In this document: piece by piece, positions 1 through 64,000 of the stretch | How positions within the stretch are numbered: position 1 is the first letter of the stretch | How the letters are laid out: each line of letters begins with the position of its first letter | Source: Dicyema japonicum | Lineage: Eukaryota > Animalia > Dicyemida | NCBI GenBank assembly: GCA_011109175.1 | Contig: RDEW01000077.1 | Coordinates: 51,125 to 115,124, forward strand | Direction of reading: 5' to 3' | Length of the DNA: 64,000 nt | Translations under genes and position numbers: made by a program | Notes under the pieces: model-generated | What the model was told of the DNA's origin: nothing | Seen by the model: only the letters and a program-made list of their open reading frames with translations | Databases searched by the model: none

Positions 1-159
1 AAATAAACTGAGAATTATTGAAAACATTAAAAATGATTGTGCTATCGATAATTCTGTCATTATTTTTTTCATTTGGAGTTTGATTTAATTTTAAATTTTT
101 TTTTAACAAGGATTTTATGGTTTTATCATCAAATGAATAAAAATTAAATTAAGGCATCT

Positions 160-716
160 GAATGGCCATGCTATTTCCCCTAACAATAGCTAACGAGATA
201 CGTTCTCGGAACCAACCAGTCTCTCGCGGATCCTTGGTCACAGCTTGAATCATGGAGCCGATCTTACGAACCAACTCATCTGCTTGGGGGCCAAGGATTC
301 CTGAAGTTTTACCGCAAATGGAAGAAAAAGATACTCCTCCGAAATTCTCTGGTACTTCCTCCTCTTTCGTTCCTCAGCCTGCTTTGAAGCATGTCCTGGG
401 TCTGAAGCAGAAGCAACAAATTAGACGGGGAATAAGTATCAACACACGTCGTCCCAGATAGGTTTCGTCCGTTGGCGAATGGAAAAGTCGTCATCTCATC
501 AGGGTGTTTTCATCGTTTCGGGAAAGACCAGCAGGTTCTAACAGGCAATGGTGTCCAGCAGAGGTAAGGGAATTCTTTAATGTCATGTCAAGACAGGAGT
601 GCCTGGGGAAACGACCCGCACTCATCTTGCATGACAAGGGATGATTACCAAAAGGATCGATCCAACGTCCACAATTGGTAGCATGAATAAATTCATTGGA
701 ATCCAAAGGTACACTT
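160..716 (-). mobile_element. CRE-clade non-LTR retrotransposon, 3' fragment (zinc knuckle plus restriction-like endonuclease)
   Basis: CGRWIDPFGNHPLSCKMSAGRFPRH...LEPAGLSR...DGMTTFPFANGRNLIWD.TCVDT...RERISLAIV.GN resembles the CCHC + PD-(D/E)xK C-terminus of CRE-type elements; frameshifted. Confidence 0.8.
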
Positions 717-1219
717 TAATCTAATTTTGTTGAACGATGGATTAATTTTAAATAAGGCAGAATTTCTCGCAAAAGAACTTTTAAGGCAGTTACCTAATTC
801 AAAAAAATCTTATGTATTTTTGGATAAATTTAACAAAAGACGTAAATGAATCATCGCAAACAATTGCCAACTGTCTAAAACGTCTAAAATAACAGAAAGT
901 AATCACAGCTTAATAATTTAAACATAGCAGATGAAATCGTATTCAAAACGGATATTAATGAACCTATTGAGATATAAAAAATTTATTAAAATTGATTATT
1001 CTAAAAAAGAGGCAATAGACCAAGAAGAAAATACCATTCTCATTGAAGAACAAGAATAGTGTTTCGAATTACTTACTTGACTAAGAACGCTGAGATAGTT
1101 TTAAAATTAAGAGATATCGAAAAATATCCCCTAGAAAATATTGAAAATGACATGCTCATTACCTCAATAAGAAGATTTATGGAAAAAATTAAAAATGATA
1201 AAAAGAGGGAACTGTGAAT

Positions 1220-2800
1220 TATTACTATTATTGAACCAGAAAACCACGTGATCCTGGCTTCCCTCAACAGTCTTCGCATCTTTTCTCGGTGTTCCGACAG
1301 CGTTCCTGCGCATTTCCGATATGGACGGGGTCGCATACTTGAGTCCTTAACAGAGACACTGTTCAGTCGCCTCTATCATATTTTCTAGGTTTCTAGACAG
1401 GATTTCCACTCGGGAAAATTTCCTTAGTAGGTTTGCTGCCTTCTCTTGAATGTTGCATATCTTGTCCAAATTCGTTGCAGAAAGGTTAGATCCCCAGATA
1501 TTACATGCGTATCCTATTGCAGCCTCGATGAAATGTTTGTATATGACATCCAGTCCACTCAGATCTTTTATGTCTCTTAGGTTTCCCAAGAACGCCTTCA
1601 GGAAGTTGATTTTCCTCGTACAAGTCAATAACATATTTTCGACATGTTTTGTAAAGGATAAAGTGTAAGATAACTCCCAGGATTTTCTGGTATTTGTTTT
1701 GCGGGATAATCTTCCCATCCAGTGTAACGTCAATTGATACTTTCCCTACTTTTCTGTTTGTCGTGAATAGGGTCAACACCGACTTCTCCGAGCTAGCAGT
1801 CAATTGATTTTCCCAAAGCCATAAACTTAATTTATTCATATTGTCCTGTATTCTTCTCGTTGCTTCCACAATATCACATCCCTCGAGGCAATGACTATAT
1901 CATCAGCATACGTTAATAATCGTAATCGTCCCCTGAGGAGTGGCAAGTCATCACCCTAACGTTGAACAATAGGGGAGATAATGGGGAGCCCTGGGGAACG
2001 CCATTTGCTAATAGTCTCGATACGGAACATCGATTGCCATAGTGTACTCGTCCTCGTCGACCACTCAAGAAATTTCCCAACCATAATTTCAGGTTTCCGT
2101 CAATGTTCGACGAATATATTTTGTGCGTGATAGTCTTCCACGAAAGCAAGTCAAAAGCCTTCTGGAAATCAATTGAGCATACAATCGTCTTTTTCTGTCC
2201 TGGTCTGTTGTTAAGGCCATGTGTTATGAACTTCTTTAAAGTATTTAGGTATGTGATAGTTGATCGTACCTCTTTAAAACCATGCTGAAAACTGGCATCC
2301 GGGAGGAAATCTCGTGTGAGTGTCATAATCATCCTTTCTAGGATTCTTGTCTGGACGCACAAGAGCGACAAGGGCCTGTAAGAAGCAGGGTCCTCCCTTG
2401 GTTTCCCAGGCTTAAGTATTGGATGAATATTTGAAAGTTTCCATATAGCGGGAATCCAGTTGAAGTTGATTGAGTAGTTGAAGATGCATGTTAGTGTTGA
2501 TACTCCCACTGTGCCCATCTTTTTCAACAGAATAACCGGAATCCCGTCCGGTCAACAGGAATGTGTGTTCTTTGTTCGATGATCTCCAAAGCGACATCTC
2601 CCGTTAGAACATACATTGTTGGTGCCTCATTTTCGGTTTCAGGTTTTTTATGTAGGGAATGTCCATCCTTTGGAATAGTTTGTTGCTTATTTTCACACAA
2701 TGTTTGATAAATTTATTCAGATCCACCTCCTGTTCATGATCTCCCTCGATGTTTTCAGCATTTTTGACATTTCGCAGCATCCTCCACATCTTGGTAAGCG
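1220..2800 (-). mobile_element. Non-LTR retrotransposon RT region and 3' end (I/Jockey-like superfamily), 5'-truncated
   Basis: WKLSNIHPILKPGK...SYRPLSLL...QHGFK...IDFQKAFD...GVPQGSPLSPLLFN...YADD; 3' end near 1,225 with a TAA-rich tail. Confidence 0.92.
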
Positions 2801-2999
2801 AACTATTTTTTTCATAGCTCTAGAAACCAACTAGCCACATAGCACGACATGGGAGCACGGGTCAAATATTAAACAAATTTTTTATTAAAGAAACTTTTAA
2901 AAAGTTTGTAATTTTTAAAAATTAACTTTCTATTAATAAATTATTAATAAAACTTTTAGTTAAGAGATGTACTATTAATACTCTTCCGTATTTTCTCAA

Positions 3000-4330
3000 A
3001 CTTTTCATCTTCTCCCAATTCCTCGTCACTACAATTAAAATTAAAAACACGTGTTCTGTCTGGAGACGTTATCGTCAGGTCGTTTTTCCGTGAGTGTCCT
3101 CAAGTTGAAGAGACTGAGTGGCATCCCAAGAATTCCACTCTTTAGATTAGGACAATTAATTACTGAAGGGCCTGGAGGTCAACACCATAACGACTTTTTA
3201 TCATATCGTAGATCTCCTCTTTATTCTCGAATTCCTGATGTCCTCAATTTCTAAGAATGTCTATAAAGAGATTTCAACCATTCAATTCACAAGGCAGGAG
3301 AATTCATTCTGTCATAAATTACCATGTGTTACCTGATGACATTCAATCGATGAGAAGATTTCGTATAAATCAGCCTCTCAACTACGGGATATGACTGGTC
3401 GCCACCTTTGATGACTTGGCAGCATCTGTCCGACTTCTTTGCTTAGTCTTTCTCCCTCATCTTGGTAAATCAACCGCCAAACTTTTGCTTTTTTTTCAAT
3501 CGTGTGGGGGTTGAAGATATCTGTCTTCAGAAGTCTTTGGTAAGCATGCTCAAAACCTCCCAATCTCGCTTTGGATCTATCAAAGCCCACACGTTTGTTC
3601 GTGACACAAATGGCGTAGCAGACGTAGCTATGGAGGTCTGAAGGTGAAAACCTCATTTACCTCAAATAAATGTTGATCACGACCAATTGATGAATATTAA
3701 GTCTTATATATAGATTATATAATCAAAGACCAGCCGGACTGCATGTGGTGGAGTGATTCGTATCCTCGTCTCAAAAGTAGAAGAAAATAACTATGTCCGA
3801 GGATCTTTTCAGACTTTTTCAATTTCTGGGTAAGATCTGCCATCTTTTTCTTTTCTTTGGAGCTAATCTCGCTGGTTAGGGTAAGTAACTTAATTTTACA
3901 TAAAGGACTGATCCAGACTGGTTTCCTTCTGTATCTTGAGGAAGAAGCAGTCAAAATAGTGGAGACAAGCTCTGTGAAATACGTAGAAATACTTGGACCT
4001 AAAAAATTATTTTGATCTCCAACTCAGCTAGAGTCACAAAGTCGTTTATGATTGTAATAACGATCGCAAGAAGTCGCATTGCCACATCTAAGTAGTAAAA
4101 CAACTGACCTTCTATCATTTGAAGAGTCACAAAAGATTCTGGAGACTTCTTGTTAACGTCACTGTTTTGGAGGTTGACTTGTTCTCGCTGCATGATCAAT
4201 CTATCTTTGTTATTATTTAAAATGAAACCTGCGGAAAGCACGTTTTTTTTGAATTTAACCAACGCTCAATTTTCTCCGTCGAATTGTTTTCTCCCTAACT
4301 TGAATTATATTCCAAAACTGGTGAAATTCG
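3000..4330 (-). pseudogene. Fragmented host protein-coding sequence, unidentified
   Basis: Consecutive minus-strand ORFs (3999..4262, 3715..3954, 3378..3656) join into protein-like sequence across single-base shifts and show no TE motif. Copy at ~20,030-21,330 and a partial copy at 34,841-35,218. Confidence 0.5.
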
Positions 4331-4574
4331 ATGGTTTCAGTTTCTTCATTCCAATACCACTTTGTAGATATTTTTGGGTACAATATATTTTTGAATTTTA
4401 TTGGTTACAATTTATTTTTAAATAAATATTTATTTTTTTAAATTAAAAATCTAAATTATTTTATTGATTTAGAATATTTTTGGTTTAGTTCGTCAAAATA
4501 TTAGATGCCGCGTGGTGCCAAATGGTGTTTCGTGGATAATTGGCTGAAGTTTCTGTTTTGCCCGTCTGTTCCTC

Positions 4575-4797
4575 TATTCTCTTCCAACTAGAATTGCGTC
4601 ATGTGATCCACCTGTCTAGGTGGTGACCAAAAGGATCATTTGCTCTCCCCACTCCACTGGAGGGTTTCCACAACAATGGACGTCTTTTACTATTTATGTT
4701 GATTCCGGATGGACTCTGTTCTATAGAAGTGGAAACTGGATACACTTAATTAGTTGTTTACTTTAACTTCTTTCTCGGTGTATCCGGGCTTAATAAA
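4575..4797 (+). mobile_element. ~230-bp SINE-like repeat ending in a GGATACAC/GTGTATCC stem-loop
   Basis: Dispersed copies at 21,505-21,740 (+), ~46,550-46,795 (-, most complete), 55,485-55,620 (-) and 32,835-33,015 (-, partial). Perfect 8-bp inverted repeat at 4,738-4,745 / 4,778-4,785, followed by TTAATAAA. Confidence 0.65.
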
Positions 4798-5600
4798 TTA
4801 AGTTCGTGAACAGTACGAAAATAAATTACTTGTAGATTATATAATGAACACCAAACTTTGATTATAGGGTATTTATGATCCCCTTTAACACTTGGAATTT
4901 ATGGGAGGGGTAAAAAACAATTTCATAGAAATAATTGCCGTCAAGTAATACAAATCACACAAACATTGTATATGAATAAATTGACTTAAAATTTAAAACG
5001 CATCCTTGAGGACAAACACTAATTTTGATCAGGTTAAGCCCAAAAAATTACTATTCTTCAAAGAAAGAAAATAGTCATGAATGAACATTTTGTCGCAATA
5101 CTTAAAAAGGACTGCTAGATTTAAATTAACCTTAACAAAAATCTGTTATCAAAGGTATTCTGTTGGACTAAAAAAATCCGATAACAGTGGATGAAACTTC
5201 ATTTTTAATGGCTAACTCGACACAAGAAAGTCACTATCAGACTCCGACAAAATATTATACGAAATTATTAAAATGTAGACCAACTGAGCCAGTTATATTC
5301 ACCACAAAATTATCCAATAAAATCTCGTTTTAACACTATTTAAAGAAATTAATTTTTTACCTCTTTGACTTGGAGACCAGTCTCTCGTAGTATTTAACCT
5401 TCTTCAATATTGCAAATACCATGTTTACCTCACATTGGGCTCACATATAAAAATTGTCTTATACCCAAAAAGTCGATAATGCAGATAGATTTTTTTACCC
5501 CCTATCTCGTCAAGCGAAAAAAACCGTTGGCTAACAAGGAAGTGAAGGAGAAAAATAATGCGGGCTATGATACGATATGCGGGTTATAATGTAGGTCACC

Positions 5601-6110
5601 CAGGGGCGTGCCTAGAGCGGGCCATAGGGGAAGCCGCACAGCACGATGTAGAGGGCTGCAGATCCAAGCTATAGAGTTCACGTTATTAAGCTATATTCAT
5701 ATGGAAACGATTAATCGGATGCTGACAATCTTGAAGCCGTAGTTGTCATTTAAAAGAGCATCAGAAATCCAATGAACACAGAACTTTACACTGATGGTGA
5801 TGATAATCAGAATGCAAATTTGTTAAAAAAGTGGATTCCAGGAGACGCTGATCATTTTATGTTTTTCTAACTTTGTGCTTTGCATATCTTTATTACTCAC
5901 AGTTTGCAACTCAATTGCTTGTTGTGAACATACTTTTTCAAAGTTAAAAAAATTCAAACATATTTAAGGTCTTCGATGTCAAATCAACTCTTGTCAAGTT
6001 TATCTTTAATATTGAAAAGAAATTCCTGACAAGCGAGGTGAAAGAAGCTGTGATACAGACTTTTGTTACCAGCAAAGTAGCTATTGGACATCGAAGTGAC
6101 TTTTAATAAC
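5601..6110 (+). mobile_element. Internally deleted hAT (ZMYM1/Tip100-like) DNA transposon remnant
   Basis: Starts CAGGGGCGTG. Encodes a KEHQKSNEH (TTF-zinc-finger-like) piece and a C-terminal dimerisation motif (FP)NFVHCISLLLTV..SIA.CEHTFSKLK.IQTYLRSSMS. Copies at 22,540-23,045 and 35,213-35,385. Confidence 0.7.
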
Positions 6111-6158
6111 TGCCGTGCCTCTCTAACTATTTTTGGTTGAGGTGGTGACGTGACTCCC

Positions 6159-6237
6159 TAGCTATGTCTCAAACATGTTTTATTCGATTGCCTTTTACTG
6201 TCGCTTCATTTAATGTTAGAGAACTGTCAACGAGCTC
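6159..6237 (+). ncRNA. Possible U5 snRNA-like sequence or pseudogene
   Basis: The invariant U5 loop-I nonamer GCCTTTTAC (6,190-6,198) sits in an 11-nt loop closed by CGAT/GTCG, with outer stems TCTC-AACAT/ATGTT-GAGA. No downstream Sm site is seen. Present in B (23,121) and C (35,467). Confidence 0.3.
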
Positions 6238-6399
6238 GAAACGGAACACCTGTGCGAGACCTGATGTATGCTGTCTTCAAGAGAAAAAGTGCATGAAGAC
6301 ACGATGAAGTTTATGGAAAATACTAGCTAATGTTACTGCCATCTGAATGCCGACACTGTAATTTGCCGTCCGAGTTTCGTTGAGAAAACGAGAGTTCTA

Positions 6400-7000
6400 A
6401 ATGTGGAGTGTTCATGATCGTATTGCGATTCTTCAAATCAAACTAAAACCGACACGGAATAAACTGGTAAGTATTATCAACGTATATGCACCCACACGGG
6501 AGAGTATTGGTTACCTCTGATGAGTTGGACGAATTTTATAAAAGCCTTTATAAAGTATGCACCGAACTGGACAAAACAACAATCGTGTTCCTGGGGAGAC
6601 TGGATGCCAAAGCAGCATTAAGAAAACCACGAAATATGTATTGGAAGGCACAGAAGAGGGTATCGAAACTCTTCCGGAAAGTCCCTAATTGGGTTCTGCT
6701 GGAATTTGGTCTTTATTTATGCAATACGACATTTCAACATCCAACAAAGCATAAGACGACATGGACTGGCCACAGAAAAGACCGAGACGGCCGAGAGATT
6801 ACAATATACAATCAAAAAGATTATATATTACGTGAGAATGCACATAAAAACTTGTTCGTAGACTCACGGTCATATGGAGAAGCTGCAACAAATAGTGATA
6901 AAAGGATAACGGTGGCTCGGATGTGCATATGGAAACTATTTGGTAACATTGCCCAGAACAATCGAGTTGAAGGTAGCATTATTAATCAACTATTAACAAT
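6400..7000 (+). mobile_element. RTE-like LINE, apurinic endonuclease (APE) fragment
   Basis: DRIAIL...SIINVYAP...YLCNTTFQHP..HKTTWTG...IYNQ.DYIL...SRSYG.A.TNSD(H)K. Copies at 23,335-23,925 and 35,695-36,300. Confidence 0.85.
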
Positions 7001-7029
7001 TCAACCTTCTCTCTCATCTACATGAAAAG

Positions 7030-7345
7030 TAGATTTATTGGATCAATGGTTCACGACTGTAATTTTAAGTGGAGGCTAATCAAATTCTGATTGGATTTAA
7101 GTGTAAAAGATCCATAAATTTAGTCCCCAAAAGAATCCTCCACTTAATATAGAATTGTTGGACCAATCTATCAAGAATTTTTCAATAATACAAAAAAATA
7201 AATATATTTGTTAACATTTAAAAACCACCTGTTCATTAAGACAAATTAAAGCCAAGCTCATGTATCTACTAGAAGAGTGGATGACGAAGGCACAAGAATT
7301 GGACTTTGCGTCTGCCTCAGAATGGATTTTTGCGCAATCCATTTA
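7030..7345 (+). pseudogene. Possible VHS/CID-superfamily domain fragment of a host gene
   Basis: Frameshifted peptides KNPPLNIELLDQSIKNF and QIKAKLMYLLEEW resemble the VHS-domain helices (NP..AL.ALE..ES..KNC; VK.KIL.LI..W). Recognised from memory only. Confidence 0.3.
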
Positions 7346-7429
7346 GATGTGGAGAAATGGTAGACGTGAAAGGTATTCTGTTGTGAATATTAATAAATTG
7401 AATTATTCCGCAAAAAATGAAATTCAAAG

Positions 7430-7478
7430 AAAAAGTGGAACGCTTCACGATTATGCGTGTCATCCTTGCGCAGGGGCC

Positions 7479-7510
<32 letters not shown>

Positions 7511-7528
7511 TTATATGTCCCGTAGGAC
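7430..7528 (-). ncRNA. RNU6: U6 spliceosomal snRNA (copy A, canonical)
   Basis: Reverse complement reads GTCC-TACG-GGAC (5' UNCG hairpin) ATATAATAAAATTGGAACGAT ACAGAGA AGATT AGC ATGGCCCCTGCGCAAGGATGACACGCATAATCGTGAAGCGTTCCAC TTTTT, with the ACAGAGA box, AGC triad, ISL and a T5 Pol III terminator. Confidence 0.98.
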
Positions 7529-7546
7529 ATTCAAATACTTCCATAC

Positions 7547-7556
7547 TTTATATATA
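7547..7556 (-). promoter_or_regulatory. TATA box of the U6 gene (external Pol III promoter)
   Basis: TATATATAAA at about -28 to -19 from the U6 start; conserved in B (24,477-24,486) and C (36,841-36,850). Confidence 0.75.
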
Positions 7557-7727
7557 GAGTGAAATCTATTTTTATTTATAATTAATGTATTTTTAATGTT
7601 AGCTTTAAAATATAATATTCTTAAATAAAAATTAAATTAATTAATTGTATCCTAGATAATTATAAATGAATTTTTTATAAAGTAAAAATATAAATATTTC
7701 AAATAAAACAACAGTTTATTGGAGTAA

Positions 7728-8343
7728 ATATATCCAACAATAGATCTCTCCATAGCTTTCGACTCAATAAACAGACAGAAACTGATGAATGTGTTTGAGC
7801 AAATATTGGATGAATCGTCGGTTAGAATAATCAGACTACTACTTGCAAACACAAGACTATCTGTGAGGACAGAAGGAGCAACTTCCCGCAGTTTTAAAAC
7901 AACGATTGGGACACCACAGGGTGATTCCTCTCTTCCCTTTACTATTCACCATATATTTTGAATCTGCACTCCGCGACCTCCGTAAATGCTATATAGGAGA
8001 CATCGAAATGACATCTTATGCGGATGGTGTGGATTTTGTATCACGGGACGTGACCGCACTCCAACACCTGCTAGAAAATGCACCTGCGGAGCTTGAGAAA
8101 TGGTTTCTCAGCGTAAATGTTAACAAAGCTGAAATTACGGAAATCAAAAGAAAAGACGATATTACTCATGAAAGATGGAGACGTACTAATAAGCTCGGCT
8201 CTCTACTAGGAAACGGTGAAAATGTACTAAGGAGGAAAACAGTGGCAAATGCGTCAATGGCTAAACTGAAGAAAGGATGGCTAAGGGCCAAAGGACTTGG
8301 AATTGACATCAGATGCAGGCTTTACAACGCGTTTGTGAAAAAT
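7728..8343 (+). mobile_element. RTE-like LINE, reverse-transcriptase fragment
   Basis: DLSIAFDSINRQKL...TTIGTPQGDS(L)SPLLFTIY...SYADDVDF...LGSLLG...RCRLYNAFVK. Copies at 24,655-25,275 and 37,187-37,803. Confidence 0.9.
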
Positions 8344-9645
8344 AAAGTATTAAGGAGAAAATTAGCGTTTATATATTTCAATTAATAATTAAATTGGATT
8401 TTTTTATTTTTAGTATGCTACTTAATTTTAAAAAATTAAAAAATAGTATTGAAAAAAGGATAAATTATTTTTATCTGTATGTGGGGCATTTTTTATTGGG
8501 GCAGGGGTTAAACTGTATTTAAAACAGAAAATTTATATTTTTAGTGACGAAACAAGTTAAATATGTGATAATAAATTAAAAGATATATACACAAATTAGA
8601 TTTGTTTAAATATTATACTGTTTCATTTTTAAATAATGTATAAAGTTAAAAAAAATAATAATAAGTTACCCTTACTTTTTGGGGCACCCCCACTTTTTGA
8701 AGCACATAAATCTCCCACCCGGTGTCCGACTGTTTAAGTAAAAAGTATAAGTAAAAACAATTTTTTATTCCCACATACTAAATCATAGATAGCTACTATG
8801 GGAGGCTACTTCGCGACGATAAGTCGGTGGAGTGAAAAATTAGGCCTAAATACATTTTTTTTTAATTTTAAGTAATTTTTTAATTTTTCCATGAATGTCT
8901 TATTAAACAGCCAATATATATATTTCTAGATAACTCACTAACTTCCTAAGTGGACTTACGTGTATGCCTCAGAGGTCTGTAATATATCTCACGTCTTTTC
9001 TCCAACGGAGTCCCTTGAGGATCTTCGTTATCCCCTGCTCTGTTTAACCGTTTTTCTAGCCGTTCTTGGCCTCTTCAGTCTCAGACCCAGGTCATGTGTC
9101 TTGCAAACCGAGTACCAGAAGAGCGTAAATACTGAGGTCCACTCGCTATGAATAGAATTTTAAATAGCAGTTAGTAATTTTTCGAAAAGTTGAGATAATG
9201 ACGTACCTCTATCGCGGGATATATTAAGGATAAAAGCCCTTGTCAGTGGGGATGATCGACCTTACTGGGTCGGAGACATTGGAAAATTAAAATTCTTAAC
9301 AAAGATAGATGCGTTTAGGATCCAAATTCGAGTTTCGTTCTGACTAGAATTGACAGAACTCAAAGAATCATCTGTTGAAGCTGCACATATTGTATGATAG
9401 TTAATATGATTTTGTTTGATACTAGTATAAACCCTACTAAATATAATAATAACACCAGAGACATCGAATACACAAACTAACTAATCATGTGATCACAGCA
9501 TGCTTAAATAGGGACCTCATTATGGCCCGATGCTCTTCGCTCGACACCACACATGCACGTATCGGGTGAGTGACTGAATCATCGCAGTCATGACGGCGCG
9601 TTCCATGATTCATTCATATCATGGCTTCTAGAGGCATTGGAGAAA

Positions 9646-9793
9646 GGACAATCACACAAGAAAAAAAAGTGAAGATCATTCCTTGGTTCTACGATTAGTT
9701 AAAATTAATTGTTTTTTACTTAAATAAAGTGTGTGTCCTGCCTATGCGGAGCTATAAATACTATGGCTCTCGTGAAAAAGCTTTATTATTATT
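9646..9793 (+). mobile_element. ~150-bp SINE-like retroposon with a (TTA)n tail
   Basis: Copies at 26,560-26,708, 37,035-37,186 (with TSD) and 39,731-39,878; diverged variants at ~15,740-15,900 and ~34,215-34,380. Confidence 0.75.
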
Positions 9794-9799
9794 AACAAT

Positions 9800-11260
9800 T
9801 CAGAATATCTCATATTTTATAGGAATTATTAGTCAACAAGCATGTTTTTTACTGAAATTCGGAACTCATTGGAAGCTCTTTGAACATGTATTGAGAATGT
9901 ACCTGAAAGTCCCAGCTAACATGGACATAAAAGATTTTTCTCCTACAACTCTCCTATTATCTCGGAAGTTCATGAATCGCCCGAACAACCTTCAATAGAT
10001 TAGAGTGTCAATCATTCAACAATTCGAGTGTTTCTAATTGACTGTGCTTACTGATTAGAAATAAATATCTCGATGCATCAACATCAACCATTTAAGTTTA
10101 ATGGTCTATTTCACATGTGTTTGGTTGCCATGGTGGATTATTGGCTTCAATGAGAATAACCATTTTTGAGAATATAAAATTCTCAGTTTAAGACTAGCTG
10201 CGAGATATCGGGACAGTTAAAGAACTTTATTGTTGAAGATCCTAATTAGAATTCTTACTTATCCTCAGGATTTAAAACTAACAAAGAATCTATGTGTTTG
10301 TAATGTAAAGGTTGGGGAATTTTGATGGGACATAGTCTATACAACAATGGAGTTCTCTCTTGAAGTTTTAGATTTTGATTAAATTTAGTATTTTAGAAAG
10401 TTGTTGTATTTTAAAATTTCAGAAAAATTATGTCAAAGACATTATCCAGTAGAATATTTGTGTCAATTTCAAAGACTTTACAAAGAAGGAGAGTCCAATA
10501 GAAAAGTCCTTTGATATAGGAATTCTACATGTAACTCGCTATTTTGAATGGAATTGTATTTTCTTGTCTAAAACAAGGATTGTAAAATTACAACAAATTA
10601 AGAAAAAATAAAAAATCAGAAAAACCGAAAAAATACAATTAAGAATTCTTCGCTTTAGATTTCTAAGAATAGACTTCGCTTTGTCTTTAATTTTTTGGCT
10701 GTGGTTTTCCAGAATATCCTTCTTATGGGCAGTTTCCTTTTCCATAAGCTCAATGAATTTGGAAGTGTCATCAAATATCATATTAGCATTTCTTGGACAG
10801 GTCTGAGTTGAATTCCATCTGGCACACATTGGGAAACTTAGTAATGTCTTCCTTACGAAGAACTAGCATTCTATGATCTCAAAATTTTTTAAATTTTGGG
10901 CCAACTGGATCGAACGTGGATCCTACGTATTTCATATTTTATTTTGTTCGGAACTTCATTAGAATATCTGGTGAGTTTTCGGCAAACCACGTGAAAATTA
11001 TTTGCTAAAAATCTGAATCAAACGTCTTTGAAATCTCCGCTAATTTTTTAGAATATATGCTGAGAAGGGAGCTGAATTAACTTTCCAGATTTTATCTCAA
11101 TCGATGTGGAATTGATTCATGCACGTGGAGTTAACTTAATCCACTAGGATGAACCCAAATGTAAAAAAATCTCTTAGAAAAATGTCGCTATGAGCTCTGC
11201 TAGTATTTTAGTAAAGTGTATTATCCTGATGTCGTAGTTATGTAGGCTTAAAAATTTATT
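9800..11260 (-). pseudogene. Fragmented host gene, possibly POP1-like (RNase P/MRP subunit)
   Basis: Protein-like minus-strand ORFs (10539..10829; 27846..28049; 27577..27783). YIWVHPS resembles the POP1 W.HPS motif, but I could not confirm any other POP1 motif. Confidence 0.25.
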
Positions 11261-11329
11261 AAAAAAATCTCAAGTATTTTGGTAGTTGAAGAGGCAAGAG
11301 AGTGATACAAAGTTTTCAACGAAATCGAA

Positions 11330-11700
11330 AGTGCGATTGATTCACAACTCAGATGGATTTTTACAGCGCCCGAGAATGGCCATCATCTGCCACAATCCTC
11401 ATTAAGCAATGTCATAGGACGTGACAAAGCACATGCAATAAGGAAAACCAAATTTTTGCCATGTCCCGTAGCCAGTCAAAGTCTTCCCCGTCCATGGTGC
11501 GTCTCTCTATTTCTTTAAGTTCTTCGTAAAAGACGGTCGGTAGGTTTCTTCGTTCGACCACAGAAACTAAAACAAAGTAATCCTTCTTGGCTACGTTTGT
11601 GGATGTCCCCAGGTCCTTCCAAACTATATGTCCAAATAACCTCCATCTTGTCTCATATATGTTTTTGTTTCCAAATAAAGCAAATTCAAGTTCATTAATA
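11330..11700 (-). mobile_element. RTE-like LINE 3' end
   Basis: TRWRLFGHI...YF...RRNLPT...ELKE...DFDWLRDMAK.W resembles the RTE ORF C-terminus; copy at 28,255-28,620. Confidence 0.65.
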
Positions 11701-11711
11701 ATGTACCCTGG

Positions 11712-11790
11712 CTAATCATAATAACACCAGAGACCACGGTTACACAAACTAACTAATCACGTGATCCCACCACGTTCTAGCAGGGACCTC
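11712..11790 (-). mobile_element. Short retroposon 3' end (GGGATCAC...GTGGTCTC stem-loop plus TTA tail)
   Basis: Same family as ~9,445-9,600, 26,350-26,500, 28,630-28,710, 39,525-39,680 and 57,025-57,113. Confidence 0.65.
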
Positions 11791-12109
11791 AGATTTTTTA
11801 AAAAGACAATTTAAAATACTTTTCTAATTAAATCATTAAAAACGGGTTTTAATTTACGGAAAACACAATTAAATCAAATTTACTAACTGCTTCTAAACCT
11901 TTTTCCTCTTGGAAGTGGAGTCTTTGACTTGAAACCCATTCGTTTTCAACTCACTCAGGTTACCTTGAACGTCATTGAACTAATCTGCTAATTCCACCAG
12001 GTGATTGTTTGTAGTGACAGAATCTTCCTCGATAGTGTGCACCCCATATTTATACTCCACTAAAATGGTCTCCAACGTCTATTTGAGAAAAGCCGATTTA
12101 ATGTATGTT

Positions 12110-12440
12110 CTAGTTGGTGCTTCGACTGCAATGGCTCCAAAGTGAGATTTATAAGCCTCCAAACCAAGACACAACAAAGAAAAATAATTGGGATAACATT
12201 GTCTGCTCCAAAATTTTGGAAGACCTTAAAAAGAAACAAATCAACATCGTCTGGCTTGTTTGGTGTCAGCTTCAAATGGAGGGAGTAAAACATCGCTTGG
12301 TGGATTACTCTCCCGGTCGTTCTACAAAACGATCTGAAAGCTGTGGAGAAAACATTGCCAGCATCTGGTGACGATCTGGATTTACTAGGGGACCTAGCAA
12401 AGAACAGAAGAGCTTGGAGCAACCTAGCTAATTCTCTTAT
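12110..12440 (+). mobile_element. RTE-like LINE 3' coding fragment
   Basis: ILEDLKK...GDDLDLLGDLAKNRRAWSNL. Copies at ~29,030-29,350 and ~43,170-43,300. Confidence 0.6.
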
Positions 12441-12714
12441 ATTTTTTAGGAAAATCCTAAATTATATTCAAAAAAGTACAATTAGTCAAAAACATCCAGA
12501 GAAGCACCTCCTGACGGCACTTCCTTCAAATCAGTATGCGAAGTCTGCTGAAAGAGGCCAGGATCACCCGTTTTTGTCTAATCTATGTATGGCGCTAATT
12601 CTGGTTCAATAAATTCGAAGTGAATTCGAAAGATGTCGGAGGCTGGGATCACTTAATTTAGCAAATTAATACCTTCTTTCTTGGTGCTCTTGGCGTTTTG
12701 AAATAAAATGTTAA

Positions 12715-13225
12715 ATAAATTTAATCCCACTTGTTGCTAGGATTCAAAAATGAGGAAGACGCTTCAGCTTTCGAAGCTGAGATCAATACTAAGGTACCTT
12801 TTGTGCCGGAGCACATAACTTGTCACGGTCATTCCTAAGGCTTCGGATTCAATAGTGCTAGTCTTCGGAGTCCCTGGACTTAGTAGATGATAATGTATTA
12901 ATAATATTCATTGAAACAATGTATAATCACGATGTAACGACATAACAATTTGGAATGCAAATAATACTAAAGAGCCAACAGAATATAAATAGGGACAAAT
13001 CAAATAGTGAAAAATAATCCACATTTATAGGTTATAAAATATAAAATATATATTAGACATTTTGATAACAACCTTCAACACTATTTGATAAATCCAATAA
13101 TATAATGTATGACAATACAGTAGAAAATAAAACAAAGTAGACAAACAGCCAACCACAAGAAAGTGGCAAACGCATGCCAAATAATATATTAATGTAATTA
13201 TAGGTTCGCCATATAGCAAAATTAT
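12715..13225 (-). pseudogene. Fragment of a small multi-pass membrane protein gene, unidentified
   Basis: Successive hydrophobic segments (PIITLIYYLACVCHFLVVGCLSTLFYFLLY...; WIIFHYLICPYLYSVGSLVLFAFQIVM). Copies at 29,635-30,140 and 43,585-44,055. Confidence 0.35.
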
Positions 13226-13719
13226 TTTAATAATAAAGATGTATTAAATTTATTTAAATTAGTCAAAATTTGATGTGTCTATGTCATTATCGTATTCTCA
13301 GCATGTCTATTCTACCCCGCCCGAAAAGTTTTGAATATTATGCCGTGTGACTCACCCTCATGTGAGATCGGTCACTTGAAGTTTTGGAAAAGAGTCGCAA
13401 ACTCCCTATCCCACAACCAGATCGGAATCATTTAATTATACGATAAGTCTTATCCTCTTTTTTGATTTGGGGTGAATACATTAAATTAAATTCTACCACG
13501 CTTACGAGCCGATGAACTGTGGAGACGTGTGAGGAGGAAAGTTACATAGTGATAGCTAGTAGAACGGATTATGACGACAGTGCACAGCTAAAGCTCAAGT
13601 ATTCATATACTTAGGGGGTAGATACCTCTCATAATCGCGATCTCAATGTTCTTGAAAAGCTATTGCGCCATTCTAGTTTCACTTTTCCTCTTCCCTGTAG
13701 GCGGTCCGATTAACCATAT

Positions 13720-14085
13720 AAGCCCAGACATACTCGAGCCTAATAACGCCAGATGTCTAAACAGTGATCGGTTGGAAAAAAGAATCAGTCCACGATGCCG
13801 TGGTATTTCTTACTTTTCAAATTTCAGCAGTGCTGGCTGCAGAACCTACGTGCAAAAACTACGCGGACCTACCTAAGGATTTTTTGTTTGTTCCACTCAC
13901 CGTTGAGACGTCTGGTTCCAATGCGTCGTCTAGGAAATCGGATTTCTACACGATCAGGAGATTCTCATGAGCGGTGCTAGTTAAATAAGCGAATCTCGTT
14001 CGCCATCTTAAGAGGGAATAGCCACGCACTCAATGCAGCCGCTATATGACCATTTATTCTCTTTTCTTTCTCTAATAAAATTAAT
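13720..14085 (+). mobile_element. CRE-clade non-LTR 3' end
   Basis: KNYADLPKDFLFVPLTVETSGS...RISFAILRGNSHA; copy at 30,645-31,010. Confidence 0.7.
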
Positions 14086-14359
14086 AATTTTAGTAAATTT
14101 GACCATTATGGAAATTTGAAATTTAGGTTATTATTAGGTTTAACGAAATTTAATAGAAAGTTAAAATTTCTTTTCATGTGGCATATATTTGGTTGAGACA
14201 GCACAAGAAAGAAATCTTAATGAAAATATTGAACTATTCATCTTTTACAATCTCCCAACAGCCGAGAACGGGGACTGTATGGACATAACTTAAGAACTAC
14301 ACATAAATAAAATTGAAACTATTTTTGCTAGAAAAACAAGGCAATTTAGATCATTTTGT

Positions 14360-14565
14360 TGAAAAAGTGAAGTTTTCAGTATATAGAGGAGGCCCGTCAG
14401 CAGGATGAAAATCTGGATACATCCCGGAGTTTAAATTGTGATTTACTAGAATAAAAATATCAAAGATCAGGTTTGGGCAGTTAGATGTAACGCCTTAGCA
14501 AATTTAATAGCTCCACCGTGTTTGAAAGTCAACTTGAAAATGAGCAGAATCGGTCTGTCGTCAAC
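14360..14565 (-). pseudogene. WBP2: 3' remnant of the WBP2-like gene in copy A
   Basis: VDDRPILLIFKLTFKHGGAIKFAKAL...GPPLY; the 5' part was removed by the ~1.67-kb deletion. Confidence 0.6.
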
Positions 14566-14734
14566 TTCAATCACAGACTAACCATCAATGATAATACTTG
14601 AAGCTTTTCCGGTCGGGCTCTTGGGTTCAATCACAGACTAACCATCAATGATAATACTTGAAAGCTTTTCCGGTCGGCTCTTGGGTTCAATCACAGACTA
14701 ACCATCAATGATAATACTTGAAGCTTTTCCGGTC
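14566..14734 (+). repeat. 60-bp tandem triplication
   Basis: TTCAATCACAGACTAACCATCAATGATAATACTTGAAGCTTTTCCGGTC(GGGCTCTTGGG) occurs three times with period 60; there is one copy in B (33,145-33,205). Confidence 0.95.
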
Positions 14735-16289
14735 CTAGACTTCCAGTGAGCATCGAAGATATGTGACCTCCGTGAGCAGACGTACAGCATTAGCAGCTGG
14801 AAGACTGAGGACGGCAAGCCTCCTACAGGATAGGGAGGTCGGGGCTAGTAACTAATGAAACTGGAAATGACATTGTATAACTTCTCCAAAATCAAACAGA
14901 AGCTATTTTTACTGTCGAGGAGATGGTATGTCTCTAAGGTTATCTAAACCTCCATATGTGAGATAAAAATTAAATAACAATAGGAGGTGAAAAAAATGGT
15001 GTTGAATTTACAAAAGCAATTAAAAAAGGTTTAACCAAAGCCAGATGTCACCAATGTTTCTTGAATCAATGGAGACGCTTGTCATAGCGATTCTTAAAAT
15101 GTGGACGCAGAATCGACCATCGTATGTTGGAGTGAATATTCGCTAGGGTTCAGCGCTCAGCCCCCTGTTATTCAACATTCTCATGGCTATGATGCCAGAA
15201 TAAAAATTTTTAAGGATTACGCAAAAATCTCGTATGTGTCCAGCCATGGAAATAGTCGACAACAGGAAATAGCGTGTCTCCAAGGGTTTGACAATCTCAG
15301 CAAAAAACTAATCCTCTGCTGATCTCTAACATTCGTAGATTCAATCGACATGCTGCGACTTGAGGAACTCAATAGATGCCGTACACTTACACTACCTAGG
15401 AGAGTTAATTTGAAGAAAAGGGACTTTATGGAAGACATAGTTTTAGAAAAAGAGGGTCTTCCAAGCACATCTATGTCTGTAAAAGTTAAAAAATTGGATG
15501 AGATTTTTATGTCCCTTCGACAAGTTGTCCTGCACTTTCCTGCACTTTTTTACGTGACACCAATATATTTGCATACACATTAACTGGGCGGCGCAGTTGT
15601 AATGAGTGCCGGGAAAAATGACTGATGGCCCTTAGTTCGAACCTTGCGAATGAAAGTTCAACGCATCTACGATGCTTTGGATTGACGAGTGACGCCTTAT
15701 TAATAAACATCTCACTGCAGAACAGGATAGTTTAACAAAAAAGACCACAACCAACAAAAAGAATAAAGAAGTGAAGAGCATTCCTTGGTTTTCCCTCGTT
15801 GATTAGTCTGATAATTCTTCTTTACTTAAATAAAGTGTGTGTTTCTGCCTGGGAAAGATATAGCTACTATAGCTCTTCGTAAAATGCAGTATTATTATAT
15901 ACATTAATTATTTTCATTTGTTTTCTGCTAGTCCATAATTTGATTACGCAATCATTGTCCTATTTATGCATTTTCAGGCTTTGAGGAATGTCAAATCCAA
16001 TGCCATAATAGTTTAACTCAGGTTGGTTTTAGTACAATAAATTTGTACTCACATAATCCTCAACAAGCTTAGTTCGAGACTTTTGGAGAGAAGCACTTTA
16101 TAGTTAATAATGACTTTTTCCATTTTAGAATAGAGACTCCTTATAGTCGTTTTTATGACTGAAATTAAATGTAATTAGCAAAAAGTTTTTTAGTCATTAT
16201 CATTTTTTAAACAGGGAATATTATTTTTTTCTAAATAAAATATTTTTAAAACATTAATTTTAATCAACAAATAAATTAATTTAGACAAT

Positions 16290-16980
16290 AATTAGGACGA
16301 CAGAATGGCGAAGGCGTTACCCATTTCTAGCCTCTGCCTCAACCAGAGTCCCTCCCGTGACTCGCACCTTTTTGAGGCGAGTTTGCTTCCAATACTGTAG
16401 AGAAAAATGTCCGTTTTCGCGACTTAGTTCCAGTTGTCTCCACAGCAATGGGGGCGAAATGGTAATGGTCTCCGAGTGGATCTTCTTGACTTCCGCCTGG
16501 TCAGATGCGTCTCCAGGAGAGTGCATCGCCGTCAGCAATCTGGCTCCTGGGAAGGTGTCCACTCACGTTGCGTCCCAGACAAGTGATTTTCTGTGGGAGT
16601 ATGGGAATAACGTAATTCCATCCTGCCTCTTCCCTTCGCCTCTGTCTAAGCCCAATGGTTCCAATTGGGCAGGAAATCCCGCAGCCTTGAGGGCTCAAAA
16701 ATGATGTCATTGAGGGCTGCGTGGCGTGGGGCTCGACCAGCATTTCGTCGCCAAAAGAGTGATGTAAACCTTTCGTATCAACGTCCCCTCAGCAACGGCA
16801 TTTGTGTCTCTGGCATATATCCAGTCCTAGGCGGAGTGCCACCCAGATCCTCAGGCTGTTTTCGTCAAGGAGGGTCCCCAGATGTGGGCACGGTAGGACC
16901 TCGAGTCAGACTCCATTTCCGCGATGTGCGACGGACTTAATGCTTGCTAGTCGGTGTTGGTTGGCGCTTTCTGGTAATTT
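16290..16980 (-). mobile_element. CRE-clade non-LTR 3' fragment (second family)
   Basis: [21 protein letters not shown]...AGRAPRHAALNDII...[22 protein letters not shown]...LVWDAT.VDT. Partial copy at 44,530-44,885. Confidence 0.85.
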
Positions 16981-17191
16981 TTAATTAAGTATTTAAATTT
17001 TAATACAAAATTTTTATTGGTTAACCAAAAAGAAAATAAACTGAGAATTATTGAAACATTAAAAATGATTGTGCTATCGATAATTCTGTCATTATTTTTT
17101 TCATTTGAAGTTTGATTTAATTTTAATTTTTTTTAACAAAATTTTATGGTTTTATCATCAAATAAATAAAAATTAAATTAAGGCATCTGAA

Positions 17192-17748
17192 TGGCCATGC
17201 TATTTCCCCTTAACAATCGCCAACGAGATACGTTCTCGGAACCAACCAGTCTCTCGCGGATCCTTGGTCACAGCTTGAATCATGGAGCCGATCTTACGAA
17301 CCAACTCATCTGCTTGGGGCCAAGGATTCCTGACGTTTTTACCGCGAATGGAAAAAAGATGCTCCTTCGAAATTCTCTGGTACTTCCTCCTCTTTCGTTC
17401 CTCAGTCTGCTTTGAAGCATGTCCTGGGTCTGAAGCAGAAGCAACCAAATTAGACGGGGAATAAGTATCAACACACGTTTCGTCCCAGATCAGGTTTCGT
17501 CCGTTGGCGAATGGAAAAGTCGTCACCCCATCAGGGCGTTTTCATCGTTTCGGGAAAGACCAGCAGGTTCTAATAGGCAATGGTGTCCAGCAGAGGTAAG
17601 GGAATTCTTTAATGTCATGTCAAGAAAGGAGTGCCTGGGGAAACGACCCGCACTCATCTTGCATGACAAGGGATGATAACCAAAAGGATCGATCCAACGT
17701 CCACAATTGGTAGCATGAATAAATTCATTGGAATCCAAAGGTACACTT
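17192..17748 (-). mobile_element. CRE-clade non-LTR 3' fragment (copy B)
   Basis: Duplicate of 160-716 (ORFs 17523..17738 and 17200..17526). Confidence 0.8.
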
Positions 17749-18264
17749 TTTATCTAATTTTGTTGAACGATGGATTAATTTTAAATAAGGCAGAATTTCT
17801 CGCAAATAATAAAAAAATAATTTTAATAAGGCAGTTACCTAATTCAAAAAATCTTATGTATTTTTGGATAAATTTAACAAAAAACGTAAATGAATCATCG
17901 CAAACAATTGCCAACTGTCTAAAACGTCTAAAATAACAGAAAGTAATCACAGCTTAATAATTTAAACATAGCAGATGAAATCGTATCCAAAACGGATATT
18001 AATGAACCTATTGAGATATAAAAAAATTTATTAAAATTGATTATTCTAAAAAAGAGGCAATAGACCGAGAGGAAAAGACCATTCCCATTGAAGAACAAAA
18101 ATAGTGTTTCGAATTACTTACTTAACTAAGAACGCTGAGATAGTTTTAAATTAAGAGATATCGAAAAATATACCCTAGAAAACATTTAAAATGGCATGCT
18201 CATTACCTCAATAAGAAGATTTATGGAAAAAATTAAAAATAATAAATAGAAGGAATTGTGAATT

Positions 18265-19880
18265 ATTACTATTATTGAATCAGAAAACCACGTGATCCTG
18301 GCTTCCTTCAACAGTCTTCGCATCTTTTCTTTGTGTTCCGACTGCGTTCCTGCGCATTTCCAATATGGACGGGGTCGCATACTTAAGTCCTTAACAGAGA
18401 CACTGTTCAAGTCGCCTCTATCATATTTTCTAGGTTTCTAGACAAGATTTCCACTCGGGAAATTTCCTTAGTAAGTTTGCTGCCTTCTTGAATGTTTCAT
18501 ATCTTGTCCAAATTCGTTGCAGAAAGGTTAGATCCCCAGATATTACATGCGTATCCTATTGCCGCCTCGATGAAATGTTTGTATATGACATCCAGACCAC
18601 TCAGATTTTTTTGTTTTTTAGGTTTTCCACGAACGCCTTCAGGAAGTTGATATTCCTCGTACAAGTCAATAACAAATTTTCAATATGTTTGTAAAGTTAA
18701 AAGGTGTCAAGTGACTCCCAGGATTTTCTGGTATTTGTTTTGTGGGATAATCTTCCCATACAGTGTAACGTCAATTGATCTTTCCCTACTTTTCTGTTTG
18801 TCGTGAATAGGGTCGACACTGACTTCTCCGAGCTAGCAGTCAATTGATTTTTCCTAAGCCATAAACTTAATTTATTCAGTTTGTCCTGTATTTTCTCGTT
18901 GCTTCCGCTAATTCAGATCCCTTGAGGCAATCACTATATCATCAGGATACGTTAATAATAGTCATCGTCCCCTGAGGAGTGGCAAGTCATCATAAGGTTA
19001 ACAAGAGGGGAGATAATGGGGAGCCCTGGGGTACGCCATTTTCTAATAATCTCGATACGGAACATCGATTGCCGTAGTGTACTCGTCCTCGTCGACCACT
19101 TAAGAAATTTCCTAACCATAATTTCAGCTATACGTCAAAGTTCGACGAATATATTTTGTGCGTGATAATCTTCCTCGAAACCAAGTCAAAAACCTTCTGG
19201 ATATCAATTGAGCATACAATCGTCTTTTTCTGTCCTGGTCTTTTGTTAAGGTCATCTGTTATGAACTTCTTTAATGTATTTAGGTTGTGATAGTTGATTG
19301 TCCCTCTTTAAAACCATGCTGAAATCTGGCATCTGGGAGGAATGTCGTGTGAGTTTCATAATCATCCTTTTTAAGATTCTTGTCTGGACGCACAAGAGCG
19401 ACAAAGGCCTGCAAGAATCCAGGTCGTCTATTGGTTTCCCAGGCTTCAGTATTGGATAAATATTCGAAAGTTTCCATTTAGCGGGAATACAGTTGAAGTT
19501 GATTGAGTAGTTGAAGACGCATGTTCGGCTAATACACCCACTGTGCCCATCTTTTTCAACAGAATAACGGGATCCCATCCCGTCCACAGGAGTGAATGTA
19601 TTTTGTTCGATGATCTCCAAAGCGACATCTCCAGGTAGAACATACATTGTTGGGTGCCTCATTTTCGGTTTTTTATGTGGGGAATGTCCATCCTTTGGAA
19701 TGGTTTGTGGCTTATTCTCACACAATGTTTGATAAATTTATTCAGATCCACCTCCTGTTCATGATCTCCCTCGATTGTTTTCAGCATTTTTGACATTTCG
19801 CAGCATCCTCCACATCTTGGTAAGTGAACTATTTTTTTCATAGCTCTAGAAACCAACTAGCCACATAGCACGACATGGGA
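18265..19880 (-). mobile_element. Non-LTR RT fragment (copy B of 1,220-2,800)
   Basis: Same motifs with more frameshifts. Confidence 0.9.
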
Positions 19881-22800
19881 GCACGGGGTCAAATATTTAA
19901 CAAATTTTTTATTAAAGAAACTTTTAAAAAGTTTGTAATTTTTAAAATTAACTTTTTATTAATAAATTATTAATAAAACTTTTAGTTAAGAGATATACTA
20001 TTAATACTCTCCGTATTTTCTCAAACTTTTCATCTTCTCCCAATTCCTCGTCACTACAATTAAAATTAAAAACACGTGTTCTGTCTGGAGACGTTATCGT
20101 CAGGTCGTTTTTTCCGTGAGTGTCCTCAAGTTGAAGAGACTGAGTGGCATCCCAAGAATTCCCACTCTTTAGATTAGGACAATTAATTACTGAAGGGTCT
20201 GGAGGTCAACACCATAACGACTTTTTATCATATCGTAAATGTCCTCTTTATTCTCGAATTCCTGAATGTCCTCAATTTCTAAGAATGTCTATAAAAAGAT
20301 TTCAACCATTCAATTCACAAGGCAGGAGAATTCATTCTGTCATAAATTACCAGTGTTACCTGATGACATTCAATCGATAAGAAGAGTTCCTAAAGATCAG
20401 CCTCTCAACTACGGGATATGACTGGTCGCCACCTTTGATGACTTGGACAGCATCTGTCCGACTTCTTTGCTTAGTCTTTCTCCCTCATCTTGGTATATTA
20501 ACCGCCAAACTTTTGCTTCTTTTTTTCAATCGTGTGGGGGTTGAAGATATCTGTTTTTAGAAGTCTTTGGTAAGCATGCTCAAAACCTCCAATCTCGCTT
20601 TGGATCTATCAAAGCCCACACGTTTGTTCGTTACACAAATGGCGTAGCAGACGTAGCTATGGAGGCTCTGAAGGTGAAAACACCATTTACCTCAAATAAG
20701 TGTTGATCACGACCAATTGATGAATATTGAGTCCTTTATAAAGATTATAGACCAGCCGGACTGCATGTGGTGGAGAGATTCGTATCCTCGTCCCAAAAGT
20801 AGAGAAAATAACTATGTCCGAGGATCTTTTCAGCCTTTTTCAATTTCTGGGTAAGATCTGCATCTCTTTTTTTCTTTGGCGCTAATATCACTGGTTAGAG
20901 TAAGTAACTTAATTTACATAAAGGACTGATCCAGACTGGTTTCCTTCTGTATCTTGAGGAAGAAGCAGTCAAAATAGTGGAGACAAGCTCTGTGAAATAC
21001 GTAGAAATACTTGGACCTAAAACTATTTTGATCTCCAACTCAGCTAGAGTCACAAAGTCGTTTATGATTGTAATAACGATCGCAAAAAGTCGCATTGCCA
21101 CATCTAAGTAGTAAAACAACTGACCTTCTATCATTTGAAGAGTCACAAAAGATTCTATAGACTTCTTGTTAACGCCACTGTTTTGGAGGTTGACTTGTTC
21201 TCGCTGCATGATCAATCTTTGTTATTATCTAAAATGAAACCTCGGAGAGCACGTCTTCTTTGAATTTAACCAACGCTCAATTTTCTCCGTCGAATTGTTT
21301 TCTCCCTAACTTGAATTATATTCCCAAACTGGTGAAATTCGATGTTTCAGTTTTATTCATTCCAATACCACTTTGTAGACATTTTTGGGTACAATATATT
21401 TTTGAATTTTATTGGTTACAATTTATTTTAAATAAATATTTATTTTTAAATTAAAAATCTATATTATTTTATTGATGAAGTTTCTGTTTTGCTCGTCTGT
21501 TCCTCCTTCTCTTCCAACTAGAATGGCGTCATGTGATGATGTGATCCACCGCCCAGTGCCAGGCCGGCACATAAAAGGATCATTTGCTTTCCCCCACTCC
21601 ACTGGAGGTGTTTCCACAACTATGGACGTCTTTACTATTTATGCTGATTCCTGATGGACTCTGTTCTATAGAAGTGGAAACTGGATACACTTAATTAGTT
21701 TACTTTAACTTCTTCTCGGTGTATCCGGGCTTAATAAATTAAGTTCGTGAACAATACGAAAATAAATTACTTGTAGATTATATAATGAACACCAAATTTT
21801 GATTATAGGGTATTTGTGATTCCCTTTAACACTTGGAATTTATGGGAGGGGAAAAATAACAATTTCATAGAAACAATTTGCCGTCATGTTATATAAATCA
21901 TATAAACATTGTATGAATAAATTGACTTAAAATTTAAAACGCATCTTTGAGGACAAACACTTAAATTTTGATCAGGTTAAGCCCAAAAAATTACTATTCC
22001 AAAGAAAAAAAATAGTCATGAATTAACATTTTGTTGAAATACTTAAAAAAGACTGCTAGATTTGAATTAACCTTAACAAAAATCTGTTATCAAAGTTATT
22101 CTGTTGAACTAAAAAATCCGATAACAGTGGATGAAACCTCATTTTTAATGGCTTACTCGACACAAGAAAGTCATTATCAGACCCCGACAAATTATTATAC
22201 GAAATTATTAAAATGTAGACCAACTGAGCCGGTTATATTCATCACAAAATTATTCCAATTGAATATCGTTTTAACACTATTTAAATAAATTAATTTTTTA
22301 CCTCTTTGACTTGGGGACCAGTCTCTCGAGGTTTCTAACCTTGCTTCGATATTGCAAATACCATGTTTACCCCATTTTGGCTCACATAAAAATTGTCTTA
22401 TACCTAAAAACTCGATAATGCAGAGAGATTTTATTTACCCCGGTCCCTTCAAGCTAAAAAAACCGTTGGCTAACAAGGAAGTGAAGGAGAAACATAATGC
22501 GGGATATGACACGATATGCGTGTTATAATGTAGGTCACCCAGGGGCGTGCCTAGAGCGGGCCATAGGGGCAGCCGCACAGAACGATGTAGAAGGCAGCAG
22601 ATCCAAGCTATAGAGTTCACGTTATTAAGCTATATTCACATGGAAACGATTAATCGGATGCTGGCAATCTTGAACCCGTGGTTGATTTAAAAGGCATCAG
22701 AAATCAAATGAACACTGAAATCTCCACTGATGGTGATAATCAGAATGCAAATTTGTTGAAAAAGTGGATTCCAGGAGACGCTGATGATTTTATGTTTTTC

Positions 22801-24359
22801 TAACTTTGTGCATTGCATATCTTTATTACTCACAGTTTACGACTCAATTGCTAGCTGTGAACATACTTTTTCAAAGTTAAAAAAATCAAACATATTTAAG
22901 GTCTTCGATGTCAAATCAGCTCTTGTCAAGTTTATCTTTAACATTGAAAAAAAATTCCTGACAAGCGAGGTGAAAGAAGCTGTGATACAGACTTTTGTGA
23001 CCAGCAAAGTAGCGATTGAACATCGAAGTGACTTTTAATAACTGCCGTGCCTCTCTAACTATTTTTGGTTGAGGTGGTGACGTGACTCCTAGCTATGTCT
23101 CAAACATGTTTTATTCGATTGCCTTTTACTGTCGCTTCATTTAATGTTAGAGAACTATCAGCGAGCTCGAAACGGAACACCGTGTGCGATAACAGACCTG
23201 ATGTATGCTATCTTTAAGAGAAAAAATTGCAGGAGGACACGATGAAGTTTATGGAAAATACCAGCTAATGTTACTGCCATCTGAATGCCGACACTGATTT
23301 GCCGTCCGAGTTTTGTTGAGAAAACGAGAGTTCTAATGTGGAGTGTTCATGATCGTATTTCGATTTCTTCAGATCAAACTATAACTGACACGGAATAAAC
23401 TGGTTAACTATTATCAACGTATATGCACTCCATATCGGGAGAGTATAGGTCACCTCTGATGAGTTGGACGAATTTTATGAAAGCCTTTTGAAAGTATGCA
23501 CCGAAATGGACAAAACAACAATCGTGTTCCGGAGACTGGATGCCAAAGAAGCTTTAAGAAAGACCACGAAATATGTATTGGAAGGCACGGATGAGGGTAT
23601 CGAAACTTTTACGGAGAGTCCCTAATTGAGTTCTGCTGGAATTTGGTCTTTATCTTGCAATACGACATTTCAACATAGCAAGGCATAAGAAGACATGGAT
23701 GGCCACAGAAAAACTGAGACGGGCGAGAGATTACAATATACAATCAAAAAGATTATATATTATGTCAGAATGCACATAAAAACTTGCTCGTGGACTCACG
23801 GTCATATGGAGGAGCTGTAACGAATAGTGATCATAAATAACGGTGGCTCAGATGTGCATACGGAAACTATTTGGTAACATTGCCCAGAACAATCGAGTTG
23901 AAGGTAGCATTAAATCAACTATTAACAATTCAACCTTCTCTCTCATCTACATGAAAAGTAGATTTATTGGATCAATGGTTCACGACTGTAAACTTAAATG
24001 GAGGCTAATCAAATTCTGATTGGATTTAATAGTAAACGATCCATAAATTTAGTCCCCAAAAGAATCCCCTACTTAATCTAGAATTGCTGGACCAATCTGT
24101 CAAGAATTTTTCAAAAATACAAAAAAATAAATATATTTGTTATCATGTAAAAACCACCTGTTCATTAAGACAAATTAAAACCAAGCTCATGTATCCTACT
24201 AGAAGAGTGGATGACGAAGGCACAAGAATTGGACTTTAAGTCTGCCTCAGAATGGATGTTTGCGCAATCCATTTAGATGTGGAGAAATGGTAGACGTGTA
24301 AGGTCTTCTGTTGTGTTTATTAATTAATTGAATTATTCCGCAAAAAATGAAATTCAAAG

Positions 24360-24458
24360 AAAAAGTGGAACGCTTCACGATTATGCGTGTCATCCTTGCG
24401 CAGGGGCCATGCTAATCTTCTCTGTATCGTTACAATTTTATTATATGTCCCGTAGGAC
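24360..24458 (-). ncRNA. RNU6: U6 snRNA (copy B; AATTGGAAC changed to AATTGTAAC)
   Basis: Same as copy A except one substitution upstream of the ACAGAGA box. Confidence 0.95.
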
Positions 24459-27400
24459 AGTTAATTACTTCTATACTTTATATATAGAGTGAAATCTATT
24501 TTTATTTATAATTAATGTATTTTTAATGTTAGCTTTAAAATCTAATATTCTTAAATAAAATTTAAATTAATTAATTATATCTTAGATAATTAAAAATGAA
24601 TTTTTTTATAAAGTAAAAATATAAATATTTCAAATAAAACAACAGTTTATTGGAGTAAATATATCCAACAATAGATCTCTCCATAGCTTTCGACTCAATA
24701 AACAGACAGAAACTGATGAATGTGTTTGAGCAAATATTGGATGAATCGTAGGTTAGAATAATCAGACTACTACTTGCAAACACAAGACTATCTGTGAGGA
24801 CAGAAGGAGCAACTTCCCGCAGTTTTAAAACAAAGATTGGGACACCACAGAGTGATTCCTCTCTTCCCTTTACTATTTACCATATATCTTGAATCTGCAC
24901 TCCGCGACCTCCGTAAATGCTATATAGGAGACATCGAAATGACATCTTATGCGGATGATGTGGATTTTGTATCACGGGACGTGACCGCACTCCAACACCT
25001 GCTAGAAAATGCACCTGCGGAGCTTGAGAAATGGTTTCTCAGCGTAAATGTTAACAAAGCTGAAATTACGGAAATCAAAAGAAAAGACGATATTACTCAT
25101 GAAAGATAGAGACGTACTAATAAGCTCGGCTCTCTACTAGGAAACGGTGAAAATGTACTAAGGAGGAAAACACTGGCAAATGCGTCAATGGCTAAACTGA
25201 AGAAAGGATGGCTAAGGGCCAAAGGACTTGGAATTGACATCAGATGCAGGCTTTACAACGCGTTTGTGAAAAATAAAGTATTAAGGAGAAAATTAGCGTT
25301 TATATATTTCAATTAATGAATAAAATTCCATTTTTATTTTTAGTATGCTATTTAATTTAAAATAATTAAAAAATAGTATTATAAAAAGGATAAATTATTT
25401 TTATCTGTATGTGGGGCATTTTTTATTGGGGCAGGGGTTAAACTGTATTTAAAACAGAAAGTTTATATTTTTAGTGACGAAAACAAATTAAATATGTGAA
25501 AATAAATTAAAAGATATATATACAAATAAGATTTTTTTAAATATTATACAGTTTCATTTTTAAATAATGTATATAAGTTAAAAAATAATAATAATAAGTT
25601 ACCCTTTCTTTTTGGGGCACCCCCGCTTTTTGAGGGACATAAATGCCCCAACCGGGGTCCGTCTGTATAAGTAAAAAGTATAAGTAAAAACAATTTTTTA
25701 ACCCCACATGCTAAATCATATCTAGCTACTATGGGAGGCTACTTCGCGACGATAAGTCGGTGGAGTGAAAAATTAGGCCTAAATACATTTTTTTTAATTT
25801 TAAGTAATTTTTTAATTTGTTCATGAATGTCTTACTAAACAGCTAATCTATATATTTCTAGATAACTCACTAACTTCCTAAGTGGACTTACGTGTATGCC
25901 TCAGAGGTCTGTAATTTATCTCACGTCTTTTCTCCAACGGAGTCCCATGAAAATCTTCGTTATCCCCTGCTCTGTTTAACCGTTTTTCTAGCCGTTCTTG
26001 GCCTCTTCAGTCTCAGACCCAAGTCATGCTTCTTGCAATCGAGTATCAGAAGAGCGTGAATATGATAGAATTTTAAATAGCAGTTAGTCATTTTGTCGAA
26101 AAGTCGAGTTGGTGACGTACCTCTTTCGCTGATTATATTTAAGGATAAAAGCCTTTGTCATTGGGGATGATCGACCTGACGGAGTCGGAGACATTGGAAA
26201 ACTAAAATTCTTCACAAAGACAGATGCGTTTAGGATCTAAATTCGAATCTCGTTCTGGCCAATATTGACAGAACTCAAAGGACAACTGTTGAAGCTGCAC
26301 ATATAGGATGATAGTTAATATGATTTTGTTTGATACTAGTATAAACCCATCTAAATATAATAATAACATTAGAGACATCGGATACACAAACTAACTAATC
26401 ATGTGATCACAGCATGCTTAAATAGGGACCTCATTATCGCCCGATGCTCTTCCCTCGACCCCACACATGCACGTATCGGGTGAGTGACTGAATCTTCGCA
26501 GTCATGACGGCGCGTTCCATGATTCATTCATAGCATGGCTTCTAGAGACATTGGAGAAAGGACAATCACACAAGAAAAAAAAAGTGAAGATCATTTCTTG
26601 GTTTTACGATTAGTTAAAATTAATTGTTTTTTACTTAAATAAAGTGTGTGTCCTGCCTATGCGGAGCTATAAATACTATGGTTCTCGTGAAAAGGCTTTA
26701 TTATTATTAACAATTCAGAATATCTTATATTTTGTAGGAATTATTAGTTAACAAGCATGTCTTCTACTGAAATTCGGAACTCATTGGAAGCTCTTTGAAC
26801 ATGTATTGAGAATGTACCTGAAAGCCCCAGCTAACATGGACATAAAAGATTTTTTTCTTACAAATTTCATATTATTTCGAAAGTTCATGAATCACCCGAA
26901 CAAACTTCAATAGATTAGAGTGTTTATCATTCAACAATTTGAGTGCTTTTAATTGACAGTGCTTACTGATTCGAAATAAATATCTCGATTGCATCAGCAT
27001 CAAACATTTAAGTTTAATGGTCTATTTCACATGTGTTTGGTTGCCATGGTGGATTATGGCTTCAATGAGAATAACCATTTCTGAGAATATAAAATTCTCA
27101 GTTTAAGACTAGCTGCGAGATATCGGGACAGTTAAAGAACTTATTGTTGAAGATCCTAATTAGAATTCTTACTTATCCTCAGGATTTAAAACTAACAAAG
27201 AATCTATGTGTTTGTAATGTAAAGGTTGGGGAACTTTGATGGGACATAGTCTTTACAACAATGGAATTTTATCTTTAAGTTTTAGATTTTGATTAAATTT
27301 AGTATTTTAGAAAGTTGTTGTATTTTAAAATTTCAGCAAAATTATTTAAAAGACATTATTCGGTAGAATATTTGTGTCAATTTCGACGACTTCACAAGGA

Positions 27401-30400
27401 AGGAGTGTCCAATGAAAAAGTCCTTTGTTATAGGAATTCTACATGGAACTTGCTATTTTGAATGGAATTGTATTTTCTTGTCTAAAACAAGGATTGTAAA
27501 TTTACAACAAATTAAGAAAAAATAAAAAATCAGAAAAACCGAAAAAATACAATTAAGAATTCTTCGTTTTAGATTTCTAAGGAATAGACTTCGCTTTGTC
27601 TTTAATTTTTTGGCTGTGGTTTTCCAGAATATCCCTTTTATGGGCAGTTTCCTTTTCCATAAACTCAATGAATTTGAAAGTGTCATCAAATATCATATTA
27701 GCATTTCTTGGACAGGTCTGGGTTGAATTCCATCTGGCACACATTGGGAAACTTAGAATGTCTTCCTTACGAAGAACTAGCATTCTATGATCTCAGAGTT
27801 TTTTAAATTTTGGGCCAAAGGGATCGAACGTGGATCCTACGTATTTCATATTTTTATTTTCTTCGGAACTTCATTAGAAAATCTGGTGAGTTTTCGGCAA
27901 ACCACGTGAAAATTATTTGCTAAAAAAATCTGAATCAAATTTTTTGAAATTTCCGCTAATTTTTTAGAATATATCCACTGAGAAGAGAGCTGAATTAACT
28001 TACCAGATTTTATCTCAGTCGATGTGGAATTGTTATAAGATTCATGCACGTGGAGTTAACTTATCCACTAGGATGAACCCAAATGTAAAAAAATCTCTTA
28101 GAGAATTGTTGCAATGAGCTATACTAGTATTTTAGTGGGATGTATTATCCTGATGTCGTAGTTATGTAGGCTCAAAAATTTATTGAAAAAATCTTAAGTA
28201 TTTTGGTAGCTGAAGAAGCAAGAGAGTGATACGAAGTTTTCAACGAAATCAAAAGTGCGATTGATTCACACTCAGATGGATTTTTACAGCGCCCGAGAAT
28301 AGCCATCATCTGCCACAATCCTCATTAAGCAATGTCATAGGACGTGACAAAGCACATGCAACAAGGAAAACCAAATTTTTGCCATGTCCCGTAGCCAGTC
28401 AAAGTCCTCCCGTTCATGATGCGTCTCTCTATTTCTTTAAGTTCTTTGTAAAAGACGGTCGGTAGGTTTCTTCGTTCGACCACAGAAACTAAAACAAAGT
28501 AGTCCTTCTTGGCTACGTTTGTGGGTCCCCAGGTCCTTCCATACTATATGTCCAAATAGCCTCCAGCTTGTCTCATATATGTTTTTGTTTCCAAATAAAG
28601 CAAATTCAAGTTCATTAATAATGTACAGTGGTTAATAATAATAACACCAGAGACCACGGTTACACAAACTAACTAATCACGTGATCCCACCACGTTCTAG
28701 CAGGGACCTCAGAATTTTTAAAAAGACAATTTAAAATACTTTTCTAATTAAATCATTAAAAACGGGTTTTAATTTACGAAAACACAATTAAATCAAATTT
28801 ACTAACTGCTTCTAAACCTTTCTCCTCTTGGAAGTGGAGTCTTTGACTTGAAACCCATTCGTTTTCACCTCACTCAGGTTACCTTGAACGTCATTGAACT
28901 AATCTGCTAATTCCACCAGGTGATTGTTTGTAACAGAATCTTCCTCGATAATGTGCACCCCATATTTATACTCCACTAACATGGTCTCCAACGTCTTTTT
29001 GAAGACAGCGGATTTAATGTATGTTCTAGTTGGTGCTTCGACTGAAATGGCTCCCAAGTGAGATTTATAAGCCTCCGAACGAAGACACAACAAAGCGAAG
29101 TAATTGGGATAACATTGTCTGCTCCAAAATTTTGGAAGACCTTAAAAAGAAACAAATCAACATCGTCTGGATTGTTTGGTGTCAGCTTCAAGTGGAGGGA
29201 GTAGAACATCGCTTGGTGGATTACTCTCCCGGTCGTTCTACAAAACGATCTGAAAGCCGTGGAGAAAACATTGGCATCTGGTGACGATCTGGATTTACTA
29301 GGGGACCTAGCAAAGAACAGAAGAGCTTGGAGCAACCTAGCTAATTATCTTATATTTTTTAGGAAAATCCTAAATTATATCCAAAAAAGTACAATTAGTC
29401 AAAAGCATCCAGAGAGCACCTCCTGGACGGCACTTCCTTCAAATCAGAGCATGCGATGTCTGCTGAAAGAGGCCAGGATCACCCGTTTTTGTCTAATCTA
29501 TGTATGGCGCTGTTTTCTGGTTCAATGAATTCGAGGTGAATTCGAAAGATGTCGGAGGCTAAGATCACTTAATTTAGCAAATTAATACCTTCATTCTTGG
29601 TGCTCTTGGTGTTTTGAAATAAAATGTTCAATAAATTTAATCCCACTTGTTGCTAGGATTCAAGAACGAGGTAGACGTTTCAGCTTTCGAAGCTGAGGTC
29701 AATACTAAGGTACCTTTTGGGCCCGGAGTACATAACATGTCACGGGTCATTCCTAAGGCTTCGGATTCAATAGTGCTAGTCTTCGGAGTCCCTCAGGACT
29801 TAGTATATGATAATGTAGTAATATTTATTGAAACAATGTATAATCACGATGTAACGACATAACAATTTGGAATGCAAATAATACGAAAGAGCCAACAGAA
29901 TATATATAGGGACAAATCAAATAGTGAAAAATAATCCATATTTATAGGTTATAAAATATAAAATATATATTAGACATTTTGATAACAGCCTTCAACACTA
30001 TTTGATAAATCCAATAATATAATGTATGACAATACAGTAGAAAATAAAACAAAGTAGACAAACAGCCAACCACAAGAAAGTGGCAAACGCATGCCAAATA
30101 ATATATTAATGTAATTATAGGTTCGCCATATAGCAAAATTATTTTAATAATAAAGATGTATTAAATTAATTTAAATTAGTCAAAATTTGATGTGTCTATG
30201 TCTTTTTCGTACTCTCAGTATGTCTATTCTACCCCGCTCGAAAAGTTTTGAATTTAATGCCGTGTGACTCACCTTCATGTGAGATCGGTCACTTGAAGTT
30301 TTGGAAAAGAGTCGCAAACTCCCTATCCCACAACCAGATCGGAATTACTTAATTATACGATAACTCTTATCCTCTTTATCTTGATTTCGGGATGAATACA

Positions 30401-31269
30401 TTAAATTAAATTCTAACACGCTTACGAGCAGTGCGATGAACTGTGGAGACGTGTGAGGAGAAAAGTTGCATCGAGATCGCTAGTAGAACGGATTATGAGG
30501 ACAGTGCACAGCTGAAGCCCAAGTATTCATATACTTAGGGGGTAGTTTCCTCTCATAATCGCGATCTCAATGTTCTGGATAAGTCATTGCGCCATTCTAG
30601 TTTCACTTTTCCTCTTCCCTGTAGGCGGTCCGATTAACCATATAAGCCCAGACATACTCGAGCCTAATAACGCCAGATGTCTAAACAGTGATCGGCTGAA
30701 AAAAAGAATCAGTCCACGATGCCGTGGTACATCTTCCTTTTCAAATTTCAGCAGTGCTGGCTGCAGAACCTATGTGCAAAAAGTACGCGGTCCTACCCAA
30801 GGATTTTTCTTTTGTTCCACTCGCCATTGAGACGTCTGGTTCCCTTGCGTCGTCTAGGGAATCGGATTTCTACACGATCAGGAGACCCTCGTGAGCGCTG
30901 CTGGTTCTTTGAGCGAATCTTGCTCGCCATCTTGAGAGGGAATAGCCACGCAGTTAGGTCAGCCACTATATGACCATTTACTCTTTTTTCTTTCCTAAAT
31001 AAAATAAATAATTTTAGTAAACTTGACCATTAGGGAAATTTTAAATTTAAGTTGTTAGTTGTTTTAACGAAATTTAATAGAAAGTTAAAATTACTCTTCA
31101 TTTTGCATATATTTGGTTGAGACAGCACAAGACAGAATTCTTAATGAAAATATTAAACTATTTATCTTTTACAATCTCCCGACAGCAGAGAACGAGGATC
31201 GTTTGGACATAACTTAAAAACTACACATAAATAAAATTGAAACTATTTTTGCTAGAAAAACAAAGCAAT

Positions 31270-31850
31270 TTAGATCATTTTGTTGAAAAAGTGAAGTTTT
31301 CAGTATATAGAGGAGGCCCGTCAGCAGGATGAAAATTTGGATACATCCCGGAGTTTAAATTGTGATTTACTAGAATAAAAATATCAAAGATCAGGTTTGG
31401 GCAGTTAGATGTAACGCCTTAGCAAATTTAATAGCTCCACCGTGTTTGGAAGTCAACTTGAAAATGAGCAGAATCGGTCTGTCGTCAACTTCAAAGCGGA
31501 TGAAATTGGACCCTTCCACGCTGTTCGCACCTAAGAAAAGCTGTTCAATGGAGACTTTTTTCAAACAGAAAAATGGCATGGAAAGCGTTTTGAAGTCATT
31601 CCTTGGGTCAGAATGGCGGAAGGTCATCAAAATCAAACATAAAATTACTCTGTGCGAGGTGTGAAAAATTTCACTGGTAAGCGCTTCTTGAAATAATGAA
31701 GGTGACTATTATGTGCCTTGAATTCACCCTTTATGTTATTAGCGTAAATTTAATATCTGTTTATGTGTTGTTTTAATGAAAATGAACTAAACAACAGGTT
31801 ATGGAATGGTATCTATCAGTCCGCCGGTTGGCTTGGACTGTTCATCCGGG
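31270..31850 (-). pseudogene. WBP2: WW-domain-binding protein 2 (WBP2)-like gene: GRAM/PH domain plus PPxY motif
   Basis: EIFHTSHRVIL...LSMPFFCLKKVSIEQLFLGANSVEG...FKLT(S/F)KHGGAIKFAKAL matches the WBP2 pattern YLT.YRVIF...F.MPF......I.QP.FGAN.I.G...KLTF..GGAIEF. A downstream GPPLY is a PPxY motif. Frameshifts are present. Confidence 0.7.
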
Positions 31851-32569
31851 TACCCCTTTTCCTTGCTAACAATCTATTTACTCGTCTAGTAAGTTACTCA
31901 TCCTAATTTCATCTCCAGAGCTGTGGTATAAGCCAGTACGCCCATCTCCAGTTAGTTCTCCCTTTGTAGGTCCTTTCCGCAGTATGTTCTTCCACATTAG
32001 TCCCAGGTCCTATATGGACCGACTATGTGGTTAACAAAGTCCCGTGTAGACCTTGATACGAATGTAGGGATCAATTGCAGTGGGCACTAGGTCCAACTTG
32101 GAAAATATCCGGAGATTTTGATTTTTTGGCTGCTGCGTCCCCCAAAAGGTTCCTTTGTTCTTGTAGAATATGTCCATTCGGTCCGTAATATGTTTATCCA
32201 CCTTGTAATATGTTCCTTCGTTTTGTAGAATAAGTTCAATCGACTTGTAATATGTTTTCTTCCCCTTGAAGAGATTCCCTTGCAGTGCAATAGGTTCCTT
32301 CGTCTTGTAATTTGGCCCTTGTAATGTGGATCCTCGCCTTGAAACTCCTTCGACTTGAGAACATGAAAGTAGAAAACGAAAATTTGAAGATGGACTGCTA
32401 AAAGTGGTTCACGCCCATAAAAGTTGTTTTAATGTACCTTTCTTCTGAAATAAAATTACTCTATTTTCGTGGTATCAATAATTTATTGACATATCGATTA
32501 ACAACAAGAACCAGATTTGAAAATAAAAATTTTAAATTTATTTTATAAATTTTATCAAATATAAAAAAA

Positions 32570-32810
32570 ATTGAAGGTGGAGAAGAAGCGGAAGTATGCT
32601 TTTCTCGTAAACGAATTGGAGATAATGTATTGATGCAAAGTTCATTTAATCCTTATGTGAAGACATGGATTGTATCGGGAATAAATTCTACTAAGGTACC
32701 TGAGATAGTTGGAAGTCGATAGAAATTTCCATGCATATGTACAAACAACTGTCCTCAAAATAGCCCTTTAGAACGTGTCTCGTGACTAATGGCGTACGAA
32801 CTTTACTGTG
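32570..32810 (+). mobile_element. RLE-type (R4/NeSL-group) LINE 3' fragment
   Basis: EKKRKYAFLVNEL...CKVHL.PYVKTW...HAYVQTTVLK, related to the 47,691-49,402 element. A similar minus-strand piece lies at ~11,990-12,180 and ~28,900-29,100. Confidence 0.6.
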
Positions 32811-35800
32811 GAGCCTACAAGAGGATAACGGTAGACAGTTGGAAAGAATCTTCCAGTGGAGTGGGGGAGAGAAAATGATCCTTTTTCATACCAAAATATA
32901 ACTGGTAAGACAAGTCCATCCGGAACCAAATTAAAAGGTAAAAGAAGTCCATTCCTTGCAATTGTGGAAACCCCTCCAGTGGAGTGGGGAGATCAAATGA
33001 TTTTTTTCGTGCCAACCTGACATTCCGATAAATTATTCTGTGGTTCATTCGGATAGATTGCCTCCAAGAATCTTTTTACTAAAATTCCATTTTCATCAAA
33101 AATTTAAGTTATTTTTCAGAACATTTTATTCTTAGAAAACAAGTCGGGCTCTTGGGTTCGAATCACAGACTAACCATCAATGATAATACTTGAAGCTTTT
33201 CCGGTCCTAGACTTCCAGTGAGCATCGAAGATATGTGACCTCCGGTGAGCAGACGTACAGCATTAGCAGCTGGAAGACTGAGGACGGCAAGCCTCCTACA
33301 GGATAGGGAGGTCGGGGCTAGTAACTAATGAAACTGGAAATGACATTGTATAACTTCTCCCAAAATCAAACAGAAGCTAATTTTACTGTCGAGGAGGTAT
33401 GTCTCTAAGGTTATCTAAACCTCCATATGTGAGATAAAAATTAAATAACAAGAGGAGGTGAAAAAAATGGTTGTTGAAATTTACAAAAGTCAATTCAAAA
33501 AAAGGTTTAACCAAAGCCAGATGTCACCAATGTTTCTTGGAATCAATGGAGACGCTTGGCATAGCGATTCTTAAAAATGTGGACGCAGAATCGACCATCG
33601 TATGTTGGAGTGGAATATTCGCTAGGGTTCAGCGCTCAGCCCCCTGCTATTCAACATTCTCATGGCTATGATGCCGGAATAGAAATTTTAAGGATTACGC
33701 AAAAATCTCGTATGTGTCCAGCCATGAAAATAGTCGACAACAGGAAATAGCGTGTCTCTAAGGGTTTGACAATCTCAGCAAAAAACTAATCCTCCGCTGA
33801 TCTCTAACATTCGTAGATTCAATCGACAATGCTGCGACTTGAGGAACTCCATAGATGCCGTACACTTACACTACCTAGGAGAGTTAATTTGAAGAAAAGG
33901 GACTTTATGGAAGACATAGTTTTAGAAAAGGAGGGTTTTCCAAGCACATCTATGTCTGTAAAAGTTAAAAATTGGATGAGATTTTTTGTCTCTTCGGACA
34001 AGTTGTCCTGCACTGTCCCTGCACTTTTTTACGTGACACCATTATATTTGCATACACATTAACTGGGCGGCACAGTGTAATGAATGCCGGTAAAAATGAC
34101 TGATGGCTCTTAGTTCGAACCTTGCGAATGAAAGTTCACGCATCTACGATGCTTTGGATTTGACGAGTGACGCCTTATTAATGAACATCTCACTGCGGAA
34201 CTGAATCGTCTAACAAAAAAGACCACAACCAACAAAAAGAATAAAGAAGTGAAGTGCATTCCTTGGTTTTCCCTCGTTGATTAGTCTGATAATTCTTCTT
34301 TACTTAAATAAAGTATGTGTTTTGCCTGGGAGGGATATAGCTACTATAGCTCTTCGTAAAATGCAGTATTATTATACACATTAATTATTTTCATTTGTTT
34401 TCTGCTAGTCCATAATTTGATTACGCAATCATTGTCCTATTTATATGCATTTTCAGGCTTTGAGGAATGTCAAATCCAATGCCATAATAGTTTAACTCTG
34501 GTTGTAGTACAGTAAATTTGTACTCACATAATCCTCAACAAGCTTAGTTCGAGACTTTTGGAGAGAAGCAATTTATAGTTAATAATGACTTTTTCCATTT
34601 TAGAATAGAGACTCCTTATAGTCGTTTTTATGACTGAAATTAAATGTAATTAGCAAAAAGTTTTTTAGTCATTATCATTTTTTAAACAGGGAATATTATT
34701 TTTTTCTAAATAAAATATTTTTAAAACATTAATTTTAATCAACAAATAAATTAATTTAGACAATAATTAGGACGACAGAATGGCGAAGGCGTTACCTCTG
34801 ATAAACGCCATTTCTAGCCTCTGCCTCAACCCAGAGTCCCTCTTTGCTTAGTCTTTCTCCCTCATCTTGGTAAATCAACCGCCAACTTTTGCTTCTTTTT
34901 TTCAATCGTGTGGGGGTTGAAGATATCTGTCTTCAGAAGTCTTTGGTAAGCATGCTCAAAACCTCCAAATCTCGCTTTGGATCTATCAAAGCCCACACGT
35001 TTGTTCGTTACACAAATGGCGTAGCAGACGTAGCTATGGAGGCTCTGAAGGTGAAAACCCCATTTACCCTCAAATAAATGTTAATCACGACCAATTGATG
35101 AATATTGAGTCCTTTATATAGATTATATAAGCAAAGACAGCCGGACTGCATGTGGTGGAGAGGTTCGTATCCTCGTCTCAAAAGTAGAGGAAAATAACTA
35201 TGTCCGAGGATCTTTTCAAAGTTAAAAAAAATCAAACATATTTAAGGTCTTCGATGTCAAATCAGCTCTTGTCAAGTTTATCTTTAACATTGAAAAGAAA
35301 TTCCTGACAAGCGAGGTGAAAGAAGCTGTGACAGGCTTTTGTTACCAGCAAAGTAGCGATTGAACATCGAAGTGACTTTTAATAACTGCCGTGTCTCTCT
35401 AATTATTTTTTGGTTGAGGTGGTGACGTGCCTTTTTAGCTATGTCCCAAACATGTTTGATTCGATTGCCTTTTACTGTCGCTTCATTTAATGTTAGAGAA
35501 CTATCAGCGAGCTCGAAACGGAACACCGTGTGCGATAACTAGACCGTTACGGAGTTGATGTATGCTATCTTTATATGACAAAAGGTGCAGGAGGACACGA
35601 TGAAGTTTATGGAAAATACCAGCTAATGTTACTGCCATCTGAATGCCGACACTGATTTGCCGTCCGAGTTTTGTTGAGAAAACGAGAGTTCTAATTGTGG
35701 AGTGTTCATGATCGTATTGCGATTTCTCAGCTCAAACTAAAACTGACACGGAATAAACTGTTAACTATTATCAACGTATATGCACTCCATACTGGGAGAG

Positions 35801-36724
35801 TATTGGTCACCTCTGATGAGTTGGACGAATTTTATGAAAGCCTTTTGAAAGTATGCACCGAACTGGACAAAACAACAATCGTGTTCCTGGCGGAAGACTG
35901 GAGTGCCAAAGAAGCTTTAAGAAAGACCACGAAATATGTGTTGGAAGGCATGGATGAGGGTATCGAAACTTTTCCGGAGAGTCCCTAATTGAGTTCTGCC
36001 TGGAATTTGGTCTTTATCTGTGCAATACGACATTTCAACATTTAGCAAGGCATAAGAAGACATGGAATGGCCACAGAAAAAACCGAGACGGGCGAGAGAT
36101 TACAATATACAATCAAAAAAAATTATATATTATGTCAGAATGCACATAAAAACTTGCTCGTGGACTCACGGTCATATGGAGGAGCTGTAACGAATAGTGA
36201 TCATAAAATAACGGTGGCTCGGATGTGCATACGGAAACTATTTGGTAACATTGCCCAGAACAATCGAGTTGAAAGTAGCATTAAATCAACTATTAACAAT
36301 TCAACCTTCTCTCTCATCTAAGTGAAAAGTAGATTTATTGGATCAATGATTCACGACTGTAAATTTAAGTGGAGACTAATCAAATTGGATTTAATAGTAA
36401 ACGATCCATAAATTTAGTCCCCAAAAGAATCCCCCACTTAATCTAGAATTGTTGGACCAATCTGTCAAGAATTTTTCAAAAATACAAAAAAATAAATATA
36501 TTTGTTATCATGTAAAAACCACCTGTTCATTAAGACAAATTAAAGCCAAGCTCATGTATCCTACTAGAAGAGTGGATGACGAAGGCACAAGAATTGGACT
36601 TTAAGTCTGCCTCAGAATGGATGTTTGCGCAATCCATTTAGATGTGGAGAAATGGTAGACGTGTAAGGTCTTCTGTTGTGATTATTAATAAATTGAATTA
36701 TTCCGCAAAAAATGAAATTCAAAG

Positions 36725-36772
36725 AAAAAGTGGAACGCTTCACGAATTTGCATGTCATCCTTGCGCAGGGCC

Positions 36773-36804
<32 letters not shown>

Positions 36805-36822
36805 TAATATGTCCCGTAGGAC
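36725..36822 (-). ncRNA. RNU6: U6 snRNA (copy C; variant)
   Basis: ACAGAGA and AGC intact. GGCCCCTG is shortened to GGCCCTG and the 3' part reads GACATGCAAATTCGTG. Confidence 0.92.
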
Positions 36823-37034
36823 ATTCAAATACTTCCATACTTTATATATAGAGTGAAATCTATTTTTATTTATAATTAATGTATTTTTAATGTTAGCTTT
36901 AAAATATAATATTCTTAAATAAAAATTAAATTAATTAATTGTATCCTAGATAATTATAAATGAATTTTTTATAAAGTAAAAATATAAATATTTCAAATAA
37001 AACAACAGTTTATTGGAGTAAATATATCCAACAA

Positions 37035-37186
37035 GGACACTCACACAAAAAAAAAAAAAGAAGTGAAGATCATTCCTTGTTCTACGATTAGTTAAAATTA
37101 ACTGTTCTTTACTTAAATAAAGTGTGTGTCCTGCCTATGCGGAGCTATAAAATACTATGGCTCTCGTGAAAAGGCTTTATTATTAT
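37035..37186 (+). mobile_element. 152-bp retroposon insertion private to copy C, 12-bp TSD
   Basis: Flanked by TATATCCAACAA at 37,023-37,034 and 37,187-37,198. The empty site (single TATATCCAACAA) is seen in copies A (~7,728) and B (~24,660). Confidence 0.92.
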
Positions 37187-37978
37187 TATATCCAACAATA
37201 GATCTCTTCATAGCTTTCGACTCAATAAACAGACAGAAACTGATGAATGTGTTTGAGCAAATATTGGATGAATCGTCGGTTAGAATAATCAGACTACTAC
37301 TTGCGAACACAAGACTATCTGTGAGGACAGAAGGAGCAACTTTCCCGCAGTTTTAAAACAAGATTGGGACACCACAGGGTGATTCCTCTCTTCCCTTTAC
37401 TATTCACCATATATCTTGAATCTGCACTCCGGCGACCTCCGTAAATGCTATATAGGAGACATCGAAATGACATCTTATGCGGATGATGTGGATTTTGTAT
37501 CACGGGACGTGACCGCACTCCAACACCTGCTAGAAAATGCACCTGCGGAGCTTGAGAAATGGTTTCTCAGCGTAAATGTTAACAAAGCTGAAATTACGGA
37601 AATCAAAAGAAAAGACGATATTACTCATGAAAGATGGAGACGTACTAATAAGCTCGGCTCTTTAACTAGGAAACGGTGAAAATGTACTAAGGAGGAAAAC
37701 AGTGGCAATGCGTCAATGGCTAAACTGAAGAAAGGATGGCTAAGGGCCAAAGGACTTGGAATTGACATCAGATGCAGGCTTTACAACGCGTTTGTGAAAA
37801 ATCAGTATTGAGGAGAAAATTAGCGTTTATATATTTCAATTAATAAATAAAATAACTTTTTTATTTTTAGTATGCTACTTAATTTTAAAAAATTAAAAAA
37901 TAGTATTGAAAAAAAGATAAATTATTTTACTCTGTATGTGGGGCATTTTTTATTGGGGCAGGGGTTGAACTGTATTTA

Positions 37979-38176
37979 TTACTATAATTATTATTATTAT
38001 TATTTAAGCCAAAGAAACACCGTCTTAACCCAATAACTAATATTCAGGTGATCCCGGCATCTCTCAATAATCGGGCCATTTTTTCTCGATGCTCCGACTG
38101 TGATCCCACGCATTTTCTATACGGACGGGGGTCTTTTTCCTTTTCTCTTCTGAAATTGCCTCCAGTTGCCTCTATG
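37979..38176 (-). mobile_element. Retroposon 3' end with a (TAA)n tail, inserted only in copy C
   Basis: Absent at the orthologous sites of A (~8,520) and B (~25,450); long TAA run and GGGATCAC motif. Confidence 0.7.
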
Positions 38177-38719
38177 ATTTAATAACAGAAAGTTTATATT
38201 TTTAGTGACGAAAACAAATTAAATACGTAGTAATAAATTAAAAGATATATACACAAATTAGATTTGTTTAAATATTATACTGTTTCATTTTTAAATAATG
38301 TATAAAGTTAAAAAAATAATAATAAGTTACCCTTACTTTTTGGGGCACCCCCGCTTTTTGAGGCACATAAATCTCAAACCCTATGTCCGACTGTTTAAGT
38401 AAAAAGTATAAGTAAAATCAATTTTTTATCCCCACATGATAAATCATATATAGCTACTATGGGAGACTACTTCACGACGATAAGTCGGTGGAGAGAAAAA
38501 TTAGGCCTAAATACATTTTTTTTTAAATTTAAGTAATTTTTTAATGTGTTCATGAATGTCTTACTAAACAGCTAATCTATATATTTCCTGGATATATTAC
38601 TAACTTCCTAAGTGGACACGTGTATGTCCCAGAGGTCTGTAATTTATCTCACGTCTTTTCTCCAACGGAGTCCCTTGAGGATCTTCGTTATCCCCTGCTC
38701 TGTTTACCCGTTTTTCTAG

Positions 38720-39150
38720 CCGTTCTCTCGACTCTTGAATCCGATAATGATGTTTTCTCTTATGCAAAAGATATTACTTTGTCTTCACGAGATAGGAGAA
38801 TCCAGAATGCCAGAGAAAGAATACAAATTAACCTTGACCGGCTCAACCCCTGGATAATAGAGAACCGGCTCATAGTCAATGCAGAAAAGTCGACCACGTT
38901 CTTTTTATTTCAAACAAAAGATTGGAAAAGAAGACAGTCACCTTGAAATTAAACGAGGTCGACATCTCTTTCAACAGATGTCAAAGGATCTTGGGTGTAC
39001 ACTTCATATGCATCTTTGTCTATCACCACACGTAAAAAATATTTTTTGAAGTATAAAAAAAACTGAACGCAGAAAAAGGTTTATCGGGAATATGAATATA
39101 ACCTGCTTTAGGACGTTACGTGTGTTGATACATATTTTCAGAAAAATTTG
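38720..39150 (+). mobile_element. LINE RT fragment present only in copy C
   Basis: SYAKDITLSSRD...ERIQINLDRLNPWIIENRLIVNAEKST interrupts CCGTTCT|TGGCCTC, which is contiguous in A and B. Confidence 0.65.
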
Positions 39151-42100
39151 GCCTCTTCAGTCTCAGACCCAAGTCATGTTCATAGCAAACCGAGTACCAG
39201 AAGAGCGTGAATACTGAGGTCCACTCGCTATGAATAGAATTTTAAATAGCAGTTAGTAATCTTGTCGAAAAGTTGAGTTGGTGACGTACCTCTTTCGCTG
39301 ATTATATTTAAGGATAAAAGCCTTTGTCATTGGGGATGATCGACCTGACGGAGTCGGAGACATTGGAAAACTAAAATTCTTCACAAGATAGATGCGTTTA
39401 GGATCTAAATTCGAGTCTCGTTCCGGCCAGAATTGACAGAACTCAAAGGAATCATCTGTTTCAGCTGCACACATTGGGATGATAGTTAATATGATTTTGT
39501 TTGATACTAGTATAAACCCTACTAAATATAATAATAACACCAGAGACTACGAATATACAAACTAACTAATCACGTGATCACAGCACGCTCTAATAGGGAC
39601 CTCATTTTGGCCCGATGCTCTTCCCTCGACCCCACACAAGCACGTATCGGCCGAGGGACTGGATCTTCGCAGTCATGACGGCGCGTTCCATGATTCATTC
39701 ATATCATGGCTTCTAAAGACATTGGAGAAAGGACAATCACACAAGAAAAAAAAGTGAAGATCATTCCTTGGTTCTACGATTAGTTAAAATTAATTGTTTT
39801 TTACTTAAATAAAGTGTGTGTCCTGCCTATGCGGAGCTATAAATACTATGGCTCTCGTGAAAAAGCTTTATTATTATTAACAATTCAGAATATCTTATAT
39901 TTTATGTGAATTATTATTCAACAAGCATGTTTTCTATTGAAATTCGGAACTCATTAAATTCTCTTTGAACATGTATTGAGAATGTATTTGGAATTCTCAG
40001 CTAACATGGACATAAAAGATTTTTCTCTACATATTTCCTATTATCTTGGAAGTTCATAGATCACCCGATCAAACTTTAATAGATTAGAGTGTTAATCATT
40101 CAACAATTCGAGTGTTTCTAATTTACAGTGCTTACTGATTAGAAATAAATATCTCGATCGCATCAGCATCAACCATGTAAGTTTAATGGTCAATTTCACA
40201 ATTGTTTGGTTACCATAGTGGATTAATGGCTTCAATGAGAATAACCATTTCTAAGAATATAAAATTCTCAGTTAAAGACTAGCTGCGATATATCGGGACA
40301 GTTAAAAAACTTCATTGTTGAAGATCCTAATTGGAATCCTTAATTATCCGCAGGGATTTAAAACTAATAAAGAATCTATGTATTGGGATGTAAGGTTGAA
40401 AGAACCTTGATGCAACATAGTCTTTACAACAATGTAATTTTATTTTTAAGTTTTAGATTTTGATTAAATTTAGTATTTTAGAAAGTTGTTGTATTTTAAA
40501 ATTTCAGCAAAATTATTTAAAAGACATTATCGGTAGAATATTTGTGTCAATTTCACGACTTCAAAACGAAGGAGTGTCCAATGAAAAAGTCCTTTGAAAT
40601 AAGAATTCTATGTGGAACTTGCTATTTTGAATGGAATTGTATTTTCTTGTTTAAAACAAGGATTAAGGAACAAATTTGGAAAACAAATTGAGTTTTGTCA
40701 CAACACATCAGGTCAGCGAATCTTTTGAACTTCGAACTGTGAAGTGTTAATCTTTCGACTTTTAGTAAAATCTAAACATGCTCGTGTAATTAGATTTTGC
40801 ATGACGTGAGACATCAGAAACGAGAAATCACGAATGCTGAAAATTTGAAAATGAGGTACCTTCGTCAACTATCGTACAACTACTTGTTCAACAAAAGCGG
40901 CCAACAACGAGGAAGACGACTTCAATTACTGAGTTTGAGTGACGGTGATGCTTTTAATTGTGGTTAACTTCTTTTTTGACGGAAATGAGATTTTCATTTC
41001 TCACTTCTGAAAAACACAGAATAGTTTCTTTATCGTGAGTGTGAGAGATGCATTTCTTTTAGTTCTAATGGATTACTTTTAGAGCTAAAGGGGTAATTTA
41101 ACTTCAAAAATTAGGGACATGTAAAATTGAGCCTAAACCAACAACCATTCGAAGTGTCAAAAATAACCTTAGGAGGCAAGAATCCAACAGGAGACAACAA
41201 ATATGAATCCACGACTACTGTAGAGCCTACGACGCACAGTAAAACCTCTACACTGAGTAACAGAATACTAATAATAATCGCGAAAATAATACTGAATCGG
41301 GTTATACTGTAATTATGTTATTTAGACAGAACAGCATGAAAGTTGTATATTGCAAAATATCCTAATTCGCCTTATTGGTTCAGTTACTATTTACATTTTT
41401 TTAAATTAAAATAGCAATTTAAAAAAATTTAAAATATAAAATAAATATTTAAGAATTTACTCATTCTTATTTTAAACGAAAAGCGAAGAATCAAGTGAGG
41501 CGACATGGTCCGTGCAAGATCTACTAAACCTGATGGGTCTTTGGTTCCTGAAGAACCGTCTGAATGTATCATCAGAAAAGTCACATGTAATGACGTTTAC
41601 CTCAGCACAAAAAAGAATTATACAAACAATGTGTTTTACCTAGAATCGAATACGCCTGTGCTGCATGGATTACCCCCTTATCAATTTCGGCACAGAGCAA
41701 GCTGGAGGTTTTACAAAATCGATGTCTCAAGATTCTATTGAGATCGTCGAAAAAGACGTCCACCTCGTTACTGCGAAGAACACTAATCGTCCCCCAATCA
41801 TGAAATACCTTAAGGAACGTCGCCGTGACTTTCTCAAAATGGCAAAAACCATCCCCTCAGATCGCACATCAGACTATATATGGACGCCTGTCCGAGATAT
41901 GAGAAGAAACCTTTCCCACTGTGGAGATTAATTAGGACTTCAAAACTAACCGCGGGAAAAGGACTGGTATGGACACCGAGATCACTTAATTAGGCGATAA
42001 CTTTCGTAATTTCGGGTTAATAAAATAATAATTAATAAATTGAACGAAAAGCGGAAAATAAATACTGTTTACTTAGTAAATGTGATTGAATAATAACTCT

Positions 42101-45100
42101 AATCTGAACCCTGGAGTATTGAAAAGGAATATAGTCTACTTAAACATACGATGAGAAAGATTGTAATAATTTGAGTATCTCGAAAGAAAGACATCAGAGA
42201 AGCATTATAAGGAGCATTTGGTAGTTTCACCGAGGTCAGGGTCACATTAACAATTTTTAATAAATACTGATTCGATCACAAAAAATTAGTGAACTGAATG
42301 AAAATCTTAGATAAGAATAAATTATTTTAATATAAAACTATTAATTTATCAACTTTATATATTTTTCAAATGAATATTAATATAAATATATAATTTTTCA
42401 ATTTCCTAAATTGTGATAAAAACCCCACTATAAGCGAGAGCCATTTTACCTATAGCAAGGGCAGAAAACACAATTTATTTAAGTAAAAAGTTATGGTAAC
42501 TATTTTTAGAATGGAAAAGGAAGGAATGCTCTTCACTTTTTTTTCTATTTCTTGCGTTTTACTATAAATGAAGCATACAATTATTTGAAAAAAATTGGAT
42601 TTTAATGAAACCGTATGTAGAATATAAAATGATGAATTCTCACTAGTAATCATTGTGACCGGTTGAATACGAGCCTGTTTGTGTTGTTAAAGGCGTTAGA
42701 AATTAATAATTTTTTAATGAAAAATATTGGAAGGTCAAAATAAACAGAACGATTGAAGAAAATGATGAAATGGGTTGGAAATATAATCAATGGTCAAGCT
42801 GGCCTCAATAGAAAGTGAAAACTTAACAAAGAATATAAAGAAATCACATTAGAGATGACTGAAGAAATATATGTTCTTTTTCTTCAAATTATATATATTA
42901 TTTGATTCTTCAAATAATGCTGACATGTTGCAGACAAAATAACAATTTGGGATACAAATAGCAAGGAAAAGAAATATATCCAAAATAATCTTGACATGAT
43001 ACAGATCTCAATTCTGAGAGGGAACAGCCACGCAGTGAAGGCGGCAACTAAATAATATAAACCCATTATTTTCAATTTTTGAACCATAAATTTAAACCCG
43101 ATATCCCCTCCGAATATCGCAATGGAAGATTACTACTCCTCCAATGTAAAACGCTTTCGTGGAAGACCGAGAACTACGCTCCTTGTCGTCCTACAAAACG
43201 ATCTGAAAGCCGTGAAGAAAACATTGGCATCTGGTACGTTCTGGATTCACTGAGGGAGCTAGCAAAGAACATAAGAGCTTGGAGCAACCTAGCTAATTCT
43301 CATATTTTTAGGGAAAATCCTAAATTATATCCAAAAAAGTACAATTAGTCAAAAACATCCAGAGGAGTACCTCCTGGACGGCACTTCCTTCAAATCAGAG
43401 CATGCGAAGTCTGCTGAAAGAGGCCAGGATCACCCGTTTTTGTCTAATCTATGTATGGCGCTGTTTTCTGGTTCAATAAATTCGAAGTGAATTCGAAAGA
43501 TGTCGGATGCTAAGATCCTTAATTTAGCAAATTAATACCTTCATTTTTGGTGCTCCTAGTGTTTTTAAATGAAATGTTCAATAAATTTAATCCCACTTGT
43601 TGCTAACATTCAAAAATGAGGAAGACGCTTCAGCTTTCGAAGCTGAGATCAATACTAAAGTACCTTTTGTGCCCGGAGCACATAACATGTCACGGATCAT
43701 TCCTAAGGCTTCGGAGTCCCTCTGCACTTAGTATATGATAATGTATTAATAATATTCATTGAAACAATGTATAATCACGATGTAACGACATAACAATTTG
43801 GAATGCAAATAATACGAAAGAGCCAACAGAATATAAATAGGGACTAATCAAATAGTGAAAAATAATCCACATTTATAGGTTAAAAAATATAAAATATATA
43901 TTAGACATTTTGATAACAACCTTCAACACTATTTGATAAATCCAATAATATAATGTATGATAGAAAATACAACAAAAGACAAACAGCCAACCACAAGAAA
44001 GTGGCAAACGCATGCCAAATAATATATTAATGTAATTATAGGTTCGCCATATAGCAAAATTATTTTAATAATAAAAATGTATTAAATTAATTTAAGTTAG
44101 TCAAAATTTGATTTTTACTGTATGGAGATGGTATGTCTCTAAGGTTATCTAAACCTCCATATGTGAAATGAAATTAAATAACAAGAGGTGAAAAAAATGG
44201 TTGTTGAGATTTACAAAAGTCAATTCAACAAAAGGTTTAACCAAAGCCAGATGTTATCAAATTGGATGAGATTTTTTATGTCTCTTCAAACAAGTCATTG
44301 TCTCGGCACTTTTTTACGTGACACCATATATTTGCATACACATTAATTGGGCGGCGCAGTGTAATAAGTGCCGGGAAAAATGATCGATGGCCCTTAATTC
44401 GAACCTTGCGAATGAAAGTTTTTTAGTCATTATCATTTTTGAAACAGCGAATATTATTTTTCCTGAATAAAATATTTTTAAAACATTAATTTTAATCAAC
44501 AAATAAATTAATTTAGACAATAATTAGGACGACAGAATGGCGAAGGCGTTACCTCTGATAATCGCCATTTCAAGCATCTGCCTCAACCAGAGTCTCTCCC
44601 GTGGTTCGCACCTTTTTGAGGCGAGTTTGCTTCCAATGCTGTGGAGAAAGGCGTCCGTCTTCGCCCCTACAGTTCCAGTTGTCTCACAGCAATGGGGGCG
44701 AAATGGTAATGGTCTCCGAGGGATTCGTACTTATGGATCTTCTTGACCTCCGCCTGGTCGGATGCGTCTCCAGGAGAGTGCGTCGCCGTCAGCAATCTGG
44801 CTCCTGAGAAGATGTCCACACAAGTTGCGTCCCAGGAGAGTGATTTTCCGTGGAAGTATGGGAATAACGTCATTCCACCCGGCCTCTAAAATTACGAAAA
44901 TTATTTGATCTTAATGACATAGAATCATATACGCTATAATTCTATTCGCATGATCCTCGATACTAGTCTTCCCAGCCTCTCCTGTTCGATGATAGGCTCC
45001 GCAGACTACTGAGGTCTGCATCTTCCGTTAGTGTTCTGTTCACTGGTCTGAGGTCACCATTTAGAACTTTGGGAAGATCCAGACTTGGTTAGTGCCCCCT

Positions 45101-46329
45101 CGACCAGCCAATGAGGCCCATAGCTTTGAAGGTAAGAGTAGAGGAGGATTATTCTTACACGAATCCCCGTGAAACAATGATTCATCAGATAAAGTATCGG
45201 AGAAATAAAGAATTCATAGATTTAAGCAATGTAGCCGCGGATATGTGACTCTGCTGTTATAGATACTTGTATGTCACTGTAAACGCCGGCTAGAAGACTT
45301 TTGTGGACGATGAAATCTGGGACAACACCCAAGAACTGTTCGAGAAATTCAAAATCAAATACAGTTGACTTTATAGACATTTCACAGATCTGAATTACTC
45401 AGCAAATCAAGAAAAAGTGCGTTTTGCAGCATTAAAAAAACGTGATTAAAATAATGAGCCACAACTTTTGTACAATCGAATATGGTTCATTCGCTGAGGA
45501 TATTGATCAATTCACTGATTTAGTTGAGGTTTCTGTTATTATAGCCTTCCAATGAAGTTCCAATGGGGTTCAATTACCCAAAAAAGCCGGGCCTTCAATG
45601 ATGTATGAACCTGTAAAATGCAACAAGGGGACGAATCAGATCCTAAAGAGAGAAGATATTACTGAACTTAATCTATTCTACTAATTTCTCTTTCGGATTA
45701 TTCTCATTTTGATTAATTTATTATTTTGTTAAAAATTGTTAACTTGTTTTAAGTTTCTTTGATCGATTTTGATTCTTAGTCATAATTTTTTGCGGTCTCG
45801 ATATTTGTAACAAGTCAAATCAAAAATGTTCATTTTCATGTTTTTAAACAAATTGTTTACAAGATTAGCGATAAAAAGTAAATTAAGAAAATTGCAAGAA
45901 CTATCTAAATAAACTAAGTTATCATTAAGATCATTCAGTTTCCTAATAAGATTCGATTCTTAAGTTAGATAAGGGCTATCTTGAGCACAGTTGTTTGTAA
46001 ACAACATACAAAATTAACACTATGCTAAAATCAAAGAAAATTGATTAGAGTCAATTCATCACTCGAGGTCCTCACGTGGGATGGATTCTATTCGCTTCAA
46101 AATGGACTCTGATCTCTCTTTGATCCGTAACTTCAACCTCTTCGCTTATTTTATCTTACGGAGATATTTCTATTTTTCAGTGACAAAATTCTGGACGTGG
46201 TTTTGTTCAAAATAACAACTTTCGAAACCTCTTCCTTCAACCTCTTCCTTTTACAGAATGAAGTAAACAAAGTTAATTGGTAAGATTATACAAAAGAAGT
46301 CAAGGAACCAACCAGCTATCAAAACGGGG

Positions 46330-46540
46330 GCTCAATATGTGAATAGATTTTGTCATCTTTTTTCCATGTCGAACAAATTGAATGGTCAAAAAAAGTCGAC
46401 ACAAATAGCATCCCAGACCAAAATTTTCTCTCCTCTAATGGGAAAATTGTGATTCCGTCAGGCCGTTCTCAGTCTCCTCTGTCCAAGCCAACAAGTTCAA
46501 GTATGACGGGGTATCAAATCTCAGGGCTCGTTTGATTTCA
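46330..46540 (-). mobile_element. CRE-clade fragment
   Basis: GLDRGD.ERPDGITIFP...VWDAICVD. Further CRE-like pieces at ~42,985-43,055 (+), ~46,950-47,160 (+) and ~54,990-55,070 (+). Confidence 0.55.
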
Positions 46541-46549
46541 TTTATTATT

Positions 46550-46795
46550 TTATTATTTATTAACCCCGGATACACCGAGAAAGAAGTTAAAGTAAATAAC
46601 TAATTAAGTGTATCTAGTTCCCATTTATACGAAAACAGAGTCCATCCGGAATCAACATAAAAAGTAAAAGACGTCCATAGTTGCAGTTGTGGAAACCTCT
46701 CCAAGTGGAGTGGGGGAGAGCCAAATGATCCTTTTTCGTGCCGGCATGGCACTGGGCGCCACCTAGACAGGTTGATCACATGACGCCACTCTAAA
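46550..46795 (-). mobile_element. Most complete copy of the ~230-bp SINE-like repeat
   Basis: Its reverse complement matches 4,575-4,797 and includes both segments that are individually missing from copies A and B; it has an AATAA-type tail. Confidence 0.65.
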
Positions 46796-47690
46796 ATAAT
46801 TCCGTTAAATTACCGCGATCGCCTTATGTCTTGGATAAATTACCGCGTTAATTAATTATTTGTTACTTTTAAAATTGTGTTATAAAAAATATTAATTTTG
46901 TCAATTTGATTAAATTTGAATAATTATGCCAATGAATGTTCGCTGTTGGAAAATCAAAGTTGAAGCGGCGGAAGTACGATGACTTTCCCGTTATGTAAAA
47001 TTTTTCCCGGAAACCTCTGGGAACCTCATACTACGATTTTTCGAAAAACTCGGAAAACTTATCTCATCCCGCTCTGCGAACCTTCGAGAACGATGCTGTG
47101 ATCTAACAAATTTCTTTCGCAAGACCAGATTCTGCATTTGCCTTCGATTGCTGCGATCCTCCAATTCTGATTTTGCTTCGATTTTGTTTATATTAAACGC
47201 AAAAAAACCTTAAAGTTATTCAAGTTTAAGGGCAGAAAGTAGGGTAATGACATGTTCTTGTTAATATTGGTTTGTTCTCTCGTAAAATTTCCATTGGTCT
47301 GAACACCAAACACTTACTCACACAATTTAAAGACTTCCAGAATCTCATTTTACATTTGACCTTATTAGAATTTCAGTGGAGTTTTAATTCCAACACTTTT
47401 AACCAGCTGATGCCTACGACAGGTTCAAATACTGTTGTTGCTAGTGATCAAGTAAACTATGATTCTATTCAAATAAATCAGCGTGCACTGAGTCTAATGG
47501 ATGCCTCTTTATGCAGGAATCGTCTAACCTGGACAGGGAAACGGAAAAATTAAAATCTATTTGTTCAAGAGTATAATTTGTCTAATATTATGTCACGGCC
47601 CGTACGTGGTATCTGCCCACACATAGTCAATGATTTTAATTATTTAAAAAAATAATTATATATTTTTGTTCATTATTTGATAAGGATTAC

Positions 47691-49402
47691 TTTATTTAAC
47701 CAACAATAAAAAGTTAATATTTAATAATCAACAACCTTCCTCGCCTGCCTGTTCGCCAGCCTCCTCAGGCAGGTTCGATTCTGGTTGCTGAAACAACTCC
47801 GAGAGCGCCTTGTAAAATTGAACCCTCTGCCCATAAGGCAACTCCGGGCTCTGCCTCCTATACTCTAGTGTCAGGCTCTCTAGAGTCCGCTTTAATACAG
47901 TGGACTGTAGATAGGCCTGGAGCTTCCTATCTACCCCCAACTGCTTCAGATAACCCTTGTGGTACTTTGTTGCAATTCCTTCCCACGTCATTACTATTGG
48001 AATAACGAGGACCTTGCAACCAAGCATCTGCCCCATCTCGTTTGCAAGCAAGTCATACTTTCTTTTTTTCTCCACCTCCACAGTCTGCAAACCTCTATGA
48101 TAAGGATTTGACCAGACTCCTTATTGTGTACCACAATGTACGGTTTATTGTGCTTGATTAGCACCGAGATACGGATAACACTGTCTACCTTAATTTGAAC
48201 TCTGGTGTTCTCTACTACAGATTGCATCTTATGAGTCCGCAACTTTCTGGTGTGGCGAATATCATACTTATTGCATAGTTGAAGATGAAGACTCCTTACT
48301 ACCTCGTTGTGCCTCCACACATAGTCGTGGCAGAGCATGGATCCACATCGAGTGGCTAAATGATCAACCGACATGCTCTTTGACTTACAATGGGGACATG
48401 TATTTGTTGATCGACCCCAAAAAATATTGCGGTCTTGCATATACGCGTACAGCGCCTCCGATCGAGGTGAGTTGTCACCGTATTTTAACCATATTGTCTA
48501 CGACTTAAGGTCGACATGTGGGTTGTCCAATGCTCTGAAGAGGACCTTATGAAGGCTTTTTAAGTTGATCTTTTCCATCAAATTATTATATTGTAATTCG
48601 ATCAACGCCTTCACATTTACTAGCCCACCATCATCAACATCATAATTAGCAGACAAAAAAGGTCTGATAGTGCCTAAATAAGTTGCCCGTGTTTTCTTGG
48701 TCGTTATTATGGCGTGCTTCCTAACAGACACACTTGACCCAACTATCAGGGTGTCATGCGTTCGCATTAGGATACATTCACTTAGTTGGACTACTTCACT
48801 CAGTCCACAGCCGAATTTATTACGGGGTAAATATAGTCTTTCCTTATTGGCTGCCAGCACATGGACATGGTTCTCTCTGAGTACTCCACGGATCATAACA
48901 TTCATCTCATCAATCTCTTTAGAAGCGAGACAGCATACTCATTAATGCTAGGAACAAATTCCTTCATTTAGAGAGGTCTTACACAATAACGCTTCTCTTT
49001 TACGGATGCCTTCAGTAATTTGTCGCTTTGTCTCAGGCATCATAAGGGACTTTGGAGTTTCGGTAACACCCAGATACTTATATCCTTCGTGTTCCTCTAG
49101 GACTCTCACTAACTCGCTACATGCTTGCGTGTTAGTCGCAGACTTTGAATAATTCAAATTTAGTCCTATAATCTCAAAGAATTCCCTGGCAGAGACCCCA
49201 TGGAGTAGAGCTCCTCGTGTTCGAGCATGCAGTTACAGTCATCGATAAAAAAAGGTGATTTGTACTGAAAAAAACTCTCACAATGAACTGGTATTTGCTC
49301 AAACCAGTCATTGAGGCGGCGACTCAATGGCTCCAAACAGAAACAAAGAGCAGCGGAGACATGCTATCCCCTGAAGGATCCCCTCTTGAGTTTTACCTCG
49401 CC
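47691..49402 (-). mobile_element. 5'-truncated RLE-type non-LTR retrotransposon (R4/NeSL group) with a 10-bp TSD
   Basis: TSD TAAGGATTAC at 47,681-47,690 and 49,403-49,412. Motifs KRGILQGDSMSPLL, YKYLGV, LYLPR..FGCGL, QDRNIFW..CPHC...DHLATRC...RHNEVV, KP.I, EKKRKYDLLA. Carries stops and frameshifts. Confidence 0.93.
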
Positions 49403-49714
49403 TAAGGATTACAAATATATATTTTTTTTATTTTAAAATAATCACTTTTTTGAGTTTTTTGGAAAAAATAAAATTGAAGAATGGGTACAGTATTAAAATA
49501 CTTAGTTTTTAATATATAAATTGTTTTTTACTAATAATTAATTTGAATTATTTAAAATTATATAGCACGCTTTTGTCAACACACGACTGATTGTTTTTGT
49601 TGTTCGGTTGTTTCTTCACGATTTGAAAATAATTAAGGAATTGGTACTTTTGGCATTGTTCATTTGTTTAATTTTAGATCTAATATTCAAAAAAAATTTC
49701 ATTAATTCATTTTA

Positions 49715-50936
49715 GAGCCTTATTTCGTGAAGCATGTATTGCAAAAGTACCAAAGAATTTAAAAATTGACTTGTTCCTTTCAGATCTGGCAATATCCGAT
49801 AAGAGGCGTTATAAAAGGTTGCCAGTAGTTTTAAATTTGAAAACGATGTGCCATGTATAATTGCTCATTTGTAGGAAACAAATTATTAATTACGATTTTT
49901 TGCAAACGACGAACTAGAGCTAAAACGATTAACTATTGAGGTATATTCAATCATTAAGTTTTTAGTCTGAACACAACGAATCCCACATGGGCAGGAACAG
50001 ACTTTTTTGTATTTTGAAAAAGCTTTACTACAATGTGACAAAGAATGAAGTTGGAGATATTGTAAAGCGGTGTCCATTTTGTGTGTCTAAGAGGCTTTTG
50101 GAAACAAAACCTCCGATAACATCAATTGTGGCAAAATAGTCACGCGACAGATTTATAGCCGATCTAATTGATTTGCACGTTATTCTGACAAAAACTGGGG
50201 TTATTCATGCGTATTTTTTTATTAATTTCTGTAGCTTTTGACAGTTGTTGACTGTTTCAGCAAATTTAAGATGGTCGATACTCTCTACTCCAAAAATTCA
50301 AAGGATGTAGTTGAAACTTTTCAAAAAAATTTTTATATATGGCCCTCGTTATTATTACACACGGAAAAGAAATTTAAAAATAATTTGATGACCGACATGT
50401 TAATGGAGTTACGGGTCCAAGTAAAGAGGTAAAATAGAAATTATAAATTTAGATTCAACCAATTAGTAAAAAATGGATTTCTCCCCACATCCGCTTTCCA
50501 GTGGAGAGTTTGGGAGTTATGTTCTTCATTTAAAAAAATTGTTTTTGATTACAACAATTCGAGACAACGAAACAAATTCCATTCTTCATATGCAATTCCG
50601 GAGGATTTGTCGAATTTTCTGTTTTATGAAGTGGATGAAGCAAGGGAAGAGGCACGAATATATACGCAGGTAGCAGCACAAAAGATGATTGAGAAAAGAA
50701 GATGGAGAAACGACGAAGAAACTTCAAAAGTTGGTGACAAGGTCCTTAAAATAGGAGATCATGGCAAAAATCCAGCTTATCGTACAATGGACACTGATCG
50801 AATGAGCTTGTACGATGAGCTTGACTGTACAATCTATGAAGTAACCAAAATTGAGGGATTTAATTCTTTTATCAACAACAATGAGGATGAAAAAATTCAC
50901 AGGTCACGAGCTAAAGTGATCGAAAACGCTAAATAA
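49715..50936 (+). pseudogene. Integrase/transposase of the outer element (HHCC zinc finger + DDE core + C-terminal domain), intron-containing and degenerate
   Basis: Removing GT-AG introns 49,941-49,965, 50,211-50,234 and 50,429-50,452 gives TIE|SEHNESHMGRNRL...KRCPFC, RFIADLIDL...GYSC|LLTVVDCFSKF and QVKR|FNQLVKKWIS, then KVGDKVL. Confidence 0.85.
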
Positions 50937-50974
50937 TTTAATTAATAAATTATGTTTAATAAATTACACTTTTG

Positions 50975-51130
50975 AGGGTTCAAAGGTTTAAGTTAGGGTT
51001 AGTGTTTATGGTTAATGTTTAGGGTTTTTAGTTAGGGTTAATGTTTAGGGTTAGTATTAACGATTTTTGGTAAAGTTAGTGTTTAGCGGTTTTGGTTAGG
51101 ATTTAGGGTTTTTGAATTAGTGTTTAGAGT
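50975..51130 (+). repeat. Degenerate telomere-like (TTAGGG) tract inside the outer transposon
   Basis: Exact TTAGGG at 50,993, 51,019, 51,032, 51,045 and 51,103, plus TTAGTG, TTAGCG, TTAGGA and TTAGAG variants. Confidence 0.75.
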
Positions 51131-51466
51131 TAAACATTCAGCTATATGGATTAAAGAACATTGCTTAAATTTAATATTTTTGTCTAGAGCTATGCTCTTG
51201 TTATTTTTATTTGTTATTTAAATAATTAGATTTTATCTATTTTATATTTTTTAAACAAAATAAATTTTTTTTAGCATGAGGATTACCATTGCTTTGTGAT
51301 ATTTGGTGGTTAATTTTTAATTTATCTCTCAATTTTTGCGTTCTACAGAATTTTTTATATAGAGGTCAACTTATTGGATATATTTTGTCACATGGGCGGC
51401 GCGTAACGCATGGGCAGCCTGTTACATTTTTTCGACCTTGAAAAGGTCTTTTGATTATCCGACATT

Positions 51467-51573
51467 ATTATTATTATTACCCCCAGGATCACTGGGTCAA
51501 AAAGAAAGAAATAAAAGTTCTCATCTAACTAAGTGATCCCAGACCGACAAAGGTGAGGATGAGTCCCTCTTTG
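51467..51573 (-). mobile_element. 107-bp retroposon with a (TAA)n tail and a 14-bp TSD
   Basis: TSD GATTATCCGACATT at 51,453-51,466 and 51,574-51,587. A longer relative lies at ~53,712-53,960. Confidence 0.9.
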
Positions 51574-51716
51574 GATTATCCGACATTTAATTTTATATAT
51601 CCGATTTATATCGTGATTTAATCCTGTTAAATTAGTTTTTTATTCATAAATGTTATGATTATAAAGATTTTATTTTTTTATAGCGGTAAACCTAGATTTC
51701 TAGCGTGATTTATAGC

Positions 51717-52438
51717 ATGGAAGATTATTTTGTTGCAATGGCTTCTTACAAGGGTTTTGTGAAAGATTGCGTTGAATATCAAACTTTAAAAGATGCTTTG
51801 CATGATAAATTTCCCGAAAATCTTCCGAGGCACCGAAAATATAGGCTTGTAAAGAAGATAGAGAATTTTTCTATTATCAATGACAGGTATTGTAAATTTT
51901 CAATAATTTTAGACTGTATCTTAAATCAACTGATCCCAAGTTAATCATATCCCTCGATAATGAAACCGAAATGGAGCATGTTGCGAAATCGTTGCACGAG
52001 TTTTCACACGGAGGAGTCAATAAAATTGAGTATGAATGTCGACAAAGATACTTCACTGTAGAGAATGAGATTATCAGAAAAAGTCATTCGAAATTGTGAA
52101 GTCTGTAAATTTTCGCGTCCTTTAAAAGTTCGTGATTTTTTTATAATTGGAGATATAAATCACCATGTGTTTGCTTCTTCTCCAAATGAACGTTTTCAGG
52201 TAGATCTAATAGACCTGAAAAAATTTTCAACATTAAATGAAAATTTCAAATGGATTTTAACGGTCATTGACATATATAGTAGGCTGGTTTTTTTTTAATT
52301 TATAGATTCGCTTTTGTACGACCACTCTATAATAAGTCTGGTAAAGAAGTATGTGAAAACTTAAGATCTTTGTTCCGCCTGAATGGGCCATGTAAATTTC
52401 TTCAGTCGGACAATGGATCTGAATTTAAAAATCAATAA
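51717..52438 (+). pseudogene. Integrase of the inner element, intron-containing and C-terminally truncated
   Basis: Introns 51,887-51,912 (GT-AG) and 52,283-52,305 (GC-AG) give NDR|LYLK...SLHEFSHGG...RNCEVC...FQVDLIDL...WILTVIDIYSR|FAFVRPL...LQSDNGSEFKNQ*. One +1 shift lies in an A-run at ~52,080. Confidence 0.88.
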
Positions 52439-53009
52439 ATAAGTATTATCCAGTTGCAGAAATAATTAATATTTTATCGAATAATCGCGTGGAGGTAGTT
52501 TTAAATAGTTTAATTTGATAGATAAAAAATTCGAAAGGAGAAATATCGGCTGTATTAATGAGTAGACTAAAAAAAGTTACTTAAATTTAATTTTTGTGGT
52601 TAATAAATCATTTATAAATTAATTGAAGTTAATTGAAGTTAATCTTGGTTCAAGGTTAATGTAACAGGCTGCCCATAGGTAACGCTTGGCCCATGTGACA
52701 TATTTAAGTTGATTCTGCTATAGAAGATTTTGTAATTTTACTAGCCTCCACCATGTGTGGGCGGAGGCCACGTACGGGCCGTGACATATTATAATTGGGG
52801 CAAACATTTTTTAACTAAAAAATTGAAAAAATTTAACTTTAAAAAGTTAAGTTTATTAACTTATAAACCAAATTTTTCAACCTTAAAATTAAAAAATTTA
52901 ACTTTACTTTTTTCTCAATTTGAACTTGTAAAATATAGATACGAACCAATAAAAGAAAACTTATTTTTTAAAGACTATTTATTGGAAATGGACATTACGT
53001 AATTTTCCA

Positions 53010-53300
53010 GATTTCGTGTACAAAAGTTTCTGTTTGTCCTCAAATATTTTGAAATGCGAATGACATTGATAATTTGTTAAGCGGAATGTCACATTTCAGA
53101 AGAGCCTTAGTCACCTTTTAATTCCAGTTTCCAATTTCAGATTCATTTAATTCTTGTTGGCTATGTGTTGTCAAGCGATTTCTCTATATCATCGAAAAAT
53201 CTTTACCAACGGAAATTTTGTTTATTTGACAACCTGCGAAGGTTAACAAAGTGCTTTTTAGAACTTCACTGTCGTTAAACATAACTTACAAAGTAACTAA
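53010..53300 (-). mobile_element. Possible CGGBP1/hAT-type transposase remnant
   Basis: TKALLKCDIPLNKL resembles the DL..AL...NIPL.KL motif of these proteins; short and degenerate. Confidence 0.35.
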
Positions 53301-53711
53301 CTAATGGTTATTATGTATTTGAAATTCTCCGAAATTCGTTCATAATTAATGTTGCTTTAGTCAGAGAAGACTTAGAAATACGTGCCATAAAAAACGTGTA
53401 AACTACATGCTGTTTAATATTTATTTAATAGTAAAATAATAATTTGTTTAAATAATTAAAAAAATAACCTTAAAAAAATTAACCTTAAAAAATTAACCTT
53501 TATTTTTTACGAGTGTCCACCATGTGCAATGGCACTACAAATGCCCAAACACTAAATTTCCTAAAATGAGAGATGTGAATACACAAAACAGGATTTTTTT
53601 CTGCCTCATCAATCCCTACAGTGCATTTGTTATACAGCGGCCCCTCACTGACTTTATTTAACACAAGATTAATTTTTACCATGAATTTCTTTACAATGCA
53701 GCTTTCTTTTA

Positions 53712-53960
53712 TATTATTACCTCCCAGGATCACTGGGTCAAAGAGAAAGAAATAAAAGTTCTCATCTAACTAAGTGATCCCAGACCGACAAAGGTGAGAA
53801 CGAGTCCGGCGGGGTCGAGAATCCTGAACAGCTCTTCTCATTGGACATGGTATCGGCTCAAAATTTTTGTATGATTGTAGATAATTCGATAGTATTTGGA
53901 ATAGAGGGCAGCTCGGTAGAATAGCCTCTTTTATAGCAGCTTTCTAATTTAGTTAAAGAT
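53712..53960 (-). mobile_element. Retroposon 3' end, same family as 51,467-51,573
   Basis: Near-identical ~90 bp including the GGATCACT/AGTGATCC inverted repeat, extended further 5'. Confidence 0.75.
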
Positions 53961-56900
53961 GAAAACTAACTACCCTACTATATGTAGCATCAATGTCAAG
54001 TACTGTAGCGTTTATTTAATGTAACCGCAATGGACATTTAACTTAAAACAACCCGATAGGCTTCTTGTAGATACGTGATTAAATTACTGGCTATTTAACC
54101 TAGTTTTATGACGCAAAACATCGTCTTGATTCCTTTATGAGACAATAATGTTTTTTAAAGTTTTCTTGATAACCAGTGACTGAATATATGTTTTTTGTTG
54201 ATACCAACGAATGTGATGTTTATGTCCATCAAATAATCATCAAGGTGAAAGTAGTCAATTTGTCATAAAGAAATTATATATTTTATTTAATTTTTATTTA
54301 CATTTAAATTCAAAATTTTTACTTAAAATTGATTTACAGAAATCCAAAAAACTTGATAGGTTTCCGCCTAAAACTGCATGGTTTCTTCCCTCAGCTGGTA
54401 TTGGGCTGATTGTTAGCAATATAAGAAGGTTTCGCTTTTCCAGCGACCATGGAAACTGAATACATTTAATTATTTATTTGTTCTCTTTTTGTTTGAGTCA
54501 ATCTCCGAGTCTTCATAAAACTCGTCAATTTTTCAACTTGATTATACGCATAAGTGAAATCTTCTTCTTTGCTCACCAAAGAAGTTATTTTTAATACGCT
54601 TTTAGTATGCACATTCAATGGCTCAGCCAATGTGTTCAAAACATTACAAGAGGTAAAAGACTAATAAGTCCTCAGTTCCTCGAATAACAGCGAAAATCAC
54701 TAATAATGCGCCTAAAATGACCTCCTTAAAACTTAATCGTTTTTCGTACGTTTTAGGGAGAAGATTCACACATCCCACAATATCTAGGAAGAATAGTAAC
54801 TACCGATAATATGAGGACATACATTCTCATTCGTGCAGAAGAAAACTTTTAAAATATGACGGTTGAGCACAAGCGCGGGAAAAGCCCTGTTTTAAGTCAA
54901 CTAATCGACAAACAACCCGATCCTTATATAATTCTTTACCCGCTTAGCCCTAATCGCGCTTGAGACTTCAGGGAGTCGGGACTGTCACCAGGCGTGTTAT
55001 CCGATAGATTGGAACCAAAATCTCGTCATGCTAAGAGATCGGGAATGTCGTTGGTTCCATGGAGCCTCGGGATCATAATTGTTTGTGGAAATGCCCTCTG
55101 TCTATTGGAAAAACTAATCGTAGGGAACCAAAGAATGTTCTTCACTTTTTTATTGTGTATGAGTTTTTGTAGACAATTCTGTTTTGCAGTGAAGTTTTAA
55201 ATAAATAAAATCAACTTTTTCTCAAAAAGTATCAAAGGATTTACGTTAATGCCCTATAGCAGTCATACAACTTAAATCATTGAGGTCAGGCGTCTTCAAC
55301 TCCCATAATACTCCATATAGCAGCAGTCATAAAACTTAAATCATAAACACACGGCCAAGAGTGATAGGCGTGTCCAAATCCCGAATACTTCCATCAGAGA
55401 TCTAACGGCTCTTTTTGGCAATTATTATTAACCTCGGATAGCAGTAGACAACTATTTAAGTGTATTCAGTTTCTACGGTTACAAAAACAGATTCCTTCCA
55501 TACAGAACCAGCATAAGAGGTAAATTACGTTTATTCCTTTCAGTTGTCCAGTGAATGGGGGAGAGTATATGATCATTTTTCATGCCTTTCTGCCACTGGG
55601 CGCCACCTGAGACAGGCAGAGAGAAACGATAAACAGAGAAAAAAACAGAAATCTTAAATCAATTATCCACATATCGATACATGGCGCCACGTGGCATTCG
55701 TAGCAAGGAAAAAATAAATCATTCGACCAAGCAAGTAGCTGTGTAGAACGCGAACGACATCACTAATCACAAAGCAATCTGGTCAGCAGCCTAATTAGCA
55801 GCACTGGCATTTTTTGTCATTTTATTTATTTACCATTTTTTACCATTAAGACAGATGAGTCAAAAAATCAATTATTATATTAATATTATTAATTTATTAT
55901 ATGTTTTAAGAGTTTCTCAAATTAACATTAAGATTTTGGTTTTGTTGAAGTTGATCATTTCAATCTCACTTTCAAGCATTTTCTCTCCTATTTTACCCAA
56001 ATCAACATAAACCATGTTTTGAGTTTATAAACTAATTCTTGCAATTCAGTCTCGGGAGATAAATAGTCTGCGGTCTGTTTAATCACTTCTTCTCCCATGT
56101 CATTTAAATTTAGATTCAATATTGAATGCAACGTTTTAGCAGATTCACTAATTTATTTGTCCGCCAGTTGGCTGAGTTGTAGTATTTTGAGAAGCGGACT
56201 TCGTTTGGCATATTCTCGATCTCCTATTCTGTCAGATAGAATCCGATGCCCGAATAAAGTTGGGGATTTCGTAGAGACCAATATAGTTGGAGACTTCTCT
56301 TCTTTCCTTTATTTGTTTTCCCATTCTGTTATTTAGTATCAGAATGAACCCCCAATCATGCAGTATTTAAAATTATCTTCCAGGGTCTGGTAGATCTCCC
56401 TGCCTCTTTTCTTGGAAGTAAAGACAAGTACGGCTCGATTTTCATGTTTGCCTTATAAATTTCATCATGTATTCTAGTAATGAAAAATTCGTACTCTGGG
56501 TTGACATTCCACATGAATCAGAGTCATCGTGTGATCTTGAAGTGAAAATTGAGTTCCCACTAATGGCCATATTCACAATACAGTTAGGACGCGGAAGACC
56601 CCGGTAGAATTGGCTATGTTCACCATCGAGCTGTATGGATTTCCATCCAAGGGCACTATTTGGATTCCAATCTGTGTTTTGTTGATGAACAGTATACAAT
56701 TCTTTCTGCCACTGCAGTACTAACATTCTGAATGGTTAATAGTGAAGACTACTTTTGCAGAAAAGTTTTAAGGGTACCTATTCCGTTTTGTGGCACATCA
56801 AAGTTTTTTTTTTATAATGACTGATAGGTGTGATTTAAAAACTCTCTTCGGAGAATTGTGGGGAGATTGTAAAGCACCTCGCCCATTTGCTCAGTGTGAA

Positions 56901-57024
56901 TATTATTGGAGTCACATGAGTTGAACATGTTTTCGTTGAGAATTTAATGGACAAGTCTTTTGTCTTCCCGCATTAAATTTATTTTAATAATTAAATAATA
57001 TTAGATTTGGGGTAATTTAGAGTT

Positions 57025-57113
57025 CGTGTGGGGTCGAGGGAGGAGCATCGTCCAAGTGCTGGGATTACGTGATTAGTTAGTTTGTGTAACCGTTGTCTCT
57101 GATGTTATTATTA
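57025..57113 (+). mobile_element. 89-bp retroposon with a (TTA)n tail and an 8-bp TSD
   Basis: TTAGAGTT at 57,017-57,024 and 57,114-57,121; same family as 11,712-11,790. Confidence 0.75.
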
Positions 57114-58875
57114 TTAGAGTTGGGATGAAGAGTTGGTCGATGGCTTACGAAAAAACTTCTCTTAATACACACATACTGAAGAACTGGACCAACATTTTGT
57201 ACAAGAATACTTATTAGACCCTTATTGTAACAGACGACTTTTCCATTATAATTATCGAATATTCTCCACTTTCCCAACTCCCATAATATAAGTGATCCAA
57301 AGGCTGACAATTCATTATCACTTGATATGATATTAAGGTAATATTCAATCTCAGTCTCCAATTGTTCCCTAACAAATTATAACAACGAGAACCTGCAACC
57401 AAGATTTAATAGACATCTTAAATAACCAACGATGGACTCTTCACTATTGTCCTTTTTGTACTCCTCCAAAGCTGACTCCCACTCTCCTATCTGTTCATGC
57501 CATTGTCCAGTAAGTCTATGTTGGTACTTCCGATCAGATAAATCTAACAATATTCCACTCACTGCAGCCGGAAGAGCAAGTAAATTATATTAACTAATAG
57601 TCACCAAAAAATTTCCACACTCTCTTCAGTAGTGAACGTCATCTCACCGTAATATAAAGCTTTTGTAAAGTCCTGACAATCGTAGGCTACATTGCACAAC
57701 AGTGATGAGGGAATAGAGCATTTATTCTGCCAAATAATAAGTAAAATAACATAAAAATAGCGTTCAAAATATTCAACAAAATCCAAAATTTATGAGTGAA
57801 CACATAGACAAGGGGACGTTTTAAGACGTTTTTCAACAAGATCATCATTTTATCCCAATAGCAACATGAGTCCGACTTTAAATGGAAACAAATTCACAGA
57901 AAACAGATCTCTGTTGATTATTAGTAATATAACTTTGAAATGATGGATGCAGTGGAACAATATTTTGATAGTCTGGTAATGCTCAATCACACTTTGAGGA
58001 AATTGTCTTGATAATTAATCAAAAAGTCAGGAAAATCTAAGTACTATAAAATTATGATACTTTTAATATTTCCGAGCGAAGCATCCTTTATTAGATTCTT
58101 GTAAATTCTTGAGTAACAAATGAGAAATACCCTTGTCGAAACCACTGTTCCCCTTAATTGCTACAATGGGACTATCACTAACATGATCATTAAAAGTAGC
58201 GTCACTTTGGTCATTAATAGACATGAATACATTTACTTTATCGATAAATAGACCCTACTACTCCCAACAGTTTTGTGATCCTTGAGTTACAACAAAGTGA
58301 ACCTTAATTTCCAGACCACGTAAGTTACAATGTAAGAATAGTTCTAGATATGAGAAAACATCACTAACTGATTGTGGGACATATCCTGTGGTAGTTATGA
58401 GTCTCTTAATGCATTTACAGTGAATACCAACAATTTGTTGTTGTCGTTGAATATTCGTGGGAATGATGAAACAAATCTGAACTATTCTATCAATTTCAGG
58501 ATTGAATGAGTAATACAAAAACCTAAATTTTAACAAAGTAAACTTCCGAGACTTTAATAAGCAAAATAATTAGCATAATTGTTATTGCAGGATTACCATT
58601 CACAGCCTCTATCTTGATATGATTACTTAAACTAGGAATAAAAGTACCTTGACTACAAACTGTGCCTGATTCACAATGACTCTTACTTCTTTGTGAAATG
58701 AAATAATTGGTACAACAGCCGAGCATTACAATAGGTTTTTGTCAAACAGGTAGAATAACTAGTCTTCAACAAGCTAGAAATGAAATAATATGTCATGAGC
58801 CTAGGGTGTTACCGATCCTAGGTGCTTGCACTTATGGACTTAGAAAAAAATTCAAAAAAATATTCGGGAATTAAT

Positions 58876-58970
58876 GTCTATCTGACGAACAGCGACCGAA
58901 GGCCGCATAGGGAAATAGTGTCTATCTGAAGAATAGTGACCGAAGGCCGCATAGGGAATTATTGTCTATC
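58876..58970 (+). repeat. 44-bp tandem repeat (about 2.4 copies) with a GC hairpin
   Basis: GTCTATCTGAnGAAyAGyGACCGAAGGCCGCATAGGGAA at 58,876 and 58,920; third start at 58,964. Confidence 0.85.
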
Positions 58971-58979
58971 AGGGATGTA

Positions 58980-60740
58980 GTTTCATGCGAGATTTAATAA
59001 TAATGTTCTATCTATGTTTAGCTTGTTCTCTATTAGGTTCTGCGTAACTAATGCCAGAAGTTTCCGTAAGGTGTTTAGCAGGATAATTGGACGTAGGTTT
59101 TCAACAGGCCCAGCATGCTTGTTAGGTTTTTGTATTGGTATTAATAGTCCGGATCCAAGAGCTGGGTATTTTTTTATAAACATAGTTGAGTAGTTCTGCC
59201 AACTTGTCTGTTAGTGCAGGTGGCCCATATTTGACAAGTTCTGAATTGATTACATCCGGTCCATGGGAGCGACCATTCTTAATTTTGACCATTGCATTTG
59301 AGATTTCGTCAGGTGTGTTAACTTTATCAAGTTGAATGGCGTATCCACAAATATAATCAGATATTTCTCGCGGACAGTTAATATATCCTCGAAATACGAC
59401 GCAATATATTCTACCTGATCTTTGGGATTTGTTAAGAATCTTCCATTTCCGTCATGGAGTTTAAGTTTGTTTTCTTCTGTTGAGTAGACGGATTGCAGTG
59501 AACATTTTTGATGAGTCTTTAAACTGTTCAACTTCTGCAGCTCTTAGATCAAGTAGGTTAGTGACGTGCTTGTTATTCAAAATCTTTATGGTTTTCTGGG
59601 TCAATCTTCTTCTAGACTTTAAGGTTTGTTTCCTGTCCGGATCAGGCGTATTTTTCAGCTGTAATCTTAGTTCCATTTGTTATTTAATAAAGGCGGGAAC
59701 ATATGGATGTGTACATTTTTTAGACAGTGCTGAGACCAGGTTTCGATACTCCCATTTGCTGCCAAAAGTATCCCTTTCATTGTCTCCGCCCAGGTGCTTC
59801 CTGGCGGAAGTCCGGGATTCAGGTTTCGGAGAAATCTTGTAATTGATATTTGGTAGTTGTTTCTGATCGATGTAAAGTAACACAGTTGTTTCATTTTGTA
59901 GCTTCTTCTTACATTTACGTTTAGCTCTCTTTTTATTAGGTCAGTCAAAGTCCTCATTGTGAACTTGGCAGAGACTATCTTGTGATCACCGTCAAAACTG
60001 CACCTCCGTATGACCTCGAGTCACGTAGGAGTGATTTTTCTTTGACTCGGCAGATGATGTAGTCGATTTGATTGAAAATGTTAATAGAGCCTATGGTAGA
60101 TAAGTCGTTGCCCAGTCCATGTCGTTTTATGACGTGCGGTATGTTGGAAACCAGTATTACATAGGAACAGATCAAATGCCTGGCAAAACTCTGCCAAGAT
60201 GGTTCCGGGAATGTTTCTGATTTCTCTTCTGTGCTGGTCAATGAAGCTTTCATTTCCTTTACGGGTTCCCACTTTCGCATTCCAGTCCTTGACAATAAAC
60301 AATAAGTATGATAAACAGAGGTCTGTTAATATCCTTCCCAGTTCCTGTAGAACAGCTCGAGTTCTTCCGGATTTTTTAGGATACGTCCACTGTGTGGTGC
60401 GTAAACGTTGATAATTGAGATTAGTCTCCTCGAATTTCTGCTTGATCTTGTACGTAGTTGTAAGACACTGATTCTGTCATTGATTTTCCAGTAACGATAT
60501 ACTCTGGAAATATAGTCCTTGTGTATGGCAAAGCCTTGTTCATAATGCCTCGATTCCGAGGTAAGCAATAGTAACCTGTAATTTGCATGTGTTTCATCGA
60601 ATCCTTTTTTATTTTAGTCTCCTGCAGGCAGCATACAGAACCCCGGTATTTCTCAACATCGGAACATAGAAGCTGCCTCAGCCACGTTGTTCAGGCCTCT
60701 GACATTGAAGGTTAGGATAGTCAGGTCATTAAATTGTTCT
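58980..60740 (-). mobile_element. RTE-like LINE: APE endonuclease, linker and N-terminal RT (3'-truncated)
   Basis: TFNVRGL...INVYAPH...DWNAKVG...LCNTGFQH.ARHKTTW...NQIDYI...SRSYGGA...IPIQKPNK.AGPVENLRPIILLNTLRK. Confidence 0.9.
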
Positions 60741-61789
60741 GAATCCTTCAAAGCTATTAGAAGATTTAATTTCAAATTTCCATTTGATTTTCACTCATTT
60801 TGAAAACTGAAAAATTTACAAATTTCTAAAATAAGTCTTAAATGACCTTGACGTGGGACTTTGAGTCAGGTAACTGAGTTCATAATCCACAATTATAGTA
60901 ACAAACCTAATCAATAGCGCTTTTACATGATCTCTAGTATCATTCTGCAATAACAAGACAAATATACTGATTTATCATTAAGGGCATGGAGGAGAACAAA
61001 CAAAATGGTATCAAAATGTGAAATAAAACTGTACATGTCGACTTTAATGAGCTCATTAAGAAGTATTGCCTACAATGTAAGCCCATAAAATACAGCTCCT
61101 CGTCTTTTTGAAGACATTCCATAGTAAAGATACTCAATGTGCAGTTTAACGTCAAAATTGAGTAAATTATCGAAAAACTTTAAAGAGATTCTCTCAGCAA
61201 TGATCGAATGAGCAACGGAAATTATGTACAAGTCGATTCTACTCAAATCTCTCAGCAGAGAACGCATGTAGTATATAATTTTGATTGCCAGATCATCCAC
61301 GTTAAGGTCAAACTCAATCAAAATCACTATAATGTTATAATAAAACAGAACTGAGGGCAACAATGGAGCCGGCATTTGTATTCGCATCCGTCAACATTCA
61401 ATTGATATAAATGTAAATTCCGTTGATTATATGTCTTAGTTTTATAGGAAAAATCCGCATGCAAACAACTCAGGACTTCCAATAGATGTAGTCCCGCTTT
61501 TATCTGAAGATTGATATCATTTTCGACAAATTCATTTTAAATCGCTACAAGCAATTTTTATATACATCTCAAATTTTACGTTATAAAAGTCACCGCCAGA
61601 TGAAAATCAACTAGAGACAGTTATTTATTGATTTATTTAAATAATTTAATTAATATATTTTTTATAATATATATAAAAAGCCACGATGCATGTGAGATCC
61701 GCTGGCTTCTCCAGTTGATTTTTGTTGCAATCGTGTATATGCACTTACATGTCCAAAAGTTACACGGATCGACTACTCGAGTGGTTTAA

Positions 61790-62400
61790 TGAAAATCGGA
61801 TGTCAATCGATACTGAAAAATCTGTTACAACTCTCTATACCTCATACAAAAGATTGTCGAATAGGACAATAAAAGTTACTTGAGAGGGAAGAGAATTGCC
61901 GTTCAGCAAATGGCAAAAAATATTGGGTCTAACTTTCGATACGCACATGAACTTTTCGAGACATGTCACTAACGAGCTGAACAATCGTGAGAAGAAATTC
62001 AACCTTCTGAAATGCTTAACAGGTATATGGAAAATTGGACATCACCCTATTCTTAAAACGCTCTACTCACAGTACATCGAACCATGCATGTCATACGCGT
62101 GTACTTCATGGGGACCACTGCCCTCTTATACGAACATCCAGAAAATCTCCGCAACCCAGAAAAGGGCCTTCAAACTAACGGAGAGCTGGTACACAGGGAA
62201 TACATTAAATCACCGACGCCCATGGAGAAACTAATCGAAAAAAAACAAAAATGGACACCAATGCCAAAAAGAAAGTGCTCGTCCGCAACGAATTTGTGTA
62301 GGCTCAAAGGATCAACACCGAGAAAAGATGAGAGCCTTGATCCAATTCGTCGGGATCACTTAGTTTAGTTTTTTCGGTTTAACAGTGGTTTTGGAATTAA
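61790..62400 (+). mobile_element. I/Jockey-like LINE, post-RT region and 3' end
   Basis: WFNENRMSIDTEKS...KILGLTFDTHMNFSRH...YIEP.MSYACTSW...QKRAFK; related to 1,220-2,800. Confidence 0.8.
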
Positions 62401-62959
62401 TTTAATCGTGAGAGGCAACGCAACGTCGATAATGTCGGCGGGGTCCACTTTGGATGGATGGCTGTGTTAATTATTTATTTGTTGATTACTGATTTTATTT
62501 AAATAATTTAATTGGACTTTTTTACATTTTTATGGTCAGCATACGGATTTTTTGGTTGAGGTTGGTGACGCATTTCAAATTACACAAATGTCTTTTTCAC
62601 TCTTTTCAAACTCTCTGTTCATCCTTCAACGTTTGAGAACTAAAGGCGTCGGTCAAAAAGAGGTCACTCTGCCAGGATCTGAAACGATACAACATTACTA
62701 TCTGCAGCTTGCAAGAGACCAAACTCAAAAAAAGACTTAACCAAATAAATGCTGACCACGACCATATCTTGCTTCTTTCGGACTATCACCACTACGGAAT
62801 GGGCTTTGCGGTAAATGTCAGACTCCGGGAATATACAAAAAGAACATGGAAAGTGAATGACAGAACTTGCGTAATTCAATTGTAAACTGGATCTAATTCT
62901 ACAATTATAAATGTATATGCACCTACATCTCCATAGGTCTCTAAAACCCAACGGAACTG

Positions 62960-64000
62960 GATGACTTTTACAGTTCTCTATCTAACAACCCGTATAGAAA
63001 TAACCACGAGCTATCTACTTTACGTAAGCGGAGATTGGTACGCGAAGGTCGGAAAAAGGGTCCGAGTACTGAGCTTCATGGGTACCCATGGGAGAGGTCG
63101 GAGGAACATGTCTGGAGCACCTATGGCCAACTTCGCGATTAATAAACAATTATTCAGTTGCAACACAGTATTTTAGCACGCTGCAAGGCATATCACGACC
63201 TGAACTGGAGAACGTCGAGACTCAAATCGGCATTTTCAAAATATATAACCGAATTTACTACATTCTGTGTCGACAAAAAACACAGAAAGCCCTACTTTCA
63301 GATGCCCGAACATATGGTGGAACGCTAACATCGAGTGACCATAAACTATTGGTAATCAAACTTCTCTTAAAAAGAAGATTTTGAACTAACAGAGTCAAAG
63401 ACAAACACAGAGAAGCTAGATACGCAGTCGAACTCTTAAGAAACAATCCTGTCTACAGAAATAACTATTCAGCTAAAATATCACAAGCCATAGAACCGAT
63501 CAATCTCAATCTACCTGCTGGAAGTTTATGGAATAAACTCGTAAACAAAATAAAATCAGTGGCTAATCACACGATTGGGACAATTCCCAAAACCTTCAAA
63601 GGAATCCACGACCCTCAAATAGATCACCTCTACCATTTACAAAAGGATCTACGTATCAAATGCATGAACACCCACAACCAAGTGAAAGCAACTGAGTTCA
63701 AAATCCAAAGAAACAAAATTATGCGAGAAATCAAAAAAATGTCAGATAAACCACGAAACAGAGCTACAAAACCTTGCAAATGAAGTAGGAAAGTACAAGC
63801 ACGAAGCGCAAATGTATGCATCTGTAAAGATGCTAGCGCGAATGAAGAAATCTGAAATTTTAACAGTTCATGATGAACTCGGAAGAACCATTTACAACAA
63901 CCAGGAACGCACAGACACCGTAGCTGATCACTTCGAAAAATATTTCAATTTTGAAAGCGAAGAAACGCTTTATCCGTTTGATGGAGTAATATTTAATCAA
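62960..64000 (+). mobile_element. RTE-like LINE, APE C-terminal half and linker (runs off the window)
   Basis: GDWYAKVG...GTHGRGRRN.SG...LFSCNT.F.H..RH.TTW...NRIYYILCRQ...ARTYGGTLTSSDHKLL. Confidence 0.85.

Follow-up and report, generated by a model that had tools for sequence, protein, structure and literature searches.

A probable pile-up of four dead mobile elements, including two compact Ginger2/TDD-like transposons, in Dicyema japonicum

Mobile elements nested in one another are commonplace, and the question raised by one 5.2-kb region of Dicyema japonicum is which elements have been stacked there and whether the stack could still move. The region occupies positions 47591-52786 of the window, i.e., the whole 64,000-nucleotide stretch analysed here, whose GC content is 36%; the genome of this species is LINE-rich, with 36.7% GC and 49% repeats (PMC6736024). 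The GC content of octopus genomes is comparable. We consider it likely (probability about 0.8) that four dead mobile elements are stacked in this region, two of them compact transposons of the Ginger2/TDD kind. Nesting order, ends, duplications and gene remnants can all be read directly in the sequence. A sequence-only reading had proposed a three-level nested anatomy, and all four layers (outer element, LINE, inner element and short retroposon) were found in the window sequence where it had placed them, each with its ends and duplications. The features are as follows.

47586-47590, unstranded: outer target-site duplication TATTA, left copy, identical to 52787-52791
47591-52786, plus strand: outer element, Ginger2/TDD-like, 5196 bp including its inserts, 2156 bp without them
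47591-47627, plus strand: outer left inverted terminal repeat, beginning TGTCACGG...
47683-47692, unstranded: LINE target-site duplication TAAGGATTAC, left copy, 10 bp, identical to 49403-49412
47693-49402, minus strand: LINE fragment, 5′-truncated, from the tail of the reverse transcriptase (RT) through the 3′ end
49403-49412, unstranded: LINE target-site duplication TAAGGATTAC, right copy, identical to 47683-47692
49966-50936 (detectable bounds), plus strand: outer integrase gene remnant, from family-HMM piece matches
50987-51091, plus strand: tandem 13-nt repeats with a TTAGGG core (TRF and repeat families D1 and D2)
51381-51385, unstranded: inner target-site duplication TATTT, left copy, identical to 52701-52705
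51386-52700, plus strand: inner element, Ginger2/TDD-like, 1315 bp, or 1194 bp once its insert is subtracted
51386-51428 and 52658-52700: inner inverted arms, 43 nt each, 86% complementary
51467-51573, minus strand: short retroposed fragment, 5′-truncated, with an (AAT)n tail (repeat family D14, (ATT)5 tract)
51696-52435, plus strand: inner integrase gene remnant, from family-HMM piece matches
52701-52705, unstranded: inner target-site duplication TATTT, right copy, identical to 51381-51385
52750-52786, minus strand: outer right inverted terminal repeat, pairing with the left arm
52787-52791, unstranded: outer target-site duplication TATTA, right copy, identical to 47586-47590
53712-53807, minus strand: short retroposon, second copy, lying outside the composite (blastn, 96% identity over 96 nt)

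The inverted arms of the outer element are 34-37 nt long, start with TGTCACGGCCCGTACGTGG and share 89% identity, with several positions differing between the two. A 19-mer from the arm occurs at only two sites in the whole window, one in each arm, where shuffles predict 0 matches; the inner arms start with TGTCACATGGGC, for which 0 matches are likewise expected by chance. The GC content is 57% in the outer ends and 30% in the outer element's own sequence, and the TTAGGG-core repeats lie in its 3′ subterminal part. From the outer left end to the start of the LINE fragment is 102 bp, and 86 bp separate the end of the inner element from the outer right end. The computed lengths without inserts agree with earlier estimates of about 2.15 and 1.19 kb, and the TGT...ACA ends, the short (5-bp, AT-rich) duplications and the remnants of an HHCC and DDE-type integrase on which the earlier description was built are all present. 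That description also held that no insert interrupts an integrase open reading frame. Indeed, all inserts fall outside the detectable remnants of integrase coding sequence, but the frames themselves are broken by mutation.

Single integrase pieces from the window all fall under the curated Pfam cut-offs and have no PDB match, and their identification rests on a family profile. A 78-aa stretch of the inner gene, used as a HMMER query, returned 150 matches, many of which are proteins of 400-460 aa matching at the same position. In an alignment of 18 of these relatives, H79, H83, C112, C115, D142, D203 and E239 are invariant; Pfam detects rve in 18/18 and Integrase_H2C2 in 12/18, and no RT, RNase H or protease domain in any of them. 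The profile built from this family matches the PFV integrase (E = 1e-26) and Ty3 Gag-Pol (E = 8e-24), and the window pieces match it in colinear order with E-values down to 3e-25. By these sequence comparisons, both inverted-repeat elements carry remnants of a stand-alone integrase of ~430 aa.

Both genes are decayed. The outer pieces (E = 3.5e-12, 5e-12 and 6e-5) contain two in-frame stops and at least one frame change, and sequence is missing around the third catalytic residue. The HHCC residues and the first D are retained, the second D column reads E and the E column is unaligned, so that two of the three catalytic residues are lost; the match to Pfam Integrase_H2C2 is sub-threshold (E = 0.002). 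The four inner pieces (E = 2.4e-5, 3.9e-11, 3.1e-25 and 2.4e-17) cover profile positions 2-211 and retain HHCC, D and D, whereas a deletion has removed the final third of the gene and with it the third catalytic residue. Of three frame changes in the inner gene, two coincide with surplus segments of 26 and 23 nt and the third is a 1-nt frameshift. The inner element is an internally deleted copy, neither element is autonomous because both integrase genes have decayed, and the composite is now a fossil with two inactive transposase genes.

The nested LINE is also broken, with at least four in-frame stops and two frame changes in its gene, and it shares 64-73% amino acid identity with two proteins labelled Octopus sinensis. 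No match was obtained in Pfam or PDB. Motifs read by eye suggest that it is R2-like, i.e., of the restriction-like-endonuclease type. The features that it presumably shares with R2 are a long post-RT region, a C-x2-C-x8-H-x4-C motif and the lack of a poly(A) tail, and one relative (P0002) carries a CCHC-type motif followed by the nuclease-like PD...E...K pattern of R2-like LINEs. Unlike these, the window copy lacks the D of the PD motif and has no evident site specificity. The short retroposon in the inner element measures about 101-107 bp. The 14-bp duplication attributed to it exists as a perfect core, but belongs to a longer repeat matching at 19 of 20 positions (51447-51466 and 51568-51587). 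The second copy at 53712-53807 extends further on the 5′ side than the nested one, which shows that the sequence belongs to a repeated element, truncated at its 5′ end in the nested copy.

The order in which these layers arrived is inferred from the nesting. A cut-and-paste transposon of ~2.2 kb of the Ginger2/TDD kind, with GC-rich inverted ends starting from TGTCAC and a single gene for a stand-alone HHCC/DDE transposase of ~430 aa, would have entered at an AT-rich site, 5 bp of which (TATTA) were duplicated. DDE integrases make staggered cuts 5 bp apart that are then filled by gap repair, and the proposed mechanism of insertion is modelled on them. The AT-rich non-coding flanks of the outer element would then have been struck twice. 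Near the left end, an R2-like LINE may have been copied in by target-primed reverse transcription, arriving 5′-truncated and with a 10-bp duplication; near the right end, a second, distantly related member of the transposon lineage would have entered with the duplication TATTT. This second element, internally deleted, would later have received the 5′-truncated retroposed fragment of ~100 bp with its (AAT)n tail.

The placement of the two inverted-repeat elements as compact and Ginger2/TDD-like is supported, indirectly, by their named relatives and by published descriptions. The relatives combine rve and Integrase_H2C2 without RT, RNase H or protease, and the top named non-microsporidian ones are KRBA2-like proteins, which reach 197 bits against the profile, compared with 88-97 bits for Ty3 and PFV; KRBA2 itself derives from Ginger2 (PMC3575427). 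IS481EU, IS3EU, GingerRoot and Polinton integrases are without HHCC (PMC10045372), so the invariant HHCC sets the present family apart from them and the earlier label "IS481-related" proves loose. Membership in IS481EU, IS3EU/GingerRoot or Ginger1 is therefore improbable, even though TGT..ACA ends of under 50 nt also occur in IS481EU (PMC10045372) and some profile matches bear an OTU domain, a feature of Ginger1 transposases. The OTU-bearing matches score about 150 bits, below the KRBA2-like proteins, and no C-terminal column of the family alignment holds an invariant G-P pair. The 5-bp AT-rich duplications also differ from the 4-bp CCGG of Ginger1, the 6 bp of IS3EU/GingerRoot and the about 15 or 25 bp of IS481EU. 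It is harder still to believe that the remnants come from LTR retrotransposons, with the inverted ends either arising by coincidence or representing LTR tips. The closest proteins are named "Gag-Pol polyprotein" in databases, and TG..CA tips with 5-bp duplications would suit LTR elements as well. However, these relatives have HHCC and rve domains only, on contigs of 1.5-2.5 kb, and the two complete ones are bounded by inverted, not direct, repeats. Gag, protease, RT and RNase H are absent from both window elements, and the sole RT-related sequence belongs to the LINE, inserted separately on the opposite strand with its own duplication.

Movement of the 5.2-kb composite in trans, which the sequence-only reading had envisaged, is purely speculative. 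The preserved outer ends and duplication and the 89% identity of the arms would suit a functioning unit moved whole by transposase from another copy, but we regard this as very unlikely, given that the arms differ at several positions, that neither the composite nor its ends recur in the window or the collections searched, and that no outer-family transposase gene was found intact there; the relatives that best match the outer pieces reach only 35-44% identity. The window holds no further copy of either element's ends, and against metagenomes the outer end gave 0 matches and the inner end chance matches only. Less clear-cut is the origin of the surplus segments in the inner gene. Dicyemids are parasites of octopus kidneys and have ultrashort introns. 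The two segments (26 nt, GTA..AG; 23 nt, GC..AG) leave no gap against the family profile, and we read them, with partial support, as putative former ultrashort introns. D. japonicum introns are mostly under 30 bp, with "GTa" and "AG" as their only splice signals, and both lengths lie inside the 20-27-nt classes analysed in this species (PMC13644364). Contigs bearing relatives of the LINE include a Rab-like gene with 27-nt GTA..AG introns (e.g., L002), which the 26-nt segment resembles. The segments could instead be ordinary decay insertions in a lineage whose transposase genes are intronless here, as in the fetched relatives, a possibility that we take seriously while thinking it the less probable one. 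In its favor, the genes of relatives on Logan, JGI and NCBI contigs are uninterrupted or contain plain in-frame stops, with no introns at the window-copy positions; one of the two segments opens with GC rather than GT; a 23-nt surplus segment in the outer gene lacks canonical ends at that length; and GT/GC..AG would arise by chance at one of 19 possible positions in about 8% of cases per junction (from dinucleotide frequencies). It would nevertheless be unusual for decay to leave two insertions of 23 nt or more in a stretch of about 740 bp, both gapless against the profile. The description of the elements as intron-containing thus fits the two inner segments, but no intron is demonstrable in the outer gene or, at the positions of these segments, in the fetched relatives.

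As mobile DNA the nesting is ordinary, and the locus is notable only for the compactness of its elements, their microsporidian closest relatives and the possible ultrashort introns. The systems compared include the retroviral and Ty3/Gypsy integrases: in PFV integrase (3OYI/3L2Q) and Ty3 (7Q5B), the profile aligns with the zinc-binding N-terminal domain and the catalytic core, in the latter extending to the C-terminal part, a fold family shared by sequence, and the spacing is DD35E-like (36 alignment positions from D203 to E239). Here, in contrast, a stand-alone gene lies between inverted repeats, with no pol polyprotein and no reverse transcription step. Ginger2/TDD elements share the TGTNR...ACA inverted ends and AT-rich targets, and TDD-4/5 also the 5-bp duplication (PMC2836005); common to them as well is a single HHCC and DDE integrase-type transposase gene without a GPY/F motif, RT or RNase H. 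They differ in that published Ginger2 elements measure 2.75-6.7 kb (PMC2836005), against about 2.2 kb of own sequence here and 1.8-2.2 kb in the relatives, which bears out the earlier claim of compactness; their inverted ends are mostly 45-297 nt, against 34-43 nt in the window copies, and metazoan Ginger2 elements have 4-bp duplications. HHCC and rve are likewise shared by the Ginger2-derived KRBA2 and SCAND3 cores and by invertebrate "KRAB-A domain-containing protein 2-like" proteins (PMC3575427), which form the next tier after the microsporidian genes (E about 1e-37 to 1e-52). The mammalian KRBA2/SCAND3 genes differ as domesticated host genes without inverted ends, and matches of this type cover just one third to half of the query.

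The nearest named relatives are integrase-only genes of microsporidia. These genes, annotated "Gag-Pol polyprotein" or "transposable element", come from Dictyocoela roeselum (KAG0418124.1), D. muelleri, Nosema granulosis and Pseudoloma neurophilia. They have the same architecture of ~430-460 aa, and the inner pieces are 47-64% identical to the Dictyocoela proteins; the outer element is far more distant (35-44% identity). One Logan contig carries a complete 2.2-kb relative with GC-rich ends of about 45 nt. A complete D. muelleri element of 1.8 kb, with TGTCGCG tips, differs from the window copies in its 213-nt inverted ends, its uninterrupted gene and its host, which is no animal but a fungus-related intracellular parasite of amphipods, but shares with the outer element the TGTC tips, the GC-rich ends and the identical TATTA duplication.

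Direct reading and a repeat scan recovered every nested layer that the sequence-only reading had claimed, each with its own duplication. How the layers are nested, what their ends and duplications are, and which gene remnants they hold can be read directly from the sequence.

Layers of the nested composite (window positions)
47591-52786, outer element: inverted arms of 34-37 nt with 89% identity, starting with TGTCACGGCCCGTACGTGG; direct reading and repeat scan
47693-49402, minus strand, LINE fragment: 1710 bp, flanked by the 10-bp repeat TAAGGATTAC
51386-52700, inner element: inverted arms of 43 nt with 86% identity, starting with TGTCACATGGGC; direct reading and repeat scan
Within the inner element, minus strand, short fragment: (AAT)n at its end; direct repeat with a perfect core of 14 bp, extending to 19/20 positions

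TATTA is present on both flanks of the outer element and TATTT flanks the inner one; by direct reading, both target duplications are 5 bp long and AT-rich. The outer and inner elements alike carry TGTCA...TGACA ends with inverted arms, in agreement with the pattern TGTNR...YNACA. Within the 64-kb window the 19-mer TGTCACGGCCCGTACGTGG is confined to the two outer ends, and shuffled sequences are expected to contain none. The LINE fragment starts 102 bp inside the outer left end, and the right boundary of the inner element lies 86 bp inside the outer right end. A longer second copy of the short fragment is found 2 kb downstream (53712-53807, 96% identity), which indicates that this fragment is a dispersed retroposed sequence and that its nested copy is 5′-truncated. 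The perfect core of its direct repeat corresponds to the 14-bp target duplication previously ascribed to it, but the repeat as a whole is longer. Without their inserts, the outer and inner elements have 2156 bp and 1194 bp of their own sequence, close to the earlier estimates of about 2.15 kb and 1.19 kb. We also observed that the ends (outer, 47591-47627; inner, 51386-51428) are of 57-58% GC, compared with 30-32% GC in the element bodies, and that the outer end contains the heptamer CTGCCCA, whose reverse complement, TGGGCAG, stands in the inner end. In the outer element, a tandem array of 13-nt units with a TTAGGG core lies subterminally on the 3′ side (50987-51091); the array might consist of subterminal repeats used for binding or derive from the capture of a telomere-like tract.

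Single pieces, i.e. stop-free coding stretches, of the window integrase genes gave only sub-threshold Pfam matches, with E values of 0.002 and 0.026 for Integrase_H2C2 and of 0.029 and 0.006 for rve, the latter from two consecutive inner pieces that match consecutive parts of the model. No match was obtained with single integrase pieces in a phmmer search of PDB, or with the outer C-terminal piece in a word-based protein search. Because the Pfam, PDB and word searches left the protein open, an exhaustive HMMER search was undertaken. A 78-aa inner piece retrieved 150 matches, many of them proteins of 400-460 aa that were matched at the same position (approximately residues 106-170). In the full-length alignment of 18 relatives found by HMMER, H79, H83, C112, C115, D142, D203 and E239 are invariant (columns numbered on the first of the 18 sequences). 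The family architecture is an HHCC finger followed by the catalytic triad, with 36 positions from the second D to the E. Pfam detected rve in 18/18 and Integrase_H2C2 in 12/18 of the relatives and no other domain, so that RT, RNase H and protease domains are lacking in all 18; similarly, neither window element contains gag or any other gene of its own. The profile built from the alignment matches the integrase of prototype foamy virus (PFV; E = 1e-26) and, within Ty3 Gag-Pol, the integrase part (E = 8e-24). The inner pieces are colinear with profile positions 2-211 (E from 2e-5 to 3e-25), and the outer pieces with approximately 78-225 and 334-430 (E from 6e-5 to 3.5e-12). At the family level, the window genes can be predicted with firm confidence to encode integrase, judging from sequence comparison. 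The outer and inner elements are only distant relatives of one another.

The nearest named relatives are microsporidian: Dictyocoela roeselum KAG0418124.1, D. muelleri and Nosema granulosis (all three labelled 'Gag-Pol polyprotein') and Pseudoloma neurophilia ('transposable element'), all of which encode the integrase only (360-458 aa). The inner pieces share 47-64% identity with the Dictyocoela proteins, and the outer pieces 35-44% with their best relatives. Two complete relatives confirm the element type. In D. muelleri SDVU01000034.1 (2283-4098) there is a 1.8-kb element with 213-nt inverted ends of 98% identity, the tips TGTCGCGCGCGC, the duplication TATTA and an uninterrupted 450-aa gene; 'Gag-Pol polyprotein' is a misleading name for such an integrase-only cut-and-paste element. 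The other, on a Logan contig, is a 2.2-kb element that starts with TGTGGCGCG and has GC-rich ends of about 45 nt; its duplication is compatible with TTAA (4 bp) and with an imperfect one of 5 bp. GC-rich ends are seen in both complete relatives. For a soil-metagenome relative, the five loci compared in order to define the element borders proved to be one and the same locus and so gave no information on the borders. No further copies of the outer or inner ends were found within the 64-kb window, the outer end had 0 matches among the metagenome contigs, and exact look-ups of 11 window ORFs had no match in the collection searched. The inner-end pattern had 120 single metagenome matches; these are chance matches, because none extends past the pattern and none is accompanied by a related gene.

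Both integrase genes are dead. In the outer gene H, H, C, C and the first D are retained, the column of the second D is occupied by E, and nothing aligns to the column of the E. Two in-frame stops break this gene, together with one or more frame changes and a sequence deficit near the third catalytic residue. The inner gene still has H, H, C, C, D and D, shows three frame changes and leaves only a weak trace of the C-terminal tail beyond profile position 211 or so; the inner element is an internally deleted copy. As the earlier reading had stated, no insert interrupts an integrase ORF, in that the detectable coding remnants of both elements are free of inserts; stops and frame changes nevertheless break the genes. 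The LINE fragment is likewise decayed: its in-frame stops number at least four, and there are two frame changes. We also considered a variant genetic code, ciliate or other, which would read through the in-frame stops, and dropped it as an explanation, given the metazoan-type LINEs in the window and the frameshifts among the breaks.

We then sought to address whether the elements contain introns, as had been claimed, by testing, one by one, the junctions between neighbouring pieces that match the profile, with the pieces left unjoined. At two junctions of the inner gene the surplus is exactly 26 nt and 23 nt, with no gap in the profile, and at each of them intron-like ends occur in exactly 1 of 19 placements, namely GTA..AG (26 nt) and GC..AG (23 nt). 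The third junction is a 1-nt frameshift. From dinucleotide frequencies, a GT/GC..AG placement is expected by chance at about 8% per junction. No intron is shared at these positions by the relatives examined. Several relatives have predicted proteins that stop near a common position, and a shared intron was considered for them and rejected. In two unrelated, decayed copies related to the inner gene (contigs L007 and L008), the predicted proteins end at nearly the same residue, which mimics a shared intron; this resemblance is due to plain in-frame stops, which in both copies lie no more than a few codons from one conserved stretch that follows the first catalytic D. The outer-gene junctions comprise a plain in-frame stop, a sequence deficit, and a 23-nt surplus for which no canonical ends exist at that length. 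The description 'intron-containing' may hold for the inner gene; in the outer one, no segment with canonical ends was found. The inner-gene surplus segments are probably ultrashort introns, although the evidence is suggestive rather than decisive. Among animals, such short introns are known only from dicyemids and from the myxobolid group of myxozoans (PMC13644364). Should the segments of 23-26 nt be introns, they would be an example of a transposon gene that took its form under the shortest intron regime known among animals.

Dicyema japonicum inhabits Octopus sinensis, and its genome is of 36.7% GC with 49% repeats and many LINEs (PMC6736024); the window itself is of 36% GC, in keeping with a dicyemid origin, and octopus DNA is similar in GC content. 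A contig labelled O. sinensis (GCA_006345805.1 VCDQ01008732.1) is gene-dense, also of 36% GC, and contains on its minus strand (1807-3206) a Rab-like gene, the conserved exons of which are parted by two 27-nt GTA..AG introns. This contig looks like dicyemid DNA that was assembled and annotated within the octopus genome. In the word search, the nested LINE also has only two protein relatives, both labelled O. sinensis (64-73% identity); one of them is borne by the contig just described, and the contigs that bear them contain an innexin gene. A microsporidian origin of the window was rejected on the grounds of these innexin-bearing contigs and of the LINE fragments with which the 64 kb is filled. 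As a by-product of this analysis, contigs of the octopus assembly thus appear to be dicyemid.

The LINE pieces gave no Pfam match and no PDB match. A C-x2-C-x8-H-x4-C motif and a PD...E...K pattern are visible in both the window LINE piece and one of the two O. sinensis-labelled proteins. In R2-like LINEs, a CCHC motif is followed by a restriction-like endonuclease of the PD-(D/E)xK type, C-terminal to the RT. On these motifs, the nested LINE is labelled as putatively R2-like. The window is eukaryotic and LINE-rich, its 64 kb being filled with LINE fragments. The ORF piece at 17203-17541 (minus strand) has the pattern RPDG...WD.T...KRRKY, which recalls the tail of another LINE family, of the restriction-like endonuclease type. 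Three full-length U6 snRNA matches (98-108 bits) were found at 7429-7528, 24359-24458 and 36724-36822 (minus strand), each within a repeated unit that spans 4 kb or more. The three copies of this unit (approximately 5510-9500, 22449-26414 and 35213-39585) are 91-97% identical and carry ORF pieces of LINE endonuclease and RT on the strand opposite to U6. Either this is a segmental triplication, or U6 is carried as a copy within a repeat family.

Judging from what is known of DDE integrase chemistry, each inverted-repeat element would have been inserted at an AT-rich site by way of cuts staggered by 5 bp. Target-primed reverse transcription may have brought in the LINE and the short fragment, as their 5′ truncations, the microsatellite-like tail of the short fragment and the duplications (10 bp for the LINE, 14-20 bp for the short fragment) would imply. 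All three secondary insertions are located in AT-rich non-coding flanks of their carriers; as AT-rich targets are preferred, no selection is needed to explain this. The composite is a fossil stack of ordinary mobile elements; its Ginger2/TDD-like members are of unusually small size, with relatives in microsporidia. Nothing found here favours the earlier suggestion that the composite could move as a unit. Dead transposons nested in a pile are in themselves ordinary, since repeat-rich genomes abound in such piles. What the stack documents is a branch of compact cut-and-paste transposons that encode an integrase and make 5-bp duplications, and whose members are easily taken for retrotransposon fragments because public databases label them 'Gag-Pol polyprotein'. 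The microsporidian nearest relatives, as against the dicyemid host, form a pattern for which horizontal transfer is a candidate explanation. A bolder reading is that parasites and their hosts share a distinct, very compact (1.8-2.2 kb) branch of Ginger2/TDD-like elements, with 5-bp duplications of the TATTA type, that circulates among them (crustacean microsporidia, a dicyemid and AT-rich eukaryotes from sequencing runs), and that its transposase gained 23-26-nt introns after it entered an ultrashort-intron genome. We consider this reading unlikely as a whole; if true, it would mean that a mobile element spread horizontally and later gained introns in the shortest intron regime known among animals.

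Several known groups of integrase-encoding elements were compared with the window elements. IS481EU, IS3EU, GingerRoot and Polinton lack HHCC, and their duplications differ in length (PMC10045372, PMC6839031), being about 4, 15 or 25 bp in IS481EU and 6 bp in IS3EU and GingerRoot (PMC10045372, PMC6839031). With an invariant HHCC and 5-bp duplications, the present elements do not match IS481EU, IS3EU or GingerRoot. Ginger1 differs in its 4-bp CCGG/CCGT duplication, in the motifs GPY/F and YPYY, and in an OTU or Ulp1 domain at the C-terminus. It is not matched either, as the duplications here are AT-rich and 5 bp long, no GPY/F is seen, and neither OTU nor Ulp1 is present among the 18 close relatives. 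By inspection, no invariant or near-invariant C-terminal G-P-Y/F occurs in the 18-sequence alignment.

The published features of Ginger2 are TGTNR termini, inverted repeats, AT-rich targets and HHCC plus DDE without GPY/F (PMC2836005), with duplications of 4 bp in metazoan Ginger2 and 5 bp in TDD-4/5 (PMC2836005). The earlier reading of TGT...ACA inverted repeats, short duplications and an HHCC plus DDE integrase as marks of Ginger2-like elements is supported, in that the ends, the 5-bp duplications and the invariant residues of the family all agree. Beyond the microsporidian proteins, the next tier of relatives consists of 'KRAB-A domain-containing protein 2-like' (KRBA2-like) proteins in molluscs, insects, a hemichordate, corals and Rhizophagus. 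The KRBA2-like matches have E values of about 1e-37 to 1e-52 and scores of 145-197 bits, compared with 88-97 bits for Ty3 and PFV, and the integrase core of KRBA2 is derived from Ginger2 (PMC3575427). By these published features the elements appear to be Ginger2/TDD-like, with the clade placement suggested indirectly by the KRBA2-like scores. The window arms (34-43 nt) are shorter than most published Ginger2 arms, which are of 45-297 nt (PMC2836005). Autonomous Ginger2 elements tabulated in 2010 range from 2.75 to 6.7 kb (PMC2836005). The description 'very compact' is thus a fair one, because the window copies and their complete relatives (1.8-2.2 kb) are all smaller than any autonomous Ginger2 in that table.
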